From NCBI GenBank assembly GCA_947039955.1, contig CAMRAC010000004.1, positions 47,344 through 111,343 of the forward strand: a DNA stretch of 64,000 nt. Direction: 5' to 3'. The stretch comes from an uncultured Mycoplasma sp. (GTDB lineage Bacteria > Bacillota_I > Bacilli_A > Mycoplasmatales > Metamycoplasmataceae). How positions within the stretch are numbered: the stretch's first letter is position 1; each line of letters begins with the position of its first letter. The translations under genes were made by a program, and so were the position numbers. This document shows, piece by piece, positions 1 through 64,000 of this stretch. Under the pieces are notes generated by a model. That model had not been told where the DNA came from, did not search any database, and was given only the letters and a program-made list of their open reading frames with translations.

Positions 1-1088
1 TTGTCATCATCAATCTTTGCAGCTCCTGGAAGCAATTTGATTATCTTAGAAAGTTTTCCTAATTTTCTCACTTGTTTTAAATTATCTAAAAGATCATCTA
101 AATCAAATTCACCTTTCATCATTTTAGTTAGCATTTTTTTACCAGCTTTTTCGTCAATAACAGATTCCGCTTTTTCAATTAATGTTAAAACATCTCCCAT
201 ACCTAAAATACGGTCTGCCATTCTTTCAGGGTGAAATAAATCTAAGTTACCTGTTTTCTCACCTGTACCAATAAATGAAATAGGAATATTTAATAAATAT
301 CTAATACTTAAAGCGGCTCCACCACGAGCATCTGAATCTAGTTTGGTAATAATTGAACCGGTTAGTTTCAAGTATTCGTGAAATGTTGTTGCAACATTAA
401 TGATATCTTGCCCACTTAAAGCATCAGCAACAAATAGTATCTGGTTTGGTTTGGCAATCTTCTTAACATGGACTAATTCCTCCATTAAAGTGTCATCTAT
501 AGATAAACGACCAGCGGTATCAATGATAACTAAGTCATATTTTTCATCTTTTGCTTTGGCAAGAGCTTTAGTAACAATATCTTCCACACTTGATTTGATA
601 CCCATTTCAAAATAATCAACACCAATTGATTTTGCCAAAGTAATTAATTGCTCTATAGCGGCAGGTCTATAAATATCACCAGCAACTAGTAATATTTTTT
701 CCGCTTGTTTTTTCGACTTGTAGTAATAAGCTAATTTAGCAACAGTTGTTGTCTTACCACCACCTTGTAGTCCTGTCATCATAATTACGTAAGGTTTAGA
801 GTCGAGTTTTATTTCTTTAGTTGTTGTTCCTAAGATGTTAATTAATTCATCTTTAACAATCTTAACCATTTGCTGTCCAGGATTTAATTTTGACATTAAA
901 TCTTGACCAACAGCTTTTTCTTTAACATTATTAACGAAATCTTTTACAACCTTTAAGTTAACATCGGCCTCTAAAAGAGACATCTTGATATCTCTTGTTA
1001 TCTTTAAAATATCTTCTTCTCTTAAAGTTGTTTTTTTATTAGCATCATTCAAGCTTTTTTGAAGTTTTTTTCCTAAAAAATCTAACAT
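1..1088 (-). CDS. ffh: Signal recognition particle protein Ffh (SRP54); C-terminal part lies beyond the window start
   Basis: Minus-strand ATG at 1088 follows an AGGAG. My translation is MLDFLGKKLQKSLNDANKKTTLREEDILKITRDIKMSLLEADVNLKVVKDF...YVIMMTGLQGGGKTTTVAKLA, showing the SRP54 N domain and GxxGxGKT P-loop. The track shows only antisense shadow ORFs here. Confidence 0.9.
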   Translation of the reverse strand, partial: MLDFLGKKLQKSLNDANKKTTLREEDILKITRDIKMSLLEADVNLKVVKDFVNNVKEKAVGQDLMSKLNPGQQMVKIVKDELINILGTTTKEIKLDSKPYVIMMTGLQGGGKTTTVAKLAYYYKSKKQAEKILLVAGDIYRPAAIEQLITLAKSIGVDYFEMGIKSSVEDIVTKALAKAKDEKYDLVIIDTAGRLSIDDTLMEELVHVKKIAKPNQILFVADALSGQDIINVATTFHEYLKLTGSIITKLDSDARGGAALSIRYLLNIPISFIGTGEKTGNLDLFHPERMADRILGMGDVLTLIEKAESVIDEKAGKKMLTKMMKGEFDLDDLLDNLKQVRKLGKLSKIIKLLPGAAKIDDD

Positions 1089-1107
1089 ATATATCTCCTT
1101 ATATTAA

Positions 1108-1593
1108 TTATAATATTTCTTTAACTAACTTTATTTCAAAGTTAATTTTACCGTTATCAATAGTGGCTAGCAAGTAAGACGCTTCCGACGTACCTCTTGG
1201 CAAAATAGTTGAACCTGGATTAACAATGTATTTATTATTATCTAATTCAACAACCTTTGTTTTATGTGTGTGACCATGAATAATAACATCTATCTCTAAT
1301 GCACTAATTATATCACTCATATAATTATTGTCATCTAAATCATCATATGAACCAATTAAATGTCCGTGTTGTAAATGAAATTTAATTCCTTCAATTTCAA
1401 AGGTTAATTTATTGGGTTGATTGTGAAAATCATGATTTCCTTGAACAAAGTAATCAAAGTTTTTTATCATATAATTAGGGTCACATTCATAATCTCCAGA
1501 ATGAATAGCAATATCATAATTATTTGATTTTAAAATACGACTCATAACATCATTATTTCCATGTGTATCAGATAGGATGATTATTTTCTTCAT
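1108..1593 (-). CDS. Metallophosphoesterase, YfcE/MJ0936-like
   Basis: Track ORF of 161 aa with the calcineurin-like motifs ILSDTHGN, HSGDY, QGNHD and IIHGHTH. Confidence 0.8.
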   Translation of the reverse strand: MKKIIILSDTHGNNDVMSRILKSNNYDIAIHSGDYECDPNYMIKNFDYFVQGNHDFHNQPNKLTFEIEGIKFHLQHGHLIGSYDDLDDNNYMSDIISALEIDVIIHGHTHKTKVVELDNNKYIVNPGSTILPRGTSEASYLLATIDNGKINFEIKLVKEIL

Positions 1594-1600
1594 AATATAC

Positions 1601-2467
1601 CTAAGGTTTTACCAGTCCTTCAATTTCAAATGAAGAAATTGTTTCTGCTTCAGTTAATTCTGCAGTGGCAAATAAAGGATTTGAAAGAGTGAAAGTAATT
1701 GTTAATGAAGTATCTTTGATTGTGCTGGGAGTTGCAATAACTGCATAATCTCATCCAGATAACGCTGTTGGAAAAGGTATTTTAGATTTAAGGATACCTT
1801 CAAAATCTATTCTATTTTGAATTAGTTTTGAAGCTTCTGTAGGATTTTTCGAAATAATTGATTTTCTTGCTTGTGGAGTAGATCATCCAAAAAAATCTTT
1901 ATCTAAAAAGTTTCTTATTCATTTTATTTCTAAATCTCTAGATTCTTTATCGCTTGGTGTAATTGGTAATAAAGTTCTAAAGCTCATAGAAAAAACTTCA
2001 GAATTTGAAGGTTCTTGTGTTTCTGTTGGTGAATCAACGATAACAACTTCTGACTTAAATGAAGACTTTAAATCAAAAGTGAATTTAATTGTTCCAAAAG
2101 AAGGTAATGTTGAATTTGGAGAAGCCTCAGCTTTAAAGAACATTTTCTTAGTTGTAGCATCAAGATCATATTCATTGAAAGCGTTAATATTGGCATTAAT
2201 AAAAGGTGTTATTCCCACTATTGGTGTTGCTGATAAAAAGTAATTTTGTGGTGCTTCATTAAATTTTATGATGAAAGAATCAATTGATTCAGGAGTGAAT
2301 ATCTCTGAACCAACACCTTTAGCAAAATTACCTTCTAATTTTTCACGATCAATTGAAATTTTAGCAACTTCTTGAGGAACATTATTTGAACACGAAATTA
2401 AAACTAAAGGCAAGGCCATAGTTGTTATTAATGTTGTTCCAAATAATACTTTTAAACTTTTTGTCAT
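1601..2467 (-). CDS. Lipoprotein (unknown function)
   Basis: The N-terminus MTKSLKVLFGTTLITTMALPLVLISCSNN carries a lipobox. Track ORF 1919-2467 ends at TGA. I checked every in-frame tta/cta down to the TAG at 1601 and found no real stop. Confidence 0.75.
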
Positions 2468-2522
2468 TTTTTCTCCCTTGAATTTTATTTATTAAATTAT
2501 ATACTAAAATATTATCTTAGTT

Positions 2523-3263
2523 TTATAAACTCAAAGTTACTTCTTGTCCGGGACCCATAATTTTCCCATGAATTTCTGACTTTAAATAAATTTTAACTTT
2601 TACAACTTTAGTCACTTGATTGATGCTAGATTCTTCAAAAGAACCAATTCTAAAACCAGGTATCGGAATAAATGTAAATAGTTTTTCTAAATAGTATGGG
2701 GATTCTTCATTATTAAAAGAAATATTATCCTTAAGATCTTTAAATTGAAATAAATCTTTCCCTTCTGCATTTAAGGTGTATGTTGGTTTCATTTTCGAAT
2801 ATGCATCTGTGAATTCTTTAACAACAACTGTTTCTGCTTTAAGAAATTTATCAACAGTAAAGGAGATAATAGATTCTTTTTCTTCACTACCATCAAAGAT
2901 TGGTTTTGGCGTTGGAAGGTATGTAATTGTATTATCTTTGTTTCTTAAGTAAGCACTAAAAGAAGCTGATCCGAATTTATCTTCAATAGTATCAGACTCT
3001 ATAACTAATTTAAATCCCTTTGCCGCTAATTCTTCATTGGTTGGTAATTGATCTTTGAATACTCTTCTAAAGGTAACTGAGTCGTAAATTGATGAAGCAT
3101 AAACATTTTCATTCCCTTTTCAATCTTGTTTATCAATAATATTATTGTAAAATTCATCAACATATACCTGATCAACAGAAGAAGAGCAAGACATCATAAT
3201 AGCAACGGGGCTAACAGTTAATAAAACACTTGATGAAAATAGAGATATTTTTTTTATGTTCAT
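2523..3263 (-). CDS. Lipoprotein (unknown function)
   Basis: ATG at 3263 gives MNIKKISLFSSSVLLTVSPVAIMMSCSSS, which has a lipobox. The frame continues through a TGA (..IDKQDW KGN..) into track ORF 2523-2792. Confidence 0.7.
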
Positions 3264-4432
3264 AATTTTCCTCTTTTCATTACTTGGTTAACTGGAGTTA
3301 TAGGTCTAGGAGTGAAATCAATATTTCCTTGCGCATTTATAATATCGCCAATTTTAACTTTATAAGTTCCAACAATACTCTGGTTATATTTTTTAGAAAA
3401 TATTTCAATATTAATTTCAGTATCATTTGAATAACCTTCTAGAATTATTTCTGGACTAGGAGCAATAACACCAATTCCAAATTCTGATGAGAAATCATCA
3501 TTCATTGAAATTCTTAAGTTTTTGAATAAATCTTGAATATTAATCGGTGTTCCATTTCCTATCAATAAAGTTGGTTTTATGTTTTCAATTAAAAGGAATT
3601 TTAAATCATTTTCAAGATCAAGATACTCCCTGGAAAAAGTATCAATATTAAACGGGTCTAAAGTATAAATGCTTCCTTCTCCAAAAATAATATCCATTTT
3701 AACTATACCAACAATATTTGGCAAGCTATCAACATCTTGAGTTATATCATTAATAATTATTTCGATATCTTGCAAAGCAACAGAGTTAAATTTATTAACC
3801 ACAACAGTAGTAACAAAGTTTTTAAATCTATTAATAAATGCTGTTTTTAACTCAGGAACCATTAACGCAGGAGTTAGTACCATGATGCCTTCGCTATTTT
3901 TAACCAAAACTTTTTCTGTAATATCAAGACTGTGAGATGTTTGGTTAACTCTAATTGAAATATCATTAATTAAATCCGATAAAAATTGATCTTTAAAATA
4001 GACTATATTAACTTCATCTTTAAAAGCTTGTTCAGACATTGCCCCTATTTTAAATGAGTTATTAACTACATTTTCACTTATCATAAAAGAGTATGTACGA
4101 TAAATTGTTGAATCTAATTTCGAAGAAACTTTAACATTGACTTTGTTGTCAACAGAAGCTATTAAAGGAATTTCAAAATTTACAATTTCATAAAGTAATT
4201 CTTCGTTATTCAATTTATCAAAGTTAACTAAGTTCTCTTTTATTTCATTGATGTTTGTATCTTTTGTCAAAGTAATTACAGGAGCAATTTTCTTTTCGGC
4301 AGCTTCATTAACCAAGAACTTTTGTTGAGTAATTTGTTCTGAAGTCAAGGGAGTGTTAGAACATGAAATTAAAGCTATGCTTGGTAATACAATAGCTGAT
4401 ACAACTGCTAAAGGTAAATATTTAAATTTCAT
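3254..4432 (-). CDS. Lipoprotein (unknown function)
   Basis: MKFKYLPLAVVSAIVLPSIALISCSNT carries a lipobox. The track stop at 3260 is TGA; read as Trp, the true TAA is at 3254. The 3' end overlaps the next lipoprotein start. Confidence 0.75.
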
Positions 4433-4434
4433 AA

Positions 4435-5205
4435 TTATATTTTCCTTGCTTCAAAAATCTTGATTGGTAATTCAATTGTCACGATTTCTTCGGGAGTTCC
4501 CTCAGAAGAAGTCCCTAATATAAAATCAAAAATAATTTGATCATTAAAATGACTATTAAAAAGCATATGAATATTTTTTTGATAACCATCAAAAATATTT
4601 TCATTAATCTTTGAACTTGTCAATCTGTCATTTAAAGGTTTTGGATCAGTTGTTAATTCATCAATATTAATTGCTTCTTCTGTAGAAAAAATACCAACAC
4701 CTAGAATTGCATCAGTTGCAAATCTTGAAATATTAAATGTGTTTTCTAAAATTAACCGATTAAGAGTGGTAGTAAGATTTGCAGAATCAACAGAAACAAT
4801 TGTTTTACCTTTTATTTGAGCAATGTCAGAAAACTTTATAGAATAAAAATCAGCAATTTCAGGAGCTATATCTAGAGTTGATATAGAAGTTACTTTGAAT
4901 CAAATATCAAGGTCTTTTTCTCCTAAAATAGGAAGTTCAATTTTGTGTAAATCTATTAAAAAATCATCTGTTGAGTGCTTAGGAGCGACAAATTTACTAA
5001 CTTGCCCTAAATAATCAGATAAAGAAATTTGATCTCCTGTAGGAGTAACACTTAATGTAGGAAGTGGTTTCTTCGCAACTATTTCCTTAATTATTTCTCT
5101 AGCGGCCGTTATTCTGCTTTCATCGTTATTTTGTGAACATGAAATTAACGTTAACGGAAGAATTAACGGTAATGGAGCACCTAAAATAAATAAAGATTTT
5201 TTCAT
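4435..5205 (-). CDS. Lipoprotein (unknown function)
   Basis: AAAGGAG lies upstream of the ATG at 5205. MKKSLFILGAPLPLILPLTLISCSQNN carries a lipobox. Track ORFs 4900-5223 and 4435-4623 share one frame and are joined through TGA. Confidence 0.75.
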
Positions 5206-5292
5206 AAAACAAACTCCTTTCAAACACTAATAATTTATTAATAATTTTATCATTTTTTGAGTATAATTTTAAAAATAAAGTTTAAAAGAACT

Positions 5293-5691
5293 TTGAAAGA
5301 TGGGATTGTTTTGTACGCTTTTATAATAATAACCAATAAATTGAACTTCTCAAACTCTGTTAAAGATTATTTTGTTTCAATGTCTCCAGTTAATTTCAAC
5401 AATACAAAAATTTTTGTTTTTGGTCTTGATTCAACTAATGAAAATGAAATTGTCAAAGAATTAAAACAAATAATGATTGAGAACACAAAGGTTAAAAAAG
5501 GATTTATTTTTTCAGATTTTGGAGACTCACTACTTACTTCAAAAATTATTGAAACTTCAATTGAAAATACATTCTATTCAAAGGGTTCGTTATTAGAAGC
5601 TGGTTTTTTAGCTTTTACATTAATTAATGGTGGCGCACCAATTGAATCAATTATGATGTCAATGAATAGAGAACTTACAAAAAATAATTAG
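5293..5691 (+). CDS. DhaM / PTS EIIA(Man)-like domain protein, apparently lacking the phospho-His
   Basis: GFIFSDFGDSLLTSKIIETS...LLEAGFLAFTLINGGAPIESIMMSMN resembles the DhaM segment MMDMGSALLSAE...PLVEGT. The N-terminal IIITNK occupies the place of IVSHS. The start is uncertain: a TATAAT at 5262-5267 argues against the track TTG at 5257, so I chose the in-frame TTG at 5293. Confidence 0.45.
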   Translation: MKDGIVLYAFIIITNKLNFSNSVKDYFVSMSPVNFNNTKIFVFGLDSTNENEIVKELKQIMIENTKVKKGFIFSDFGDSLLTSKIIETSIENTFYSKGSLLEAGFLAFTLINGGAPIESIMMSMNRELTKNN

Positions 5692-5695
5692 TAAA

Positions 5696-6463
5696 TTATT
5701 TTTCTTCTTTTTCAGCCATTATTTTATCAATTTTTTCAGTTGTTTTAAAACTAATTTTTGCCAAAGAATATAAAGCTTTACGACCATAAGTTTTAACAAA
5801 GTCCATTGCAAATTTTTCAACAGTTTCATTTGTACCTAATGGTGTTTTCATATCAAGTTCTTCATCTTGGTCTTCCATCATTTTTAAAAAGTGGTATCTA
5901 CCAATAACTGAAGCTGCAGCAACAGATACGTGTTTTGATTCAGCTTTCTCTAACAACATAACTGGTTTAACAAATGAATCAGCTGTTAATTTTCCACCAA
6001 CTAATGATTCATAATATTTAACAATACTTGCTTCAGTGCTAAATTGATCAATAATAGTCATATCACTTTTAACTTTTAACTTTAATTCAAGATGGTTAAT
6101 TGACTTAATATGTAAAAACATTTTCAATTCATTTGCATTCATATATTTGTTTAAGTTATTGTAACCTTTTTGTGTAAGGTGATTAACCCTGAACACTACA
6201 AGATCTTTCAACATAGGGAAAACTTCAATAATTTTCTTGTCAGTCATTAACTTCGAGTCAGTAACTCCAAGTTGTTTAATTTTTTCAATATTTTCAAATT
6301 CTACAAAAGCAGCACAAGCTACCAATGGAGTTAAGTAATCTCCAACTCCAGTTTCATCTACACCAATAATACTTTTATTATCAAAGATACCATTTGTAAA
6401 CTCTACAAATTTAATAGGTTTTACCTCTATTTTTTTTACTGATTTTGCTACGGGTTTTGCCAT
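5696..6463 (-). CDS. rnhC: Ribonuclease HIII/HII-family protein
   Basis: Motifs GVDETGVGDYLTPLV, LGVTDSKLM, IIDQF and KAESKHVSVAAASVIGR match the RNase HII/HIII catalytic core. Confidence 0.6.
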   Translation of the reverse strand: MAKPVAKSVKKIEVKPIKFVEFTNGIFDNKSIIGVDETGVGDYLTPLVACAAFVEFENIEKIKQLGVTDSKLMTDKKIIEVFPMLKDLVVFRVNHLTQKGYNNLNKYMNANELKMFLHIKSINHLELKLKVKSDMTIIDQFSTEASIVKYYESLVGGKLTADSFVKPVMLLEKAESKHVSVAAASVIGRYHFLKMMEDQDEELDMKTPLGTNETVEKFAMDFVKTYGRKALYSLAKISFKTTEKIDKIMAEKEEK

Positions 6464-6507
6464 TTTTATTCCTTTAAACTTATAAAAAAGTTAATTTCAT
6501 TATATTA

Positions 6508-7395
6508 TTATTTTTCTAAATTGTTAAGAAATTTAATAATAAAGTCTCCAACACCACCTTCTTTGTTAGTTAATTCAGAGACAAATGTTGCCGATTTTTT
6601 AACGAGAGGATCTGCATTTGCCATAGCAACAGAATTTTCTACAACTTTTAACATTGATATATCATTGAATCCATCTCCAATAGCAACGGTGTTAGTAACT
6701 TTAATGTCATAAAATCTCAATAATAATGAAATAACTTTAGCTTTTGAAACACCTAAAGCTGTAATGTCGAAAATTTTTGAACTACTCCCACTTTTACTTC
6801 AGTAATTAAATTCTGCCAAATCTCCATACATAATGTCAAGGTATCTTTTTAAATCATGAGCACTTTTAATGTGACTGTTTTTATCCTTCTTCATTTCTTC
6901 AAAATTAATATCCAAAATCACACTAATAGGTTTTAGAGGAATTCTTGCCAAATCAATTCCTTCAACAAATTTGGGAAGTTTGTTGAATCCAAATATTTGT
7001 TCTAGTTCTGGATTTCTATGTTGTAATTGGACTCATCCCGGTCCTTCTATTGCAAAGTTCTTTGTAATTTTTTTCAAGTACTCATCTCCAACAATGTAAA
7101 GCATTTCGTTTAAATTAACATATCTAATGTAATCAATAAAAAAAGGATCACAAGGATTATGAATGTGAGCACCATTTATATTTCCAACAATAGTATCTAA
7201 TTCTAATTTTTCATATATCTCTTTTGTAGAGACTCATGGTCTACCTGTAACAATTGAAACGATGTGTCCCTGTTCTCTTGCCATTTTAATACCTTCAATA
7301 GTTCTTGGGTGAATTTCATTATTAAGGGAATCCGATAATACAGTTCCATCTAAATCTATTGCAAATAAATATCTTTCTTTTTTTGACATGTTCAT
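6508..7395 (-). CDS. Cof-type HAD-IIB phosphatase
   Basis: ATG at 7395 gives MNMSKKKERYLFAIDLDGTVL... The protein continues SIVTGRPW... and ends ...AIGDGFNDISMLKVVENSVAMANA. Fragments are joined through several TGA codons in one frame (888 nt). Confidence 0.8.
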
Positions 7396-7469
7396 CACTC
7401 TCCTTTAATAAATTAACGTATAATAATTATAAAGAATAAAATGAATCATAACCATATATAATTAATTTT

Positions 7470-7991
7470 ATGATAAACATTATTTTATACCAACCAGAGA
7501 TACCTCCTAACACAGGAAACATAATTAGAACTTGCTATGCAACGAATGCTATTTTGCACATCATCAAACCATTATCTTTTGATTTATTCCACCCGTTAAT
7601 TAAACGCGCAGCTGCCGGACGTTCTATTGAGGATATTGAATATCATGTTTATGAGAACTATGATGAGTTCAATAAAATACATGGAGATAAAAACATTTTC
7701 TATATTTCCAGATATGGATTAAAAAACTATGCTGAACATGATTACAAAACTCCTCAAGATGTTTGAGTAATGTTTGGTAGAGAATCTACAGGAATTCCTA
7801 AAGAGATATTGAAAGAGAATGTTGATAAATGTTTTCGTATTCCAATGGCTGAAAAATGTCGTAGTTTAAATTTAGCAAATAGCGTTAACTTAGTGGCCTA
7901 TGAAATATTAAGACAAAATGATTTTCAAGACTTATCATTGTTTGAAGTCCAAAAAGGTAAAAATTATTTATTGGAGGATGACAATGAGTAA
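7470..7991 (+). CDS. trmL: tRNA (cytidine/uridine-2'-O)-methyltransferase TrmL (SpoU family)
   Basis: MINIILYQPEIPPNTGNIIRTC... continues to ...W VMFGRESTGIPKEIL...IPM....RSLNLANSV. The two track ORFs are joined by one TGA. Confidence 0.8.
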
Positions 7992-8727
7992 TAAAGAATT
8001 TTTAATTGAAATGCATCGAGATTATTTAACAAAGAATGAAATTGTTGAATACAAAAAATTAATGCAAAAAAAATACCGTCATGAAAAAGGTATTTATATT
8101 ATTGAAGGTAAGCATCTTGTTGAAGAAGCTTTGAAAGCGAATATTGTTGAAACAATAATTTCAACAGAAAAGTTTTTTGACTTTGAAGATACTTTGTATT
8201 GCCGTGAAAGTGAAATCAAAAAACTCTCTACTACAACTACTCCTCAAAATATTCTTGCAATTTGTAAAATGATTAAACCAAAACCACTTGGATCAAATAT
8301 TTTATTTTTAAATAAAATTAATGATCCGGGAAACCTAGGAACTTTAATTAGAACCGCTAAAGCATTTGGATATGATGATATTGTTTTTGAAGGTGTTGAT
8401 TTATATAACTCCAAAGTACTAAGATCTGCTCAAGGTGCAGTTTTTACAACTAACTGTTTTAATGTAGAGGATTCGGCTTCTTGAATTAAAGATAGAAAAA
8501 ATGAGGGTTACGTTATTTACGGAGCTTTATTAAGTAAAGATTCTAAAGAATTTGACAAAGTAGAAAAGAGTGAAAAGAATATTATTGTTTTAGGTAATGA
8601 AGCAACTGGTATTGAATTCCCTGTGGAAATGTTAGTAGATGAAAAAATCTATATACCAATTAAATATGAGTCATTAAATGTTGCTGTAGCTGGCGGAATA
8701 ATCCTTAACCAATTTAAAAAGAACTAA
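7984..8727 (+). CDS. TrmH-family RNA 2'-O-methyltransferase
   Basis: ATG at 7984. Motifs seen are ..IIEGKHLVEEAL.., ..NDPGNLGTLIRTAKAFG.., ..LGNEATGI.. and ..ESLNVAVAGGI. One internal TGA; TAA at 8725. Confidence 0.8.
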
Positions 8728-9632
8728 TTCTTTTTAGAAAAAACTAATTCATTATATTGGAATATATCATTTCTTGAGAATTTATATTTATAAACTCCTT
8801 CAGTTCCTGAGTTTTTAGCTTTAGAAAAATTATTATTAAAAATTCCTTCTTTAATAAGTTTTTCCTTAACATCTTCATCAACAAATATAAAGTTTTCAAA
8901 AGATACCAACATTCCTAATATTTCCATATTTTTTAAATGAAAAATATTTTCATCGGTTTTAGCTGAAGAAATAAAAATATTAAAGTACTCTCAACTTTCT
9001 GATTCACTACTTCATAGTTGTGGGCTTAAGGCTGATAGTCTATGCACTATTAACGGCATTAGTGATGAAATTGTCATACCAACTTCTAAAGTTTTTTTTA
9101 TTGTGAAAGTATCCGAAAGTAGGAATTGAAATTTTAATTCAGTTCTTGAAAAATTTTCATTACTAATGTCAAATGAAACAAGTTCTTTGAATATCTTTAA
9201 GTACTCTACTAAATAATTTCCAAAAACATTTAAAATATCTGGTTGCATTTTCTTGACAGAAATAATAATGAAGCTATATTCTTTTTCTTGGTAAGTGTTA
9301 ATTTTATTGTTTAAAAATAAATCGAAATTTATAGGACAATTTTCATCACTAATTTTTGATGTTGATAAAATAGAATAACTATAGTCAGGATTTTTAGTGA
9401 TGATGTACTTGTTACTATCTATCTCGAACATTGATTGACTATCTCTAATTTTAATTGTTTCTAAATTAGCAATAAACATTTTTTCTTCATTTTGATTATA
9501 AAGTTCTGTATCTCAAGCAAAAGGTGATTCTGTTTTATATTGATTTTTAATAATTAATTTATTGGCAAAATCAAAAGAGTATTCTTCTTTACCATATGTT
9601 TTTTCTCATAATTCTATAGATTTGTTTTCCAT
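8724..9632 (-). CDS. Hypothetical protein with a degenerate HNH-like N-terminus
   Basis: ATG at 9632 gives MENKSIELW EKTYGKEEYSFDFANKLIIKNQYKTESPFAW DTELY...IANLETIKIRDSQ. The three track fragments share one frame (909 nt), with a true TAG at 8724. Confidence 0.6.
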
Positions 9633-9695
9633 AATTTTCCCAACGTTGTTTAATCTTTACTTTAAAGATTAAACACTTTTATATTATTCCTCTTA

Positions 9696-10529
9696 TTAAT
9701 CTCAAATGATATTTGTAAAATTCAAGATTTGTTGCCTAATTATTTTTAGACCCTTATTAACATCTGGTTCACCATTTTTAATAAGCAGATTTCTCTTCTT
9801 AGTAAACTTAACTAGCTCGTTATATTTGCCAACTTTATCTTCTTGATATTCAATTCCAATTTCTTGAAATTTTTCAGGAGCATATTTCTGCATAGTTTTA
9901 CTTATTGCATAATAGAAATCTAAATCACTAACTACTTCAGCTTTGATCGCTCCAGTGGCTACAAGTTTTAAAGCATCTTTTTGATTGATTAACTTTGGCA
10001 TTAAAATTCCTGGAGTATCTAGAAGTTGAATGTCTCCAGCTGCAATTCACTGTAAAGATCTTGTTGTTCCAGCAAAGTTGGCAACCTTTGTTTTCTTGGC
10101 TTGAGCTAATAAGTTAATCATCGTTGATTTTCCGACGTTCGGCATCCCAACAACAAAACATCTTAGCCTTGGTTTTAATAAACCTTTCTTGGCATCTTTT
10201 TCTCTTTTTTTAACCAATACTTGTTCAAGCTTATTTAAGATTTTTTTTCTTGATTGTGTTTTCTTTAAATTAACAACAACCGACATATCATAATCATTAT
10301 TAAATCTGGGCAGTATTTGATTTAATTTATCAACATTTGTATAATCACTTTTCGTAAAAACAAACAATCTTGGTTTTCTCGGACCAATTTTATCAAACTC
10401 ATCATTGTATGAAGACAGAGGAACTCTACCATCCAAAAGAACAATAAAACAATCAACAATATCTTGCTTATCTTGTATGTCGTTAAACGCCTTTGCCATA
10501 TGGCCAGGGAATCAGTTAATTAAATCCAT
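9696..10529 (-). CDS. rbgA: Ribosome biogenesis GTPase A (YlqF/RbgA)
   Basis: MDLINW FPGHMAKA is followed by circularly permuted GTPase motifs: FTKSD, then VVGMPNVGKSTMIN, then LLDTPGIL. Confidence 0.85.
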
Positions 10530-10590
10530 TTTTTAATTATATATGAAATATATATAATTGTTGGTTTGTTTAAGTTAAGTGGTGAATTAA

Positions 10591-11373
10591 CTAGTAAATT
10601 TTCAGGTAATTCTTCTTATAATCTAAAATGATTTCTACTTCATCATCTAATTTATCTTTTAGAAATTCATCGATACCTTCAATGAACACTTCTTCTATTT
10701 GGTGAGAAACTATTATAAAGTTTATTCCTAAGTTTTGCAAAACTATTTGTTCATTTCATTTAATATCTGATGTTATTAATAAATCACAATTATCTGTTTT
10801 GTTATTATTGATAAAATCATAAACATCACCAGTACCTGGAGCGAAATATATATTATTAATTTTTTCATCAATTGGATTAGTTCAATTAGAAATAACAAAA
10901 TCCAACTTAATATTTGTTTTAATTAAATCTACAAGTGATCCAAAAGAATTCGAATATTCCACAACACTATTAAATCTATAACGCTTAATAACTTTATTTA
11001 ATAGGTTTAATCTTTTCAATAAAAAATGATCTGTCCCCTTTATGTGAGAATCAAATGCTGTGTGTAGCGAATAAGTTGTTATGTTATGTTTGTCAAGTAA
11101 ACTAAACAGCATCTCTTTGGAAGCATCTAATTCAATAGCCTCTAATTTACTGGGAGCAAAACAAAATGGATGATGGGAAACAATTATCGAAACATTTTCT
11201 CTAATAGCCTTTAAAATGGTTTTTTTGTCCACATCTAGTGTAATAAGAATCTTTAATTGTTTTTCTTTTTCAGCAAAAAAAGAAAAACCTCCAAAATCTC
11301 AAGGTTCTTGAGAAGTAAGTGGGAATTCTGTTTCAAATAATTTAATTAGTTCGTTTTGGTTATTAATTTTCAT
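10591..11373 (-). CDS. Nif3-like dinuclear metal centre protein (YqfO/YbgI family)
   Basis: Motifs seen are ..IIVSHHPF.., ..YSLHTAFDS.. and ..APGTGD..SHQIEE. 783 nt in one frame with internal TGAs. The start overlaps the rpoD stop by 11 nt. Confidence 0.8.
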
Positions 11374-13081
11374 TTTGGTAAAAGTCTTTTAGTTTTTTTC
11401 TTCTTTGGGGATGTTTTAATTTTCTCAAAACTTTAGTTTCAATTTGACGAACTTTCTCTCTTGTATATCCAAGTTGTAAAGCGATTTCGTCCAATGTATG
11501 AGATTTAATTCTTTCGCCATTTTCATCTATACCAATCCCATATCTTTTTTGAATGATTTCTTTTTCAAAGTCATCTAAGTGAGAATTAATCATTTCTTCT
11601 AAAATTGCAGATAATTCTTCTTGAGCTGCAAAATCAACTGGAGAAATAACATTATTATCTTTTATGAAATCACTAAATGATGAATCATCTTCTTTTCCAA
11701 TTGGTTTATCTAGTGAAATAGGGTCTATATTTATACGACGAATATATTGCACTTTTTCAGCAGTAAAATCTTCTCCATATCTTTCAGCTATTTGTTGATC
11801 TGTTGGAGTTTCATTTAGTTCTTGTTGTAGTTCTCTTTTAATTTTAATTATTTTATTAATTGTTTCTACCATGTGAACAGGAACTCTAATGGTTCTAGCT
11901 TGATCAGCTACAGCCCTTGTGATCGCTTGTCTAATTCATCATGTAGCATAAGTAGAAAACTTAAATCCTTTTCTTCAATCATATTTTGAAACAGCCTTAA
12001 TAATTCCGGCATTACCTTCAGAAATCAAATCAATAAAAGAAAGACCTCTATTTTTATATTTCTTAGCGTTATTAATAACAAGTCTTAGATTTCTTCTAAT
12101 TAAGATTTCCTTAGCTTTCTTACCATCACGTCCACCTTTTTCAATACGCTTAGCAAGATCGATTTCTTCTTCAGCTGTAAGTAATTGACCATATTTACCA
12201 ATTCAACGCATATATCATTTAACAATATCACTTGTTTCAGATAGTTTATTTTTCATATTTTTATCAGATACTCTTACATGTTTAATATTATCTTCAATAT
12301 CTAATTCATCTGTTTCATCATAATCTTTTAATTCCAAATCATCATCTAACTCATCAAAATCTTTTAATTCCAAATCATCAACATCATCCGAAGATGGTTC
12401 TTCGTCAGTTAAATCACTCATTTGAGCTGGTAACATATCTGACATATCTGCTTCAGTAGAGATAATATTTGTATTCATTAAATGCAAAATTAAATCATCC
12501 AGATCATTATCATCAATTTCTAATTTTTTCTTTTCAAGGAATTTGAAAACTTTTTCTTGTGATATATGTTTGTTTGAAGCATCTTTTTTAGTTTGTTTTT
12601 TTAACTCAACTTCAAGTAGATTAACAATGAAATCAAATTTAGGATTCGAAATAGTTGATTCTTCTTTTTTAACCTTTGGTTTAGAAGAAACTTTTTCTTT
12701 AGCTTCGGCTTTAGGTTTTGGTTCTAATTCAACTTTTGGTTTTGGTGTTGGCTTAGGTTTTGGTTCTAATTCAACTTTTGCTTTAGGTTCAACTTTTGCT
12801 TTTGGTGTTGGCTTAGGTTTTGGTTCTAATTCAACTTTTGCTTTAGGTTCAACTTTTGCTTTTGGTGTTGGCTTAGGTTTTGGTTTTGATTCTAATTCAA
12901 CTTTAGGTTCAATATCAGGTTTAACTTCAACTTTAGCTTTGACTTGTAACTCCATTGTGTCAAATGGAACTTCTTCTTCCTTTACAAAATTTTCTTCAAT
13001 TCTTTTTTTTCTAATAATTGAATTTGATTTAGAGAGTGTTTTCTCTAACTTTACACTACTTCTTTTTTTAAATAACGCCAT
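11363..13081 (-). CDS. rpoD: RNA polymerase sigma-70 factor RpoD with an extended repeat-containing N-terminus
   Basis: Track ORFs 12215-13081 and 11363-11872 are in one frame. The join reads ..[23 protein letters not shown]...[36 protein letters not shown]. 572 aa. Confidence 0.95.
12721..12895 (-). repeat. About 2.9 copies of a 60-bp tandem repeat inside rpoD
   Basis: 12781-12840 is repeated almost exactly at 12721-12780 and partially at 12841-12895. It encodes [22 protein letters not shown] units. Confidence 0.9.
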
Positions 13082-13084
13082 AAT

Positions 13085-14812
13085 TTATTTCCTTTGTTTT
13101 TTGGTTTTTACCTTGATTGAACTTTGTATTATTTTTGAAATAAAACTGTCATCGGGATTGTTCTCAACTGTTTTTTCTAGTTTTGTTTTGTTTTGAATTA
13201 ATTTCATGTCTAATTTATCTTTTTCTAAATTATTAATTGTTTCAATGAACTCTTCTTCAGTATTGGGTGGATTTTTCGTTTTCTCGATTTCCTTTAGTTC
13301 TTTTTCTAACTCATCATTTACGATGTAATCTTTTTCATTTTTTTTCATGATAATATATTTTGCTAACTCCATGTATTTTGAAGTTCCCAAAAATATGTCT
13401 CGAGATAAAAAAATGTCTATAAGTTTAGGGTTCTTCAACATTCCCAACAATAATCTATTAATACTAATAAATATGTAAGTACCTCTAATTTTAGTTGTTT
13501 TTGGTTCATTTGTAACAATATTTTTAGCAATTATTTTTCTAGGTGCTACTTTTGGAGCTCCTGGTTGTAAAATATTATTAATTTCATCCAGTTCAATATT
13601 CAATAATTGAGAAATTTTATTAGAATATTGCGACTTAACCATTGAGTTACATAAATTTAAGTAGTTGTTAAACTTTGTCAAAAAAGGTTTGATGTTATTT
13701 GGATTATTTATATCAACTGAATTAATTAAATATTGATAAATAAATTCAATCCCAGCCATTCTTTGATTTAACAAATACAAGAATTTTTCTTCTCCATTTT
13801 TATTAAGATATTCATCAGGATCATGTGGAGAATCATTTTTAATAACATCAACATCAATATTTGCCTTCATTAAAAGGAAGATAGATTTAATGGTTGCTTT
13901 AAGTCCAGCTTGGTCACTATCAAAGAAAAGAACTACAGAATGATTTTTTAATTTAGATGTATGAATTTCTGAAATAGATGTCCCCATTAAAGCAACAGCA
14001 TTATCAAGGCTAACTCTAGCAAAAGCGATAACATCCATAAATCCCTCAACCAAGTAAATTTCTTTTCCTGTTTCTTTTGCTCTTCAGAAGTTATAAATAA
14101 TTGCTGACTTATTAAATACTATTGAATCTCCAGAGTTTATATATTTATATACCTTCTCATCTTTATTTAAAGATCTTGAAGAGAGACCCACCACATCTCC
14201 AAAATCATTTTTAATTGGGAAAATAATTCTATCAGATATTGTTTGGTTTTCATTCTCATTAATTAATGACGCATTCATCATTGTAGAAACATTGTTATTT
14301 TTCTTAATCAGAAACTCTTTATATCCTTCAACATTCTTGGGTTTAGCATAACCAATTGAAAACATGTTTTGAATTTTTGCATCTAGATTACGATCTTTTA
14401 AAAATTGAAGAGCATTAATGTTTTCTTTAAACGTCAAGTCATAAGAAAACTTTTGTGTTATATCACTAAAAACTTTAATCATTTCTTTTTGAGTATCGTT
14501 GTATCTTGAGCTTTCAACATACTCAAAGTTTTTGTAATCAATTTCATATTTTTTAGCAAGAAAAACAACAGCTTCTTTTTTTGACATACCTTGGAATTTT
14601 TCTAAAAACGTAATTACATTTCCTGAAACTCCACAAGAAAAACATTTGAAAAATTGTTTTTCTTGAGAAACGGATAACGAAGGAGATGTATCGTTATGAA
14701 CTGTACAAATACCTTTATAGTTTTTTCCAATTTTGGAAAGATTAATAAATTCTCCAGCAACTTCAACGATGTCCGATTTCTGCAATATTTCATTAATTGT
14801 TGATGAACTCAA
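13085..14812 (-). CDS. dnaG: DNA primase
   Basis: CHC2 zinc finger (CTVHNDTSPSLSV...FKCFSCGVSGNVITF). TOPRIM region VEGFMDVIAF...LFFDSDQAG. The two track ORFs share a frame. The apparent start is TTG. Confidence 0.9.
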
Positions 14813-14822
14813 ACTAGCCCCT

Positions 14823-16187
14823 TTATTTTTTACTTATATATTTTTGAATATCTTTAATTAGAATTCTTTCTTGCTCCATAGTATCTCTATTTCTAACAGT
14901 GACCTTTTTATCTTCTAAAGAATCATAGTCAAATGTTATTGAGTAGTATGTACCAATAGAATCTTGACGTCTATATCTTTTACCTATTGAACCGGTTTCA
15001 TCAAATGATGTTGAAATATCATTTTGAACAAGGTCTAAATAAATTTCTTTTGCTTGTGGTGATAATTTCTTTACCAAGGGCAAGATGGCTACTTTGTATG
15101 GAGCAAGGTCTTTGTCTAATTTTAAAATGATACGTTCGTCACTTTCTAAAGTTTCAACTTCATAAGAATCCACTAAAACTGCTAATAGCAATCTATCAAC
15201 ACCAACAGAGGGTTCTATAACTGTGGGAATAATAAATTTGTTTGTTTCTGGAACCAAATATTTTAATTCAGTATTTGAACTTTTATTGTGTGATGATAAA
15301 TCAAAATCTTGACGATTAGAAATACCCATAACTTCTCCCCAACCAAAAGGGTAAAGGAATTCAATGTCACTTGTCCCCTTTGAATAATGAGCAAGTTCAT
15401 CTTTTTCATGAACTCTAATCATCAATGATTCTTTTTTAATTCCTAGAGATTTAATAAAATCAAATGATTTTTTAACATAGTAATTATAATCTTCTTCACT
15501 TCTTTCTTCAAAAGTAAAAAACTCTAATTCCATTTGCTCAAATTCCCTAGTTCTAAAAATAAAGTTACCAGGGGTTACTTCGTTTCTAAATGACTTTCCT
15601 ATTTGTCCAACTCCGAAAGGAAGCTTTAATCTTAAAGATCTTTGAATGTTATTGAAGTTAACAAAAATTCCTTGAGCCGTTTCAGGTCTTAAGTAAATAG
15701 AACTTTTTGAACCATCAATAACTCCTTGTGAAGTTTCAAACATTAAGTTGAATTGCTTGATACCTGTTCAATCAGTTTTATCTCCATCATACTCTTTAAC
15801 ATTTTCTTTTAAAAACATTTCTAAAAGTTCATTACTCATTCCATTGGCATTCTTTTTTGATATTTCTTCATAAATGTGATCTGCACGATATCTTTTTTGA
15901 TTAACTTTATTTTCAATTAAAGGATCAGAGAAATTAGAAATATGTCCGCTAGCTTCTCAAATTTTTGGATTAAGTAAAATCTTTGAATCAAGTCCAACAT
16001 TATTGATTTCTAAATTAACAAAGTTTTTTCATCAAGATGCTTTAATTTTATTAATTATCGCAATTCCTAAAGGACCATAATCCCAAGTATTAGAAAGTCC
16101 TCCATAAATTTCAGAGCTTTGAAATACAAATCCTGAATTTTTTAAATGATTTACAATATCCTTCATGTTTTTTTCATTATTTTTCAT
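14823..16187 (-). CDS. glyQS: Glycine--tRNA ligase (alpha2 type)
   Basis: [41 protein letters not shown]... continues to ...[14 protein letters not shown]...[28 protein letters not shown]. 1365 nt in one frame. Confidence 0.95.
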
Positions 16188-16332
16188 CGTTCTTCAACTT
16201 TCTATCGTTATAAATAAAACCTTATAACTATATGTATATATTTATTATTTTATCTTAATATAAAATAATTGTATTAATATTTACTATTTGTGTTATATAT
16301 TTTATTAAAAAATATGATATTATTAAAAAAAT

Positions 16333-17322
16333 ATGATGAACAATATAACTAACTTTAACTCAATCATACCTTCTCGTGTACCAAGTGGAGTATTTGGGTT
16401 TAATTTTTTATCTTGACAAGGTAGTAGAATTAGTTTTGAAAGATCGATGTGAATGGTTTATTTAATCTACGCAATCATCATAGCAAGTTCTTTTTTTCTT
16501 TTTATATTTAAAGATCAAGTACGTAAAGGTTTTCAAAATAATACCAAATCTATCACAATTGCTGCTCAAAGTTTTGGAATATTCATTATCGTTTTATCAA
16601 TATTTAGAGTAACCATTTTAACCATTGGAGGTTATCCCAACTCATGAGAACTAATTCCTTTTCATTTTTGTAGATTGTTCATTCTTCTAATATCAGTATC
16701 ACTTGCATTTAGAAAACTTCATTGAGTGAAATACTTCAGTGTCTTTGCAATTGGTGGAGGAATTATGGGATTATTAATTCCTGACTTAAGCAATTCAGAG
16801 TACTGAACAGAGTTTGGTGGAGCCGAAATAGGAATTGATAATTATATATTTTGAGATTACTTTACAATTCATGGTTCATCAGTTTTAATAAGCATTTACT
16901 TATTGGCAGCTTTAAAACCAGTATTTTATAAAAGTGAAATGACTTATACAATTCTTGCTATGGCATCATTTACAATTATTTTATTCGGAGTTAACTTGGC
17001 ACTTTCAACTCTTCCTGATAGAAGTTGAAGATCAAATTGATTCTACCTAGGAATTCCTTCTGTCAATGGAATAGATGATAAGTTAGCACCATTTTTAGGA
17101 CCATTAGTATCTTACCCAGCAATTCTATTTACTTTCATGACTATTGGATCGATAATGTATATTGGAGTTACAATGATTTATATTAACTCAGACAAATTAG
17201 TTTTTACATTTTGAGATAAAGAAAAAGGGATGAATACTTTTAAAGTCCATATAGTACCTTCTGAAAATATGCATCAATTCAAAATTGGTCCTGAAAAATA
17301 TCGTGAAAAATACAACTTGTAA
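16333..17322 (+). CDS. Polytopic membrane protein (possibly YwaF/TIGR02206-like)
   Basis: The ATG at 16333 is in frame with track ORF 16453-16647. The frame continues through about 9 TGA codons to TAA at 17320. Many hydrophobic segments are present. The family assignment is tentative. Confidence 0.6.
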
Positions 17323-17528
17323 TAATATAAACTATTTCCAAACTATACAATCAAATTAATAACTTTGAAATAAATGGTCCAGCTTCTATAATTAATAAAG
17401 ATTCAGAAGATCAACTTTTACAAAAGAGATAAATACTTGTTCTACAATATTATTATAATTATTAAATTAAATATGAAAACACTATCAAGATAAGAGATTA
17501 ATTAAATAAAAATATTAAGGCAAACGAA

Positions 17529-17558
17529 AACACCATTTCAATAATGGTGTTTTATTTT
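17529..17558 (+). terminator. Rho-independent terminator-like hairpin
   Basis: A 9-bp perfect stem, aacaccatt-tcaat-aatggtgtt, is followed by ttattttattt. Confidence 0.6.
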
Positions 17559-17603
17559 ATTTAGATATTTCTAAAGAATTATTTTACTAATTCAAGAATT
17601 GAC

Positions 17604-17676
17604 ATTTTTAGAACCATTAGTATCTTATCCAGCAATTCTATTTACTTTCATGATTATTGGATCGATAATGTATATT
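17604..17676. repeat. 73-bp duplicate of 17091-17163 (3' part of the upstream membrane protein gene)
   Basis: Hand alignment shows about 3 mismatches and no indels. Confidence 0.85.
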
Positions 17677-17679
17677 TGT

Positions 17680-17876
17680 ATATTCTGATTTAATTACTAA
17701 ATCAGAAGGCGCAGTTGGTTTATCAATAGGACCACTAATTGTTCCATCAACGGTAATTGTGAATCCTTCTGATACAAAAGTTTCATCTGCTTGAGCGGAA
17801 CATGAAACGATCGTTAATAGTATTATCCCAATTGGTAATAACCCATTGTTAATAATATTTTTTTAGCTTGTTTCAT
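17680..17876 (-). pseudogene. Frameshifted 5' remnant of a lipoprotein gene (LRR-lipoprotein-like signal peptide)
   Basis: The ATG at 17876 gives MKQAKKILLTMG and then a stop. One frame over it reads LLPIGIILLTIVSCSAQADETFVSEGFTITVDGTISGPIDKPTAPSDLVI. Compare LLPIGIIPLITISCSS of the genes at 41-45 kb. Confidence 0.5.
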
Positions 17877-17932
17877 TTTTTCTCAAAATATATTTCATTA
17901 ATATCAATTATAACCTTTCTTTGTTTAAATAC

Positions 17933-17960
17933 AAAAAAACCTTTTGTTAAGAAAGGTTTT
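17933..17960 (-). terminator. Terminator downstream of tsf (could act bidirectionally)
   Basis: An 8-bp stem, aaaccttt-tgttaag-aaaggttt. On the minus strand it is followed by a T7 run. Confidence 0.7.
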
Positions 17961-17984
17961 AATTTATAATTTTTTTATTAAATG

Positions 17985-18857
17985 TTATTTAGACATTTGA
18001 GCTTTAACTTCAGCTGCGAAATCAACAGATTCTTTATCGATTCCTTCACCAACTTCAAAACGAACCATAGCTACTTCAGTTGCATTTTTTTCACCTAAGT
18101 ATTTAGCTATTGTTTTTCCACCTTCAACAACATATTCTTGTTCAGTCAATGTGTCTTCAGATAATGATTTTCTTAGCATACCTTTTAGGATGTTTTCTTT
18201 AATAGCTTCTGGTTTACCTTGTAACGCTGGAGAGTCAGCAAATTCAGCTTTTAATTTACTTACTCTTTCAGCAGGAACTGATGATTCATTCAAGAATTCT
18301 GGATTCATAGCAGTAATGTGCATTGCGATACCTTTAAGAGCTTCGTCGTTTGCACCTTTAGCTACAAATAAAGCAGCTTTTTGTCCATCAGAGTGAGTAT
18401 AGTTACCAATGAAGATTCCATCTTCTTTAGCAAATTTAACAGCTCTTCTGAAAGAAATTTTTTCACCAATTGTTGATGTTGCTAATGTAGCAAGTTCTTC
18501 AATTGTTTGTCCTTTAGAGTTTGTTAATTTTGCTGCTTCTTCGTCAGTTTTAAAATCATTAGCTATTAAAATGCTTCCGATTTCATTAACTAGAGCAACA
18601 AATTTATCATTCTTAGAAACAAAATCTGTTTCTGAGTTTACTTCGTATATTACACCGAATTTATCATTAACAAGAGTTGATACTAAACCTTCAGCAGCAA
18701 TTCTTCCTGATTTTTTAACAGCTTTAGCAATTCCATTTTCTTGTAATCACTTGATAGCTTCTTTGATATCTCCGTTAGTAGCATCTAAAGCTTTCTTACA
18801 ATCAATAAAACCACTTCCTGTTAATTCTCTTAATTCTTTAATTGGATTTCCAGACAT
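17985..18857 (-). CDS. tsf: Elongation factor Ts
   Basis: [42 protein letters not shown]... continues to ...[12 protein letters not shown]. 873 nt. The start shares one nucleotide with the rpsB stop (TAATG). Confidence 0.95.
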
Positions 18858-19879
18858 TAAACTTCTCCTTCTTTTTTAGCTTTTGACTCAGGATTTGTAG
18901 CAGGCTTATCTTTATTTGCATAAAGAGGTCTTGGTGTTCATCCTTCTGGTCTTTCTCTTGGTACTCAACCTTCTGGTCTTTCTCTCGGTACTCATCCTTC
19001 TGGTCTTTCTCTATTTTCTCATGGTTTTCTTGGACCATCAAAACTTCTATTTGGATTTCTAGTAAATTGACGTCTTTCTTTATTAGCATCTACTGGTAAT
19101 ACAATTTTATCATCTGGTTGGTAAGCAAATTTAACTGTTCCATTTTTAGCTTCAACAATAGCATCTGCCAAAATAGTAATAATTAAGTTTAATGATTTTA
19201 CTGAATCATCATTTGCTGGAATTCCTAAATCTACTAATTCTGGATCACAGTCAGTATCAATAATTCCAATAACTTTAATGTTTCTTTTTCTTGATTCTTT
19301 AATAGCAATTAAATCATCCATTGGATCCGCAATAATCATGAATTGAGGAGCAGAATTCATATTTCTAATACCTTGTAAGTTTTTTTGTAATTTATCAAGT
19401 TCTTTTTTCTTTAGAATTCCTTCTTTTTTAGTGTAACCTTCAAAGTTTTTTTCTTCAAGTTTTTCTAAATCTTCCATTGCTCTAACACGAGAAAAGATTG
19501 TTTTATTATTAGTTAGAGTTCCACCTAATCATCTTTCACTTACATAAGCTGAATTTGTTCTTAGGGCTTGTTCTTTAATAACTTCTTTTGCTTGTCTTTT
19601 TGTACCAACAAAGATAAAGCTAGCACCTTTTTGAGCAGCTTTAAAAATTAATTTATAAGCTAATTCTAATGATTTTTGTGTTTTTGAAACATCAATAATA
19701 TGAGTATTCATTTTTTGTGTATGGATGTATGGAGCCATTTTTGGGTTTCATTGAGATTTTCTATGACCGAAATATGTTCCAGCTTCCAATAGTTTTTTTG
19801 TTGAAACAATTTCACCTGTTTCAGAAGCACTTAAACTTGTTTGTTCAAGAGCAGTTTCTTTTTGTTTGTCTTCTGACAT
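18857..19879 (-). CDS. rpsB: 30S ribosomal protein S2 with a repeat-containing C-terminal tail
   Basis: ..[16 protein letters not shown]... continues to ...FVGTKRQA, then ERW LGGTLTN, then IIDTDCDP. The track stop at 19019 is TGA. The frame continues ..[38 protein letters not shown].. to TAA at 18857. Confidence 0.95.
18939..19019 (-). repeat. Three copies of a 27-bp tandem repeat in the rpsB 3' end
   Basis: The units are tcatccttctggtctttctcttggtac, tcaaccttctggtctttctctcggtac and tcatccttctggtctttctctattttc. Each unit begins with tca, which is TGA (Trp) on the coding strand. Confidence 0.9.
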
Positions 19880-20173
19880 AATATTTTCCTTTTAGTTTGT
19901 TATTTTCTTCCTAGTACTTCAAAACAACTAGCATCTCATCTTCATAAGACACACCCAATTGAATCCGTAATAGTGCGTATTTTTTTCATTTTTTTATTTA
20001 ATGATTTAAATATCTAAAATAATTTTATCATAATATAAGAGGAATTTCCTATAAATATATAAGGTATTTAACTATAGTTTTTGGAAAATAAATTTTTTAC
20101 TTAATGCAAAATACCTGATTTTTACTGTTATTTCTTCAGCAATCTACTAAATCAGTTTATTATATTAAGTACT

Positions 20174-21466
20174 ATGAAACAAAAATATATTGATTCGGAA
20201 AACAAACCAAGTATAAATAAAAAATTAAATGTGTTCGAAACATTCTCCGGGATAGGTTCGCAGCACAAAGCCTTTAAGAACGCTTTTGATGAAAGTAAAT
20301 TTGAGATTGTGGCTACCTCGGAATGAGAAATTTACGCAATTATAGCTTATGATGCCATTCACCATGGTCCTGTAAAACAAAAGTCCTTAAATACTCTTTT
20401 AAATAGGGGGGGGGGGATTGTTTCGGTTGAAGACTTATCCACATTCCTTTCTCAATATTCTTTTTCAAAAAATGGTGAAAAAGAAACTGATATAAATAAA
20501 GTTATTAATAAAGAATTAGAACTTGCTCAAAGATTAGCGGTTGCAATGATTAGAAATAAAAATATTGGTAGTATTTTAGATTTTGATAAGATAAAAATCA
20601 GAAATAACATTAATTTATTAACTTATTCTTTTCCTTGTCAAGATTTATCAATAGCAAATATGGGGCGCGGAACCGGTATGGCTAAAGGTGCTGAAAATCG
20701 TTCAGGACTACTTTGAAAAGTGTCTAATATTTTAGAATCATACACTCCTGAAGAACTTCCTGAATTTTTGTTGTTGGAAAATGTACCCAATATGCTTTCA
20801 CAAAATCATAAAAAAGATTATGAAGAATGAGTAAATTATCTTGATTCAAAAGGTTATAAAACAGTCACAGAAATTTTGGATGCAAGACATTATGGAATTC
20901 CGCAAAGCAGAAGAAGAGTTTTTGCGATTTCTTTCAATATAAATAAATTAAATATCAATGATTTTGAAGATATTAAAACAAGGTATAAAAAACACTTAAA
21001 AGATATGGAAGATAATTTTATTTATGAAAAACCAAAAAAAGAAGTTAATAAAGTTTTAAACAAATCTTTTTTATCTCTTGATAAACATGAAGACGAAGCT
21101 TATTCTTGCTTAATGAAAGATACCCCATCTAGAGTAAAAATGGTCCAAGACAACAAAGATTTGTTAGATCCTAATTTGACTTACTTTAGAACTTTAACTA
21201 AAAAGCAGGACAGAAATCCTAATGTTGGTTTTGTTACAACTAACTTTTATAAGGAAGATTATTTAAAAGAAAGATTTATTACTCCTAGAGAAGCTTATAA
21301 AATTATGGGCTTTACAGATAAAGATTTTGAAAATACAAAAAATGATTTATATAAATTTTCAAAGGAAAAATATTATAGCCAAGCAGGAAATTCAATTGTT
21401 GTTAATGTTTTGGAAGCGATATTCAAATTTGTAATGGAGGTGTGAGATGAAAAAAATAGGAAATAA
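20174..21466 (+). CDS. DNA (cytosine-5)-methyltransferase (Dcm family)
   Basis: Motif I is VFETFSGIGSQ, motif IV is SFPCQDLS, motif VI is LLENVPN, motif VIII is QSRRRVFAIS and motif X is AGNSIVVNVL. Read with TGA as Trp, the frame is open from 20174 to TAA at 21464 (430 aa). Confidence 0.9.
20406..20416 (+). repeat. G11 homopolymer inside the methyltransferase coding sequence
   Basis: aaataGGGGGGGGGGGattg encodes N-R-G-G-G-I and is in frame in this sequence. Confidence 0.95.
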
Positions 21467-21977
21467 ATTTTCAAAGATAGGGACAAACCCGCATAAATAT
21501 GTTGAAAATTATAGATTATTATTTTTGAACATAGGCAAACAAGAAATATTAAAAATCAGGAGAGAAGATTTCTCAATAACGCACAACGGAGTAGAAGTCA
21601 AGAGTTTTGGAAGTGATGCAACATTTAGACAAAATATAGATTGTTGAGTGGGCTTAGGTCTTTTCATAAAAAAAGATGATAAACTAGTTAAAGTTTTTGA
21701 AAATATGAATGAAAGTGATTTTTATGAATATATCAGAGGAATTATATTGGTACAGTCAAACAATGAAAAAATAAATGTTTATAGAGACACAATAATAATA
21801 AAATTAATGAATTTTTTAGGGCTAGAAACTATTGAAAAATACAACCTTTCTTGCAGGACTAAATGTATAGTAAAAAAAGATATTGATGAAGAAACTGGTA
21901 AATTTGAAAAAGAATTGCTGAATGATAAAATGCTAAAAAGTATTTTGAAAATAATATGGGAGAATAAATATGAATAA
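21447..21977 (+). CDS. Hypothetical 176-aa protein (weak PD-ExK-like motif)
   Basis: The ATG at 21447 lies inside the last 20 nt of the methyltransferase gene. Track ORFs 21447-21647 and 21648-21977 are joined by one TGA. The segment ..RREDFSITHNGVEVKSF.. gives D41-x8-E50-x-K52. Confidence 0.6.
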
Positions 21978-23856
21978 ATTAACTAAAAAGATAGACGAGA
22001 AAGATTCAGATATAACCATTGACAAAGCTTTATTAATAGAGTGACTTGATATGGAAGGTAAAGTAATTATTATTCCAATTTACCAAAGAGGTTATTCATG
22101 AGAAGTTGGGCATATTGAGACATTATTTGAAGATATTGTGAACAGAATGGAAGATGATTCTTCTCACTATTTTGGAATAATTGCCGGAAAAAATATAAGT
22201 GGTTCAGGTCCGGGTAAAAAAAATATAGTCAAAATAATTGATGGTCAACAAAGATTGACTAGTTCTTTTTTATTTTTTTGTGCAATTAGGGACATTATAT
22301 TAGAAGAAGAAATAGGCAATATTATTGATTATAAAACTTTATCAAAAATATTAAAAATAAATTCAAAAGAAAAAATTGAAGAATACTTCTATAATCCTGG
22401 AGGTCAAACAGACTTAAATGAAGCATTTATAAAAATTTTAAAAGGTGATTTAAAAGATATAAAGAAGAAGAATAATTTTTATGAAAATTATTTGAAATTT
22501 AAAGAATTAATTCAAAATAAACAATTTAATTTTGAAGAATTAAATCAATTAATGAACACATTTTTATATAAATTTGAAATTGCTAACATATTTTTTAAAA
22601 CAGATAAAATTTCAAATAAGAAAGAAATGGAAATTTTTGAAAACTTAAATTCAAAAGGCAAGGAATTAAGTTCTGAAGATTTAATAAAAAACTTTATTTT
22701 TAATCTTTGTTCCGATGAATTACTTGTAAAACACGATGAAGATCAAATAACTCTTATTTTTCACTCATCTATTACAGATGAATTGGGAGAAGGTAAATTG
22801 ACTGGTAAATTTTACAAAAGCTTAATCCAATATAATATAGGTACTGAGTTCCAGGACAATAGACAAATTCAATTAACTGAATTCAAAAAAGTGGTTGAAA
22901 ATATATTTAATATTGATATGAATGAAGAAATAAAGACAATAAAAGAATATAAAAAATTATTAAATGAAATTAAAGATTATGCAAAAATTTTCTATGATAT
23001 TTCTAAAGAAAATAGAAAAAAAATAGTTTCTTGATTGGGTGTGGAAAAAATAATCATCCTTTGTAATGAAGAAAGTAAATTAAATCTATTTGCCGGATTA
23101 ACATATTTGATGTTTGAATTTTTTAAAAGACAAGATAAATATGATGTCAACGTCCGTCTTCCTGAAGCAACTCAAAAAGATATTAAAAGAATTTACCTAA
23201 CAATTATGAAAGCAATAACTAAAAACTGAGTTATTACAAGGCGTGGTGATTCTGGTTTTAGAAGGATGATTTTAAAATCTATATATTTAGTAAGACAAGA
23301 TTTTTTGAATGATTTAAAAATTACACTTCAAACAATAGGAGAGAAATTAAAAAAATATATTGCTGACGGATTAAATAGTGATGAAGAATTTAGGTCATCT
23401 ATTATAAATAATAGTGATGCACACAAATCAATTACATGACTTCTTATATTAACAGAATGAGAAATGAGTGATTGATTAAATTCTGGACAATATATTGATT
23501 ATAAATCTCCTTCTATTGAACATATATTACCTAAAAACTCTGACCTTTGAGAAGAAGAAATGATACAAAATTCAGAATATAATATGGAAGAATTTAGAAA
23601 AAACAAAGAAAGAAATTTAGAACAATTTGGTAATTATTTTATACTAAACAAAGAGAAGAACTCCTCTGTAGGCAATATTATTTTTTCAAAAAAACAAGAA
23701 GGGTATAAAACAAACACATCACCTTTATATAACAATCCTAAATATCCTGATATTGATATTTCTAGAAAAACATCATGAGGATTTAAAGATATTCAAAAAC
23801 GTACTGACAAACTTATAAACTATATTTGTGAAAGCGTTATTAAAGACAACAATTAA
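21970..23856 (+). CDS. DUF262 + DUF1524 protein (GmrSD-like type IV restriction nuclease family)
   Basis: N-terminal motifs are IIPIYQRGYSW, KIIDGQQRLTS and FENLNSKGKELSSEDLIKN. C-terminal motifs are SIEHILPKN...FGNYFILNKEKNSSVGN. Four track fragments share one frame (1887 nt, 628 aa) with only TGA between them. Confidence 0.85.
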
Positions 23857-23887
23857 ATCGTTGTAAATAATCCTATTAAAGATAAGG

Positions 23888-25573
23888 TTATTTTTTTTGT
23901 TGTATCTTATAATCTGCTAATTGTTCATCAGTTACTTTAGATGGAGATTCTGACATTACATCAATTCCATTGGCATTTTTAGGGAAGGCGATAACATCTC
24001 TAATTGATTTTGATTTTGATAAAATCATTAAGATTCGGTCAACACCGAAAGAAATCCCTCCATGTGGTGGTGCTCCATATTTAAAGGCTTCTAAAAAGAA
24101 TCCGAATTGTGAAGATATTTGCTCTTCTGTTAATTGTAAAGATTTAAAGATTTGAGTTTGTAATTCACGATCATTGATTCTGATTGATCCTGAAGATAGT
24201 TCATAACCATTTAAAACTAAGTCATACGCTCTTGCATTTACTTTAAGTGGTTCTTTATCTAAATACTTTAAAGTTTCAGTTGTTGGATGGGTAAATGGGT
24301 GATGCATTGAAGATATTCTTCCATCAATCTCTTCGAATAGTGGTCAATCAACAATTCAAACGAATTTATATTCATCTTCATTTGCATAATTAAATAGTTC
24401 ATTTGCTTTGGTTCTAATAGCACCTAATGATTGATTAACATTTTCTAATTGATCAGCTACAAATATTAACGTTGAATTAGTAATTTTAAATTTCTTAATA
24501 ACTTCATTCAATTCGTTAGTAATAATAGTGTTTAAATTATTCTCATTAAATTTCCCATCAGCAATTTTAATGGCGATGATTTTTTCTGCTTTATTTTTTA
24601 AAGCAATTTCTTCAAGAACTTTAATTTCTTTTGAAGATAGTGACTGTTCAAAGTTAAGCATTTTGATTGATGCTTTTTGGAAGATTTCTGACTTAACATT
24701 TTTGAAGATATCCGAAACATCTAAAAGTTTTAAATCAAACCTTAAGTCTGGTTTATCACAACCATAAGTATTCATTGCATGTTGGAATGACATTCTTTCG
24801 AATTTAGGTTTTAATTTATAACCAATAACATCCATGATTGCAATTCAAAGATTTTCCATTACTGAAAATAATTCTTCTTCATCGATAAAAGACATTTCCA
24901 CATCAAGTTGAGTAAATTCTGGTTGACGATCTTTTCTCATATCTTCATCACGGAAAGCTCTTGCTACTTGGAAGTATCTTTCAAATCCTGAAATCATTAA
25001 AAGTTGTTTATATATTTGTGGTGATTGTGGCAAGGCGAAAAATTTTCCATCTGTTCTTGTTGGTACCAAATAATCTCTTGCTCCTTCTGGAGTTGATTTA
25101 GATAAAATTGGTGTTTCGATTTCAATAAATCCATTGTCATCAAAAAAGTTTCTTGCAGCTCTTAAAACCTTATGTCTCAATAATAAATTATCATACATTT
25201 TAGGTCTTCTTAAATCTAAGTAACGATGCTTTAATCTAGTATCTTCCTTAGCATTTAAATCATCTTTAATTTCAAAAGGTAACTCATCTGATTTACTTAA
25301 GATTTCATAATTAGTAACATTAATTTCATAGTTACCTGTTGGCATATTAGGATTAGGTGATTTACGAGTTACCAAAATTCCTTCGACTTTTAAAACAGAC
25401 TCTTTTGTAAAGTCGATTTTATCCGGGAAAACTAGTTGTACAAAACCAGTTCTATCTCTAAAATCAACAAAAGAAATTTGACCCATCTTTCTAATGTTGG
25501 AAACTCAACCATAAAGGGTTACTTGGTCGTTTTCTTTTAATTGTAATACATCTATGTTATTTGTTTTTTTCAT
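23888..25573 (-). CDS. aspS: Aspartate--tRNA ligase
   Basis: MKKTNNIDVLQLKENDQVTLYGW VSNIRKMGQISFVDFRDRTG... Further motifs are FRDEDMRKDRQPEFTQLD and GGISFGVDRILM. 1686 nt in one frame. Confidence 0.95.
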
Positions 25574-26831
25574 TTGCAATTCCTTCTAAAATGTTTTTTA
25601 CCACTTGCTGTTGTTCTACTTCAATTTTAGCATTTTTAATAGTGTTTTTAATTGTTATTAGTTTGTTGTCTGGATTCGAGAATAATTCATAATAAACAAT
25701 CTGAGCACTTTCGAATAATGTAGCTTCTGCAAAAACCTTTTTCTGCTTAGTGAATTTTTTATTAAAATCAACCACAATATTTTGATTTCTCAATTCACAA
25801 ATCATTGGGAACATTACTTCAAATTCTTTCTCATTATTAATCATAAAATAAACATCAACTTTATCATCTGTAATTGTTGAATTATCTTTTAAAATTTCAA
25901 ACAGTCTTTCAACACCAAGTCCGAAACCAACTCCAACAATATCTTGTCCAGAATTTTGAATTAAGTTGTCATAACAACCTCCACCAATAATTGTTGATTT
26001 AGTACCTAAAGTTTTTGAGTGAGATTCAAATTCAAAAACAACATTAGTATAATAATCCAATCCTCTAACCAAAACAGGATCAACTTCATATGAAATTCCA
26101 AATGATTTTAAAAGAGATAATAATTCATCAAATGATTTTCTTGATTCAGAAGCAAGGAAATCATTAATTTTAGGTGCATTTAACACAACTGATTTTTGTG
26201 AATCTACTTTATCATCTAATATCCTAAGTGGATTGGTGTGTATTCTTGAAACCGATAGTGGAGAAAGGTCGGCTTGATTTTCAGAAAAATAAACCGATAG
26301 CTCTTTAGTGAAGATTTCTCTTTCTTCTTTGGTTCCAATATTATTAATTTTTAAAACTCAATCTTCAATTTTTAATTGCTTTAAAAAACGTTGACCAAGA
26401 TCGATAATTTCAATAATTGAATAAATACTATTGTCACCAACGAGTTCTGTACCAATTTGATAAAATTGTCTCATTCTTCCTTTTTGGGGTTTTTCATATC
26501 TGAACATTGGTCCAATATAAAATAGTTTATTGAATCTCTTATTAATTAGAAGTTTGTTTTCTACAAGTGCACGAGCTACAGGAGCTGTTCCTTCTGGTCT
26601 TAGTGCTAATTCCCTATTTGACAAATCTTTGAAGGAGTATAGCTCTTTAACTACGATATCACTCGTTTCTCCTGACGTATCTTTAAATAAAGAAAGTGAT
26701 TCAAAGATGGGAGTTGTTATTTTTTGGAAGTTATATGATTTTGCCAATGCTTCAAAGGAAGAAAAAATTAATGAATAGATTTTTTGATCATGTCCATATA
26801 TATCTTTTGTCCCTTTCGGTCTCTGTATCAT
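25557..26831 (-). CDS. hisS: Histidine--tRNA ligase
   Basis: MIQRPKGTKDIYG..., then LRPEGTAPVARA, then FRYEKPQKGRMRQFYQ, then GGGCYDNL. 1275 nt in one frame. Confidence 0.95.
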
Positions 26832-26842
26832 ATATTCCTTTC

Positions 26843-26869
26843 AAAAAATAAAAACCCACATGGGGTTTT
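26843..26869 (-). terminator. Terminator-like hairpin between secDF and hisS
   Basis: A 7-bp stem, aaaaccc/gggtttt, with a 5-nt loop. On the minus strand it is followed by tttttatttttt. It lies only about 12 nt upstream of the hisS ATG. Confidence 0.6.
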
Positions 26870-26978
26870 CATTTAAAACAATTAATCCCTATATGTAATT
26901 AATTTTATCAAATAAACATTTGTTTTATTTAATATCGTTAATACCTAAGAATATTTGTTCTTGAATATTTTGTGTTTC

Positions 26979-29411
26979 TCAATAGTTATTAAGTATTTTT
27001 TCTCTTTTTCTACGGCTTTTGAAAGCTTTGAAGATATTGAAGAAGTAAGGAGCCATTACCATCGATACAACTAGCGACATTAATATAAATATCATCAGAG
27101 GTATTGTGAATAAGATGCTTTGTCCTCCAGGTAATAATGTGAATATCAATAAGATGCTCATCAATATACCATTAGAGATAATCATTCTTTTGAATGAATC
27201 TCTAACAACTCCATTAGAAATCTTTGTTAGTTCCACTTTTGTTAACTCTTCAGTTTTTTTATTCTTTAACTTTTCCTTGATTCTTAATAAGATTGATAGA
27301 TTGTTAGATACAGCAATTAAGATAGCTGCTGTTAGTCCAAAAATAAAGAATGTATTAAATGTCAATATTTGGAAAGTGAATAAAACAATAAATAGAACAA
27401 TTGAAATTAATAGTGTTAAGAACATTGTTAACGCATAAGCTCAATCAGATTTAATCAAAACAAAGATTGTCATTATGATTAATACCGCTAAAGCGATATA
27501 CATCACATTTGCAATTGATTTATTTGCATCACCTGAAAGAATTTTGTAATTTATTAAGTGCAGTCCTTTGCTCCGTAATTCCAAGATTTTTTGATCATCA
27601 ATGGTTTGGTTTGTTGTAACTTCAACTAAATATGAATCAGTTTCTTTATCAACAAGCTTGATTGTTACTTCATGATTTTGAATTCCTAAATCCGTCACTA
27701 GAATATCTACATATTTTTTAGCTTCAGTAGAACTCATTGAATTAGTAGATTTTAACACCGTCGGGTTTGCAATAGCTCCTCCTGGGTTAAAACCATTCAA
27801 TCAACTAGAACCTATGAAACCAAATGTTGTAAATAATGTTGCACCAATAATAGCTGTGACTCCTAGAACTAAACCTGATGTTTTTTTAACAAGAGTTACT
27901 TTTCTAGAATCAGATATACTCGATAAATCCAATGCATGAGTTTCATCTAATATAGACAATTCTTCTTGGTTAGTCACTTCTACTTTTGCAACTTCTGATT
28001 TTGTCTTAAATCTCTTTTTATAAATTCCAAAAAGATGTTTTTTATCATCAAATACTTTGGTTCCTAAAATTAAATTCGCTAAAATTCTAGTCATTCCAAA
28101 CATAATAACTGACATAAAGATTGACATAATCAAGATCAATGAAGAGAATGTTCCTAAATATAATGAACCGACTATATAAATTATAGTAGAAGTTATTAAT
28201 AGTGCAAGCGCTTTAGTGATTGAAGAATTCAATGTTAATTTATCAGCTTTTTTAAGAGATTTTTGCAATCCATTGCCAGCTTTAAGTTCTTTCTTAAATC
28301 TTTCAAAGAAAACAATGTTGAAATCTAATCCAATTCCTACAGCAACCATCAACGCTGCAATTGCTTCTGCTGAATACTCACCTCTAAACACTGTAATCAT
28401 CAATAAACCAAGGAATATCAAGAAGGCAGCACATATTGTTGATAATGCTCCTAATAATCCATAATTAACAATTAGGAAGATAGCAATAAATGAGAATGCA
28501 ACAATAGACGCAATAACTAAAAAATCAGAAGCATTATTTCCAAGTTTAGGACTCATGAAGTTAAATGTTTGTACATTAAGTGAATATGGAGAAACAGAAA
28601 AATCAAGATTATAGAAAATTTTTTCTTTTTGTTCAAGAGAAATTTTTGGAGCAAATGCGAAATCTAAAGCCAATGAATCAACGAATTTTCCATCTTCAGG
28701 AGAAGCATTTTTAGATACTAAATAATCTGTTGCTTCAAATCCACCATAAGCTTTTGTTTTTAAAATTGCTTTGGCTCCATTTTCAACATCTTCAGTTACT
28801 CCATTAATGAATAAAAATTTATAAGGATCTCTTTGAACTGCTTCTGAAGTTCATTCATCATTATATTCAGCAGACGCCATTGTCATTAGTTCTGTTAAAT
28901 TTCTTCAAACCAGAATTCCTTCACTTGCATATGAAGGACCGAATAAGTCTAAAGTTACATTTCCATTACTCATAGTTGCATTACTAAAATCAAAATCTAA
29001 TACTTTTGGTTTTCCATTTGAACCCATAACTTGTGATGTTACTGTTGTTTCTTGTTTTTTAGTGATAAATGATTTGAAAAAATTCATTTGTTCGTTTGTA
29101 TTAACGTTTGTTCCAGTGATTGTTAAGAAGTCTTTTGAATTCAAAGTAACAGCATAACTTGAATCTTCAGGAAGTGTAAGTCTTAATCTTTGCTCAACTT
29201 GTCTTTTGATTACTTCTGGTTCATCATCAAGATCAGTAATTTTAAGAACAATTTCTGCTCCTGAGCTATAACTGCTTGTTGGTTTATTATTACTAACAGA
29301 GTATACAGAACCCAAGGCAATTGCAAGGGTCATAGAAACCAAAGAAATAGATGAAATAGTTCATCTTTTTCAATTAGATAATTTGAAAATTTTCTTAAGC
29401 TTGGTAAACAT
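26979..29411 (-). CDS. secDF: Protein translocase subunit SecDF (fused)
   Basis: Four track fragments share one frame (2433 nt). The N-terminus MFTKLKKIFKLSNW KRW TISSISLV.. is a TM anchor. It has a large periplasmic-type domain, GLDFNIVFFERFKKEL, and two 6-TM blocks. Confidence 0.85.
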
Positions 29412-29440
29412 AATATAAATTATACTAAAAAGTTAATAAT

Positions 29441-30415
29441 TTATTTGATTTTAGGGGTATTGATATTGTAAGTTAGCAAATATTTATAACCATCTTGAGT
29501 CATCTTTCTCCCCCTTGATGTTTTTGAGATTAATTTCAAAGATAATAGCGATGATTCAATATCGTTAATAATCACTTCTTTTGACTCATTCAAAATACTA
29601 GCAATAGCATCTAAAGAAGTTGCTTTCATATTAAAAACATCTGATAAAATATTTAAATATTCAATATGCAATGCATTCAATCCGTGTTTAAAAAGTGATA
29701 AATAACTGAATGTTTTAGTAATTATTTTATCAGTAATAACACCTTCATTATAAAAATATGCAAAATCAATGATTCTCTTCAACAATCTATTAGCTATTCT
29801 TGGAGTTCCATTTGAATAACTAGCAATTTTTGATGATTGTTCCTTAGTGATTGAACACTTTAATAATTTAGATGAATTAATAATTATTTGAGATAATTCT
29901 GCTTCTTTGTATTTTTCTAATTTAGACAAAATACCAAAGCGATCTTTAATTGGCTGACTAATCTTAGATATATTAGTGGTAGCACCTATTAGTGTGAAGG
30001 GTTGAATCTTCATCCTAACAATCTTTTTGTCTCCCTCAGGTCCGATGGAAATATCAATAACACTATCTTCAAGTGCTGAATATATTAATTCTTCCAGATT
30101 TTTATTAATACTATGTATTTCATCTATGAAAATAATATCTCCTTCACTAACATTTGCGAAGATTGCAAGAATGTCTGAACGAACAACTAATAAAGAACCT
30201 TGAACAAAAACAATATTACGATTAGAATAAATCGCTATTATTTCTGCTAATGTTGTTTTACCTAATCCGGGAGCCCCATAAAATAACATGTGGTCCGGAT
30301 AGCTTTTTTGTTCTTCTGAAGATTTAATAATAACTTTTAATGTTTGAACAAGTTTTTTTTGACCAATAAAACCATTGAAACTATGCGGTCTGAGTGATTT
30401 TTTTGTGTTGTTCAT
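29441..30415 (-). CDS. ruvB: Holliday junction branch migration helicase RuvB
   Basis: LRPHSFNGFIGQKK, GAPGLGKTTLA and IIFIDEIH. Confidence 0.95.
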   Translation of the reverse strand: MNNTKKSLRPHSFNGFIGQKKLVQTLKVIIKSSEEQKSYPDHMLFYGAPGLGKTTLAEIIAIYSNRNIVFVQGSLLVVRSDILAIFANVSEGDIIFIDEIHSINKNLEELIYSALEDSVIDISIGPEGDKKIVRMKIQPFTLIGATTNISKISQPIKDRFGILSKLEKYKEAELSQIIINSSKLLKCSITKEQSSKIASYSNGTPRIANRLLKRIIDFAYFYNEGVITDKIITKTFSYLSLFKHGLNALHIEYLNILSDVFNMKATSLDAIASILNESKEVIINDIESSLLSLKLISKTSRGRKMTQDGYKYLLTYNINTPKIK

Positions 30416-30962
30416 TTGAAATTACTTTAATGGCATCTTCAACCATTTCTTCAATTGGTGCATTTGCATCAATATTATTTATTGCCAGTGATATCTGTGT
30501 TTTAGTAAAGCCTAGTGCTTTTAAAGTATCTATTAAGTCCCCTTGATTTTTACTTGCTGGGTTTTTACTTAAAATGGTGTTGTATTTAGTTTGAAACTCA
30601 AAGACTAATTGTTTAGCAGATCTTTGGCCAAGATGTGGCATTTGTGATAACTTCTCTCAATCACCACTAGCAATTAAGTCTAATGATGTCTTTCATCCCT
30701 CATTAAGAATGGCAATTCCAGTTTTGGGACCAATTCCTTGTATTGATAAAAGATCTTCGAAAAACAATCTTTCTTTAAAATCTTTAAAACCATAATAAGC
30801 ATCTATGTAATCATTTTTGTGATGATACATAAAGACCTTCTGAAATTTGTCTAATTCAAACCTTTCGATTTCTGGTGCGTAAACCACAAATCCTGTGTAA
30901 TTTGATTCAAACAAAAAATAATTTTTCGCGATTGAAACGATTTTCCCTAATTTGTATAACAT
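30381..30962 (-). CDS. ruvA: Holliday junction DNA helicase RuvA
   Basis: GGAGG lies before the ATG at 30962. MLYKLGKIVSI..., then the HhH motif LLSIQGIGPKTGIAIL, then W ..LSQMPHLGQRSAKQL. Two TGA codons join the track fragments. Confidence 0.85.
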
Positions 30963-31066
30963 ATTTAATTCCTCCAAAGATATATGTTCAAAAAAGAATG
31001 TTTTATTTACAAATAATATTTATTTAAGAAAAAGTCATTGCTTTGGCAAAAAAAAGCAAAAAAAAA

Positions 31067-31143
31067 TGGGGTAGATAACGGGATTCGAACCCGCGCATAA
31101 CGGCACCACAAGCCGCAGTGTTAACCACTTCACCATATCTACC
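31067..31143 (-). tRNA. tRNA-His (anticodon GTG) with encoded G-1 and CCA
   Basis: Hand-folded cloverleaf. The acceptor GTAGATA/TATCTAC carries an extra 5' G opposite C73. The anticodon stem is GCGGC/GCCGT with loop TTGTGGT. The T arm is GCGGG-TTCGAAT-CCCGT. Confidence 0.9.
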
Positions 31144-31176
31144 ATGATATGTTTATAAAATTATTATACTAAAACT

Positions 31177-31479
31177 TTAATGTCTTCCTTGATAATTCAT
31201 CAAAATATTATAAGGTTTTATATCAAACAACCCTACAATTGTTTCATTTACGTACTTTTTAACTAAATTTACTGTTGCAAAAAGGTCAGAGCTTTTACTT
31301 AAAGTAAAGTCAAAAGATATTTTGACATTCTTTCCTTTTCTAACAATAACGATTTCAGGTTCACCAGCAACTTTAACATCTAAAATTTTTGAAGAAATTA
31401 AGTTAACTATATCTAAAAAGACATTTTTGTGAATGTTAGTGGTTTGATTAATATTATTTTTAATATTGATGTATTCCAT
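31177..31479 (-). CDS. Small Asp23/Gls24-like protein (tentative)
   Basis: 100 aa. ..VFLDIVNLISSKILDV.., its size and its position downstream of efp recall Asp23-family proteins. This is weak evidence. Confidence 0.4.
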   Translation of the reverse strand: MEYINIKNNINQTTNIHKNVFLDIVNLISSKILDVKVAGEPEIVIVRKGKNVKISFDFTLSKSSDLFATVNLVKKYVNETIVGLFDIKPYNILMNYQGRH

Positions 31480-32043
31480 TTACTTTTTACCTTTTCCTAT
31501 GTATTTCCCAGTTTCAGTAGCGACAGTGATAATTTCACCCTCTTTAATAAACATTGGCACTTCAATTTCAAAACCAGTTACAAGAGTAACTTTCTTTTGA
31601 GGATTTGTTGTTGTATTACCTTTAACTGCATCGGCAGCTTCAGCAACTTCAAGATCAACATTTAAAGGAATTTCTAAATCTAAAATTTCAGATTCAAATT
31701 TACGAACTTTAACTTCAGCTCCTTCATTTAAGAAATTAAGTTCTCATTTTAATTTTGAAGAACTTAATTCGATTTGTTCAAAAGTTTCATTGTCCATTAA
31801 AACACAATTAACTCCGTCATTATACAAAAAGTTCATCGCAATTCTTTCGATATGAGCTTTTTTAACTTTATCTCCACCTGTAAAAGATTTCACAACAGTT
31901 GCGTTGCTTCTTAAATCCTTAACTTTGGCTTTAACATTAGCTTGACCTCTTCCTTGTTTAGAGTGAGATGCTTCAAGCACGATATACAAACTACCATCCA
32001 TTTGGAAAGTAATTCCTGGTTTAAAATCATTAACACTAATCAT
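31480..32043 (-). CDS. efp: Elongation factor P
   Basis: MISVNDFKPGITFQMDGSLYIVLEASHSKQGRGQANVKAKVKDL... The frame continues through one TGA to ..IKEGEIITVATETGKYIGKGKK. Confidence 0.95.
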
Positions 32044-32055
32044 AAAATTCTCCTT

Positions 32056-33096
32056 TTATTTTCTTGAGAGAACTAAGTGACCAGAATCTGTAACTAAAAC
32101 ATCATCTTCAATTCTTGCTCCACCTAGGCCTTCAATATAAATACCTGGTTCAATTGTAATTACCATTCCTGGTTCTAAAAGCATTGGCATTTTAGCTGAA
32201 ACACTTGGAATTTCGTGAACATCTATCCCTAGACCATGTCCTGTGCTGTGGATAAAGTATTTTCCGTATCCCATTTCAGTAATGTATTGTCTACAAATAT
32301 CATCTAATTCTTTAGAAGATATTCCTGGTCTAACCGCTTCACGACCTCTTCTAGCTGCTTCTTCAACAATTTTTAGAATTTCTGTAAGTTTAGGATCAAC
32401 TACTGATGTAGGAGTTTTCTTGTAAATTTGAGTTCTAGTAATATCTGATGAATAACCTCTAAAGTAACAACCAAAATCGATTTTAACAATGTCTCCATCT
32501 TTTAAAGTTCTATTTGTTGGGTGGTGGTGTGGCATTGCTGAATTTGGACCAAAAGCAATAATTGACTCAAAAGATTCTTTATCTGCTCCCAATCTTTTCA
32601 TTAAGTAGTTTAATTTATTATCAAGTTCAATTTCTGAAACACCTTCAGTAACGAATGATTGTAATTTATCATAAGCTTCTAAAGAGATATTAACTGCTTT
32701 TTGAATCTTAGAAACTTCATTAGAATCTTTTAACATTCTTAATTCTTGACCTTTAATATTAATGATTATTGCATTAGGTAGTGTATTTTTTAATCTATTG
32801 TAATGAGTAACTTCTAGATAATCACTTTCAATAGCGATTTTCCCAAGGTTTCTAGATTGAATAAAATTAGTAAATGATTCACCTTCTAATAAAACAACTT
32901 CAACGTTTCTTGAATTATTTTTAGCATATTCAAAATATCTTCCATCAACAAACAATGTTGCTTTAGTTTTTTCAATAACTATTCAACCCTCAGAAACCAT
33001 TATTTCTGAGAATCATAATTTAGTTTGGTAAGATTTAGAAATTATTGCATCTAACTCAAATTGAACAAAGAATTCGTCTAAAACACTTCTATTCAT
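32056..33096 (-). CDS. pepP: Xaa-Pro aminopeptidase (M24 family)
   Basis: M24 metal ligands lie in ..DGDIVKIDFGCYFRGYSSDITRT.., ..HSTGHGLG.., ..ITIEPG.. and ..ARIEDDVLVT. The N-terminus was extended through two TGAs to the ATG at 33096. Confidence 0.85.
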
Positions 33097-33098
33097 AA

Positions 33099-33251
33099 TT
33101 ATTTTTTCTCCTTGTGAGTTGTGTGAGTGTTACACTTATGACAATGTTTTTGAATTTCTAATTTTTCTACTTGATTTTTCTTATTTCTTTTAGTAATATA
33201 ATTTTCCATTTTACATTCGTCACATCTCATTGTAATTCCAGTTGCAGCCAT
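33099..33251 (-). CDS. rpmG: 50S ribosomal protein L33
   Basis: Not in the track (50 aa). My translation is [50 protein letters not shown]. Confidence 0.9.
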
Positions 33252-33361
33252 GTTTGTCTCCTATTTGTCTTAAATTCTCGTATTTTTGTTTTTAAAATTT
33301 AATTAAATATATTATATATTAAAAAAAATAATCAATAGTCATATTTTTTTCAATTAATAAA

Positions 33362-35053
33362 TTAAACAATATCTTTGGAATCAATTTGAATTTCAGAGTA
33401 TGAAGTAATTGATTGTATACCTTCATAATAGTCTAATTCAAGGTGTAAATCGTAATAAATCTTGAATTTATAACTGTTTTCCTTGGTTATTTTAATAGAT
33501 ATATTGTTCTGTTTGGGGGCAATATTTAGTGTTTTTATCAAAAAATTATTGAATAAACCGTTTCTTTTATAACTCAAACGAGAAATAAGATCATTTTTTT
33601 CTCCTAATAAATGAAACTTAACACCTTTTTCGCTCAAAAAATGTAAATCACCAAGAGATTGGTCGCTTGGTCCATCAGTTGGATTGTCAATTCAGTAATT
33701 TTTAAACAATAAAATGTTTGGTTTAAGCTGTGGTATTCCAAATGAAGATGTAAACTCACTTTGTCCAATTTCAATGGTTTCTCCAACAGATAAATTCTTT
33801 AATTTTGAGCTGTTTTCCACTTTATTAAGATCTTGAATAATGTTTGCTTCAAATATTCCACCAGGTGAAATAAATATTCTATTCTCTATTAAAGCTAAAT
33901 TTTCAGGACTAAATAACTCTGAAGATTTTTTAAAGTTAGCTATTTGCTTTGAACTTGTAGAAGCGCTATACTTTGCTGAACTTGTATCACTAGAGTAAGA
34001 TAGTTTAAAATTTCCTGCCAAAATTCCATTAATATCATTTGGGCTTAGATTTAACCCTTCTATTCCAATATTATTTACAGCTCCAAAATATTTATTAGAA
34101 ATTTCTTGATTAATTTGAATAAAAGTTTCTCAAGTCGCTAGTTTTCTTTGAGAATTTAAAAATATAGTAGAAGCATATATGTTTTTATCAACATTATTAT
34201 TAATGGTTACAGTTTCAGCTAAAACTTGAATAGCAGATCCTTCAACATCAAAACCAACCTTATATCCTGTTAGTTTTTTTGCTTGTGTAGAATCTATAAC
34301 TCATTTAGTTCCATCATATTTCTTCTCAACAAAACTTAAAGAAATAACTCATGGAACTTTTTTATCAAAAGAAGCACTATTGAATTTCATTTCAGATATA
34401 AATCCATTATCAACAATTTCTTTTAAATCTCAATTGGATACATTGAAGTTAGTTGAAAATGAGACACTAATTGGTTTTGCATTATATTTAAAGAAATCTT
34501 GGATTGTAAAACTACTAACATCATTAATAGTTTTTAAATCAGTAATAAAATTTAACTTATTAATTTCAGGTATAGAACTCACTTTAACTTCATTACTACT
34601 AGTAAATTTGTAAAAATTAGAAATAGTGATTTGCTCATTTGTTATTTTGTGACCTTCATAAGTTCCATCTAAAGATAGCAATAGTTTTTGAGATGCTTGC
34701 GAAGAACCCTCGAGTATTGTCAAATTCAGAAGATTAAAAGCAGGGTTAGCTTGTAGAGATGTGGTTAAACCTTTATTTGTTAAATTTGAAATATTACTAT
34801 ATTTATTAAAGTTTAATTGTTTTACTACACTTAAGAACTTGTCAACTTTTAAGGTTGCTTTATTTTCAATGCCCAAATCAATATCACCACCATTAGCAAA
34901 TTCTGTAATATCGCTAGGTGGAAATATAATTGGCGGTTCAACTGGAGGTTTTGGTTTAGGTTCTTCGGGTTTTACTTCATTTTGACAAGAAACAAGAATT
35001 AAGGGAAAACTAATTGTACTAATTAATCCGATTAGTAATAGTTTTGATTTCAT
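33362..35053 (-). CDS. Large lipoprotein (563 aa) with a proline-rich linker
   Basis: MKSKLLLIGLISTISFPLILVSCQNEVKPEEPKPKPPVEPP. The three track fragments share a frame. I checked the 34022-34429 gap and it holds only TGA stops. Confidence 0.75.
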
Positions 35054-35183
35054 AATTTGCCCCTAATTTAAATCACATATAACCAATATTAATGACTTCA
35101 TAAGTATTAAGGGAATATATTAAAATTATACATTAATAACGATTTGTAAATATTGATAATTGATTTAAATAATTAGAAAATTA

Positions 35184-35558
35184 TTATTTTGAATCTAATT
35201 TTAGTTCATCATCATTAGTTTTTTCTTTAATGTCATTTTGATCAGTTTTTAATTCTTCTTTATCTTCCATGTTAAGGGTCGCTGTGTCAATCATTTTAGT
35301 TGCAAAAACTAAGCACCCAATATTCCCAAGAATTATCAAAGACAAAATTCCTCATAAATTTTTTTCTTTGTCTAAGTTTTCATCTTTGTAATTAGTAGTT
35401 AAAATAGCAATTGAATCTATTATTGAAATAATGATACTTACAATACCACCAATAATTGTAAAGAATAAAACAATTCCAAGGATGTTTCTATTCCTCATAG
35501 AAGTTCCTCTTTGAAGTAAATCTTCATTGTTTTTAATTGTTGAATTCATAATAATCAT
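35184..35558 (-). CDS. Small membrane protein
   Basis: The two hydrophobic segments are GIVLFFTIIGGIVSIIISII and W GILSLIILGNIGCLVFA. The track ORF was extended through TGA to TAA at 35184. Confidence 0.5.
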
Positions 35559-35645
35559 TCTCCTTATAGTAAAAGCATATAACCAACATTGGTAAATAAA
35601 GCTTTATATTCTTATTATAACTTTTTTAAATATTTGATATCAGTT

Positions 35646-36314
35646 TTATTCGGTTACTCTTAAACCTATTTGAGTTAATTGTAATATTTCATTTTCTTCA
35701 CTAACTAGTCTACTGAAAACAATATTGATTCCACTAAATAATTTAATAACATCATCTTCAGATTCATTGTCATAAATCATTCTTGTAGAGTGTAAAACAT
35801 CGAATGAAATATTTTTTAAGTTAACTAAATAATTAAAGATGTTTCTTCCCAAACCAATTTTTACTTCTGGTCTATTTAAAATTAATCATAAGTTTGCATC
35901 AGTAATTTCAAATAAATCCTTTAAAAGGTTTTCTAAAATTCCTCTTAATAAAGCAGAAGCTGATCTAGGTGATTCTTTATATATTCTTCTAGCTTCATTA
36001 TACATTTCTAGATTTTTACCTGTAATATCTTTATTAGGCATCGGAGCATCGGAAACTTGAGGAAAAATAATTCTACTTTCAAGGAGTTTTAATCTGTTTC
36101 CAAATTGATCAACTGAATGATCTGAAGTTCAAATAATGTTTTTACTACAAGTTAAACATCTTGATTGAGAATAAAGAACTTTAACAGGACCTGTTTCTGT
36201 TTGTTTTGTTTCAGAAAATTGTAATTCTGTTCTTGAAGAAAAAGTTGCTGGTACATCACAAATAGGACAAGTAAAATAGTTGGATGAAATTTGCGGTTTG
36301 ATGTAATGACTCAT
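35646..36314 (-). CDS. Zinc-ribbon + DUF4145-like protein
   Basis: The N-terminus has CPIC...CLTC. The C-terminal segment ..EARRIYKESPRSASALLRGILENLLKDL...LVNLKNISFDVLHS resembles DUF4145. Two track fragments are joined by two TGAs (669 nt). Confidence 0.5.
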
Positions 36315-36351
36315 ATATTCCTTGCTTAGTTTCTTTAATTATAACAACATT

Positions 36352-37113
36352 TTATTTTTTGTTCTTATAGATTATTTCATTTTTTTCATTTACAGCTTTT
36401 AAAAGAGTTAAATCTGTGTGTGAATTTGATTGTTGTATTAAGGAATGCAAATCTTTTGGTAAACAACTTCCTGAAAATCCTCTTTTCTCTTCAAAGACAA
36501 AAGAGTGACTTCTTCCTATTCTTTCATCGGCAAGTCATATTTCTCTTGAAGAATTATAATCCACATTTAATGAGTTTGCAATATCATACATTTCATTGCA
36601 AAAAGTTACCTTAGTTGCTAAAAAACAATTTTCCATGTATTTAGCAAACTCAACTTCTCTTGCATTACCAATATGGATTTTAACATTTGAATTTATAATC
36701 GTTTTATAAGCTTCTATAGCGTGATTAACACCTTTTGTGTTACCTCCAAAAGACAATCAACTCCTACCATTCAAATTACTATATGGGTGATCAACTGTTT
36801 CTCCATAATATTCAGGTTGAAATATAATTTCTTTATTATATTTTTTAATCATTTCATCTGTGAATCCAATGTAAATGGTTGAACGTATTACTATTGTTTT
36901 GACTTTTAGTTTTTCAATCAAAGATTCTACAATAGAAGTGTCACAACTACCATCTTTGTTCTCTGGTGTAGGAACACATAAAAAAACCAAGTCCGACTTG
37001 TTAACTTCTTCAAATGTTCCTATTTTTAAATTTTTATCATAAATGTAGGCGTCAACAAATAATTTGCTCATCGCTGTTCCTACATGACCTTTTCCAATGA
37101 TCCCTATTTTCAT
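36352..37113 (-). CDS. UDP-glucose/GDP-mannose dehydrogenase-family protein, short (253 aa)
   Basis: The Rossmann motif is MKIGIIGKGHVGTAM. The central domain reads ..EFAKYMENCFLATKVTFCNEM.. and the catalytic-Cys motif is GFSGSCLPKD. The protein ends about 25 aa later, so no C-terminal UDP-binding domain is present. Confidence 0.7.
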
Positions 37114-38102
37114 ACTAAAATTTCCTTTTCTAATTTGTTTATTATATTTATATTCATAAATTCTTTTATTTTATCAATAACGTTTGATTCGTCTTTGGTA
37201 ATATTTATTATATCTATTTTTTTCAATAATCCTTTTATGAAATAAAATAACTCTTTGGTGTGAAGGATTATTGCATCTTGATTTCACTCATCATCAACTC
37301 TTGACATATAAAGATTTAAACCACTTATATATTTGATTACGCTTTTTCAAGAAAGTTGAATTGTTTTGTTTTCTCGATAATGATTTACAAACATTGGTAT
37401 TTTGGCAAACTTAAATTCTTTGGCTAACATTGCAGTTCTATAAGAATCATATCAGGGTAAAGAGTCTTCATTATATGATTCTCATTCAAACTCACCATTC
37501 AAAGCTTCATTATTAAAATAAACTGTGGCTCCACCAGTTGTGAAATCATTTTCATTTACAACATTAGTGAATTCATTTATATCTCTAGAAAAAGACCTTC
37601 CCCTCAATATATCTTTCAACTCTTTGTATACTTGATTAGAGTTAATTGCAGAGTAAGTAGAGGAGTTGAAATCCGAATCATCAAAAAAGGGTTTTTGAGA
37701 ATGAGAATATATTTCTAACTTGTGATTTAGAAAATCATTTAATGAAGAAGCTAATGTGTAAAAAGCGGGTATAGGTGGATCCAACTTATAATACATAGAT
37801 ATAAAATCATACCTTTCTTTATATGTTAGTAATTCATCAACAAACTCATTTTCTGGTAACTGTATGTCACTGTCTAAAATTAAATACATATCCGCCTTGT
37901 ATTTCTTAACTTCATTTAATAATGAATGTCTTGAATTTTTCATATTAGATACTTCATTAATGATATGTGTTGCTTCAACTTCTTTATTAGTATTAGCAAT
38001 CGAAATAACATTATTACTGAACTTTTTTAATTTCCTTATATTGTCAATAAAATTAATGTGATTTTCTTCGTTCATAATTGTTGTTGCCAAAACTATTTTC
38101 AT
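37104..38102 (-). CDS. Putative GT-A-fold glycosyltransferase (332 aa)
   Basis: MKIVLATTIMNEE... leads to ...MYLILDSDIQLP, which holds a DxD motif. The track stop at 37482 is TGA. I checked that the frame stays open to the TAG at 37104. Confidence 0.45.
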
Positions 38103-38842
38103 GTTATCACTCCTGGAATATTGTGTAGTTTGTCATGCCTATCATTGATTTTTTCAACATCATTTACATCCACATATCCATCAAAGTGCATGTAAAAATT
38201 TCGCAAATCATTAAGTCTATGCTTATCATTAGATATTCTTTCTCTATAAGAATCTTTTTGATAAATAACCAAAGATTCTTCTATGACTGCAACCTTCACT
38301 TCAGGATGTGATAAAAGAGCGATATTCAACACCCTATCAGTTGAAGAGTTAATGTGTTTTGACATCATTCCTGACTCCAAACACATATCTAAGTTAAAAA
38401 CTTTATTAGATCCTTGGACACCTATGTTACCGATTATAAAATTCTTAACTTTCATATCTTTTAGAGTAAATTTATATTCATCAATTATTTCGTTATTGTC
38501 TTTAACTTCCATTCAACAAGTTACAAAGTTATTTCCTTTTTGAATTAAGTTAAATGCTTTTTCAATATAGGTTTCTTTTCATAAATCATCATCATCAACA
38601 GTTGCTATATATAAATTTTCATTAGGATATAAATCCTTGATTCTCACCAATGATTGATTAGTGTTACGAGCCAATCCTTTTTTATAAGGATTTACCAAAA
38701 CTTTATATTCACTTGCAAAGTCTTTTTCTGATGCTATTATTATTTCATCAACTTTTTTAGTTTGACTTTCAATAGATGAAATTGTTTTTGAAATATCTCT
38801 ATTGCCAGCAGTTACAATAAGCGCTATTATTTTCTTATTCAT
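38099..38842 (-). CDS. Family-2 glycosyltransferase
   Basis: MNKKIIALIVTAGNRDISKTISSIESQT...IIIASE...ATVDDDDLW.. shows the GT2 N-terminal signature with a DDD motif. Two fragments share one frame (744 nt). Confidence 0.7.
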
Positions 38843-40197
38843 CTTGTTGCTCCATCAATGAATTCCAATTCCGGAGATAGTTCCTTAACTCTTTCATGCT
38901 TGATGAATTTTTTATTTGGAATAATAGAGCTGCACTCGTGCACTAAATTATTATGCATTTCATAAACAAACTTCTTACCACCTTCTTGTTTTATAAGTCT
39001 ATTCATAGTATCGACATTTTCGCATGTGTAAACAACATCATATGTGTCAATATTTTGCGAAACTGATAAATCATGACAAATCATCGGCATTATCCGATAT
39101 TTTTCAACAACGAAGTTATAAAATCTCTCATATTTCTTATCATTAAAAAGATCTGCCTCTCCCTCTAACCTTTTAGACCTTATAATCATTCTATGATTAT
39201 CTTTTTGTTGATTTCTAACCAAAAAATAAACATCCCTAATAATTCCTTTTTTAAAATCATCATTATCAGTTTTAACAAATGAATTTCCAAAATCATTGTA
39301 AATGGTTTCAAAAAAGGGGGAATCTTTAAATTTTATTTTTCCATAGTTAATTACTTTATTATCATCAATAAATACATCAATAAGTCTTTGTCTTATTAGC
39401 AATCTAGCTATTTGTACGAACGATAAATCACTGACTGGCGAAACAATATTATTATAAACGAAAATTTTATCTTCACCATCAATTTTGATCTTGACATTCA
39501 ATCGGCTATCTTTATAAAATTCTTCAATATAATCATCAGGAGAGTGAGTTACATTATTTCTGTCATAAATTTCTTTCAAATTATTTGAGGGCTTAAAATC
39601 CTTTTTAATTATTTTATTAATTTTACTATAATCTTCACTCCAATACAAAGCACCTTCATTACCTCCATTTATAAACCTTGGTTTACCAATTATTTTTTTA
39701 TAAAATGATTTAACTTTTGTATTTTTTGTAAAAACTTCATCCAACGGTTTATTACCTCTAGTTTCTTTCATTAATAAAAATCACAGTCACACTTCAAGAT
39801 ATTTTTCCACATGATGTAAATGATTTTTATCATAGAAAGAATATGTGGGTATTCTAATGTATTCAATATCATGAACAATTATATATTTATTTTTAATTTC
39901 AATTGATTTTATATCACTATAAACATCTAAATTTTTTTTATCTTCTCCGTGATAAATTATAATTTTGCTTATTTTTTCATCTAGGCGTTGAACATCTCTT
40001 CTTAGGTTTAATATTCAAAAATATTGATTCATCAATATTGATGCCCCAAATATAGATGCAAAGTTTATTTTGTGACCAGATTTCTGTCCATTTTTATATT
40101 CAAGGAACTTGTAAGGAGATAGAACTATATCAAAACTTTCTATGCTTTTGTCTATGTCAATATAAATATTGTTTGATAAATTAAGCAGGATCGTCAT
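38839..40197 (-). CDS. Hypothetical protein of about 453 aa (start uncertain: 40197, 40227 or 40260)
   Basis: Track ORFs 40015-40260 and 38839-39771 are in the same frame. I found no in-frame TAA or TAG between them, only TGA. No family was recognised. Confidence 0.55.
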
Positions 40198-41164
40198 ATT
40201 TATGCCCCATATATTTCTTTTTTTCATCCATATATTTTTGCGCTTCTGGAGATAGTTCACTATTCAATATACGTTTTTCTACTACATCTATTCTTCTTGA
40301 TTTTATTGGTTCTACCTTTAATTGATTATTGGTTCATAAATTAATTTTATTAATATTCATTTGATACAAAATATCTCCAGGAATTTCAAATGATCTATTT
40401 TCCGATTTACCAGCTATAGAATTCATTGCATTATAAGTATCCATTCCAGTGTCATTAGTAAGTTTGTAAGCTTTTATTTTGTTAAATAAACCCAAACCCC
40501 TACCTTCTTCATTTGCATAAATTAACATAGTATTTTTTTCTTTATACAACATCTTCATAAAAAAATCTAATTGCATTTTACAATCACAATGAATTGAATA
40601 AAATACCTCCGAAGTTTGGCATTGATGATGAATTCTAACATTCACTCGTTCATTTACATTTAAATCATTATAAACAATAAGAAATTCTTTGTTATTAGAA
40701 GGGCACTTTGCTACCTTCACATTCAAAACGCCAAATTGTGTTTTCAATGTTGTTTCCTGACTATATTGAAGAGCTGAATAAAAATCAATCTTAAATATTA
40801 TTCCGTTTGGAACTATGTTGTATTCAGCTATTATTGATGAATCTTTTATTTTTGTTCAGAACAATTTATTTTTTAATAAAATACCTTCATGATTAAAATT
40901 ATCTTTAATCGGTTTATCATCTATCACTATATTGAATTTAACATCAATAATGTTACAATTTTTATCAACTAAATCATCAATATACTTGATAGTTCGTAAA
41001 AGCATTAAGAAATCATCTCCTTCTACCAGAACTTGATCATTATTTCATCTAAACTTATATGTTTGATATTTAGCGTTTGTTTTTCCTTCAAATTCAATAA
41101 TTATTTTTTTAAATTCATTACCGAAATTTATTTGATTAGAAAATAAGTTTATATATAAAATCAT
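40181..41164 (-). CDS. GTP cyclohydrolase II (RibA)-like domain with an extra N-terminal domain of about 135 aa
   Basis: VNVRIHHQCQTSEVFYSIHCDCKMQL...ANEEGRGLGLFNKIKAYKLTNDTGMDTYNAMN....W TNNQLKV parallels E. coli RibA RVHSECLTGD..RCDCG.QL...EGRGIGLLNKIRAY...DTV.AN...LLTNNP. The three Zn-ligand Cys residues are retained. 984 nt, and the frame was checked. Confidence 0.75.
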
Positions 41165-41234
41165 TTAAAATATTATACAACAAAAAAAATAAATCATTCA
41201 ACACTTACTCTTTGAACTTCAAAAAAATAATAGT

Positions 41235-42281
41235 TTAGTTACTTGAAGGAAGTTTTTTTACTTTGTTAGTAAAAATTTGTTCTGGAGTTATTCCGCCATT
41301 GGTTTCAGTTGTTAATCCACCTGGGAAAGTTGGGATATTTGCTCCAAAATTATTAAGAGCAAAAGCTTCTAAACCAATGCTTTTTATTTGACTAGGTGTT
41401 GGTCATACTATTGATGATATATTGTTTTGTAAGAATGCGTCAATTCCAATACTTTCCAAGTTTATCAAATCATGTAAATCTAATTCTCCAGATAATTTAT
41501 TATTATAAAAAGCACTATTACCAATTGATTTAATTTTGGAAAAGTTATTTCAAAGAATAGATGTAATGGAATTTTTCCCAAAAGCACTTGGTCCAATATT
41601 TTCTAACGAACTCAAAGAAACAAAGCTCAATTCTGTAAGTTCGTTTGTATTGAATGCCGCAGTACCAATAGATTTAATCTTATTTTCTCTTTCAGGTCAA
41701 TAAATTTTTGAAATTGAATTTTGTCCAAAAGAATAATCAGAAATAATTTCAAGATTAATTAAACCTCTTAAATCAACAGAAGTAAGTCCTATACTAGAAA
41801 AAGCACCTTGCTCAATGACTTTTAACTTACTTAATCCACTTAAATTAAGATCAATATTTAGTAATTTTGGTAAGTCGAAACCAAATGCTCAACTACCAAT
41901 ATATTCCAAGTTTGTTAAATGCGATAAATCTCAAGGAACAGAGGTTTCTCCTGTGTTCGCAACAGGAGAAACTATATTCTGAAAAGCTCAACTCCCTATT
42001 TTTACTAATGTTTTAGGCAAAGTTAGTCCGTTGATTTGTTGATCCGCAAATGCAGCATTAGCAATTTCTGTAATCTTAACTCCATTATATTCTTCTTTAA
42101 TTTCTAATTTTTCAGGGTGAGTTCCTTCATCGGCATAACCCATAACAACACCTTTTGAACTTATTTCAAGACCTTCAGCTTCAAAATAAGTAGTTGTTTC
42201 ATTTGAACTACATGATATGGTAATTAATGGAATTATTCCAATCGGTAATAATGCTAATGGTAATAGTTTTTTAGTATTCAT
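41235..42281 (-). CDS. BspA-like leucine-rich-repeat lipoprotein, copy 1
   Basis: AGGAG lies 8 nt before the ATG at 42281. MNTKKLLPLALLPIGIIPLITISCSS carries a lipobox. Repeats follow of the type L..L..IG..AF....L (for example LSHLTNLEYIGSW AFG, LSSLENIGPSAFG). Confidence 0.85.
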
Positions 42282-42557
42282 TTTATTTCTCCTTAACACT
42301 TACTCTTTGATTTCTTAAACTAAATAGTTTTAGTTAGTTGGAGGAAGCTTTTTTACTTTGTTAGTAAAAATTTGTTCTGGGGTTATTCCGCCATTGGTTT
42401 CAGTTGTTAATCCGTCTGGGAAAGTTGGGATATTTAGACCAAAGTTATTAACTGCAAAAGCACCTAAACCAATGCTGTTTATTTGACTTGGGGTTGGTCA
42501 TTGAATTGATGATATATCATTAAATCTAAATGAGTTAATTCCAATACTTTTTAAATT
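42201..42557. repeat. 357-bp block nearly identical to 43446-43802
   Basis: Hand alignment shows 2 mismatches. The block spans one copy's signal-peptide coding region, the intergenic spacer, and the last roughly 230 nt of the upstream copy. Confidence 0.9.
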
Positions 42558-43526
42558 GATTAAAGTTGATAAATTCAACTCTCCAGTAATTGTGTTAGAT
42601 TCAAATGCAGCCTCACCTATAGATGTAACTTTATTATCAATAGGTCATTTGATTGATGTTATTTGATTATGAGCAAACACATTTTTATCAATTTTTTCCA
42701 AATTTATTAAGTCGTGTAAATCTAATTCTCCAGATAATTTATTTTCATAAAATGCTCCATCACCAATTGTTTTGATTTTAGAAAAATTATTTCAAAGAAT
42801 AGATGTGATTAAATTTCCAGCAAAAGCACTAGAACCTATACTTTCTAGCAAATCAAGTGAAACAAAATTTAATTCTGTAAGTTGGTTTCTAAGAAAAGCT
42901 GCAGAACCAATAGATTTAATTTTATTATCTTCTTCAGGTCAATAAATTTTTGAAATTAAATTGTCAGAAAAAGTCCATTCTTTTATCTCTTCAAGATTAA
43001 TCAAACCTCTTAAATCAACAGAAGTAAGTCCTATGCCTGAAAAAGCACTATTATTAATTGCTTTTAATTTACTCAATCCACTTAAATCAAGATCAAGATT
43101 TAATTTTTTTGGATTAATAACTCCAAAACTAAATGCTGAATTACCAATATATTCTAGGTTTGTTAAATGTGATAAATCTCAAGGCAAGGGAGCTTCTCCG
43201 GTGTTTGCAACAGGAGATTCTATATTTTGAAAAGCTCAATTCCCTATTTTTACTAATGTTTTTGGCAAGATTAATCCATTAATCTTTTCATCCGAAAATG
43301 CATCAGAATGAATTTCTGTAATAGTAACGCCATTATATTCTTCTTTAATTTCTAGTGGTCCAACATGGTTTTTAGATTCTATAAACCCATATACCACACC
43401 TTTATAATCTATTTCAAGGCCTTCAGCTTCAAAAGTACCTGTTTGATTTGAACTACATGATATGGTAATTAATGGAATTATTCCAATTGGTAATAATGCT
43501 AATGGTAATAATTTTTTAGTATTCAT
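42330..43526 (-). CDS. BspA-like leucine-rich-repeat lipoprotein, copy 2
   Basis: It has the same signal peptide and LRR pattern as copy 1. The frame is open from 43526 to TAA at 42330 with TGA read as Trp. Confidence 0.85.
42831..43033. repeat. 203-bp block identical to 44076-44278
   Basis: Hand alignment found no mismatch. The block is internal LRR coding sequence of copies 2 and 3. Confidence 0.85.
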
Positions 43527-43802
43527 TTTATTTCTCCTTAACACTTACTCTTTGATTTCTTAAACTAAATAGTTTTAGTTAGTTGGAGGAAGCTTTTTTA
43601 CTTTGTTAGTAAAAATTTGTTCTGGGGTTATTCCGCCATTGGTTTCAGTTGTTAATCCGTCTGGGAAAGTTGGGATATTTAGACCAAAGTTATTAACTGC
43701 AAAAGCACCTAAACCAATGCTGTTTATTTGACTTGGGGTTGGTCATTGAATTGATGATATATCATTAAATCTAAATGAGTTAATTCCAATACTTTTTAAA
43801 TT
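43446..43802. repeat. Partner of 42201-42557
   Basis: See 42201-42557. Confidence 0.9.
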
Positions 43803-44777
43803 TGTTAAAGCTAATAAATTTAATTCCCCAGCAATTGCATTAGATTCAAAGGCAGACTCACCTATAGATGAAATTTTACTATTAATAGGTCATATTATTG
43901 ATGATATTTTATTTTTAGAAAATACACCTTCTTCAACACTTTCCAAGTTTATCAAATCATGTAAATCTAATTCTCCAAATAATTCATTAGCGGCAAAGGC
44001 GCTCTTTCCAATTGTTTTAATTTTGGAAAAGTTATTCCAAAGAATAGATGTAATGGAATTTCCTGCAAAAGCATTAGAACCTATACTTTCTAGCAAATCA
44101 AGTGAAACAAAATTTAATTCTGTAAGTTGGTTTCTAAGAAAAGCTGCAGAACCAATAGATTTAATTTTATTATCTTCTTCAGGTCAATAAATTTTTGAAA
44201 TTAAATTGTCAGAAAAAGTCCATTCTTTTATCTCTTCAAGATTAATCAAACCTCTTAAATCAACAGAAGTAAGTCCTAAACCAGAAAAAACACTATCATC
44301 AATAACTTTTAATTTGCTTAATCCACTTAAATTAAGATCAAGATTTAATTTTTTTGCATTATAGCTTCCACGGTCAAAAACACCTCTACCAATGTATTCT
44401 AGATTTGTTAAATGTGATAAATCTCAAGGAACAGAAGTTTCTCCTGTGTTAGCAACAGGAGATTTTATGCCTTCAAAAGCTCAACTCGCTATTTTCACTA
44501 ATGTTTTAGGTAAAATTAAACCTTCTATTTGCTCGCCTCGAAAAGCAGATTGAGCAATTTTCGTAATAATAACACCATTATATTCTTCTTTAATTTCAAG
44601 TGGTCCAATGTGTGTGTTTTTTGAAACAAAACCCATTATTTCACCATCAGACCCTATTTTTAAACCTTCCGCTTCAAATGTATATATGTTTTCTGGTTGT
44701 GTTGAACATGATATAGTTATCAATGGAATAATTCCAATCGGTAATAATGCTAATGGCAATAGTTTTTTAGTATTCAT
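43575..44777 (-). CDS. BspA-like leucine-rich-repeat lipoprotein, copy 3
   Basis: It has the same signal peptide and LRR pattern as copies 1 and 2. The ATG at 44777 lies 1 nt after the stop of the upstream 850-aa gene. Confidence 0.85.
44076..44278. repeat. Partner of 42831-43033
   Basis: See 42831-43033. Confidence 0.85.
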
Positions 44778-44778
44778 T

Positions 44779-47331
44779 TTATTTCTCCTTAACACTTATT
44801 CTCTGAGCTTCTAATTTGATTATGTCTCTTAGATATAATCAAGCATCTTTATAAGTTAAAAAATGGTGTGTTTTATTATTATAACCTAATTCATATATAA
44901 AATTTGTTTCAAAATCTAACAATGTATATGTTTCATTGTCATTTTTATAATAAATTTTATTAGGATCATTTTTAACAATCAATGTACGATAAATATTATC
45001 TAAAATTGTTTGTTCAGAATCATACATAGCATCTGAAGTTGTTTCCATTGCTAAATCATCACTTAATTGAATTCCAGGATTAATAACATTGCCAAATAAG
45101 TCATAAATTATAATAACTTTAGCTGGATTAATTTTATTACTTGTTAACTTAACAGATTCCAGTTCTGGCGTATTATAAATTATTTTTTTATTATCACTAG
45201 TGCTAGATAAAGATTCATTAAAGTCATATACCAAAGAAATGTATTCTCCATAATGCAATTCTGATGTTTTTCTATTTATTCCTGAAGCAACAGGATCTGT
45301 TAAAACCAAAATATTATTTTCATTATCTATCAATTTATTTTTAATGTTTTCAGGCAATACATTTGAATATTTTGTTTTTAACTCACTTAAATTATCATTA
45401 TAAGAACTAAGAGCATAAACAAGATTATCATATTTATGTGGGACTTCATCTTTTGTAGAAGTCAAGGTTCCTTGATGTTCTGTTTCTGTAAAAGAAAATA
45501 ATTTGTCTGCCATTATCTTTGTTTTTACAAAAGCGTTATTGCTAGAAATATTTTTACCATCTCCTGAAATATTATTTGAAATATTTGATAAATTTTCTGA
45601 ATTATAAGTTTCATAAAATTTATCTAAATATTGTTTGTAAAAAAATGTTTCTGGTAATGCAAAATTTTCAAACACAAAAGAATCATTAATTTTAAAAATA
45701 GGACTTTTGTTATATGTCAAAAAGTAATTCATTTTTTTATATGTTAATAGAAACTGATCTATTATAAATTTATTATTATCAATTGCTTTATACTCATTAT
45801 CATATTGATTTTTTATATCTCTGAAAATAAAACTAAGTTTTTCAACCATTTTTAATTCATTATTAGAACTATATTTATTATATTCAACATTAAAATATTT
45901 AGAATTAATTTCACTAAACATCATTGTATCTGTCATTGATTCAATAATATTGTTTTTAAATTGTTCCTCAATTAGTGTGGTTTCAATTTGCTTGGTTGAA
46001 GTTTCTGGTTTTCATTTATCCATCAATTTTATTTTTATTGATTCTACAAATTTTGCTTCATTTTCTAATTGAAAATTAACGTCAAAATCTATTTGATTTC
46101 CTTTTTTTCCATTTACAGAGTGACTTCCTGGTTGCAATATTTGTGTGTTTGTATTTGTAACAGTCCAAGGTCCATCATCCCCTGTAGAAAAAAGTTTAAA
46201 TTTTGCTGTTTTTCTAAGGAAATTTGTAAAGATTAAATTATCTGCCTGTTTGACAGGGCCTGCATACTGAACTACTCCCTCTACACCATTTTCTTTTATT
46301 CATGTTTTTCTATTTAAAAAAACATCAAATTTATTAAGATTTGCATAATCTACCTCTTTAAAAGTCATTGTGTCTAATCTTTCTCTACCTTTAACAGTCT
46401 TTGTAGTCAAGTCAGGAAATTCTGTTCCAGAAATTTTTTCTAAATTATATGCAAGATCATCATGAGTGTAATTTAATTTCACTGTTGCTTTAAAGACACT
46501 TTCCATAAAAGTTTCTGTCATAGCTGTCGCAAAATCATCAGTAATTTCATTATAAAAATCTGAAATATTTTTTGTAAATAAATTATTTAACCATGAGGTA
46601 TCTGAAAGAGCTACAAAATTGCCATCATCTTTGTTTTTTGCAATATTTAGCATAGGCATCATCCCAAAAGTATTATTTTTGTTATTAGGGTCTTTAACTT
46701 GCTCTTTTGCATTTCTTAAAGTTATTTCTTTCATTTTATTAATATCATCTTTATTTAAAGGATTTATTTTAACAGTTGTATTTTTTTCTTCATCATAAAC
46801 TTCATAGAAAACAGTTTCATCAACCTTGATACCCTTAAGGATTTCTCTTTGTGCTTCAGAGTATGAAGAGTGTAAAACACCTTTGGTATCTTGATATTTG
46901 TATTTGACAAGTCCTTCATTAACAAAAGATTTTTTTGCTTTGTTAAAATCTTGTTCATAACCACCAAAGGCATTGACATAAGCTGAAGAAATTTTGTTTT
47001 GATCAAATTTCTTTAGTTCATTAATATTTAATTGATTGGTTTGATGGTCAAAAATTGCATTTCCAGCATCTCCGTAATATAAATCATCATTAATATATTT
47101 GTTATTATTAACTAATTCATTAGTAATGTCGTCCAATGAGTCGTAATACTTGTTATTAAATAAATATTTAAACTCATTGTTGCCATTATTGTTGGCATTA
47201 AGGGCACTTTCTTCTTGATTAATGATTGAAACCATCGAACCTTGAGCAGCAACTACAGAAATAGCTGCAACAATAGAAGAAGTAAAGAGTAATCCTGAAC
47301 CTATTAGTTTAAATTTGTTTTTATTTTTCAT
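44779..47331 (-). CDS. Large membrane-anchored/secreted protein, 850 aa (unknown family)
   Basis: Track ORFs 46300-47331 and 44839-45936 lie in one frame. I translated 45937-46303 and 44779-44841 codon by codon and found only TGA. The N-terminus MKNKNKFKLIGSGLLFTSSIVAAISVVAAQG is a signal or anchor with no lipobox. Confidence 0.75.
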
Positions 47332-50300
47332 TATTTATCCTCCAGAGTTGCATTTTCTAAGATGAAATTAATGAATTCATCTTTTGAATTAAATATTTGA
47401 CCTTGATATTCATAAATAGGTGTTTCCGTTTTATAACTATAAAGGGTAAAGTTTTCTTCTGTTAATAATCAGTTAAATGCATCTGATTCATTAAAGAAAT
47501 ACTTTGTTAAATTATTACTTAATGTTGCTTCATAAATGTAATTATTATTAATAGAAGAACTTAATTCGCTAAACATATTATTGGTATTAACTTCATTTTT
47601 AATAACTGTTTTTTCATCAACATCAAAAGAAGCGTAAAATAATTTTCTAACATTATCTTCGGCTTCACCATCAGTAATAATTTTACCTAAGTCTGATTTT
47701 TGATTTGGATCAAAAATGATGTACTCATTATTTGTTCTGTTAGTCATGGTTCCTGAAGCACTTCAAGATAATGAAGGCATTGTATATTCCGCAACTGAGC
47801 CGTCATCTTCATTAGATCCATCGATACTCTTTGGTTTGTTCTTATATAATTTTGGCATAAGAGCTATTTTAACACTCTGAATATTATCCATAATATAATT
47901 AATGTTCATTGTAGCTGCTTCACCAGGATTTATTGTCGAATGACCGTTGGCAAAAACGAATTTTTTCGCATGATATTCAGGATTTGAACCATCTTTAGAA
48001 TAAAAAATCTTATTATAAACATATTGAACTAATGAAAGGTAGTTTTGATTTTTTGGTTCTAAGATTAACAAATCTTCTATGGTTCCAAAATTTTCAAAAA
48101 CTGAATCATTTCTTGATGTTGTAGCAACAACTTCCCCAATTGTAGAAATATTATCAAAACTATAAACCGTTTTGATATTATCACTTTTAAAATTGTCTTG
48201 ATTTAAAATTCATTTTAATTGATCTTTTTTCAAAACAGGCATATTTTCTGGAGTGTAGCGTTTTCCATTAAAATAAAGGGTAGTTGCTGGTCTTGTCTTA
48301 ACTATTCTTTGTGGGTCCAATAATTTTATATCATTTATATCAACTGATGATGTTTCAAATAATCCAAAGAACATCGTTGTTGTTTGACCGCCATTTCAAA
48401 TAAATGTTGTATTATCAGGAGAGAACTTAGGGGTGAACTTATATGAGCTATATGTTGTTTTAGGCACAAACGCTCCAATAGCTAAATCCAAAACTGCCAG
48501 AGCCACTTGAGCATAAGGTATCCCTTTGGCAAATAAAGCCATATTTTTTGCTCCACCAATAATATTTAATAATTTTTTCATCCCTTTGCTATTTGTAATA
48601 TCAGATACTTCAAAAGCTTCGGAGAATTTAGTAATTTGTTTTGTTAAATTATCAACTGTATTTTTGTTATTAATTCACTTACCCAAATCTATAAAATGAT
48701 TTAAAAACTTTGTAGACATAGCAGTTGATTTTGATATTATTGCAAAATTATCAACAGTCTTTGGTTCAATAACAAAATTAACAGTATACTTTTCCAAAGA
48801 TATATCTTTGATTAGATTCTGTAAATTTAATAAAAGTTGGAATTGGTCAGAATTAAAATCTTCAAATTTTTCAAGTAGGTTTGGATTCGCATTATTAATG
48901 AACTTAATCAGCATATAGTTGTTTCAAGTCAAAGTATTTTTTGAATTTAAAACTTTTTCACCAATTGAACTCAGGTTGCCATTAGATAATTTAAAATCTT
49001 TCAATAAGTTGTGCTCATCAGATAATTCAAGACTCTTAATATTTTCTTCAAAAACAAATTTAGCTGAATTAGAAAATAAACTATTTGTTGTTGAGATAGA
49101 GATAGTAATGTCAGTCAAGAGGTCTGTTTCATTAGGATTATATTTTTTATTATTAATGTTAGGAATACTCTCTTTAATAAATTGCATATCTGTAGAAGAA
49201 AAAATATCTCAAATGTTTTTATATAATTTTGAATAACCAGGACTTAATTCTCCTTTTATATTTAATAATTGCTTAATAAAATCTTCTCTGTATGGTAATA
49301 ATCCACCATTATACATAGCATTTAAAGATGCTTGCGAGAAAACGTTGATAGCATTTATAAATTCTGAAAAATTTCTTGTTATCTCATCAATAAAATAACT
49401 AATATCAACATTTCAATCAGCATTGTTATTATTAAAATTGAAAATTTCTGTTAAAGATAATGTTTTATCACCAGCTGAATTTCCACTTGTTGTTTTTAGT
49501 AACTCTGCAGGAAATAACAACGATATAACATAATCTAAATATTTTGTAATAGTTGTGAATGTTTTCTTTAATTCATTAATAACATCCTCGCCTGCACTTT
49601 CTTCAATTAAATTTTCTAGAATAAACATGAAAGAAAGAGGTAAGTTATAAAAAGAGTTATATTTTTGTCCTTTTTGAATTTCAGCATTAAAGGCGATTCA
49701 CTTATTGTAAATATTTTTATGCTTTGATTCTAGAGTATTCAAAAGTGGTTTAATGTACTTTGTATTTAAATACTTGATATTTAAAGGTGTGTTTTGATCA
49801 ATAGATTCATCTTCAATTAAAATCATATTCATTAAATTGGCAATCATATCACTGTTTTGCCGTTCAACCAATGAATTATCACCACTCTCAATTTTATCTC
49901 AATTATCAGGGTCTTTTATTTTTAATATATCGTCATTGCTTTTTACATAATAAGGTCCGGAAAGAGTATTTGGATCTTCACGATCTAAATCAATTACAAA
50001 AGTACTTTTACCTTGGTTTGAGTATAACTTTGTATATGAAGGATTGCTAAAGGCATTTATTAAATCTGCACTTGGATTACTTAAATCTTCTTGATTAGCA
50101 TAAAAATATTTACCGTCTTTGTCTTTAAATTCAAGATATTTTTTGGCTTGATTGTTTATATTGTTCATAAAGTCTTTTTTAGTTTGCTCTGTACCTGGTT
50201 CAAATAAGTCTTTTACATTCATTGCAGAAGAAACTATGCCATCAGGACCAATAATACCAATGTTTTGATTTGTATTAGCAGCACCAACTCCATCACCACC

Positions 50301-50906
50301 ATTCACATAATAGTTAGTAGTCAAATATAATCTTAAGTCTTCGATATTTTTAAAATAAATATTGTTAAAGTAGTAAGCATCATGAATTGATAAGTAAGAA
50401 TCTTTAGCAGCTTCTGCACTTGCGTGAATTGAATTATTTTTTCCACGATATATTTCTGTTTTTAATTGGTCTGCACTTTGATTAAAATATAATTTTGAAA
50501 AATCATTGTCATTTATTTCACCAATTCCAGATAAATCTTCTGTAAAACTTGAAGAAGAAAGAGCTGTAGAAGTATTAATTCGTTTAGATAAGTGTTCTCT
50601 TAATAATTTAGGATCATTGAAATAAACTTTTTCGCCCTTTTCATCAATTGATCAACGGTATCTATTATCAACAGTTTGATTACCTTTGAAATAACTAGCT
50701 TGACTGTATTCTAATAATTCTTGAGAAGAATTAAATGTTTGATTATCAAATACATATTTTTGGTTGGTATTAGTTGATGGTCCTTGAACAGATAAACCAG
50801 TAGAAGCAACCACTAAAACTGCAGAAACAGTCATAAAACCAGCACCTGATAAGATTGGTAAAACTTTCTTTAATTGAATTTTGTTAGGTTTTTTATTTTC
50901 TTTCAT
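47331..50906 (-). CDS. Giant membrane-anchored/secreted protein, 1191 aa (unknown family)
   Basis: Eight track fragments (47469 to 50906) all share one frame. Every gap was checked by hand and holds only TGA. The N-terminus reads MKENKKPNKIQLKKVLPILSGAGFMTVSAVLVVAS. The TAA at 47331-47333 shares one nucleotide with the next ATG. Confidence 0.75.
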
Positions 50907-50918
50907 AAGTTAAATCCT

Positions 50919-52742
50919 TTAATTTTTATAATTTTTCTTTTTGAAGATATAGATAGTTAATATGTTGAGACCAATTGTGACAAAAATAATTGACATTATT
51001 GGGAGATAAACATTGTTTAGATATGTAGTATTCTTAATTTCCATAAAATAAGAATATTTGGCAATTGAATTAGAATTTTCTCTAAAGTTTGTTTGGAAAA
51101 TATTCGGTAATGCTTCATTTAGTGTTGAATTAAATTGAATTGCATGTCCAAGGGTAACTGTCGAAGCGTCCACAAAGGCATTTCAACTGTTTTGGTCAGT
51201 GATACTTGGACTAATTCCTTGCAACGCAGTAATATCTGTTGGAAGATATTGTCTATTCAAGTTCAAGTAGTGAATTGAAGTTCCTGAAAATCTTACTAAA
51301 TCATTTTTTATAAATGAAATATCTTTGGCGTCAGGAAGGTCAATTGAAGATCTTGATTTCGCGCTTGGATAAACTAAATTGATGTCTTCAAAAGTATTAA
51401 GCTCAAAAACATTCATTTGTGCTGTATCTCCTGTTCATAAGAAAGATAGGAGTTTGGCAAGAGTTGGGTTAAATTGCAATTCTATTTGTTGAATGATGTT
51501 TGGGGCTTTTGAAGCTAAGATGTCTTGATTGTTGAAATAATAAAACAATTGACTAAATTGAATATCTATTCCTAGTAATGCTCTAATTGTTAAAGATTCA
51601 GTTTCTGATAAGAAAGCAGATTTTCAATCAATAGAATTACTAACTTTATTATATAATAAGTCAATCATTTTTTCATCATTTAGGTTTAAAAAATCAGTAG
51701 ATTCATTTACAATTGAGTTAATATTTTCCAATAAAAGGTTTTCATATTCAACACTAGAAATATTTAATGGAGAAATATCTTCTGGCCTAGTAGAGAATAA
51801 GTAATTATTTTCAGGATTAATTTCAGTTGTCGGAACATCAATAAATTCATTTTTAACTAATGAAAAATTGCTTTTAATTTCATTATTATGAAAGTTAAAA
51901 TTGTTAATTAAAGATGAATTCAAGGATAAAACTAATTCTCCAGGCATCAAGTTTTGATAAAAAGGGACATTGTTTAAGGTTGACAACACATTTTTATCCA
52001 CCTTGTTTTGTGACTGAGGATTAATTTCGTCAACTAAGTAAGTTTTATTACCTTCTTGATCAATGATGGTTAATTTTGAAAAAGAATTGTAATTATCATT
52101 GTTGTACAAAATTGTATTGTCGAAATTATTGTTTTGTAATGTTCTTGAAAAGATTGGGGCAATTCCTACTAATAAGACTGCAAACATTGAAGCCATCCCA
52201 AATCATAAGGGTTTAAAGGCCACAGCAAATAAAACTAATAAGGCAGCTATTCCTGATAAGACAAAGGGACTAATTAACAAATTGCTAATTAGTAAATAAA
52301 TAATTCATTGAGCATCATAACTAAAAGATAAGACAAAAATTGATGATAATAAGAACTGAGCAAACATTACCACGATTAGAAAACCAAAAACAATAATCAT
52401 TCTTGAAAAAAATAACCCATATTTCGAGATTGGTTTCGAAAACATAATTACATCAATACTATTGGTTTTGTTTTCGGAAAATAACTTGTTAATTAAAAAG
52501 ATTAATCAAATCATTGAAACTATCAAAGAAACAATACTAAAAATAAAAGAAAACTCTAATAAGTCTAAATTAAGGGCAAAGAAGCAAACTAATGTTATTG
52601 GTTGAGAAAACAATAACAAAAATGACAATATTCAAAAAGAAATACTTTTCTTCAATAAGAATAAATTAAATTTAACAATTGAAGAAAATTGTGGATTAAA
52701 AGGGTTTTTATTTCGTTTGGATATTTTAGTTTTAGAATTCAT
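50919..52742 (-). CDS. ABC transporter permease-like protein with a large extracytoplasmic domain, 607 aa
   Basis: ATG at 52742. The first roughly 180 aa hold about 5 hydrophobic helices (translated by hand through 6 TGAs). A domain of about 380 aa follows, then a C-terminal TM (PIMSIIFVTIGLNILTIYIF). The true TAA is at 50919. Confidence 0.7.
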
Positions 52743-53451
52743 TATCAATTATAATTTCCTTGTATTTTTTGATTAAATCTTTTCCTTCTATTTTTCCACT
52801 TCATTTAATCTCTCCTTGTTTAATAAAAGTTACAGAGTCAATATATTTTTTTATTTCATCCAAAATATGAGATGAAATAAAGATAGTAACACCTTGGTTA
52901 TTTAACTCTTTTAATAATTCAAAAAATTGTAATCTTGAAGTTGGGTCTAAAAAAGCCGCCGGCTCATCTAGGATAATGATTTCTGACTTTTCTAAAGCAG
53001 CCCTAATTAAAAGGATCTTTTTAACTTGACCAGAAGAAAGTTTGTTCGGATTTCTCTTGATTTCACTTTCTAAACTAAGTTTTTTGATTCATTCATCAAG
53101 TTCAATCTTGATTTGTTCTTTATCATCACGAACTAATAATGCTAATTGATATAAGAAGTCATAAGAAGAAATATTCAAGGGAAAAGATGTTTTATCAGGA
53201 ATATAGCACAGTTTTGAACGAGCTTTAACATCAGTCTTAACATTTAACCCATTAATCAACAAATTACCGTCAAAATCATTGTTTAACCCAGCCATAATTT
53301 TAATGGTTGTTGATTTTCCAGCTCCATTTTCGCCAATAAAAGCATGAAATTCGCCCTTAGAAACATTAAAACTAACGTTCTTTAAGGTAAATTCCTTGTC
53401 TTTATTCTTGTACTTCATGTAAATGTTTGATGACGATATAATTTCTTGCAT
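52732..53451 (-). CDS. ABC transporter ATP-binding protein
   Basis: Walker A is GENGAGKST, the signature is LSSGQ and Walker B is IIILDEP. Joined through two TGAs. The stop overlaps the permease start by 11 nt. An alternative TTG start lies at 53490. Confidence 0.9.
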
Positions 53452-53534
53452 TGCTGATAAATTATACTCCAAAAGACAAAAGGTTAACAATTGATATAAT
53501 TTATAAAATATAACAATTAATATTTCATAAATTA

Positions 53535-54272
53535 TTAAAAATTTATTTTATCGCTTATCAGTTTTATTTTTTTATTTTTTGAATTTATTAAAAAGATGTT
53601 TTTAATTTTTTCTAAATATGAAATAAAAGGGAAAATAGCGATCATAGATGACACTATTTCTTCTTTTAATCTTTTTATGTCTTTCATTGATAATTCTTGC
53701 TTAAGCTCTTTAAACTCATCCTTTAGTTTGCTATATTCTCTAGATAATAAATCAAAATTTTTATTATTTTCTTTTTGAAAAGCGAGCATTTGTTGTTTAA
53801 TTTCTTTTGAAAGAGTTGTAATATTGTTTTCATCTCTTAAATCTAATTCAATAAGTTCACCATCTACCTCAAAAGAAACTTGATAAGCTGTTCTTTCTTC
53901 AACTTCATCATAATTTTTTAATATAAATCTTAATTGTTCTATGAATTCAAAGGAATCTATAGAATCAAATTCTCTTAAATGTATATTTTTTTTATTTGCA
54001 TAATAAATATCTATTATTTTTTTTAAACTAAAACAAATAATAGATATTTCATGAAAATCAAAATTCTTATTATTTTTTAATTTATCTAGGTCATCATTTG
54101 AAAAAGTATCAATAAATTTCTTTACCACAGTTTGAGAAAAGTCTTTTTTAGCTTCAGAAATATTTGGATTTCTAGAAGAAGATAATTTATCAAAAAAAGA
54201 TAATTCAGCATTGCAAAAATCTATTATTTTTACCAATATTTCATCTGATAAATTTGTATTTATTTTATTCAT
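53535..54272 (-). CDS. Hypothetical protein, 245 aa, with a predicted coiled-coil C-terminal half
   Basis: An intact track ORF whose start overlaps the upstream gene by 8 nt. No family was recognised. Confidence 0.6.
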   Translation of the reverse strand: MNKINTNLSDEILVKIIDFCNAELSFFDKLSSSRNPNISEAKKDFSQTVVKKFIDTFSNDDLDKLKNNKNFDFHEISIICFSLKKIIDIYYANKKNIHLREFDSIDSFEFIEQLRFILKNYDEVEERTAYQVSFEVDGELIELDLRDENNITTLSKEIKQQMLAFQKENNKNFDLLSREYSKLKDEFKELKQELSMKDIKRLKEEIVSSMIAIFPFISYLEKIKNIFLINSKNKKIKLISDKINF

Positions 54273-55086
54273 TATTCACTCCTGAATCTTTAAAAGTAAA
54301 TCCAATTTCCTTTAAAAGTAATCGTCCTGCAAATTCTAAATTTGATATGTAGGGAATTAGTGATGAAAACTTAATTCCCGTTAATTTTCCGTTCTTATTA
54401 AACAATATTTTTAATTCTGGTATTTTGGAATAAATTTCTTCAATGGACAACTTAAAATGAGTCTGATTATTTTTTTCATAGTATTCTTTTTCAAATGAAG
54501 AACTTTTAATAGTTCCTTGTTCAAAAATTCCAAATTTATTAAAAAGAGGTGCTGACTGAAAAAATAAAATATTATCTTTAATTAACGGATATTTAAATCT
54601 TATATTGTCAATCATTTGATGATTTAAAAAAATATTAAAATTGTCTAAATTGCTTGATAATCGGGAAAAATACATTCAAACTAAAGCCGTTTTTTCTTCG
54701 TGGTTAGATTCTTTTAAAAACTCTAAATTTTTTATTATAAATCTTCTGTCTCTTTCTTCTTGCGAATCTATAATGTTTTCAAAAACTTTATTATCTTCTA
54801 TAATCTTTGCTAAATCATCTTTACTCAATAAATAAATCTTAGAAAAATCGTCTAAATCCAAGTTATGTTCCAAACTTTTAACGCTTTCATTTTTTTCTTG
54901 AAAAATCACTTCTAATTTATCAACCCTTCTATTAATTTCATTTATATTTTCTATGTATTCTTTAGGATAATTATTAACTGTTCCTATTGTTGTTTTTTTA
55001 AAAAAACAAAACCTCTTGTCTCCTGTGTTATTATTTTCAAACAATTTATTTTCTTGTTTTATACCGTTCATTTCTAATTTTTTCAT
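54265..55086 (-). CDS. Hypothetical protein, 273 aa
   Basis: Track ORFs 54676-55086 and 54265-54675 are contiguous in one frame, separated only by a TGA (..TALV W MYFSRL..). Confidence 0.6.
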
Positions 55087-55132
55087 TATTTCTTTTATCC
55101 TTTTCTTTTATCTATATACATTATCATACATT

Positions 55133-55157
55133 AAAATTGAGAAAAAATCTCAATTTT
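55133..55157. terminator. 10-bp perfect hairpin between ndk and the downstream cassette
   Basis: aaaattgaga-aaaaa-tctcaatttt. There is no clean T-run, so its function is uncertain. Confidence 0.35.
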
Positions 55158-55279
55158 AATAATATTATAATTTTGCAAGAAAATTTAACGATCGGTTTTA
55201 TCATCGTATTTATTGATATTAATTAGTTTATAATGAACTATTATTTGTTATTTAATTTTAGGAATTACAAGATCTTAAA

Positions 55280-55693
55280 TTACCCCAATTCTTCTTTAGT
55301 AAAGTAAATAGAAAGCTCATACAAGGCTCTTTCTACTGAATCGCTAGTATGAACAATGTTATTTAACATATCATTTGAATAATCGCCACGAATGGTCCCT
55401 GGATTAGCTTTAGTAGGATCTGTTGCTCCCGCTAAGGTTCTAATAATTGCAACTGCTTCATTTCCTTTTAGAGCAAGTGCTACGACAGGTCCTGATTGAA
55501 GGTTTTCAATTAAAGAAGGATAAAAGGGTTTTCCTTCATGCACATCATAATGATTTTTAGATTGCTCATCAGTTACATCAAGATACTTTATTGAAAGGAT
55601 ATCAATTCCTTTTTCCTCAATTTTAGTAATTACCTTACCAATCAAATGCCTTTTAACAGCATTTGGTTTAATCATTAAAAATGTTTTTTCCAT
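55280..55693 (-). CDS. ndk: Nucleoside diphosphate kinase
   Basis: MEKTFLMIKPNAVKRHLIGKVI..., then GPVVALALKG, then GTIRGDY, then NIVHTSDS (the catalytic His motif). Confidence 0.9.
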   Translation of the reverse strand: MEKTFLMIKPNAVKRHLIGKVITKIEEKGIDILSIKYLDVTDEQSKNHYDVHEGKPFYPSLIENLQSGPVVALALKGNEAVAIIRTLAGATDPTKANPGTIRGDYSNDMLNNIVHTSDSVERALYELSIYFTKEELG

Positions 55694-55806
55694 ATATTCA
55701 TTACTCCTTGGTGTATTTATTTAATTATAACATTAATTAAAGAGTAAGAAAATCAAGAATATTAAGTATTTAACTTTAAATCAACACACTAAATAAAATA
55801 TTATTC

Positions 55807-56451
55807 TTAAATTTCAAGGTTTATTTTATAAAGGTCACCATCTTTTTCTTTAAAATCAACATTTCCTAATTTTCTAGCTAAAGCAATAATGAATTTTTTA
55901 TAAGGAATTTTTATTGTCAAGTATTTCAAAGTACTTTTAAAGCAAAAATTTGCTGTATTACCCAAAACAATAACATCATCAATAAATACAAAAATATTTA
56001 TTTTATTTTGATCTGGCATCTTGCTAATTGATTCGAATGACTTAACTTCATCAATTGAAGGACGTGTTTTGTCTCCGTTACGAGTGTAATAATCTATTGC
56101 ACATGTATAATAAAAAATAATATTTTTATCAATTTCTATAATATCTTTTTCAAAAGATAAAATTGTATTATTTTTATGACTCGACCTCTCATTGCAAGTT
56201 TCAGACAAAGCATCTTGGTGTTTTGAAGGCGGAAAGAAAACAATTATATTATGCTTTTCAGGTGTATATTTATTAATTATTTTTTTAATTCTACTAATAA
56301 AATCTTCATATAATTCAGGAATTTCGTTCTTAATAATCCTTGCGTATTCCGTTTTATTATTTTGAAGCTTTAATAAATGATAGTTTTTATTTTCTTCTCC
56401 ATCTTTAAATTTATATCATGCGCAAGCTTGTGTTAAGGGAATGTCACCCAT
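55807..56451 (-). CDS. Phosphoribosyltransferase (PRTase)-like protein, 214 aa (ShosT-like or ComFC-like)
   Basis: The PRPP-loop-like motif is NIFVFIDDVIVLGNTA. I translated 56209-56451 codon by codon. The ATG at 56451 shares one nucleotide with the upstream TAA. Confidence 0.65.
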
Positions 56452-57332
56452 TAATCAACCTCTACTAAGTGTTTCAATATTTTTTCTGTTCAAGAACTTT
56501 TTTTCATAAATTCTAAATTATTTTTATAAACTTCACTCGGCAATTTAATTGTATTGTTTGTTAATTTTTTTGAAACTTCATACATTTGAGATAAAGTTCC
56601 TGATTTATTTTCAAAAAATAAAACATATGTTTCAAAAGATATTTGGGCCATTCATTTATTTCTTTCAATAAAATAACCCTTATAATAATTACCTTTATCA
56701 AAGGGCGGCAAACTATACAAAATAGTTCCTTGTTCCCTTGCATAATTAATGATTTTCTCTTGTTGAGCATTAATTTTATTAGTTATATCAACTCCTGGGA
56801 AAATTATTATTTTTTGATTATTTTTTATTGCATTATTATGAGCAATAGTGTCAGCTCCTTTTGCTAATCCTGAAACAATTATTTTATTTTTAGGAACATT
56901 CTTTTCAACTCATGATTCCATATTTTTATTAGTTTTTCTAGATCCCACAACTGAAACATAATCTTTATAATTTTTTTGCAAAAACTCTAATTGTCCTTCA
57001 TAAAAAAAGAATAAACTGTTTTTTAATTCACCAAAACATTCAAATAAATGAAAATCATCTTTTATGATACTTTTGATATTTTTCATTTCTAAAATAAATA
57101 TTATTGATTTTATTCTTTCTTGAAAATAAGATAATTTAATATTTTCAAATAATGTTATATTTTCAGTTATTTCTTTTTCTTTTTCTTTAATAAAATTTTC
57201 AAAATTAACACCTATTAATTTGTTGAATTTTGTTATCGTCATATCTTCTTTATCTTGTTGTTCTAAATCAAATAATGCATAATATTTAGCTATAAGTTCA
57301 TTTCTATTTATTTCCATATTAATATAATACAT
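56451..57332 (-). CDS. DprA/Smf-like (SLOG fold) protein, 293 aa (ShosA-like)
   Basis: ..YVSVVGSRKTNKNMESW VEKNVPKNKIIVSGLAKGADTIAHNNAIKNNQKIIIFPGVDI...FIERNKW .. matches the DprA Rossmann core (VGSR...SGLA.G.D..AH...G.D..FxxRN). The frame was followed by hand from 56910 to TAA at 56451. Confidence 0.75.
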
Positions 57333-57377
57333 TTAAAAACTTGTGTTAAGCATTAAAACTACAATTTATTTTATTGA

Positions 57378-58143
57378 TTATAGTTTTAAAATACAAGATT
57401 TATTTTTTCACAAGCAAATCTTGCCACCTTCTTTGCCAATTTTAAGATAACTCTCTATTCCTTCAAATATAAAAACCAAAGCTATCTCTACAGAAATGAT
57501 CTTGGAATAGGAATCTCCAAAATAATCTTTTAACTCCTTAAATGGATAATAGCATGACTCTTTTATTTCTAGAGATATTTTTTTGATTTTCAAAAACATT
57601 GTCGATGTAAAAAATTGTTTTATCTTGAGGTGTTTTATATTTTGTAATACTAACTTTTTTTAGAAATTTGTATTTTGTATTTTTTTCTAAATTTTCATAG
57701 TCTTTAGGAAGGGTTTTAACGCTTGATATTTTCTTACCAATATAAGTTGATTCTTCCTTAGTTTTATAACCCACTCTCTTATTAGGGTTACCATTATTAA
57801 CCTTAATATCATCTACACCAGTTGCATCTTTACGTGTTAGCAATGAAAGTAATGCTCTTTCCATAGATTCACTCTCTTTTCAAGAACCAACATTTATTTT
57901 TGCTTTCGCTTTTGATTTAATTATTCATTTACAATCAGGTTCATGATTATTTTTAGCTCTAAAATAACATATTTTTTTATAATTAAAACCAAAGGCAGCA
58001 ATAATCATAGGGGTTTTGCATAAGTCAAAAGAACAAATATATCTTTGTTCAATTAAATTATCAATGTGCTTATCTATTTCTGATTTAGACATATCAGCAT
58101 AATCCTTGAGTGTAGTATTAGGTTCGATTTCTATGTATTTCAT
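57378..58143 (-). pseudogene. Frameshifted gene for a Cys-rich, possibly PD-ExK-type protein
   Basis: The frame of 57925-58143 and 57538-57864 ends at TAA 57538. An overlapping frame (57408-57599) continues to TAA 57378. Removing one A from the A7 tract (T7 at 57578-57584 on the plus strand) fuses them to ..IFYIDNVFENQKISLEIKESCYY.. Confidence 0.5.
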
Positions 58144-58275
58144 GTGTACTAAAATTATATACCTTATATGACCTCAGGAACACATAAGCGTTAATACAAA
58201 TAACACTACAAAAAGCAAAAAAGTATTTATAATTGATTCATAAATTAAATATAAATTTAATTTAAAGGAGGAAAT

Positions 58276-58557
58276 ATGCCAAGAGGTTTATATCACAATG
58301 ATGCAGAGCAAGCATGAGATGATGCGGACGAATGCAATTGCGAAGCAGGTGATTGTTACGAAAACAATCATAAAGAATGTGGATTATGTACTGACCACAT
58401 TCTCTATGGTTCTCATGAAAGCGTCATTGGACAACAAACTAGTTATTATAGATGAAATATTGATCATAAAAAAGCAACTAGCAAGAACGGCAAAAATATA
58501 AGATCAAATAGACATGCCGTTCATGTTTCATGCAACCAAGAAAAAGCCGATAATTAA
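58276..58557 (+). CDS. Small HNH endonuclease-family protein, 93 aa
   Basis: AAAGGAGG lies before the ATG. MPRGLYHNDAEQAW DDADECNCEAGDCYENNHKECGLCTD...YYRW NIDHKKA...HAVHVSCNQEK shows a Cys cluster plus HNH motifs. Confidence 0.8.
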
Positions 58558-58566
58558 ATATACTAT

Positions 58567-58597
58567 AAAACCCTAAACTAATTTGGGTTTTATTTTG
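58567..58597 (+). terminator. Terminator-like hairpin after the first HNH gene
   Basis: aaaaccc...gggtttt followed by attttg. Confidence 0.55.
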
Positions 58598-58691
58598 TCA
58601 ATAATTAATTTTAATTGTAATTGAGAAATAATCTCATTTTTTAAAATTTGAGTATATAATTGGAATTGAGTCAGATAAAAAAGGAAGTCAC

Positions 58692-59876
58692 ATGATTTTA
58701 AAATACTCTATAGAAAACTTTAAGTGTTTTCAAGAAAAAGAAACAATTAACTTTAAGGCGAAGAAAATTTCTGAAAGTTTTGATACTGAGAGTTATTTAC
58801 TATTAGATAATGATATTTTGCCAATCATTTCTATTTATGGACCTAATGGAGGTGGAAAGACATCCTTTATTGAGTCTATTTCATTTTTAAAAAACATTGC
58901 GCTTGGAAGCGATAAAGTAAATGGAATGATTCTTCATTTTCTAAAAAATGAAAAGAACGTTTTAAAAGATATTAAATGGGAAATTGAGTTTACTTCAATA
59001 GATAAATCTGTATACCGATATGTTTTGCATTATAACAATGCAATCACATTTGAATCTCTTTTTAAAAAAAATGATCTAATTTTTAAAAAGAATAAAGATA
59101 ATGTTGAGTTTTGCAAGGAAATTCTTGAAAGTAATATAAAAATTGAAAATAAAGCAAAGGAATCATCAATGTTACAATTCATAAACTCTATTTTAAACAA
59201 TGAAGATATAGCCATAGTTATTAGAGAATTTAAGAAAATTAATTATCTTGATTCGTCTGAAGATATAACTATCAAACACACAAACGGAGTGCCGGAGTTG
59301 GATTTTGGAGATATTAATTTTATAAAAAATAAAAAGGAGATCTTTATAAAAATTTTTATAGATTTAGACATAAATATTCATGATTTAGAATTTTATGAAG
59401 ACCCATTTAACCCCAATAATATTAAGATATGATCTGTAAAAAAATCAAGTTTTGGGAGTGTTTTTAGAATCCCTTTTTTTGAAGAATCAAAAGGAACTAT
59501 GAAGTTATTACATTTGATGACCTACTTTATTAAAGGACTGATAAATAAAGAATCTTTTATAATTGATGAATTAGATTCTGCATTGCACACAAAATTATTA
59601 AAGTATATTATCAAGTTGTTTAATTCAAAGGAAATGAACAAAGAATCACAATTAATTTATACTTCGCACGATATGCCTACTTTAAATAAAGAAAATTTTA
59701 GAAGAGATCAAATTTACTTTTGTGCAATCAATGAATCTTACTTTTCCAACATTATATCTTTAAAGGATATTGGCGCTAGAAATGATGATAAGTATTATAA
59801 AAAATATCTTGAAGGTAAATATGGATATGACCCTTATATAGATTATTCAATCAAGGCTTTTGATGGTAAAAAATAG
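58692..59876 (+). CDS. AAA-type ATPase (AAA_15/21-like, OLD/AbiLi/PtuA-like), 394 aa
   Basis: Walker A is IYGPNGGGKTS and Walker B is FIIDELDSALH. The track fragments are joined by one TGA. Confidence 0.8.
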
Positions 59877-60465
59877 CGGTAAAACCTTAAAAACTTCCGT
59901 TATTTGCGAAGGAGAAACGGACAAATGATTTCTTAACTTTTTGAAAACTAATTTATATCAAACAAGGCAACCAGTCTGCAAAGAACACTCTCAAGTGATT
60001 TACGGAACAATTAATTTAGCAAATATAAAAAAGAAGATTGAACGTGATTGTTGCAGAGCGTTTTATTTTTTTGATAAAGATGAAATAAGAGAAGGTATGT
60101 TGCAAAAGTTGAAAGATAAAATAAAGGAACAAGGAGATACTTGAATATTTTTTAACCCACAAATGGAATTGTGTTTATTAGCAATATTTGAGAAACACCA
60201 CGATTATAAACTAGACAAAAAAACACTTGAACAAAAACTTACAAAACATATTAATAATAATAATATTTACAAAGATAAATATGATCATAAGCCAGAAATA
60301 TTACAAAAAATATTATTACATCTTAAAGAAATAGTTAAAGATGACAAAAACGATTATACATTATTGCAATTTGAAGAAAATTTACAACATTATAATTCCA
60401 ATAAGTATTTACACACAAACTTGATAGAATATATAAATCACTTAAAAATGAAAAGAGAGAACTAA
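59863..60465 (+). CDS. RloB-like (Toprim-like) protein, 200 aa
   Basis: The ATG at 59863 overlaps the ATPase 3' end by 14 nt. The N-terminal TSVICEGETDKW FLNF matches the RloB motif (CEGE.TE..YF). Three fragments are joined by TGA. Confidence 0.7.
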
Positions 60466-60466
60466 A

Positions 60467-60748
60467 ATGGCGGAAATAAAATACAACGAAGAAATAGAAA
60501 CAATATGAGAGAGTGCTCCTTATTGTAATTGTGAAAAAGAAGACTGTAAGATAATTGAACATCGTTTGTGTGATATTTGTTCTAAGACAATCTTGTATGG
60601 AGCTCATGAAAGTATTGAAAGCCAAAGAAACAACCCCGGAGCATGAAACTTTGATCAAATCATTGCCAAGTCTAATGGTGGTGGAGATGGTATCTTAAAC
60701 CTGCAAGCTGTTCACATTAACTGCAACAGAGATAAAACTGATCAATAA
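60467..60748 (+). CDS. Small HNH-family paralogue, 93 aa, with DH replaced by DQ
   Basis: MAEIKYNEEIETIW ESAPYCNCEKEDCKIIEHRLCDICSK...GAW NFDQIIAKSNGGGDGILNLQAVHINCNRDK. It has the same length and Cys pattern as the gene at 58276-58557. Confidence 0.7.
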
Positions 60749-60768
60749 TAAATTTCTATAAATTAAAA

Positions 60769-60800
60769 ATATTCAATTAGTTAATTAACTAATTGAATAT
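60769..60800. promoter_or_regulatory. 32-nt perfect palindrome
   Basis: atattcaattagttaa|ttaactaattgaatat. Confidence 0.9.
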
Positions 60801-60832
60801 AATAAAGTAAATAATAAAGATAAGGTCTTCAT

Positions 60833-61069
60833 ATGACAACAGAACAAAGAGAACAATGAAACAAGGATTTATTATCTTTGACTAAAGATAAGCAAACCGC
60901 CACTCTCTTCTTTAAACAAACCAGTACCCCTTTAACCAATGTAACATGTAGTTCTTGTCCATATGAATCATCTATGACCTTAGATGATGAACAAGACAAG
61001 CTCAACAACGCTTTTTATGGCACCATGTTTAAAACATGCGCTGTTTGCTTCCTTAAGAACAATCATTAA
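60833..61069 (+). CDS. Small Cys-containing protein, 78 aa (possible zinc ribbon)
   Basis: MTTEQREQW NKDLL...VTCSSCPYES...KTCAVCFLKNNH has a CxxC...CxxC arrangement. It is in frame with track ORF 60878-61069. Confidence 0.5.
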
Positions 61070-61314
61070 CGACTTGTTAATGATTTGAGTCTTGTTTAGA
61101 TTTCAGAGGTAAAACATTGAAACCACAATATAAAATTGTTGGCTCATTTTTTTATTACATAATACATTAAATAATTATGTATAATTTTGAGTATATATTT
61201 GTTGTAATTATATTAAACAAATAAAGTGCTAAAAACATTAAATATTATTGTGAATAAAATTTTTCTAAAACTGATTTACTAGGTTTTAAGAAAAATACAA
61301 AAAGGTAGGTATTT

Positions 61315-62196
61315 ATGAGTGAAATTTTGGGATTTTTTGATGATTTTGAAGCAAACTCAATAACTGACAAAAAAATCGAGGACGGTATTTGTATTTTTTA
61401 CCAAAGTCCTAAAAAATATTTACAAAATGAAGGTTGTTACCTAAAAGTTTATTATAAAAAAGAAAAATATGAAGAGTTTTTTGGACCTGTTTTTCATTTG
61501 TGTGGGAAACACTTAAGAAAAATAAATAAAGAGTTTGGAATTGATTTAATAAGCGATGGAAATACATGACTAAAAAATAAAGGATATGATAAAACCACTT
61601 CACATTTATTAAAAAAATTTGAAAATAAAAGTGTTAAAGGTTTGCAAGATTTCCACATCAACTTTAACAAAGTAAGTTTTAATTTAAAAGAAAGCATAGA
61701 AAAACAATTTTTAAATAAAAAAGAAATAGAAAAATTTTATGATTCTGAAATGCTTTTCTGAAATAATACTTTTCACTTTATTGGATTGCCTTTTGAATTA
61801 TTAAATGATTTTGAATTTAGTGAATTTATAGGTAATGATTCAAAATTGCAAGGTATTAATAATGGTCCTGATTATATATTTAAAAATATAAAAGAAGAGT
61901 ATGTTGGCTTGGAAATTGTAGAAATGATTAAAATAGAATATAATACTTTTAAAAACTCTGATATTCTTGAAAAGCGAACATTTGACACATTAGAAAAATT
62001 TCATAGTTTTAATGATATTTTAAAAGATGCAAAAAATATATTAGATAAAAAAGAGCTAAAATTGAAAAATTACAAGAAAACCGACAAACTTTACTTGGGT
62101 ATTGTGGTTCCTAAAATAATTATAGACTATCAAATTTTATTATTGGAATTATTATTAAACAAAGAAACTAAATTTGATGGTGTGTTTATTTTATAA
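61315..62196 (+). CDS. Hypothetical protein, 293 aa
   Basis: Track ORFs 61315-61569 and 61786-62196 share a frame and are joined by TGAs. It contains ..GPDYIFKNIKEEYVGLEIVEMIK.. No family was recognised. Confidence 0.6.
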
Positions 62197-62627
62197 TAGG
62201 AAATATGAAGCGTCCCAAAGATTTAAAACAACTTTTTTAAAAATTGTTTTTGTCTAAAAAAACATAATAGCACATTTATTTTTAGTCATTTTTAATTAAA
62301 GAAACAATAATTGTTTTATATAGACTTTTAGCTCTTATATTGAATCCATAATACTTTTAATGTGGAAATTGACATAGTTTATGAGGTTGGTAAATCATTT
62401 AATTTTTTGATATGTTCGCTTTTAGAGATTGAAAAATTGCTCAGAAACTAGCCTTTTTAAAATTTAAAAATTCTATCTAACAAATAATTTTTTAATAACG
62501 TTATATCAAAAGTTAAGTTTAACTTATTATCTGAAAACTTGGCAGAGAGAATGAATTAAAAAAATCTCAAAAATAACATCAGAACATAGAAAAATCACAA
62601 ATAAATTAGTATAAGTTAAATTAGTAT

Positions 62628-64000
62628 TTATTTATCTTCATACATTTTAATAATAATTTTTTTTCTAGATTCTAAAAACTTTTCATAACTTTTCTGATTT
62701 ATTCCATTGTCCAAAATAGCTTTATATGACGCCTCTAATTGTTTAGCTAATTCAGAATCTTTACTTTTTCCTCAAATATAAATTTTGTCAGAGTAAATAT
62801 ACTTCATTTCTATCAAATCTGACTTGTCTCTATTTTCTTCTTTAGTTATTAAAGATAAATTTGCGAAAGAAGAAATTCCCGTGTTGATATTTGCGGCCAA
62901 TAGTTTAGCCTTGGGTATTAAATGATCATCTTCAAAAAGAAGATCATCATTATCACCAAGAGTTAAATCTTGCATGAATAAATATGCCATTAGTGTTCTA
63001 GATTTTTTATCAAAAGTTTTCCCTTTATTTTTTAAACTTTCATAATAAAAGTTTTCTATTGTGTTCTTAATAGCGTCATTTTCCAAATCTTCTAGATACT
63101 TATTTTCTTTTATATAATTGAAAGCCGTTTTAGAAGAACTAGTTTCAAATGGTTTGGAAAGCAAATCGTGAATGTAGTGTTTCATAAACATCTTTTTATA
63201 TTTATTAGCAAAATCTGTATTAGTCATTTCTCCAAACAAATAAGACCCCTTATAGATATTACCCAGAATAACAATAATGTATGTTTTGTCTGGCAAAAAA
63301 GCCCCTGAATTATGTTCTATTTTATTTCCTTTGTAGTTATGAAATAGTTTGAATATTAAATCAAACCTTTCTATACAATCATGAAAACTTGATATTATTT
63401 TATCAACATCAACAGCCTTTTTTACCAATTTCTTAAATTCACAACCAATCTGATTATCGGTAAAGTTTAATGTTTTTTCAAAATCATTTTCTTTTTTTTG
63501 ATATTCAAAAATAATATAAATTTTAATTAAAATTATCAACGATGGAATGCCTGTTATATTTTGATTTGATGCTTTTTTTGTAGATTTTGTATCCTCTTTT
63601 CCAGAAAAAGTTTTTGAAATATGGTTAGTTCAATTCTTAGAAAATAATTCTTCAAATATATACCAAATAACATCAAAAGGAGAAAGTTTTTCTACTTTTT
63701 CATATTTAAAACCAAAAGAATTCTCGATAATAATGTTTAATTTTTCTTCAATTTTTTTTGATATTTTTTTATAAGTAAAATCCATTTCAATTATTGATCA
63801 TTGGCTTTTTCATATATCAGAATTATCTAATTTTACACCTTTTGTGTTTATTAACTCGAATAATTTAGAAGATTCTTCAGCAGAACCATAGAAAATTGTT
63901 GAAGATAGAAGATATTCATCTATACCTAATTTAAATGAACTAATTTCATGAATTTTTTGTAAAACTTGGGTTGTAAAATAATAGTTTAATTCACAGTTTA
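62628..64000 (-). CDS. Second DUF262/DUF1524-like protein; N-terminus beyond the window end
   Basis: ..LINTKGVKLDNSDIW K.. is a DUF262-type motif. ..DDHLIPKAKLLAANINTGISSFANLSLITKEENRDKSD.. is a DUF1524 His-Me motif. The track stop at 62772 is TGA and the true TAA is at 62628. Confidence 0.7.

Follow-up and report, generated by a model that had tools for sequence, protein, structure and literature searches.

A poly(G) tract as a probable phase switch of an M.MpeI-like cytosine methyltransferase gene in an uncultured Metamycoplasmataceae lineage

The run of eleven G within the C5-cytosine methyltransferase gene described here is, with a probability that we put at roughly 0.85, a slippage-driven ON/OFF switch of the contingency-locus type. 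Slipped-strand mispairing in replication would gain or lose one G at a time. Tract lengths which keep the reading frame (5, 8, 11 and 14) would yield the 430-aa enzyme (ON, the state of the sequence analyzed), while at every other length translation would end at codons 106-108, beyond motifs I-II but short of the catalytic PCQ, leaving no complete enzyme (OFF). The population would then be a reversible mix of m5C-methylating and non-methylating cells and, since the methylase stands at the promoter-proximal end of a conserved cassette, the switch would probably also alter the behavior of that cassette. The original prediction, that frameshifts in a homopolymer switch a C5-methyltransferase gene, is supported by length variants in sister genomes, OFF alleles free of other lesions, dN/dS values and homologues with (AG)n repeats. 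Found together at this locus are a frame-shifting repeat inside an ORF, ON as well as OFF states among near relatives, and OFF alleles that are otherwise intact, all of which characterize contingency loci.

The methyltransferase gene and its poly(G) tract

The genome reads TGA as tryptophan and translation table 4 was applied to all genes; table 11 breaks every gene into pieces, the methylase included, while with table 4 the methylase is a single ORF of 430 aa. Its features are given below, with positions in the window, i.e. the whole stretch of 64,000 nucleotides that was analyzed.

20174..21466, + strand: C5-cytosine DNA methyltransferase, M.MpeI/M.SssI-like, 430 aa (table 4), first gene of the cassette
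20234..20260, + strand: motif I FETFSGIGS, AdoMet binding, aa 21-29, upstream of the tract
20406..20416, + strand: uninterrupted homopolymer of exactly 11 G, putative slippage-prone switch, read as (A)GG GGG GGG GGG = R78 G79 G80 G81
20493..20499, + strand: two out-of-frame TAA stops, 20493-20495 for G10, G7 and G13, 20497-20499 for G12 and G9
20546..20548, + strand: in-frame ATG, M125, start of the 306-aa 'methylase' calls in OFF assemblies
20630..20650, + strand: motif IV FPCQDLS with the catalytic Cys, aa 153-159, downstream of the tract

The product matches PF00145 (E 1.5e-50, 172.9 bits, cut-off 22) and TIGR00675 (142.3 bits, cut-off 100.65), and motifs I, IV, VI, VIII and X are all present in the canonical order (FSGIGS at aa 24-29, FPCQDLS at 153-159, LLENVPN at 200-206, PQSRRRVF at 243-250 and QAGNSIVV at 403-410). 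The best solved structure is that of M.MpeI (4DKJ; aa 10-421 against 4-389, E 1.5e-39), with a much weaker match to M.HhaI in the same comparison (E 4e-14). The affinity to M.MpeI and M.SssI extends over the full length and includes the insertion between motifs II and IV; the methylase is nearest to the CpG methylase M.MpeI.

Its target is probably CpG, by family resemblance. However, loop 2 after the shared TLT reads TLTKKQDRNPN in the window's methylase and TLTASGANSRI in M.MpeI, and given this difference from the loop with which M.MpeI contacts CpG, the same specificity cannot be taken for granted. The residues through which M.MpeI contacts CpG (F302, S304 and E305; G322-A323-N324-S325) (PMC10899764) are not recognisably conserved and a Phe is missing from the loop-1 position, a weak negative given the poor alignment in the target-recognition domain. 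The CpG observed/expected ratio of 0.51 in the window is compatible with CpG methylation, yet typical of Mollicutes generally, and the palindromic 4-mers GATC (0.65) and CGCG (0.55) are just mildly low, which is not decisive for the target.

That the tract stands out from otherwise AT-rich DNA, as had been claimed, is confirmed by the composition of the window: G+C is 27.2%, no other G or C homopolymer of at least 6 occurs in the 64 kb, three runs of 5 come next, and the expected number of G/C runs of at least 11 is 4e-5 under independent, identically distributed bases and 1.4e-4 under a first-order Markov model. The codons of the tract are rare ones, GGG making up just 6.5% of Gly codons and AGG approximately 9% of Arg codons in the long ORFs of the window. 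The tract lies between FETFSGIGS and FPCQDLS, the gene is intact and in frame at G11, and the loss or gain of a single G leads to a stop before PCQ (106-aa product for G10, 108-aa product for G12), in each respect as predicted; only the distances of these stops from the tract, given previously as 30 and 32 codons, are in fact about 25 and 27, a trivial difference. In the alignment with M.MpeI the GGG of the tract falls opposite DRD, in a non-conserved linker, and the close homologue L011 has an intact ORF with no repeat at the tract site, which indicates that the run of G is no requirement of the protein.

Tract lengths and repeats among relatives

Compared between assembly consensus sequences, some of which may come from overlapping samples and in which homopolymer lengths are liable to miscalling, the tract is polymorphic in length between natural populations: the window's species has G11 (ON) in the window and in L006 and G10 (OFF) in L001. 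A sister species, with 87% aa identity, is ON in L007 and L008 (G8) and OFF in L002 and L003 (G7), and in a third species, with 81% identity, L004 (G9) and L012 (G7) are both OFF. Four contigs carry the 430-aa form and three, one of them 826,830 bp long, the 306-aa 'OFF' call. A scan of genome contigs with the methylase gave just one partial locus (L005), which does not include the tract region. A change of one G restores the full-length ORF in each of the OFF alleles, and no secondary lesion was found in any OFF allele examined. The methylase is under purifying selection (dN/dS 0.10-0.17 at dS 0.7-0.86), which indicates that gene and tract are kept in the different species even though OFF states are frequent. 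We infer that slippage is the cause of the length differences, that these are reversible and that methylation is lost in OFF cells. Natural metagenomes already hold both states of the switch, and for annotation this means that 306-aa 'methylase' calls and N-terminal fragments of 106-137 aa at such loci would be switch states and not pseudogenes.

Homologous cassettes carry other repeats. In L009, L010 and L013 these are (AG)23, (AG)20 and (AG)17 directly 3' of motif I, in L014-L017 (AG)10-13 (lengths 10, 12 and 13) at the position that corresponds to the G tract, and in L018 (AG)12 after the ATG of the first gene, which here is a different protein. As far as can be read from these placements, the repeats in the first genes of the cassette family were acquired independently, and poly(G) together with three differently placed (AG)n tracts in one cassette family is a clean comparative case of convergent evolution. 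The cassette lineages L011 and L019 are without a repeat, which shows that switching is not obligatory for the cassette.

Downstream genes and the reach of the switch

Two further genes, with their ribosome-binding sequences, complete the cassette.

21436..21442, + strand: Shine-Dalgarno GGAGGTG of ORF2, within the 3' end of the methylase gene
21447..21977, + strand: ORF2, 176 aa, always between the methylase(-like) and GmrSD-like genes
21958..21964, + strand: Shine-Dalgarno-like GGGAGAA of ORF3
21970..23856, + strand: ORF3, 628 aa, predicted GmrSD-family (DUF262 + DUF1524) nuclease/NTPase, DGQQR and EH..N..N intact

ORF3 matches PF03235 (E 4e-33), PF07510 (E 4.8e-13) and HEC-06 (E 3e-34), its nearest PADLOC models are 'Orf5' and HEC-06, and it contains the motifs KIIDGQQRLTS and SIEHILP...GNYFILN; on these profile matches it is a GmrSD-family Type IV / HEC-06-like predicted defence nuclease. 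ORF2 has no match in Pfam or PADLOC, and in NCBIfam there is one match below threshold (DpdG, E 0.0012, 18 bits, cut-off 80). Its relative P0127, 99% identical to the window's ORF2, stood in for it in structure prediction and gave a confident AF2 model (pLDDT 89.9), for which there is no neighbour in PDB or BFVD at E <= 0.001. Among 1.84 billion representatives a profile search identified 71 relatives of ORF2, almost all of them stand-alone proteins of approximately 170-190 aa, with no informative fusion among them.

OFF and ON genotypes of the methylase both occur with intact ORF2 and ORF3. A constitutive nuclease ORF3 that cuts unmethylated self DNA was rejected, as OFF alleles with intact ORF3 are common, and one that cuts DNA methylated by its neighbour was rejected as well, since ON genotypes are equally common. 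In a check for Type II restriction-modification the GmrSD-family protein was the sole nuclease adjoining the methylase, and OFF alleles accompanied by intact ORF2 and ORF3 argue against a simple, constitutively expressed cognate endonuclease.

It is possible, although in our opinion doubtful, that a frameshift in the methylase silences ORF2 and the nuclease too, either via lost coupling or via destabilisation of the mRNA, so that modification and nuclease are ON or OFF together. This would be in accordance with the close packing of the genes, which overlap by 20 nt (methylase/ORF2) and 8 nt (ORF2/ORF3) in all cassettes, and with the promoter/terminator scan, in which no terminator-like site was found within the cassette and promoter-like sites were at background (32 against 29.9 expected). 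The repeat is always in the first gene, even where the protein differs (L018), and the coexistence of ON and OFF with intact ORF2 and ORF3 is explained most easily if the nuclease is either regulated along with the methylation state or unaffected by it. However, ORF2 and ORF3 each possess their own Shine-Dalgarno sequence, conserved in all cassettes, and the translational coupling originally predicted for the downstream genes is supported in part, by the overlap of the ORFs. In addition, about 950 nt separate the premature stops of G10 and G12 from the start of ORF2 further downstream, too great a distance for termination-reinitiation coupling. Mollicutes are not known to possess Rho, and classical transcriptional polarity is consequently not expected. 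Proteins of the HEC-06 type are, moreover, stand-alone GmrSD defences (bioRxiv 10.1101/2024.01.29.577857).

Rather speculatively, the conserved trio could be a repeat-gated, methylation-linked defence module, in which ORF2 and the GmrSD-family effector sense, or are licensed by, the m5C that the first gene makes, according to an SspE-like logic. If this were true, slippage in the first gene would switch the whole immune/epigenetic state with no autoimmunity either way. Such a module would explain why ON and OFF are both viable with an intact nuclease, why the three genes travel together to other places in the genome, and why repeats were gained repeatedly in whichever gene is first.

A phase switch of the methylase as proposed here would abolish methylation in OFF cells. 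We consider it unlikely that the tract merely modulates methylation, with an active split methylase formed from the N-terminal fragment of 106-108 aa (motifs I-II) and a C-terminal part translated from M125 (motifs III-X). When M.MpeI is divided between motifs II and III, near the equivalent of the tract, its fragments 1-61 and 62-395 complement strongly in E. coli and yield active enzyme (PMC5944983), so the OFF state may not be fully silent if the M125 C-terminal fragment is made. M125 is conserved and used as a start by gene callers in species A-C, and the N-terminus weakly matches NF045953, 'cytosine-5 methyltransferase N-terminal subunit' (51 bits, cut-off 93). On the other hand, the equivalent split of M.SssI is inactive (PMC5944983), and CpG methylation is missing from M. 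agalactiae strains whose alleles are truncated (PMC9465063). The ATG at 20546 is not preceded by a Shine-Dalgarno sequence, the 306-aa product starting there would be without motifs I-II, and residues 82-124 would be in neither fragment.

Very improbable is gene decay, in which the tract would be a fragile mutational hot spot and the OFF alleles pseudogenes heading for loss. Most loci are indeed OFF (8 of the 13 examined, all (AG)n loci among them) and most M. agalactiae alleles are truncated too (PMC9465063), but the low dN/dS over such divergence and the lack of a second lesion in OFF alleles speak against decay, as do the retention in three species of a tract that is made of rare codons and dispensable for the protein, and the independent origin of repeats at four positions. 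That the true tract is fixed, and that sequencing or assembly miscalled its G number, an error to which runs of 7-11 G are prone on several platforms, is scarcely credible, given that the states recur across assemblers (SPAdes 'NODE_' and MEGAHIT 'k141_' contigs; two assemblies for G11, two for G8 and three for G7), that each protein form is present on 2-4 contigs, and that the non-homopolymer (AG)n tracts vary also (20 against 23; 10, 12 and 13).

Comparison with known systems

M.MpeI (PDB 4DKJ) and M.SssI share with the window's methylase a full-length match, the motif II-IV insertion and all catalytic motifs. M.MpeI differs in having no repeat tract, and the match to it is distant. Phasevarions (mod and other methylases in Haemophilus, Neisseria and Helicobacter; MmyCI, the Type III methylase of M. 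mycoides, which carries (AG)12 (PMC3498834)) likewise have a simple-sequence repeat inside a methylase ORF, which leads to stochastic ON/OFF methylation of the genome, and the same could apply here. Most of those enzymes are N6-adenine methylases of Type III for which a regulon has been demonstrated; the one here is Type II-like and would make m5C. GmrSD-family defences (Eco94GmrSD, BrxU, SspE, HEC-06) have in common with ORF3 the DGQQR motif of DUF262 and the EH-type His-Me motif of DUF1524, and their genes often sit inside modification-based systems; longer homologues of ORF3 additionally have an N-terminal DUF4145-like domain of about 170 aa, missing in the window's copy.

Poly(G) phase variation of methylases such as this one is already published for M. 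agalactiae and the mechanism itself is not new; the originally invoked slippage is thus experimentally documented in a CpG methylase (PMC9465063). Every CpG methylase gene of M. agalactiae has a poly(G) of 6-11, located 'just upstream of the active domain'. High-frequency, reversible switching has been demonstrated for that counterpart: within cultures, fragment-length analysis revealed tracts shorter by one or two G, or longer by one, and CpG methylation was seen solely in the strain with the full-length allele (PMC9465063). The homologues in M. pulmonis and M. crocodyli carry poly(GA) (PMC9465063, Dordet-Frisoni et al. 2022). The two systems are alike in their mollicute hosts, in a C5-methylase related to M.SssI/M.MpeI, in a poly(G) of the same length range placed in the ORF just before the catalytic domain, with truncation upon frameshift, and in relatives which have a GA/AG dinucleotide repeat in place of poly(G). 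In M. agalactiae methylation and switching were measured, while here they are predicted from the sequence and the likeness is drawn from the published description. The host here belongs to an uncultured Metamycoplasmataceae lineage (EF-Ts 61% to Mesomycoplasma moatsii), which would extend repeat-gated m5C methylation past the cultured ruminant and rodent mycoplasmas. The methylase/ORF2/GmrSD-like context may be new, as an ORF2-like protein and a repeat-gated m5C methylase fixed to a GmrSD gene were not found in the literature searched. The enzyme of M. agalactiae is an orphan with unrelated flanking genes, whereas here the methylase heads a conserved cassette; if the link between methylase, ORF2 and nuclease is functional, it would be a new wiring of a modification enzyme to a GmrSD-family effector, and the 'orphan' status of mollicute CpG-type methylases would be worth re-examining.

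The G tract and its alleles in related genomes

The window has a G+C content of 27.2% and is of mollicute type, with TGA read as Trp (its genes break up under translation table 11 and are continuous under table 4). Exactly eleven G stand at 20406-20416, while no other run of six or more G or C is present in the 64 kb, the next longest being three runs of five; by chance, an iid model predicts 4e-5 runs of at least 11 and a first-order Markov model 1.4e-4. A single ORF of 430 aa (20174-21466) contains the tract in frame and has R-G-G-G there, written AGG GGG GGG GGG (aa 78-81). Since GGG makes up only 6.5% of the Gly codons in the window, the run is preserved as a DNA sequence, not as a side effect of coding. 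The original prediction of a G11 run in an AT-rich genome, in frame within an intact (ON) gene, is therefore borne out. It had also placed early stops after single-base slips: in simulation a G10 tract ends translation at aa 106 (TAA, 20493-20495) and a G12 tract at aa 108 (TAA, 20497-20499), both before the catalytic PCQ motif, although the codon distances had been slightly miscounted. ON lengths of the tract are 5, 8, 11 and 14 G. Longer repeats were also observed in the window: a 27-bp x3.1 in-frame tandem repeat (18929-19012) in rpsB (18857-19879, minus strand), which gives ribosomal protein S2 a C-terminal RERPEGWVP x3 extension, and a 60-bp x3.1 coding repeat with 93% matches (12728-12912) in a 572-aa ORF (11363-13081, minus strand).

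The nearest database proteins are mostly 306-aa calls beginning at M125, an in-frame ATG, so frameshifted genes were suspected and the contigs fetched, which confirmed it.

Tract lengths, all from assembly consensus sequences, with methylase identity to the window
Same species (about 100%): window and L006, G11, ON
Same species (about 100%): L001, G10, OFF
Second species (87%): L007 and L008, G8, ON
Second species (87%): L002 and L003, G7, OFF
Third species (81%): L004, G9, and L012, G7, both OFF

In an exact look-up four contigs carry the 430-aa form; the 306-aa form is on three, of which one measures 826,830 bp. All G tracts occupy the same codon position and phase, one G more or less restores the full-length ORF in each OFF allele, and no second lesion was found in the OFF alleles. 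Among the three species dN/dS of the methylase is 0.10-0.17, therefore the gene is under purifying selection; dS is 0.7-0.86, a distance at which synonymous sites free of constraint are mostly scrambled, yet the tract has persisted. In L011, whose homologue is 76% identical, the methylase is intact and has no repeat at the tract site, so the enzyme does not need the G run. In the second species a 12-bp tandem duplication (TAAATACTCTTT x2; L002 ~4841-4864, and equivalently in L003, L007 and L008) adds LNTL directly 5' of the tract. The close loci all stem from metagenome assemblies. In EF-Ts the window shares 90% identity with a Metamycoplasmataceae MAG, but 61% with Mesomycoplasma moatsii and 54% with Mycoplasmopsis pulmonis; the host is an uncultured lineage. 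The window also holds three tandem paralogous lipoprotein genes (41235-44795, minus strand) with identical signal peptides (MNTKKLLPLALLPIGIIPLITISCS), which may be a variable surface-antigen family.

The methylase and (AG)n repeats in distant cassettes

The methylase is the first gene of a cassette of three:

20174-21466, methylase, 430 aa
21447-21977, ORF2, 176 aa, 20-nt overlap with the methylase
21970-23856, ORF3 (GmrSD-like), 628 aa, 8-nt overlap with ORF2

It is a C5-cytosine DNA methyltransferase (PF00145, E 1.5e-50; TIGR00675 over its cut-off) with the complete set of catalytic motifs in canonical order, and the tract, as predicted, follows motifs I-II (aa 21-52) and precedes motif IV (PCQ, aa 153-159). 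The CpG-specific M.MpeI (4DKJ; full length, E 1.5e-39; M.HhaI 4e-14) is by a wide margin the closest solved structure, and the alignment sets the GGG codons against its 'DRD' in a non-conserved linker. The guanine-reading loop of M.MpeI is G322-A323-N324-S325 (PMC10899764). At that position the methylase has a different motif, T(L/V)T..QDR.PN, conserved across the cassette; the enzyme is M.MpeI-like overall but, judged from the alignment, with this loop replaced. CpG observed/expected is 0.51 over the whole window, and the palindromic 4-mers most depleted against Markov expectation, GATC (0.65) and CGCG (0.55), are not decisive for the target. The OFF state may be leaky through reassembly of a split enzyme: in E. 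coli the parts of an M.MpeI divided between motifs II and III reassemble, but those of M.SssI with the equivalent split do not (PMC5944983).

(AG)n repeats in the methylase of distant cassettes
L009: (AG)23 at 4705-4750, directly after motif I, OFF (out of frame)
L010: (AG)20 at 4711-4750, directly after motif I, OFF (out of frame)
L013: (AG)17 at 662-695, directly after motif I, OFF (out of frame)
L014: (AG)10 at 416-435, site equivalent to the G tract
L015: (AG)12 at 3-26, site equivalent to the G tract
L016: (AG)13 at 1-26, site equivalent to the G tract
L017: (AG)12 at 6-29, site equivalent to the G tract

The first three are homologous methylases (58-59% identity) in the same three-gene cassette, with ON lengths of 16, 19, 22 and 25. 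The other four loci belong to a distant cassette (ORF2 34-36% identical), and three of their four contigs break off within the repeat, which heterogeneous reads at that point would lead one to expect. In L018 (1292-2092) the ORF2 and GmrSD pair is preceded by a different first gene of 266 aa with PPCESWS and ENP motifs, no Pfam match and (AG)12 right behind its ATG, which may be a divergent methylase-like enzyme. The cassette is also present in L019, an NCBI Metamycoplasmataceae MAG, and its methylase there is intact and free of repeats. The first gene of the cassette has thus gained repeats at least four times, which is difficult to account for without selection for switching.

The downstream genes and the reach of the probable switch

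ORF3 is of the GmrSD family (PF03235 and PF07510 both match; top PADLOC models 'Orf5' and HEC-06). Homologues of 780-807 aa (e.g. L002 6425-8818) carry a ~170-aa N-terminal DUF4145-like domain (R..N...H, HEPN-like), which is missing from ORF3 of the window and from the 637-aa copy in L009. ORF2 received no family assignment; its relatives (29 word-index homologues; 71 profile-level representatives among 1.84 billion) are essentially all stand-alone proteins of ~170-190 aa with invariant IGTNP and FRQNIDCW motifs. AlphaFold models ORF2 with confidence (pLDDT 89.9, pTM 0.85), but the model has no structural neighbour in PDB or BFVD (viral structures). ORF2 lies between methylase(-like) and GmrSD-like genes in all loci examined, and the same order is kept at a different chromosomal site (beside dnaA, L009 and L010) and at 34-40% ORF2 identity, which suggests that the trio is a mobile functional unit.

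It had been proposed that the switch could affect the whole island. The overlaps favour an operon, and the interior of the cassette has no terminator-like site and no promoter signal over background, which fits co-silencing of ORF2 and ORF3 by the frameshift. However, both genes have their own conserved Shine-Dalgarno sequence, the OFF stops lie ~950 nt upstream of ORF2 and Mollicutes are not known to have Rho, so co-silencing may occur, but we consider it rather unlikely. ON and OFF alleles are each seen as population consensus beside intact, identical ORF2 and ORF3; therefore ORF3 is neither a constitutively active nuclease on unmethylated self DNA (OFF alleles) nor one on DNA methylated by its neighbour (ON alleles). 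The remaining options are co-regulation, an effector licensed by the mark (SspE-like logic) or genes that work independently of each other inside a defence islet.

A second defence-like islet was observed at 56451-60748:

56451-57332, minus strand, DprA-like gene
58276-58557 and 60467-60748, two paralogous 93-aa Cys-rich proteins flanking the ATPase pair (weak HNH match in the former, the one scanned)
58692-59876, AAA_21 ATPase
59860-60465, 201-aa partner overlapping the ATPase

Comparison with published systems

In all tested M. agalactiae cultures fragment-length analysis found poly(G) variants that had lost one or two G, or that ranged in one strain from one G shorter to one G longer, and CpG methylation was present only in the strain with the full-length allele (PMC9465063). 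Poly(GA) is found in the M. pulmonis and M. crocodyli homologues (PMC9465063; Dordet-Frisoni et al. 2022), and the (AG)12 Type III methylase of M. mycoides is a further precedent (PMC3498834). The proposed homopolymer-slippage mechanism has therefore already been published for this enzyme family and bacterial class. From the ON/OFF polymorphism seen in nature, the OFF alleles being otherwise intact, the purifying selection, the convergent repeats and this direct precedent we conclude, with a probability of about 85%, that G11 is a phase-variable switch of the methylase, as originally predicted. Phasevarions in general are further precedent for such a mechanism.

Modest extra interest lies in the repeated evolution of the repeat in the first gene and in the methylase / ORF2 / GmrSD-like cassette, which may be undescribed and its context new. 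HEC-06, a GmrSD-like protein, has been shown by experiment to act against phage on its own and requires its DGQQR and EH...N...N motifs (bioRxiv 10.1101/2024.01.29.577857); both are intact in ORF3. The M. agalactiae CpG methylase is described as an orphan (PMC9465063), whereas the methylase of the window sits in a conserved trio.

Follow-up and report, generated by a model that had tools for sequence, protein, structure and literature searches.

In the 64-kb stretch of DNA that was analysed (the window), three overlapping plus-strand genes, here called M, S and G, are located between rpsB and aspS (Table 1). M and S overlap by 20 nt, and S and G by 8 nt, ATGAATAA, in agreement with the original prediction, which had described three physically overlapping genes on the plus strand. 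The coordinates given there proved exact as well, but it had been missed that they are so only under translation table 4 (TGA = Trp); under table 11, M, S and G as well as the flanking rpsB, tsf and aspS are all broken by TGA codons. The predicted location of the island between rpsB and aspS was confirmed by locus L024, which is identical in sequence across the island and carries Ribosomal_S2 and EF-Ts upstream and AspRS downstream. That the island was inserted at this position, as had also been claimed, is suggested by its opposite strand orientation, its lower GC content (0.21-0.26 in the island vs about 0.29-0.33 for comparison; 27% for the whole window) and its different locations in other lineages.

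Table 1. Features of the M-S-G island, with positions in the 64-kb window
Feature	Positions	Strand	Remarks
Presumed operon promoter region	19880..20173	+	intergenic, upstream of M, divergent from rpsB
M, C5-cytosine DNA methyltransferase (predicted)	20174..21466	+	430 aa; M.MpeI/M.SssI-like architecture
G11 homopolymer	20406..20416	+	slipped-strand phase-variation switch, ON here; codons 78-81 of M
Target-recognition-domain motif of M, TLTKKQDRNPNVG	21191..21229	+	common to M genes of the system
S, small Mollicutes-restricted family	21447..21977	+	176 aa
G, GmrSD-superfamily NTPase and His-Me nuclease (predicted)	21970..23856	+	628 aa
DGQQR motif, DUF262 (ParB-like NTPase) domain of G	22240..22254	+	residues 91-95; invariant in subfamily
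EHILP motif (EHxxP), DUF1524 His-Me nuclease domain of G	23518..23532	+	residues 517-521

The region upstream of M is presumed to hold the operon promoter because it is the sole non-coding stretch preceding the three overlapping genes. A promoter-like match is present at 20005-20034, but in DNA this rich in AT such matches are about as frequent as expected by chance (31 found vs 29.6 expected), so that the promoter assignment is presumptive. S and G are each preceded by their own Shine-Dalgarno-like sequence, with GGAGGT located 5 nt ahead of the ATG of S, and a promoter-like site is found at 21904-21931, ~40 nt upstream of G. Hence, S and G may be expressed independently of M.

M matches the profiles PF00145 (1.5e-50, 172.9 bits, cut-off 22) and TIGR00675 (2.8e-41, 142.3 bits, cut-off 100.65) and contains the motifs FSGIG (I, residues 24-28), FPCQ (IV, 153-156), ENV (VI, 202-204), QSRRR (VIII, 244-248) and GNS (X, 405-407). 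By profile and by motifs alike, M is, judging from its sequence, a C5-cytosine DNA methyltransferase (MTase) of the Dcm type. The nearest solved structure is that of M.MpeI (4dkj, 1.5e-39), which aligns over the full length, with residues 10-421 of M corresponding to chain residues 4-389. CG recognition by M.MpeI involves Gln141 and the loops 292-309 and 315-329, containing Phe302, Glu305 and Ala323 (PMC10899764). In the 4dkj alignment M does not share these elements: Gln141 faces Ala/Asn, and the segment aligned with recognition loop 2 reads TLTKKQDRNPNVG in M vs GPTLTASGANSRIKI in M.MpeI. CG specificity of M is therefore unproven. The TLTKKQDRNPNVG motif itself is kept in the M genes of L003, L018, L021, L022 and L023. 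In the window, the observed/expected ratio is 0.51 for CpG, 1.05 for GpC and 1.13 for CpA/TpG, and the target of M is possibly CG.

The G11 tract encodes 'RGGG' and is in frame in the window, where it is the sole G or C run of at least 7 nt; a one-base change truncates M at about 106 aa. A phase-variable tract had been predicted with the operon placed behind it; the tract exists, but lies inside the coding sequence of M. Phase variation is seen directly in L024, an independent assembly of the same island, which is identical over about 4 kb without any substitution except that the tract is G10, truncating M and switching it OFF. In a sister species, one sample had G8 (ON) and a second one G9 (OFF), and M carries a simple-sequence repeat in most lineages, differing in kind between poly-G and (AG)n. 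Where short-read assemblies differ in the length of a homopolymer, the difference could conceivably stem from assembly errors; that it is genuine here is supported by three independent OFF cases and by what has been published on such tracts in M. agalactiae (PMC9465063). Genotypes with M OFF and intact S and G were observed in L024, L001/L010 and L006. Such genotypes are what one would expect if S-G does no harm once M or its mark is missing.

S was matched by none of the profiles of Pfam, PADLOC and NCBIfam. A word search retrieved 29 clusters of its family and a profile search 71 representative ones, and among the 988 ORFs in all fetched loci no other S-like ORF was found. The AF2 model of S is confident (pLDDT 89.9), and no structural neighbour was detected in the PDB or BFVD (best PDB E 0.22, TM <0.3). 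Being conserved, confidently modelled and without structural relative, S is a candidate for a new DNA or m5C recognition module. Its invariant motifs are IGTNP (nt 21477-21491) and FRQNIDCW (nt 21624-21647). The N-terminal half of S is fused to an HNH_2 nuclease in P0213 (PF13391, 5.4e-10), and a 403-aa protein of L022 likewise consists of S fused to HNH. Such fusions fit a recognition module serving a nuclease and imply that S lacks a nuclease of its own; we predict that S assists G in DNA recognition or as an adaptor.

G scores above threshold for both GmrSD_N (residues 25-244; 4e-33, 115.7 bits, cut-off 33.2) and GmrSD_C (residues 470-616; 4.8e-13, 49.6 bits, cut-off 23). DGQQR is invariant in an alignment of 31 subfamily members, and EHILP corresponds to EHxxP, the signature of DUF1524 nucleases (PMC12707154). 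From the two domains and the two motifs, G is assigned to the GmrSD superfamily (DUF262 + DUF1524). It retains 85 of 87 family-conserved positions. Its subfamily, of about 33 clusters, is sharply bounded, with a gap between the scores of its members (at least 139 bits) and those of generic DUF262/DUF1524 proteins (at most 92 bits). Most relatives possess an N-terminal DUF4145/HEPN-like domain, for which PF13643 scores 24.1 bits in the L003 copy (cut-off 23.1) and lower in others. According to the alignment, this domain is absent from the G of the window and from that of L006 owing to an in-frame loss right behind 'MNKL', which the original prediction had overlooked.

For the fold search, the 807-aa archetype of the subfamily, P0030, was modelled (pLDDT 83); the G of the window differs from this query in being without the DUF4145 domain. 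The only significant neighbours among solved structures were DndI (9jfl; E 1.2e-12, TM 0.42/0.53 over 673 columns) and SspE (7drs/7drr; E 1e-11 to 1e-10), no other match having E <1. The search missed BrxU, a type IV GmrSD enzyme whose structure is solved, possibly through a technical artefact, and the proximity to DndI and SspE should therefore not be over-read. A phmmer search with G gave no PDB sequence match. The PADLOC models of SspE match the N-terminal domain of G at only about 1e-14; the best PADLOC matches of G include HEC-06 (3e-34), and the type IV model mREase_IV reaches only 3e-10.

The arrangement M-S-G, on one strand and with overlapping junctions, was found in 15/15 independent Mollicutes lineages with readable flanks, across which the identity of S falls from 85% to about 20%. 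Two further lineages are variants, M-G-S-like in Spiroplasma tabanidicola and M-(S::HNH)-X-G in L022, and an MTase or MTase-like gene shares the operon with G in 17/17 lineages; such a gene is retained where the MTase type has been swapped for a compact form. The overlap between S and G measures 8-17 nt across lineages, and in Spiroplasma S follows G rather than M. The triplet occupies at least four different genomic neighbourhoods, and several copies adjoin other defence genes (such as AbiEii, an SLFN helicase and NOV_C, a Sau3AI/MutH-like gene, extra GmrSD paralogues). The S family and the G subfamily, with 71 representative and about 33 clusters, are of matching size, and M, S and G co-diverge in their identities across lineages. 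With dN/dS values of 0.14, 0.17 and 0.23, respectively, M, S and G are all under purifying selection. The cassette has so far been found only in Mollicutes. Its recurrence in every lineage examined strongly supports the coupled, non-canonical triplet of an m5C MTase and a GmrSD-type protein that had been proposed, and refutes the opposite case, considered at the time, that homologues of the three genes do not co-occur elsewhere.

The M-S-G cassette looks like a previously undescribed restriction system. On balance, and with little better than even confidence, we regard it as modification-coupled, with m5C as the self mark and with S-G depending on M or on M's mark for discrimination. M would methylate cytosine C5 at target sites on the host DNA and so write the 'self' mark. 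G, as a GmrSD-superfamily member, would act as an effector that nicks or cleaves DNA with a His-Me (HNH-like) domain and is driven by NTP, and S would be a small DNA-recognition or adaptor subunit held in fixed stoichiometry with G by the conserved stop/start overlap. S-G would tell DNA molecules apart by whether they carry M's mark, like the phosphorothioate readers DndI and SspE; alternatively, it may require M itself, in the manner of type I and III systems. Incoming DNA without the mark would be cut and marked host DNA spared, while loss of M by slippage in the G tract would silence the system and not kill the cell. We infer the role of S, the dependence of S-G on M and the direction of discrimination, with unmethylated DNA as the target.

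This modification-coupled reading is favoured by the conserved linkage of the triplet, which survives rearrangement in Spiroplasma tabanidicola and L022, by the matching sizes of the S and G families and the co-divergence of all three genes under purifying selection, and by the fold neighbours of G, DndI and SspE, which are effectors coupled to a host modification module. Against it stand the modification dependence (type IV) for which GmrSD-family enzymes are mainly known and the missing DUF4145 domain in the G of the window. Among the options that the original prediction had left side by side, that of a GmrSD-like restriction module with host m5C as the self mark fits the evidence best. The observations speak neither for nor against its third option, in which M would protect from the nuclease of another cell.

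A different reading, improbable in our view without being negligible, takes M for an orphan-like, phase-variable (possibly CpG) MTase acting as an epigenetic switch (phasevarion) or as an effector directed at the host and S-G for a separate type IV nuclease, which would attack foreign hypermodified DNA and ignore the m5C written by M. Such stacked functions agree with the modification dependence of the characterised GmrSD-family enzymes, GmrSD and BrxU (PMC12707154), and with the description of M.MpeI-like MTases of Mollicutes as orphan and phase-variable (PMC9465063). The M family, with 5,628 matches, is moreover far larger than the S and G families and its members are mostly found without S-G, so that M could have an independent epigenetic role. 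The ribosome-binding sites of S and G, the occurrence of M-OFF genotypes with intact S-G and the clustering of GmrSD paralogues in these islands point in the same direction. However, independent functions predict neither the strict overlapping order of M-S-G in all 15 lineages at deep divergence, nor the retention of an MTase-like gene after the swap to a compact form, nor that of all three components after the change of gene order in Spiroplasma. The co-divergence of M, S and G is left unexplained, and the proteins nearest to G in fold are effectors coupled to a modification and do not belong to type IV.

It is very unlikely that M and S form a classical type II pair, in which S is a small endonuclease blocked by M and G a separate type IV enzyme, as had been offered as a first option. 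Type II systems often have a small ORF that overlaps the end of the MTase gene, and the sequence diversity of type II endonucleases means that the lack of a family match for S is not decisive. However, the fold search with the S model revealed no PD-(D/E)xK, HNH, GIY-YIG or PLD-like neighbour in the PDB, and the invariant residues include no catalytic acidic or histidine set in beta-strands. S is always tied to G by an overlap and follows it in Spiroplasma, its domain is fused to an HNH nuclease in the variants, and an autonomous type II nuclease would kill its own cell in genotypes with M OFF and S intact.

In E. coli, vsr follows dcm with an overlap. We give still less credence to S-G as an analogous repair module that nicks T:G mismatches arising by deamination at the sites of M: this would explain the overlap behind a dcm-type gene, repair repertoires of Mollicutes are reduced and the nuclease is predicted to be a nickase-type His-Me enzyme. 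However, Pfam gave no Vsr match for S at E up to 0.1, and no Vsr structure was among its Foldseek matches. G, a large protein combining NTPase and nuclease, belongs to a defence superfamily and has defence-island genes as neighbours and antiphage effectors as fold relatives, and the strong CpG depletion with an excess of CpA/TpG is not what efficient repair of CG-directed m5C damage predicts.

GmrSD-family proteins are usually annotated as type IV, and for the MTase-coupled subfamily this annotation could be wrong in direction. If the modification-coupled reading is true, effectors that read the host's own mark would extend from phosphorothioate to ordinary m5C, and if S helps G to sense this m5C, S might represent a new m5C- or CpG-reading protein fold. 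The M.MpeI/M.SssI-like methyltransferases of Mollicutes are widely used tools with an enigmatic natural role; these 'orphan' CpG enzymes would in that case gain a defensive function and an ancestral context, and the relatives of M inside a nuclease operon suggest that the solitary MTases are remnants of such systems. An ON/OFF system in minimal genomes could shape horizontal gene transfer and the transformability of mycoplasmas. A cultured carrier, Metamycoplasma sualvi Mayfield, makes the system testable.

GmrSD, BrxU and HEC-06 share with G the domains GmrSD_N and GmrSD_C, the motifs DGQQR and EHxxP, and the occurrence in defence islands. They are stand-alone genes without a cognate methyltransferase and attack modified DNA, whereas the G subfamily is always coupled to an MTase and S; with an MTase or MTase-like gene in the operon of every lineage examined, G is not a stand-alone nuclease. 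Phase-variable type III (and type I) systems, such as MmyCI of Mycoplasma mycoides, resemble the cassette in having a repeat inside the methylase gene, which is the first of the operon with the nuclease downstream, and their methylase can be OFF because restriction depends on it. The (AG)12 in M.MmyCI (PMC3498834) parallels the (AG)12 in the M of M. sualvi, and the order hsdM-hsdS-hsdR resembles that of methylase, small subunit and NTPase-nuclease. However, their methylase is an N6-adenine Mod or HsdM and not a C5-cytosine enzyme, G has no SF2 helicase or Res domain, and S is unrelated to HsdS. The type of M and the missing helicase domain of G set the cassette apart from type III restriction-modification, only the operon logic and the intragenic repeat being shared.

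M.MpeI, M.SssI and the CpG MTase of M. agalactiae resemble M, as seen in the full-length alignment with M.MpeI, a likeness to the 'orphan' enzymes that the original prediction had missed. The M. agalactiae CpG MTases also have a poly-G tract that follows motif I and precedes the catalytic core, with poly(GA) equivalents in M. pulmonis and M. crocodyli (PMC9465063), and the CpG observed/expected ratio of the M. agalactiae genome is the same as here. M.MpeI differs from M in its recognition-loop residues and Gln141 (PMC10899764). While the CpG MTases of Mollicutes are regarded as orphans of enigmatic role, the MTase described here is the first gene of a nuclease-containing operon. That machinery of a type IV family can act as a restriction enzyme blocked by modification has a precedent in McrBC-like systems with MTases (PMC12707154), which we take to be of the LlaJI type. 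In these, pairing with MTases turns the McrBC-like machinery towards cutting unmodified sites. The LlaJI-type nuclease combines the McrBC GTPase with PD-(D/E)xK, in contrast to DUF262 and His-Me here, and an S-like component is absent. To our knowledge, LlaJI-type systems are not phase-variable.

In the SspABCD-SspE and IscS-DndBCDE-DndI systems, the effector has the same domain plan as G (DUF262 NTPase, helical linker, DUF1524 His-Me nuclease) and is likewise genetically coupled to a module that chemically marks the host DNA. Reading of the self mark controls the NTPase and nuclease activities of DndI and SspE (PMC11662687, PMC13251355). Their modification module is a sulphur-insertion machinery, whereas one C5-cytosine methyltransferase makes up that of the cassette; none of the fetched loci has an annotated Dnd or Ssp family. 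The sequence similarity of G to their effectors is low, they have no counterpart of the obligatory small protein S, and, in contrast to them, most G members carry the N-terminal DUF4145/HEPN-like domain and the modification gene is phase-variable. Tentatively, and with considerable doubt, the cassette may be the first methylation-based counterpart of Ssp and DndI, in which a GmrSD-like nuclease and the reader S sense m5C, maybe at CpG, written by their partner.

When open reading frames were called with translation table 11, the region appeared as a mosaic of short ORFs in which rpsB, tsf and aspS were broken up too. Since every gene was fragmented, table 11 was dropped for table 4 (TGA read as Trp), which gave clean genes across the window (GC content 27%). 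Under this code the island consists of genes for a C5-cytosine methyltransferase (M), a small protein (S) and a GmrSD-like DUF262/DUF1524 protein (G), at exactly the coordinates of the original prediction. M and S overlap by 20 nt and S and G by 8 nt (ATGAATAA). The island is flanked by rpsB and tsf upstream and by aspS and hisS downstream, as checked via the Pfam annotation of locus L024, an independent metagenome assembly whose island is sequence-identical except at one repeat. S and G are each preceded by a Shine-Dalgarno-like sequence of their own. A promoter/terminator scan found no terminators and promoter-like sites at chance frequency, and is uninformative on a separate promoter for G. 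In the sister-species locus L006 an additional gene with a weak DUF5677 match lies between G and aspS, hence the island content differs between close relatives. Elsewhere in the window, an AAA_21 ATPase gene (PF13304, 1.3e-20; also SMC_N) overlaps an ORF without family, which looks like a candidate two-gene defence system of an ATPase plus partner. Two clusters of lipoprotein-like genes, one of three tandem paralogues with identical signal-peptide/lipobox N-termini (VLRRNKMNTKKLLPLALLPIGIIPLITISCS) and the other of four genes, look like typical mycoplasma surface-lipoprotein families.

Coordinates of the features in the window and in homologous loci of other genomes
Feature	Sequence	Position	Strand	Size
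M, code-4 ORF	window	20174-21466	+	430 aa
S, code-4 ORF	window	21447-21977	+	176 aa
G, code-4 ORF	window	21970-23856	+	628 aa
G11 tract within M	window	20406-20416		
AAA_21 ATPase and overlapping ORF	window	58692-60465	+	394 aa; 201 aa
Partial GmrSD_N-like ORF, past window end	window	62628-63998	-	
Lipoprotein-like gene cluster	window	41235-44795	-	
Lipoprotein-like gene cluster	window	1601-5223	-	
Additional gene after G	L006	8460-9707		415 aa
Frame break in compact MTase-like gene	L016	~5220-5240		
Frameshift within S gene	L017	3458-3968		
Convergent GmrSD paralogue	L007	4448-6607	-	694-719 aa in the three loci
Convergent GmrSD paralogue	L008	4039-6198	-	
Convergent GmrSD paralogue	L015	8902-11043	-	
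Second GmrSD-like gene and C5-MTase-like fragment	L012	1537-4514	-	554-563 aa; 203-233 aa (both loci)
Second GmrSD-like gene and C5-MTase-like fragment	L013	1535-4534	-	
NOV_C and other neighbour genes	L018	758-1624; 5892-8133		
NOV_C-domain gene	L003	1654-2649		

The S family comprised 29 clusters in a word-seeded search. When 1.84 billion proteins were searched exhaustively with a profile, 71 representative clusters came up, nearly all members being stand-alone proteins of 165-190 aa. The G subfamily is sharply bounded, with ~33 clusters at at least 139 bits and generic DUF262/DUF1524 proteins at no more than 92 bits. The M family is far larger, at 5,628 hits across Mollicutes and Firmicutes (E <=1e-30). 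Genomic context was read in 15 independent lineages with S identities to the window from 85% down to ~20%, and in all 15 the triplet recurs on a single strand in the order MTase (or MTase-like gene), S, G, with overlaps of 0-20 nt at the M/S and 8-17 nt at the S/G junction. All carriers are low-GC and use code 4. The cassette lies between rpsB and aspS in some lineages and elsewhere adjoins an SLFN-type helicase, NOV_C and an ADP-ribosyl toxin; other neighbours are AbiEii, a Sau3AI/MutH-like restriction-modification pair and extra GmrSD paralogues. A NOV_C-domain gene adjoins it in two unrelated lineages, L018 and L003, and in L018 a MutH/Sau3AI-like gene and a second C5-MTase do so as well. 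Comparison of identities across lineages indicates that M, S and G co-diverge, and all three are under purifying selection between the window and the sister species (dN/dS 0.14, 0.17 and 0.23, respectively; flanking housekeeping genes 0.07-0.10).

Two variant architectures were observed. In Spiroplasma tabanidicola the order is M, G and then a distant 220-aa homologue of S, which at 24.7-26 bits was the sole extra S match among 988 ORFs. In locus L022, M is followed by a fusion of an S-like domain with an HNH_2 nuclease, then by an unknown 317-aa protein and G; the 403-aa fusion was not significant against the S profile by HMM, and its N-terminus was called S-like by motif inspection and by analogy with the fusion protein P0213. 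These two architectures point to a linkage that is functional rather than positional. In one clade (L004/5, L015, L016 and L017) the ~420-aa MTase is replaced by a compact protein of 261-276 aa with the motifs 'SPPCESWSG...ENP', which is weakly C5-MTase-like (PF00145 20.6 bits vs a cut-off of 22; PADLOC MTase_II 4.9e-5), had no PDB match by sequence search and is probably MTase-like. Within this clade, the compact gene of L016 loses its frame in a short A-tract right after the ATG, and the S gene of L017 contains a frameshift; these breaks may reflect gene decay, additional sites of switching or errors of assembly. An orphan-like phase-variable MTase that works independently of an ordinary type IV nuclease beside it would have a parallel in Mycoplasma agalactiae, where related CpG MTases were taken as orphans of unknown role (PMC9465063). 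We nevertheless consider this arrangement unlikely, as it is hard to square with a linkage that outlasts both MTase replacement and a change of gene order.

M matched PF00145 (1.5e-50) and TIGR00675 and contains all canonical C5-MTase motifs. Among solved structures the nearest to M is M.MpeI (4dkj, E 1.5e-39), a CpG methylase of Mycoplasma penetrans (PMC10899764), to which it aligns along its whole length. CG specificity of M is possible but unproven, because the recognition loops and Gln141 described for M.MpeI (PMC10899764) are not kept; the M genes of this system instead share the motif 'T(L/V/I)T(K/T)(K/R)QDR(N/H)PN(V/A)G'. CpG is strongly depleted in the window, with an observed/expected ratio of 0.51 (GpC 1.05, CpA/TpG 1.13), which is the same as that published for M. 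agalactiae and is not diagnostic. After CGCG, the most under-represented 4-bp palindromes are GATC (0.65) and CATG (0.70), and as a guide to the target of M only the CpG depletion stands out at the low power afforded by 64 kb.

The repeat tract, originally predicted to lie in front of the operon, is instead located inside the M coding sequence. It is a run of 11 G that encodes 'RGGG' (codons 78-81) and lies after motif I and before the catalytic core. No other G or C run of at least 7 occurs in the 64-kb window, and a one-base change in this tract cuts M short at ~codon 106. L024 has zero substitutions against window positions 19880-23900, the sole difference being G10 for G11, which frameshifts M and leaves S and G unaltered. 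Of two samples of a sister species, one has G9 with M split into 131 + 306 aa and the other G8 with M intact; M is likewise split in L006, a third relative, whose tract is G9. In more distant lineages, among them the cultured Metamycoplasma sualvi Mayfield with (AG)12 in frame, poly-G gives way to (AG)10-25 tracts towards the 5' end of M, and some other lineages have no repeat in M. The different repeat types at an equivalent place argue for repeated selection of switchability. The variation agrees with published switching of Mollicutes MTases, which are turned ON or OFF by poly(G) of 6-11 G in the CpG enzymes of M. agalactiae and by poly(GA) in M. pulmonis and M. crocodyli (PMC9465063).

S had no match in Pfam, PADLOC or NCBIfam; NF041064, the only model to respond (E 0.0012, 18 bits vs a cut-off of 80), was treated as noise, and S was rejected as a DpdG relative. 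An AlphaFold model of the database protein P0001, 99% identical to S of the window, reached a pLDDT of 89.9 and a pTM of 0.85 and had no significant neighbour in PDB or BFVD (best E 0.2, TM <=0.3). With neither a family nor a fold match, S was also discarded as a Vsr, a controller protein or a type II nuclease. Invariant residues gather near the N-terminus, in 'F..(I/V)GTNP.KY', and in a helix-hairpin segment, 'S..T.RQN.D.W...G ... K'; the polar R/Q/N character of these residues suggests a surface that may contact DNA. No nuclease signature was found in S, while in P0213 its N-terminal half is fused to an HNH_2 nuclease (PF13391, 5.4e-10), hence we interpret S as an adaptor or a recognition module at work for a nuclease. 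That M and S form a type II pair is very improbable given the lack of any nuclease feature in S, its tie to G and the viability of M-OFF genotypes. A Vsr-like repair role is hardly credible, as it has no fold support and fits neither the location in defence islands nor a CpG depletion that persists.

G matched GmrSD_N at 4e-33 and GmrSD_C at 4.8e-13, so the family scans upheld the domain types predicted for M and G. It retains 85 of the 87 family-conserved positions, DGQQR and EHILP among them. Most relatives are longer (780-820 aa) owing to an extra N-terminal all-alpha domain of ~175 aa of the DUF4145/HEPN type, assigned from PF13643 above threshold in one copy. This domain was lost in frame in G of the window and of L006, G of L021 begins straight at the DUF262 domain, and two further members are short (P0042, 637 aa; P0053, 626 aa). 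A sequence search of G against PDB gave zero hits. A model of the full-length archetype P0030 (807 aa; pLDDT 83) gave four significant PDB matches in all, two chains of DndI (9jfl, E ~1e-12) and SspE (7drs and 7drr, 1e-11 to 1e-10), both GmrSD-like effectors tied to a host DNA-modification module. DndI leaves self DNA as its ATPase is stimulated by phosphorothioate (PMC11662687), and SspE is licensed when it recognises phosphorothioate and hydrolyses GTP (PMC13251355).

Further GmrSD-like genes were seen. The partial ORF at the window end weakly matches the end of GmrSD_N (E 0.006), carries a His-Me-like 'DDHLIP...N' motif without an S-like partner, and is probably a second, unrelated DUF262/DUF1524 gene of the same genome. 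A second, convergent paralogue lies directly downstream of G in three lineages and is itself partnered by neither an S-like gene nor an MTase. In L012 and L013 the cassette is closely preceded, on the other strand, by a divergent second GmrSD-like gene and a C5-MTase-like fragment.

Given that the three genes are strictly linked, that G is related by fold to DndI and SspE, and that S and G stay intact in M-OFF genotypes, we favour, on balance, a modification-coupled restriction system in which M would write an m5C self mark on the host. To act, S-G would depend either on this mark, like Ssp and DndI, or on M itself, like type I and III systems, so that slippage in M would switch the defence off safely. 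The Shine-Dalgarno-like sequences of S and G add weight to the observation of M-OFF with intact S-G.

By family, the nearest relative of the system is the GmrSD superfamily, and the trait that defines type IV, a nuclease without a cognate MTase, does not apply to G. There is precedent, noted in a review, for type IV machinery that acts against unmodified DNA once it is paired with MTases (PMC12707154). In the literature searched, no triplet combining an m5C MTase with a small protein and a GmrSD-like protein was found. The nearest analogues of M-S-G in its proposed function are SspABCD-SspE and DndBCDE-DndI, and its operon logic is like that of mycoplasma type III and type I systems with phase variation, an example being M.MmyCI with its (AG)12 tract (PMC3498834).

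What the first reader, a model, noticed from the sequence alone, without database searches (positions are those of the whole stretch)
35646..41164. Six-gene operon of glycosyltransferases, a truncated sugar dehydrogenase, a RibA homologue and a DUF4145 protein
The genes run on the minus strand in this order:
- RibA-like (40181-41164)
- a protein of about 453 aa with unknown function (38839-40197)
- GT2 (38099-38842)
- GT-A-like (37104-38102)
- a short UDP-sugar dehydrogenase-family protein (36352-37113)
- a zinc-ribbon/DUF4145 protein (35646-36314)

The first five are chained by 4- to 17-nt overlaps (ATGA type), implying one translationally coupled unit. The composition partly resembles a surface polysaccharide or glycoconjugate locus. 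It lacks a recognisable sugar nucleotidyltransferase, flippase or polymerase. Instead it starts with a GTP-consuming enzyme family not expected in this context and ends with a domain (DUF4145) that typically accompanies restriction/abortive-infection genes.

Two hypotheses follow:
- (a) A novel nucleotide-sugar pathway in which the RibA-like protein supplies a guanylylated precursor. GTP cyclohydrolase II is known to act through a covalent guanylyl-enzyme intermediate.
- (b) A conflict system in which GTP conversion or depletion is the effector.

I regard this as the least explained multi-gene unit in the window.
Basis: partly seen in the sequence, partly recalled or inferred. Interest (0 to 1): 0.7.

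Follow-up and report, generated by a model that had tools for sequence, protein, structure and literature searches.

The report
Mycoplasma five-enzyme GTP/sugar cassette plus RAZR
A tightly linked set of five soluble enzymes (a GTP ring-opening enzyme, a previously unrecognised kinase, two sugar-transferase-like proteins and a shortened sugar dehydrogenase) is conserved as a block in eight Mycoplasma lineages, often next to anti-phage genes, and probably makes an unknown sugar-decorated GTP derivative; the sixth gene is a separate, already known anti-phage RNase.

Summary
Six minus-strand genes lie at the stated coordinates, all under purifying selection. The unit is 5 + 1, not 6.

g1–g5 (36352–41164) form a cassette with fixed order and overlapping junctions in eight divergent Mollicute lineages, including cultured Mycoplasma mobile 163K. 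It was found nowhere else in 1.84 billion protein representatives, GTDB genomes or viral contigs.

- g1 is a catalytically intact GTP cyclohydrolase II with a novel N-terminal domain.
- The "unknown" g2 is a new protein-kinase-like enzyme (AlphaFold pLDDT 88.7; Foldseek hits to CK1/RIO/WbdD; DxKxxN and DFG motifs) with a Cys3His domain. It is fused to g3 in one lineage.
- g3 is a GT2.
- g4 is an orphan DxD protein; the GT-A fold is unproven.
- g5 is a UGDH-like dehydrogenase with its catalytic residues but no UDP-binding domain.

None has a membrane segment, and no riboswitch precedes g1. Four of eight contexts are defence islands. g6 is a homologue of RAZR/PD-T7-4, a stand-alone abortive-infection RNase, present only in close relatives.

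Best reading (about 0.4): a cytoplasmic pathway that decorates a GTP-derived pyrimidine nucleotide, possibly conflict-related. The function is unproven.

The parts
41172..41201 (-). Promoter-like element (TTGAAT-18-TATAAT) in the 70-nt gap upstream of g1. Probable start of the g1-g5 transcript.
   Evidence: 10 of 12 match; sequence. No Rfam riboswitch here or upstream of g1 in six other loci.
40769..41164 (-). g1 N-terminal domain (residues 1 to about 132). Novel, with no family or structure match. Conserved motif LLRT-x-K-x-IDD.
   Evidence: Outside the PF00925 match. No PDB sequence hit with the family profile. Invariant K32, T35, T58, D63, D64, F124, F128. Unrelated to any other cassette domain.
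40181..40768 (-). g1 GTP cyclohydrolase II domain (residues about 133-327), catalytically intact.
   Evidence: PF00925 E = 2.6e-34. NF001591 151.6 bits against cut-off 148. PDB 4rl4 E = 1.9e-37 and 2bz0 E = 3.4e-34. Zn Cys triad C182/C193/C195, R257 (= Ec R128), Y233 (= Y105), R222 and K283 invariant.
38827..40197 (-). g2, 456 aa. N-terminal alpha/beta domain (residues 1 to about 150; 39748-40197), protein-kinase-like domain (about 165-370; 39088-39705), and C-terminal beta-rich Cys3His domain (371-456; 38830-39087). Overlaps g1 by 17 nt.
   Evidence: AF2 of orthologue P0017 with a 16-sequence alignment: pLDDT 88.7, pTM 0.89. Foldseek PDB: 48 hits at E <= 1e-3, essentially all kinases (CK1delta 6.7e-5, prob 1.0; IRE1, ULK2, Wee1, WbdD). 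Viral Ser/Thr and RIO-like kinases. Invariant G179-N-E-G182, D279-N-K281-x-x-N284, D302-F-G304, R321-D322, R336, R343, C374, H375, C392, C422. No Pfam hit in 16 members. Only 12 representatives in 1.84e9 proteins. Fused to g3 in L012.
38093..38842 (-). g3, 249-aa soluble family-2 glycosyltransferase with a DDDD (DxD) motif at residues 83-86. Overlaps g2 by 16 nt.
   Evidence: PF00535 E = 4.5e-7, 30.4 bits against cut-off 23.3. TuaG 5e-5. phrog_14775 glycosyltransferase 1.7e-7. Invariant D83-D86. No TM helix.
37104..38102 (-). g4, 332-aa orphan protein with invariant D77-x-D79. Possibly GT-A-like but unproven. Overlaps g3 by 10 nt.
   Evidence: No Pfam hit in 7 members. No PDB sequence hit at E <= 10. 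NCBIfam PgfS/ArnC E of about 0.05-0.06 only. hhalign against g3 E = 0.046-0.13 around the DxD. Family of 14 clusters, all in this cassette; the M. mobile copy is named 'hypothetical protein'.
36352..37113 (-). g5, 253-aa UDP-glucose-dehydrogenase-like protein. Shortened NAD-binding domain plus the central catalytic domain; the UDP-binding C-terminal domain is absent in all lineages. Overlaps g4 by 10 nt.
   Evidence: PF00984 1.8e-20 and PF03721 3.7e-12. TIGR03026 131.5 bits against cut-off 189.8. Aligned to 1dli residues 1-18 and 49-289 of 402, with the GxGxxG and the Cys260/Lys204/Asn208/Asp264 equivalents kept. Length 251-258 aa in all lineages. dN/dS 0.07.
36315..36351 (-). g5/g6 intergenic gap with TGTTATAAT (extended -10) and an AAGGAA ribosome-binding site. 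g6 probably has its own promoter.
   Evidence: Sequence shown. No terminator-like site between g5 and g6, so read-through is also possible.
35646..36314 (-). g6, a 222-aa RAZR/PD-T7-4 homologue (Cys4 zinc ribbon plus DUF4145/HEPN-like domain). An independent neighbour, not part of the conserved cassette.
   Evidence: PADLOC PDLC04109 (PD-T7-4) E = 1.2e-27 over residues 1-213. phrog_1305 6.7e-13. PDB 9y9c 'DUF4145 domain-containing protein' E = 6e-4. C16/C19/C53/C56. Present only in L001/L004/L005/L020. Mechanism of the family from PMC13017515.

Best explanation
The locus is two things.

(1) g1-g5 form a self-contained, horizontally mobile, entirely cytoplasmic five-enzyme cassette, found only in a few Mycoplasma lineages, including the fish pathogen M. 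mobile and fish-gut symbionts.
- The catalytically intact GTP cyclohydrolase II (g1) most likely opens the imidazole ring of GTP, giving the diaminopyrimidine ribotide DARPP plus formate and pyrophosphate.
- The other four proteins then phosphorylate, glycosylate and oxidise this or a closely linked cytoplasmic acceptor: an atypical protein-kinase-fold enzyme with a zinc module (g2), a GT2 (g3), a DxD orphan (g4), and a UGDH-like dehydrogenase that keeps its catalytic Cys/Lys/Asn/Asp but has no UDP-binding domain (g5).
- The product would be a sugar-decorated, GTP-derived pyrimidine nucleotide or glycoside. It would not be an exported polysaccharide and not riboflavin.
- Because the cassette repeatedly lands in defence islands, the product plausibly serves phage or inter-microbial conflict, for example as a nucleotide analogue or as a precursor for nucleic-acid modification.

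(2) g6 is a separate single-gene abortive-infection system, a RAZR/PD-T7-4 homologue, that happens to sit downstream in this lineage.

Shown: gene structure, conservation as a block, the domain identities of g1, g2, g3, g5 and g6, retention of catalytic residues, solubility, lack of a riboswitch, and the genomic contexts.

Inferred: the order of reactions, the acceptor, the product, and any role in defence.
For: Block conservation:
- Same five genes, same order, junctions overlapping or within 2 nt, in eight lineages with g5 identity <= 66% and g2 identity down to about 29%.
- The g2 and g4 families occur only in this cassette.
- A g2-g3 fusion in L012 ties the kinase to the GT2.
- Purifying selection on all genes.

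g1 active site:
- Fully retained, including the Zn triad needed for ring opening.

g2:
- Kinase fold plus DxKxxN and DFG motifs.

g5:
- Catalytic residues kept, but the UDP-binding domain is missing in every lineage. This argues for a non-canonical substrate.

No export machinery:
- No TM helix in any protein.

Not riboflavin:
- No FMN riboswitch in 7 loci.
- Ca. M. liparidae already has ribBA in a canonical ribD-E-BA-H cluster, and its authors state that riboflavin synthase was otherwise unreported in Mollicutes. M. mobile nevertheless carries the cassette.

Biochemical precedent:
- A GCH II initiates a pyrimidine glycoside pathway: VC1 and vicine in faba bean (bioRxiv 10.1101/2020.02.26.966523).

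Defence-island context:
- Window: RAZR.
- L002/L006/L008: KAP NTPase, 2x GmrSD, AAA_15/21, a C5-MTase plus a MutH/Sau3AI-like nuclease, and an AAA+S8 pair.
- L009: integrase, Fic, GmrSD, MTase.
- L012: HNH, helicase, MTases, GIY-YIG, type I R-M.

Dispensability:
- A recent nonsense mutation in g1 of one strain.

g6 as a separate system.
Against: - No product, substrate or phenotype is known, so the pathway logic is inference from domain content.
- The kinase's DxKxxN loop is of the protein-Ser/Thr-kinase type, so g2 could phosphorylate a protein rather than a metabolite.
- Two of eight contexts (M. mobile L010, L018) are housekeeping, and two (L013, L015) are uninformative. Small Mollicute genomes concentrate all accessory genes in a few variable regions, so the defence association may be only co-location.
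- No PADLOC hit for g1-g5 and no viral copy.
- An extra GalE-like SDR in L012, an ABC-2-type transporter near the cassette in L002/L006/L008 and an ABC ATPase downstream in L013 fit a conventional UDP-sugar/glycan pathway as well.
Confidence: 0.4

Rival explanations
1. Glycoconjugate pathway. g2-g5 build a cytoplasmically assembled uronic-acid-containing glycan or glycolipid (teichuronic- or hyaluronan-like). The chain would be phosphorylated or capped by the kinase, as WbdD caps E. coli O9a O-antigen, and exported by unlinked or nearby ABC-2 transporters. g1 would either activate a sugar phosphate through its covalent GMP-enzyme intermediate or have a regulatory role.
For: - g3 is a GT2 with weak TuaG similarity, and g5 is closest to UDP-glucose 6-dehydrogenases (AglM, TuaD, 1dli).
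- WbdD kinase-methyltransferase is among the structural hits to g2, with the longest aligned span.
- An extra GalE-like SDR follows g5 in L012.
- ABC-2-type transporter genes lie 3-6 kb upstream in L002/L006/L008, and an ABC ATPase lies downstream in L013.
- TagD-like cytidylyltransferases lie upstream in L015.
- Ca. M. liparidae has a separate soluble GT2 that uses UDP-GlcA in vitro (PMC12036578), so a UDP-GlcA supply is needed there.
Against: - No membrane protein, initiating phosphotransferase, flippase or polymerase in the cassette in any lineage.
- g5 lacks the UDP-binding domain in all lineages.
- The transporter is not conserved next to the cassette in the window, L009, L010, L012 or L018.
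- The invariant Zn triad of g1 is unnecessary for guanylyl transfer.
- Nothing explains why a GCH II should be translationally coupled to a glycan pathway in all eight lineages.
Confidence: 0.22
2. Nucleic-acid modification module. The cassette makes and installs a glycosylated/phosphorylated base or nucleotide on the cell's own DNA or RNA, as an epigenetic or protective mark. This would be analogous in logic to the GTP-cyclohydrolase-I-initiated 7-deazaguanine (Dpd) systems or to kinase/glycosyltransferase hypermodification of phage DNA.
For: - Recurrent placement among restriction-modification genes, GmrSD type IV enzymes and methyltransferases.
- UDG lies immediately upstream, possibly co-transcribed, in L002/L008 and nearby in L006.
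- All enzymes are cytoplasmic.
- g2 has a Cys3His module that could bind nucleic acid.
- The comparison with Dpd and phage hypermodification pathways rests on my own knowledge, not on a tool result.
Against: - No recognisable base-exchange enzyme (TGT/DpdA-like), DNA-binding domain, hydroxymethylase or partner nuclease is conserved with the cassette.
- GCH II products are not known as nucleic-acid constituents.
- Housekeeping contexts in M. mobile and L018.
- Not found on viral contigs.
Confidence: 0.13
3. Ordinary annotation. g1 is simply RibA feeding riboflavin synthesis, as assumed for Ca. M. liparidae, and g2-g5 are an unrelated neighbouring sugar-metabolism operon.
For: - g1 passes the NCBIfam RibA subfamily cut-off and keeps all catalytic residues.
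- The Ca. M. liparidae genome paper lists a stand-alone ribA as part of a complete riboflavin pathway.
Against: - g1 is overlapped by, or lies within 2 nt of, g2 in all eight lineages and never occurs without g2-g5.
- It carries a cassette-specific N-terminal domain.
- There is no FMN riboswitch.
- Ca. M. liparidae already has ribBA.
- That paper's authors report riboflavin synthase as otherwise unknown in Mollicutes, yet M. mobile has the cassette.
- g1 is below the TIGR00505 equivalog cut-off (155 against 205.85).
Confidence: 0.05
4. GTP-depletion abortive-infection effector. g1 destroys GTP on infection, and the other genes act as sensor or regulator.
For: - Defence-island context.
- The novel N-terminal domain on g1 could be regulatory.
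- Nucleotide-depleting defence enzymes are an established class (own knowledge).
Against: - Four conserved enzymes with intact catalytic motifs (kinase, GT2, dehydrogenase) are not explained.
- No PADLOC similarity.
- Housekeeping contexts in two lineages.
Confidence: 0.05

Closest known systems
GTP cyclohydrolase II (RibA; PDB 2bz0 E. coli, 4rl4 H. pylori)
   Same: The C-terminal 195 residues of g1 align end to end. The zinc Cys triad, Arg128, Tyr105, Arg94 and Lys154 equivalents are all kept. The Pfam and NF001591 cut-offs are passed.
   Different: It has an extra, conserved 130-residue N-terminal domain of unknown fold. It is never next to ribD/E/H and has no FMN riboswitch. It is always coupled to a kinase, glycosyltransferases and a dehydrogenase. 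It is below the TIGR00505 equivalog cut-off.
Vicine/convicine pathway of faba bean (VC1 GCH II followed by glucosylation of the pyrimidine)
   Same: A GTP cyclohydrolase II is recruited away from riboflavin synthesis to start a pathway whose end product is a glycosylated aminopyrimidine.
   Different: This is a plant pathway with unlinked genes, GT-B UGTs, and no kinase or uronic-acid-type dehydrogenase. The resemblance is one of logic only; no homology beyond the GCH II domain was tested.
WbdD and other atypical protein-kinase-like small-molecule/glycan kinases (RIO, CK1-like minimal kinases)
   Same: The g2 core has the bilobal kinase fold with a Gly-rich hairpin, a D-x-K-x-x-N catalytic loop and DFG. 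WbdD shows that such kinases act in glycan pathways.
   Different: No sequence-level family membership (no Pfam or PDB sequence hit). Low TM-scores (0.34-0.40 on the target). It has its own N-terminal alpha/beta domain and C-terminal Cys3His domain, and no methyltransferase domain.
UDP-glucose 6-dehydrogenase (e.g. S. pyogenes HasB, PDB 1dli; TuaD, AglM)
   Same: g5 has the NAD-binding GxGxxG, the central domain, and the catalytic Cys/Lys/Asn/Asp.
   Different: It lacks the entire C-terminal UDP-binding domain and about 30 residues of the N-domain. This 251-258-aa architecture is conserved in all eight lineages, so it is a distinct subfamily rather than a pseudogene.
RAZR / PD-T7-4 (Nature 2026, PMC13017515; PDB 9y9c)
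   Same: g6 matches the PADLOC model over its full length (E = 1.2e-27) and has the Cys4 zinc ribbon and a DUF4145/HEPN-like C-domain of the same size.
   Different: It comes from a Mollicute. The position expected for the catalytic HEPN Arg appears to be Lys (K167-x7-H175) in the window and its orthologues, though the alignment there is not secure. Activity and trigger are untested.
Teichuronic-acid / ABC-transporter-dependent polysaccharide loci
   Same: They combine a GT2, a UGDH-family enzyme and (in O9a-type loci) a capping kinase.
   Different: No initiating transferase, transporter, polymerase or any membrane protein is present in the conserved block, and a GCH II is present.

Membership tests
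GTP cyclohydrolase II (RibA) | Profile match above the curated cut-off | tested here: met
   PF00925 118.6 bits against 23.3. NF001591 151.6 bits against 148. But TIGR00505 equivalog 155.2 bits against 205.85 is not reached.
GTP cyclohydrolase II (RibA) | Zinc-binding Cys triad and catalytic Arg128/Tyr105 (E. coli numbering) | tested here: met
   C182, C193, C195, R257 and Y233 are invariant in 7 divergent orthologues.
GTP cyclohydrolase II (RibA) | Riboflavin-pathway context (rib operon or FMN riboswitch) | tested here: not met
   No Rfam hit near g1 in the window or in 6 loci. The neighbours are always g2-g5.
GTP cyclohydrolase II (RibA) | GTP converted to DARPP + formate + PPi | not testable with these tools
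   Needs an enzyme assay.
Protein-kinase-like superfamily (g2) | Bilobal kinase fold | tested here: met
   Model pLDDT 88.7, pTM 0.89. 48 PDB hits at E <= 1e-3, essentially all kinases, probability about 1.0. Viral kinases. TM-scores are modest (0.34-0.40 on the target).
Protein-kinase-like superfamily (g2) | Catalytic loop D-x-K-x-x-N and Mg-binding DFG | tested here: met
   D279-N-K281-V-I-N284 and D302-F-G304 are invariant in 16 sequences, 23 residues apart, and follow the predicted alphaE helix.
Protein-kinase-like superfamily (g2) | Gly-rich loop, beta3 Lys and alphaC Glu | tested here: inconclusive
   G-N-E-G lies in the beta1-beta2 hairpin. A Lys (K192) is invariant only among the closer seven sequences. 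No invariant Glu was identified.
Protein-kinase-like superfamily (g2) | Sequence-profile membership (Pfam Pkinase, APH, RIO1 and others) | tested here: not met
   No kinase family hit in any of 16 members at E <= 5. No PDB sequence hit.
Glycosyltransferase family 2 (g3) | PF00535 above the gathering score, and a DxD motif | tested here: met
   30.4 bits against 23.3. Invariant D83-D86.
GT-A glycosyltransferase (g4) | Profile or structural similarity to a GT-A family | tested here: not met
   No Pfam hit in 7 members. No PDB sequence hit. hhalign against g3: probability about 1%. Only the invariant D77-x-D79 and E of about 0.05 NCBIfam hits. The structure was not predicted.
UDP-glucose/GDP-mannose dehydrogenase (g5) | NAD-binding and central domains with catalytic Cys, Lys, Asn and Asp | tested here: met
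   PF03721 and PF00984. Alignment to 1dli shows GFSGSCLPKD and AKYMENCFLATK.
UDP-glucose/GDP-mannose dehydrogenase (g5) | C-terminal UDP/GDP-binding domain (PF03720) | tested here: not met
   The protein ends at the equivalent of 1dli residue 289 of 402. There is no PF03720 hit. The length is 251-258 aa in all lineages. TIGR03026 131.5 bits against 189.8.
RAZR / PD-T7-4 (g6) | Full-length match to the PD-T7-4 model; Cys4 zinc ribbon plus DUF4145 | tested here: met
   PDLC04109 E = 1.2e-27, residues 1-213. C16/C19/C53/C56. 9y9c E = 6e-4. Pfam DUF4145 only E = 0.026.
RAZR / PD-T7-4 (g6) | HEPN catalytic Arg and His (R146/H154 in E. coli RAZR) | tested here: inconclusive
   His175 is present at the expected offset. 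The residue 8 positions before it is Lys167, not Arg, in three orthologues. The alignment in this segment was extrapolated.
Capsule / exopolysaccharide locus | Initiating transferase, flippase or ABC exporter, polymerase or membrane synthase | tested here: not met
   No hydrophobic 19-mer above KD 1.6 in any of the 5 proteins in 8 lineage sequences. No such Pfam domains.
Known anti-phage systems (PADLOC-DB 2.0) | Any g1-g5 protein matching a defence-system model | tested here: not met
   No hit at E <= 1, except a chance Cas11a match at 0.028 for g2.

The most novel reading that the evidence does not exclude
The five-gene cassette is a previously unrecognised immune or conflict module. It converts GTP, through ring opening by GCH II, then phosphorylation, glycosylation and oxidation, into a non-canonical sugar-bearing pyrimidine nucleotide. 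That product acts either as an antiviral nucleotide analogue or as the donor for a new kind of nucleic-acid hypermodification. This would be a GCH-II-based counterpart of the GCH-I-based 7-deazaguanine systems, spread horizontally among Mycoplasma lineages.
Probability: 0.15. Interest if true: 0.9.

Novelty: new variant of a known kind. Interest (0 to 1): 0.62.

Why it matters
- **Genome economy.** In genomes of 0.4-0.8 Mb, every retained 5-kb operon is costly. A cassette kept intact in eight lineages and moved between distant Mycoplasma groups must do something selectable.
- **New families.** It contains two protein families with no relatives outside it: a new kinase family (recognised here only after a deep-alignment structure prediction) and an orphan DxD protein. 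It also has a GTP cyclohydrolase II with a new domain, and a dehydrogenase subfamily that has lost its nucleotide-sugar handle. Together these point to chemistry on a GTP-derived scaffold that has not been described in bacteria.
- **Annotation correction.** The stand-alone 'ribA' of fish-associated mycoplasmas, counted towards host riboflavin provision in the literature, belongs to this cassette and is probably not a riboflavin gene.
- **Testability.** M. mobile 163K is cultured and carries the cassette, so the question can be tested directly.
- **Defence in Mollicutes.** The RAZR homologue, and the defence islands around the cassette, extend characterised anti-phage systems to Mollicutes.

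Tried and rejected
- **Code-11 ORFs:** fragmented, so rejected in favour of code 4.
- **Handing code-4 window proteins to the structure and exhaustive-search tools:** Orthologue P0017 was used as the lead sequence instead.
- **First g2 model from 7 sequences:** too poor (pLDDT 58.6), discarded. The 16-sequence model was used.
- **Sequence-profile searches of g2, g4 and the g1 N-domain against PDB and Pfam:** nothing found.
- **Idea that g4 supplies the missing UDP-binding domain of g5, or is a paralogue of g3:** no support.
- **Idea that the N-domains of g1 and g2 are related to each other:** rejected.
- **Idea that the published soluble 'hyaluronan synthase' of Ca. M. liparidae is g3 or g4:** rejected. 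It is 310 aa with DGSTD/DxDD motifs at other positions.
- **The 341-aa GCH II group (P0011-15, L003):** not the cassette.
- **FMN or other riboswitch upstream of g1:** none.
- **Phage origin:** no viral contig carries a g2 relative.
- **Literature searches** for GCH II with glycosyltransferase/anti-phage/defence island, and for M. mobile with GTP cyclohydrolase: nothing relevant.
- **Six-gene operon:** rejected, because g6 is absent from all but the closest relatives.

Full report
**1. Checking the observation**

The window has about 27% GC. Under the bacterial code the region breaks into many short ORFs.

| Gene | Coordinates | Length |
|---|---|---|
| g1 | 40181-41164 | 327 aa |
| g2 | 38827-40197 | 456 aa |
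| g3 | 38093-38842 | 249 aa |
| g4 | 37104-38102 | 332 aa |
| g5 | 36352-37113 | 253 aa |
| g6 | 35646-36314 | 222 aa |

Each contains 2-5 in-frame TGA codons. The g2 start is fixed by the conserved N-terminus M-x-I-L-x-N-L-S.

The organism is an uncultured Mycoplasma. Identical or near-identical contigs occur in several metagenome-assembled genomes. The same contig in IMG was annotated with the wrong code, giving fragments labelled "hypothetical protein" (P0016, P0025, P0052).

The true overlaps are 17, 16, 10 and 10 nt. TGA is read as Trp, and the upstream proteins end in conserved W-I-R-K or W-K tails.

Between g5 and g6 there is a 37-nt gap containing TGTTATAAT and AAGGAA. A promoter-like TTGAAT-18-TATAAT precedes g1, and there is no terminator-like site between the genes.

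Against orthologues of 57-84% identity, all six genes show dN/dS of 0.07-0.28.

**2. What each gene is**

**g1.** Residues about 133-327 are a GTP cyclohydrolase II domain (PF00925 E = 2.6e-34; NF001591 151.6 bits against a cut-off of 148). The domain aligns to H. pylori and E. coli RibA structures (4rl4 E = 1.9e-37; 2bz0 E = 3.4e-34). The zinc Cys triad and the equivalents of Arg128, Tyr105, Arg94 and Lys154 are invariant in seven divergent orthologues. Residues 1-132 are a conserved domain with no match anywhere.

**g2.** It has no Pfam, NCBIfam, PHROG or PDB sequence match, either alone or as 16 separately scanned family members. A first AlphaFold model from seven sequences was poor (pLDDT 58.6). 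An exhaustive profile search of 1.84 billion representatives then found only 12 family members. The resulting 16-sequence alignment gave a confident model (pLDDT 88.7, pTM 0.89).
- Foldseek against the PDB returned 48 hits at E <= 1e-3, essentially all protein kinases: CK1delta at 6.7e-5, IRE1, ULK2, Wee1, and the O-antigen-capping kinase-methyltransferase WbdD.
- The viral library returned Ser/Thr and RIO-like kinases.
- The invariant residues then fall into place: G179-N-E-G182 in the beta1-beta2 hairpin, D279-N-K-x-x-N284 after the alphaE helix, and D302-F-G304 23 residues later.
- g2 is therefore a new protein-kinase-like family. It is flanked by an N-terminal alpha/beta domain and a C-terminal beta-rich domain with invariant C374/H375/C392/C422, probably a zinc site.

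**g3.** A small soluble GT2 with a DDDD motif.

**g4.** An orphan. Its family has 14 clusters, all in this cassette. It has no Pfam or PDB similarity. It has only an invariant D77-x-D79 and marginal (E of about 0.05) similarity to GT2 enzymes around that motif.

**g5.** It aligns to S. pyogenes UDP-glucose dehydrogenase residues 1-18 and 49-289 of 402. It keeps the GxGxxG and the catalytic Cys/Lys/Asn/Asp, but ends before the UDP-binding domain. The 251-258-aa architecture is the same in every lineage, and g5 has the lowest dN/dS (0.07). It is a functional truncated subfamily, not a pseudogene.

**g6.** It matches the PADLOC model of the single-gene system PD-T7-4 over its full length (E = 1.2e-27) and the PDB entry 9y9c. 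PD-T7-4 has been characterised as RAZR: a Cys4 zinc ribbon plus a DUF4145/HEPN RNase that assembles around phage portal or recombinase rings and causes abortive infection (PMC13017515). g6 has the four Cys. At the expected catalytic positions it has K167-x7-H175 rather than R-x7-H, so its activity is uncertain.

**3. Conservation and context**

The g1 family with the N-terminal domain has only about 10 clusters. Looking up the contigs of g1 and g2 relatives showed the same five genes, in the same order, with junctions overlapping or within 2 nt, in eight lineages. Between lineages the g5 proteins are at most 66% identical, and g2 identity to the window falls to 29%.

| Lineage | Loci | Flanking context |
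|---|---|---|
| (i) | window, L001, L004, L005, L020 | RAZR immediately downstream |
| (ii) | L002, L006 (Ca. Mycoplasma liparidae, a hadal snailfish gut symbiont), L007, L008, L019 | defence island |
| (iii) | L009 | defence island |
| (iv) | L010 (Mycoplasma mobile 163K, AE017308) | housekeeping |
| (v) | L018 | housekeeping |
| (vi) | L012 | defence island |
| (vii) | L013, L014 | short, uninformative |
| (viii) | L015 | short, uninformative |

Further points on conservation:
- In L012, g2 and g3 are fused into one 707-aa protein, and a GalE-like SDR follows g5.
- g6 occurs only in lineage (i). The conserved unit is therefore g1-g5, and g6 is a neighbour.
- No relative was found on viral contigs, and only five were found among GTDB species representatives.
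- Ca. M. liparidae was placed in the pneumoniae group by its authors, whereas M. mobile belongs to the hominis group (own knowledge). The patchy distribution across distant groups and varied insertion sites, one next to an integrase, indicate horizontal mobility.
- One strain (L005) has a fresh nonsense mutation at codon 33 of g1, with only 5 nt differences from its sister. The cassette is therefore dispensable.

Details of the flanks:
- Lineage (i): RAZR immediately downstream.
- Lineage (ii): UDG upstream. Then a KAP NTPase, a C5-methyltransferase with a MutH/Sau3AI-type nuclease, two GmrSD genes, an AAA_15/21 ATPase, and in L008 an AAA-ATPase/S8-subtilase pair.
- L009: a phage-type integrase, a Fic/Doc protein, GmrSD and a methyltransferase.
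- L012: HNH, a helicase, two N6/N4 methyltransferases, GIY-YIG and a type I R-M system.
- M. mobile and L018: housekeeping flanks (ychF, L1/L11, tsaBD).
- L013 and L015: short or uninformative.

Four of eight contexts are therefore defence islands. This is suggestive, but in such small genomes all accessory genes share the few variable regions.

**4. How it most likely works**

None of the five proteins has a hydrophobic segment compatible with a membrane helix in any lineage. There is no initiating transferase, flippase, polymerase or exporter in the block. An exported polysaccharide made by this block alone is therefore unlikely.

g1 is not a riboflavin gene in the ordinary sense:
- It is always coupled to g2.
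- It has a cassette-specific domain.
- It lacks an FMN riboswitch in seven loci.
- It co-exists with a canonical ribD-E-BA-H cluster in Ca. M. liparidae, whose authors counted it as "ribA".
- It occurs in M. mobile, although those authors state that riboflavin synthase was otherwise unreported in Mollicutes.

The zinc site needed for imidazole-ring opening is strictly conserved. I therefore infer that g1 performs the full GCH II reaction rather than only guanylyl transfer. The other enzymes are a kinase, one or two glycosyltransferases, and a C6-type dehydrogenase that can no longer hold a UDP handle. They are best explained as decorating a cytoplasmic acceptor, most economically the GTP-derived pyrimidine ribotide itself or a glycoside of it.

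A precedent for a GCH II diverted to a pyrimidine glycoside exists in plants: VC1 and vicine.

The steps, the acceptor and the product are inference. I put about 0.4 on this family of explanations, and within it I cannot say whether the product serves defence, competition or host interaction.

**5. Rivals**

- **Glycan or glycolipid pathway, capped or phosphorylated by the kinase, with g1 as an activating or regulatory enzyme (0.22).** Supported by the WbdD-like hit, the TuaG/TuaD-like similarities, the extra GalE-like gene in L012, nearby ABC-2 transporters in lineage (ii) and an ABC ATPase in L013, and the fact that Ca. M. liparidae has a separate soluble GT2 using UDP-GlcA. Opposed by the absence of any membrane component, by g5's missing UDP domain, and by g1's intact ring-opening site.
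- **Nucleic-acid modification module (0.13).** Fits the R-M/GmrSD/UDG neighbourhoods, but lacks any base-exchange or DNA-binding component.
- **Plain RibA plus an unrelated operon (0.05).**
- **Simple GTP-depletion effector (0.05).**

The last two fail to explain the strict five-gene linkage.

**6. Comparison with what is known, and novelty**

Each recognisable domain belongs to a known superfamily, but several fail membership tests for the canonical families:
- g5 has no UDP-binding domain.
- g2 has no sequence-level kinase family.
- g4 matches nothing.
- g1 has no riboflavin context.

No PADLOC model matches g1-g5, and full-text searches found no description of the combination.

I rate it a new variant of a known kind: an enzyme cassette built on nucleotide and sugar chemistry. 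It has two orphan families and an unprecedented gene combination. g6 is a new member of a known, characterised family.

**7. Verdict**

The unit is real, conserved and unexplained. It is five genes plus an independent RAZR gene.
- Interest is 0.62. The finding is surprising for Mollicute biology, it corrects a published riboflavin inference, and it is directly testable in cultured M. mobile. Its function remains inferred.

Noticed in passing
window 20174-23856 (+): An overlapping three-gene module: C5 DNA methyltransferase (430 aa, PF00145 1.5e-50), a 176-aa protein of unknown function, and a GmrSD-family protein (628 aa). A homologous trio (40/30/26% identity) lies 1.5 kb from the cassette in L009. 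This looks like a conserved MTase/small-protein/GmrSD module.
   Followed up: partly
L005 9034-10017: g1 carries a nonsense mutation at codon 33 (TAC to TAA), with only 5 nt differences from L004 over 984 nt. g2-g5 remain intact. This is a recent inactivation in one strain.
   Followed up: yes
L012 10001-14915: g2 and g3 are fused into a single 707-aa protein. An extra GalE-like SDR epimerase/dehydratase (326 aa) follows g5 in this lineage.
   Followed up: partly
window 41235-44795 (-): Three tandem paralogous lipoproteins with near-identical signal peptides (MLRRNKMNTKKLLPLALLPIGIIPLITISCS...) and BspA-type leucine-rich repeats. Orthologues in L001 and L020 hit PF13306 LRR_5, and five or six copies stand upstream of the cassette in the sister species.
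   Followed up: no
window 38839-38842, 38099-38102, 37110-37113 (junctions g2/g3, g3/g4, g4/g5): ATGA at three junctions is conserved in all lineages. In code 4 the TGA is a Trp codon, giving conserved W-I-R-K or W-K tails. The pattern would be a classic stop/start overlap in a code-11 organism. This may hint at an origin outside Mollicutes, or may simply reflect constraint from the overlapping start codon.
   Followed up: partly
window 36352-40197 (same contig in IMG/JGI): The public IMG annotation of this contig used the standard code and split the genes into fragments called 'hypothetical protein': P0016 (310 aa) and P0025 (70 aa) from g2, and P0052 (206 aa) from g4.
   Followed up: yes
window 35790-35816 (g6 residues 167-175): The position expected for the catalytic HEPN arginine of RAZR is lysine (K167-x7-H175) in the window and in two orthologues. 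It is not known whether this RAZR homologue is an active RNase.
   Followed up: partly
L008 5044-8170: An AAA-ATPase (308 aa) plus an S8 subtilase (735 aa) upstream of UDG and the cassette. By my own knowledge this is the same domain pair as the published ietAS defence system. This locus also has a C5-MTase next to a MutH/Sau3AI-like nuclease.
   Followed up: no
L006 (Ca. Mycoplasma liparidae) 8851-9840: The stand-alone 'ribA' counted towards a complete riboflavin pathway in the published genome analysis (PMC6965317) is probably this cassette's g1 orthologue. The canonical ribD-E-BA-H cluster lies elsewhere.
   Followed up: partly
L002 9246-9917; L008 8261-8932; L006 15187-15858: A uracil-DNA glycosylase gene stays linked to the cassette in all three genomes of one lineage. 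It lies 84 nt upstream on the same strand in two of them, and downstream in the third.
   Followed up: no
window 31070-31142 (-): A single tRNA gene lies between ruvA and the small ORF at 31177-31479. It is the only Rfam hit in the whole 64-kb window.
   Followed up: no

Follow-up and report, generated by a model that had tools for sequence, protein, structure and literature searches.

Gene organization of the locus

We analysed a 64,000-nt stretch of DNA (hereafter the window), which is part of a Mollicutes chromosome that uses genetic code 4, with TGA read as tryptophan. The summed length of open reading frames of at least 100 aa rose from 12,098 aa under translation table 11 to 24,136 aa under table 4. 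At the locus studied here, an AbiLi–AbiLii gene pair is flanked by two genes for small HNH proteins, HNH1 and HNH2 (Table 1). These four reading frames, all of which had been proposed in the first-pass annotation, were recovered with the same boundaries in the table 4 translation; they were intact under table 4 only and fragmented under table 11. TGA-encoded tryptophan was present in HNH1 and in the window AbiLii. The sequencing runs recovered for the locus were all DNA runs, with none from RNA. The locus is situated in a variable defence island, with ndk on one side and a conserved Exo_endo_phos gene on the other.

Table 1 Genes and putative signals at the AbiL locus of the window.
Feature	Position	Strand	Description	Basis
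HNH1	58276..58557	+	93-aa small Zn-HNH protein, solo-type subclade	code-4 ORF
Hairpin and U-rich tract 3' of HNH1	58560..58598	+	likely intrinsic terminator	RNA fold
TATAAT -10-like element	58655..58660	+	putative AbiL-HNH2 operon promoter	sequence read directly
AbiLi	58692..59876	+	394-aa ABC-type (AAA_21) ATPase	PADLOC, Pfam
AbiLii	59863..60465	+	200-aa divergent RloB/Toprim-like protein	PADLOC, motif alignment
HNH2	60467..60748	+	93-aa small Zn-HNH protein	Pfam, family HMM
Perfect 32-nt palindrome/hairpin (inverted repeat I4)	60769..60800		likely operon end	

AbiLi, AbiLii and HNH2 form a tightly packed co-directional unit bounded by a -10-like element and a hairpin. AbiLi and AbiLii overlap by 14 nt, as they do in relatives, and a single base lies between the AbiLii stop codon and the HNH2 ATG. 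The putative promoter element, assigned by consensus match only, lies ~32 nt 5' of the AbiLi start codon (ATG), and a similar TGAGTATATA(A/T)T element recurs at 61183–61201, ahead of the next plus-strand gene. The palindrome, which is 100% complementary, starts 21 nt past the HNH2 stop codon and folds at -14.6 kcal/mol (z = -3.5; 0 of 200 shuffled sequences folded as well). Lineages L004 and L007 retain this hairpin with compensatory changes. A 78-aa Cys-rich ORF further downstream (60833–61069) was considered as a fifth component and rejected, since it was found in the closest relatives only and is separated from HNH2 by the conserved hairpin.

HNH1 has its own ribosome-binding site and is followed by a hairpin with a 9-bp stem (-10.1 kcal/mol, z = -2.85; 2 of 200 shuffles folded equally well) and a U-rich tract, in agreement with the terminator that had been suggested for the upstream paralogue. 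A simple terminator scan overlooked this hairpin because its loop exceeds 8 nt. Neither flanking repeats around the locus nor a DNA repeat linking HNH1 with HNH2 was found, on which grounds a recent duplication was rejected.

The AbiLi/AbiLii core pair

The ATPase matched the PADLOC AbiLi model over residues 1–389 (E = 7e-65), and matched the PADLOC AriA model (3.3e-20) and Pfam AAA_21 (1.3e-20) with lower significance. Its Walker A (YGPNGGGKTS), Walker B (FIIDELD) and H-loop (TSHD) motifs are intact. AbiLii matched the PADLOC AbiLii model at 1.8e-6 and contains the motifs CEGETD and FFDKDE. When Mollicutes AbiLii proteins were aligned with canonical RloB proteins, the Toprim motifs EG, DxD and EL lined up, and Pfam RloB was matched by 15 of the 17 aligned relatives (best 2.2e-40). 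The window AbiLii alone did not reach 0.01 against Pfam RloB, and a profile search against PDB sequences gave nothing meaningful for it. On these matches and motifs, the window AbiLii is classified as a divergent member of the RloB/Toprim family, and in gene content, motifs and adjacency the pair is classified as AbiL. The PADLOC run and the motif alignment thus bore out the first-pass identification of a split OLD-like system, with an ABC ATPase and a separate Toprim/RloB protein.

A family of small Zn-HNH proteins

HNH1 and HNH2 are genuine paralogues, as had been proposed, with 39% identity (BLASTP E = 3e-23), and were the only matches to their family HMM within the window (7.8e-32 and 1.6e-35, respectively). 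Against Pfam HNH, HNH2 scored 25.1 bits, over the 21.4-bit cutoff, and HNH1 scored 16.9 bits, under it. The family consists of proteins of ~90 aa (90–100 aa) and is rare, with ~70 representatives among 1.84 billion proteins. It was uncovered by an exhaustive HMM search; a word-indexed protein search gave 2–7 members only, a profile scan of genome contigs with a three-sequence HNH alignment gave zero relatives, and the diversity of a 39-sequence alignment made it unsuitable for pattern-based locus scans. One candidate, P0157 (2137 aa, six matching stretches), was rejected as a Cys-repeat false positive. The positions C35, C38, H/C83 and C86, which are Zn-knuckle ligands, are invariant in the family, and about a quarter of the representatives lack the general-base histidine. 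The family is unannotated and recurs in Mollicutes defence islands and conjugative elements.

The AlphaFold model of HNH2 had a pLDDT of 86.9. Its C-terminal ~60 residues superposed on minimal HNH nucleases, and the model matched 4H9D and the HNH domains of McrA and Cas9. In HNH2 the general-base histidine is replaced (H64Q, giving D-Q instead of D-H), while N78 and N87 are kept; D-Q in place of D-H was seen in the window HNH2 only. HNH2 is therefore probably catalytically impaired by H64Q and may retain a structural or binding role only. In HNH1, every residue that is invariant in the family is present, as are the catalytic D-H/N/N positions (H64, N78, N87). The two paralogues had been described as degenerate in complementary ways, but this was rejected: compared with the family consensus HNH1 is intact, and loss of a catalytic residue is confined to HNH2. 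The SNRHAVH stretch of HNH1, read earlier as a sign of decay, is not degenerate, because it retains the invariant N78 and relatives carry NRQAVH or NRRAVH there.

Members of the solo branch are found as single genes or as tandem copies, both on conjugative elements and in defence islands. They are flanked by a MobV relaxase on one side and a TraG/VirD4 coupling protein on the other, or have ThsB-TIR, type I R-M or methyltransferase/PycTM genes nearby. Tandem pairs or triplets of diverged paralogues were found in L019–L022, and for most metagenomic family members there was no AbiL within 5 kb. The HNH gene is under purifying selection (dN/dS 0.06–0.26), also where AbiL has been deleted (0.06, L001 vs L004) or pseudogenised (0.09, L007 vs L008). 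That strong purifying selection persists after loss or decay of AbiL indicates that the HNH protein is able to function without AbiL.

Linkage of HNH genes to AbiL across Mollicutes lineages

Of 14 distinct Mollicutes-type AbiL lineages, 13 have a family HNH gene immediately 3' of AbiLii, always in the same place and orientation. The AbiLii-to-HNH junctions ranged from -26 to +14 nt at the 12 loci measured. The AbiLi–AbiLii–HNH order occurs in L004, L007, L008, L014, L114 and Mesomycoplasma moatsii, and the sole exception among the 14 lineages was L113, which carries a Mollicutes-type AbiL pair without an HNH gene. The HNH gene is thus co-inherited with AbiLi/AbiLii across divergent Mollicutes lineages, the ATPases of the HNH-linked lineages being just 33–80% identical. 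In a genome scan, the family HMM matched directly 3' of AbiLii at all eight Mollicutes loci, while none of the 72 non-Mollicutes AbiL loci had a family member beside it, so the linkage does not reflect general clustering in defence islands. A conserved non-HNH third gene 3' of AbiLii was also sought in the non-Mollicutes loci, and none was found. The AbiL-linked HNH proteins formed one broad clade in a neighbour-joining tree, a weak grouping based on ~90 columns. In L001, a C-terminal remnant of AbiLii adjoins the HNH gene, indicating that the triad is ancestral in this lineage. In a test for co-evolution, pairwise identities of AbiLi and HNH proteins showed no rank correlation (Spearman 0.02), and this comparison was not counted in favour of the linkage; the Pearson coefficient of 0.42 came from close relatives. 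The AbiL association proposed for the downstream HNH gene was confirmed by these overlapping or near-abutting arrangements, and on conserved gene order HNH2 is taken to belong to the AbiL operon of Mollicutes as its third gene.

HNH1 showed a different pattern. An orthologue was found in L008/L032 only, so that HNH1 is present in 2 of the 14 Mollicutes-type AbiL lineages, and in both it is accompanied by upstream DprA and 215-aa genes. HNH1 and its L008 orthologue cluster with the solo types, with 50–56% identity to these versus 39–40% to HNH2, and HNH1 adjoins a Shosta-like module. The L008 copy of HNH1 no longer has the invariant W14 or the Zn ligand C35, while HNH2 of that lineage is intact. 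Its restriction to two lineages, its own terminator, its solo-type subclade and its Shosta-like neighbour suggest that HNH1 is probably a separate transcription unit beside AbiL, outside the conserved operon. HNH1 would then most likely be an independent gene for a putative small nuclease adjoining AbiL, rather than a fourth subunit. The four-gene order of the first-pass annotation therefore held in part: the downstream HNH gene is present and linked in related AbiL pairs, the upstream one is largely absent or unlinked, and the four-gene cassette as such was not upheld.

A probable three-gene variant of AbiL

Our preferred reading, which we regard as probable, is that the locus encodes a three-gene form of the AbiL abortive-infection/defence system that is specific to Mollicutes. 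An AbiL variant in which an ABC ATPase is joined by both a Toprim and an HNH nuclease is apparently undescribed. By analogy with PARIS and Septu, the ABC ATPase would serve as infection sensor and as scaffold keeping the nuclease effector or effectors inactive. A phage trigger would free or activate the Toprim and HNH proteins, which would cut nucleic acid (DNA or tRNA), and the outcome would be a dual-nuclease AbiL.

It is fairly unlikely that the small HNH proteins are autonomous and merely co-located with AbiL, as stand-alone defence or anti-plasmid nucleases or as mobile-element cargo, with the tight spacing resulting from piggy-backing on the operon for their expression. The mobilization and defence genes beside solo members, the purifying selection that outlasts AbiL and the existence of the L113 AbiL pair without an HNH gene fit such autonomy, but the fixed position and orientation in 13 of 14 lineages, the start/stop overlap with AbiLii across deep divergence and the separate clade of AbiL-linked copies argue against it. 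Homing-endonuclease remnants inserted beside AbiL are a most improbable source of these genes, even though the HNH fold is common among homing endonucleases and small phage HNH proteins were the nearest structural matches from viruses. The proteins are single domains of 93 aa that lack a DNA-recognition domain, and the genes are conserved, intact and under purifying selection. Flanking repeats and an intron or intein context are all absent, and the operon position is stable across lineages with ATPases as divergent as those given above; membership of the homing HNH endonucleases was rejected on these points.

A true four-gene cassette, in which both HNH proteins act together with AbiLi/AbiLii, for instance with intact HNH1 complementing HNH2(H64Q) in a heterodimer, appears quite improbable. 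Two lineages, that of the window and L008/L032, share the HNH1–AbiLi–AbiLii–HNH2 bracket, presumably dead and live copies lie 2 kb apart in the window, and the tandem paralogues of L019–L022 suggest that pairing may be a theme of the family. However, HNH1 is missing from 12 of the 14 lineages, moves with the DprA and 215-aa genes in both lineages that have it, and belongs to a subclade other than that of the AbiL-linked HNH proteins. HNH1 also comes with a ribosome-binding site and terminator of its own, and a separate -10-like element precedes AbiLi. The losses in the L008 HNH1 beside an intact HNH2 are the opposite of what a stable complementing pair would show. A broader proposal, which we consider unlikely, is that the Zn-HNH proteins are an unnamed, Mollicutes-restricted set of plug-in nuclease modules. 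One branch would be an obligatory third AbiL subunit, which would make this the first defence complex in which an ABC ATPase controls two different nucleases (Toprim and HNH), and live/dead paralogue pairs (HNH1 with HNH2(H64Q), and the L019–L022 tandems) would form heteromers in which the dead subunit tunes or gates cleavage.

If the three-gene reading is correct, a lineage in which the ATPase–Toprim pair has stably taken on a second, unrelated nuclease would be a natural experiment for a system whose mechanism is only assumed in reviews to be PARIS-like, and the Mollicutes triad could reveal the signal that the ATPase responds to and the way in which effectors are restrained and let go. The triad is present in Mesomycoplasma moatsii, which is available in culture and has been completely sequenced, and this species is a possible test organism. 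The immune repertoires of Mollicutes are poorly charted, and genes that use code 4 are easily missed by standard pipelines.

Comparison with known systems

The Zn-HNH proteins share a beta-beta-alpha-metal core with minimal stand-alone HNH nucleases such as the Gme HNH nicking endonuclease (4H9D), with rmsd values to 4H9D of 1.7–2.2 Å over the C-terminal ~60 residues, and share Zn knuckles of the form CxxC...HxxC with minimal HNH nucleases and small phage HNH proteins. The N-terminal helix and the CxC...C...H knuckle are particular to the Zn-HNH family. Sequence identity to the minimal nucleases and small phage proteins is below 30%, and the family lacks a terminase or phage context.

AbiL has been described as a two-gene system of an ATPase and a TOPRIM protein (PMC13064643), whose mechanism is unknown and presumed to be PARIS-like (PMC13064643, PMC11464382, PMC10440598). 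The window pair has the same arrangement as AbiL of Lactococcus lactis and RloA/RloB of Campylobacter type I R-M loci, with an ATPase gene followed by an overlapping gene for an RloB/Toprim-like protein. Unlike canonical AbiL, the Mollicutes version adds, in 13 of 14 lineages, a gene for the 90–100-aa Zn-HNH protein as a third gene, and its AbiLii is shorter (~200 versus ~225 aa), lacks the N-terminal extension and carries a clade-specific C-x2-H...CC motif.

PARIS (AriA/AriB; class 4 OLD-like) shows the same split into an ABC ATPase and a separate Toprim effector, and is the best-understood mechanistic analogue: its ATPase scaffold frees a Toprim tRNase upon a phage trigger (PMC11464382). However, the Toprim partner in PARIS is AriB/DUF4435 whereas that in the window is of the RloB type, with no AriB/DUF4435 match for AbiLii in Pfam or PADLOC, and an HNH component is absent from PARIS. 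Septu (PtuA/PtuB) likewise encodes an AAA15/21-type ATPase and an HNH nuclease effector within a single operon, but it has no Toprim protein and PtuB falls outside the small Zn-HNH family. The resemblance to Septu that had been pointed out does not extend to family membership: the best PtuA model matched the window ATPase at E = 0.036 only, against 7e-65 for AbiLi, neither HNH1 nor HNH2 matched PtuB at E <= 1, and weak PtuB matches (3e-4 or worse) were seen in only 5 of 39 Zn-HNH family members. In the literature, the effector listed as the partner of AAA15/21 ATPases is either a TOPRIM or an HNH protein (PMC13064643, PMC11464382, PMC10440598), and the Mollicutes triad would connect two branches of these defence ATPases, AbiL/PARIS with Toprim and Septu with HNH effectors.

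Gene organization of the locus

The window has a G+C content of 23–31%, and its gene content (ribosomal and translation genes, lipoprotein arrays, and ndk) shows that it is a Mollicutes chromosome. Translation with table 11 gave only scattered short ORFs in the region. With table 4, in which TGA encodes Trp, ORFs of 100 aa or longer doubled in total length (12,098 to 24,136 aa), and all four ORFs of the HNH–ATPase–RloB-like–HNH cassette proposed in the first-pass annotation were recovered with unchanged boundaries. The upstream (HNH1) and downstream (HNH2) proteins are indeed paralogues (39% identity, E = 3e-23), and they were the only matches in the 64-kb window to the HMM of the small Zn-HNH family described below. 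The four-gene observation is real, and chance is excluded.

Positions of the features described in the window and in comparison loci from other genomes and metagenomes
Locus	Feature	Position (nt)	Strand	Remarks
Window	Second defence-like cluster	20174–23856	+	Local plus-strand island; C-5 cytosine DNA methylase (1.5e-50), 176-aa unknown ORF, full GmrSD_N + GmrSD_C protein (4e-33 and 4.8e-13)
Window	DprA-like gene and following 214-aa ORF	55807–57332	−	DprA-like gene: PADLOC ShosA 2e-26; Pfam DNA_processg_A 1.6e-22
Window	HNH1	58276–58557	+	93 aa, ORF under table 4
Window	ATPase (AbiLi)	58692–59876	+	394 aa; YGPNGGGKTS, FIIDELD, TSHD
Window	RloB-like (AbiLii)	59863–60465	+	200 aa; CEGETD, FFDKDE; 14-nt overlap with ATPase
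Window	HNH2	60467–60748	+	93 aa; one base between AbiLii stop and start
Window	Palindrome	60769–60800		Perfect, 32 nt; 21 nt 3′ of HNH2
Window	Cys-rich ORF	60833–61069	+	78 aa; CxxC...CxxC
Window	GmrSD_N-type gene	62628–64000	−	Runs past window end; 618 aa in L002
L008/L032	Locus with altered AbiL genes	4472–6033		AbiLi frameshifted at ~residue 107 and AbiLii with in-frame deletion of residues ~57–129 (assembly error possible for both)
L112 (Mesomycoplasma moatsii)	AbiLi–AbiLii–HNH	3501–5533		Between GyrB/ParE-type and topoisomerase IV/GyrA-type genes
L015, L016, L024, L025	Solo HNH region	~3700–7400 each		Between MobV (Mob_Pre) relaxase and TraG/VirD4-type coupling protein
L019	Tandem small HNHs	4902–6086		One copy without YGAHES segment
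L020–L022	Tandem small HNHs	~4880–5730

The core pair had been assigned to AbiL, and judging from its sequence this identification is correct and of a kind already known, since both proteins matched PADLOC models, the Toprim motifs were conserved and relatives matched Pfam RloB. The ATPase, an ABC (AAA_21) protein, matched AbiLi at 7e-65, followed by AriA at 3e-20 and PtuA at merely 0.036, and the RloB-like protein matched AbiLii at 1.8e-6. When the latter was aligned with AbiLii of eight further loci from Mollicutes and with 14 second-gene products (canonical, ~225 aa) of non-Mollicutes AbiL, the Toprim-type EG, DxD and EL motifs were kept throughout, and 15 of 17 aligned proteins matched Pfam RloB (best 2.2e-40); the window protein on its own was too divergent to do so. 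A C-x2-H ... CC motif (e.g. PVCKEHS ... RDCCRAF), common to all Mollicutes AbiLii and missing from canonical RloB, may be a clade-specific zinc site.

A three-gene unit in Mollicutes

An AbiLi-alignment scan of species-representative genomes yielded 80 loci, and the six-frame ORFs of each were tested with the family HMM. A family member lay directly 3′ of AbiLii in all eight Mollicutes loci, whose ATPases were 36–70% identical to that of the window; the 72 non-Mollicutes loci all lacked one at this position. A conserved or tightly coupled third gene was also looked for in the non-Mollicutes AbiL loci, and none was found. Look-ups of ATPase homologues revealed the identical gene order in L004, L007, L008, L014, L114, and the cultured M. 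moatsii (CP146987); the one exception, L113, had a methyltransferase gene after AbiLi–AbiLii and neither an HNH gene nor a remnant. With duplicates collapsed, the triad was present in 13 of 14 distinct Mollicutes-type lineages, with AbiLii-to-HNH junctions of −26 to +14 nt in all cases. In the close relative L001 (ndk 95% identical at the nucleotide level), a deletion has removed AbiLi and all of AbiLii except a remnant (residues 137–200) that still abuts the HNH gene, indicating that the triad was ancestral there too. The position of the M. moatsii triad is unusual for a defence operon. Both flanking HNH ORFs stay open in L008/L032. L014 and L038 likewise have a split AbiLii, where assembly error is possible.

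An upstream HNH1 occurred only in the window's species and L008/L032, and its neighbours in both lineages were a divergently transcribed 215-aa gene and the DprA-like gene. In a distance tree, which was weak (~90 columns), the AbiL-linked HNHs formed one broad clade, and HNH1 and its L008 orthologue branched apart, closest to solo-type members (50–56% identity, compared to 39–40% with HNH2). HNH1 has a strong upstream RBS and, as previously annotated, its own likely terminator (a hairpin plus U-tract), and AbiLi is preceded by its own TATAAT element. The palindrome after HNH2 (RNA hairpin −14.6 kcal/mol, z = −3.5) was kept in L004 and L007 with compensatory changes and lost in L001; its role may be that of a terminator lacking a U-tract or of a site for protein binding. 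Searches for DNA repeats flanking the cassette and for a DNA-level repeat common to the two HNH genes found none. Taken together, the distribution, subclade and own signals of HNH1 and the closing hairpin indicate that the conserved unit is three genes and that HNH1 is a neighbour. Of the proposed cassette, the order AbiLi–AbiLii–HNH2 stood; the four-gene reading is not supported.

In the L008/L032 HNH1, W14 and the Zn ligand C35 are missing; HNH2 of the same locus is intact. All other AbiL-linked HNHs retain D-H or E-H, which makes H64Q of the window's HNH2 lineage-specific; it was found in every contig carrying this protein.

The small Zn-HNH family

In a word-indexed protein search, the HNH query found only itself and a single relative (69%). 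When 1.84 billion representatives were searched exhaustively with the HMM, ~70 matched, ~50 of them full-length (80–110 aa), showing that the family is real but rare. Across the 39 members of the family alignment (A3), C20, C22, H32, C35, C38, W60, N78, and C86 were invariant. His and Cys alternate at position 83, so H83 binds zinc and does not serve as the catalytic His; the residues predicted to be catalytic are H64 (of W-N-x-D-H), N78, and N87. HNH1 is fully intact against this consensus: its SNRHAVH retains N78, and the family also includes NRQAVH and NRRAVH variants. The sole deviation is that of HNH2, whose residue 64 is Q, and the earlier view that the paralogues are degenerate in complementary ways is therefore unsupported. 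The general-base His was absent in ~10 of the 39 representatives (Y, L, N, or Q at 64) with all zinc ligands kept, and non-catalytic members thus seem to recur within the family.

The AlphaFold model of HNH2 was confident (pLDDT 86.9), and its residues ~35–93 superposed on minimal HNH nucleases: Gme HNH 4H9D (rmsd 1.7–2.2 Å), McrA, phage HNH proteins of ~100 aa, and the HNH domains of Cas9. The top PDB sequence match was the ZRANB3 HNH domain (6e-5). The models matched by family members were generic ones only, namely HNH (30/39), HNH_5 (19/39), and HNH_4 (12/39); models of PtuB, Cas9, and type II REases gave weak matches.

Family members away from AbiL

Seen from the HNH side, the link to AbiL is not obligatory. 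Among clear family members fetched from metagenomes, AbiL lay within 5 kb in one of 13 (L014). Four solo HNHs had MobV and TraG flanks, which place them on conjugative or mobilisable Mollicutes elements. Other members were near ThsB-TIR, type I HsdR, DUF4143 ATPase, or methyltransferase genes, and the tandem arrays held two or three diverged copies. In Spiroplasma syrphidicola, one member adjoined methyltransferase and PycTM genes, and two variants predicted to be catalytically dead were downstream of dinB amid housekeeping genes.

The small HNH could accordingly be an autonomous neighbour, independent of AbiL. The main argument for this alternative is selection: dN/dS of HNH2 was 0.06 (L001 versus L004), 0.09 (L007 versus L008), and 0.11–0.26 in other pairs (HNH1, 0.31), indicating that selection retains the HNH also after loss or decay of AbiL. 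The HNH thus has a value of its own without AbiL. From the AbiL side, the start/stop coupling of AbiLii and HNH suggests co-translation, and probably assembly of the products into a complex.

Neighbouring defence-like genes

The interval from ndk to Exo_endo_phos is a variable defence island, the content of which differs among L001, L004, L008, and the window. The DprA-like gene is followed by a 214-aa ORF with a PRTase-type PRPP-binding loop (VFIDDVIVLGNT) and no HMM match; by these sequence features the two look like a Shosta-like defence pair, and in L008 this pair was conserved along with HNH1 and the 215-aa gene. The Cys-rich ORF was 86–92% conserved in L001, L004, and L007, far above the adjacent AbiL genes, and was absent outside the closest relatives, with no family match.

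Comparison with known systems

The architecture and its conservation are what the data show, and every step of the mechanism is inferred: in our best reading, the ABC ATPase would sense infection and restrain the effectors. The HNH would be an extra, second nuclease beside the Toprim protein and no replacement for it, since the latter retains its catalytic residues; in the window genome, H64Q predicts a catalytically weak HNH2. Among the papers searched, none describes an HNH protein as a partner of AbiL or RloB. Published accounts treat AbiL as a two-gene system, ATPase + TOPRIM, place it with PARIS and give its mechanism as unknown (PMC13064643; PMC11464382), and AAA15/21 ATPases have been described as pairing with either TOPRIM or HNH effectors (PMC10440598). 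Our analysis reveals a Mollicutes-specific three-gene variant of AbiL and an unnamed family of small Zn-HNH proteins.
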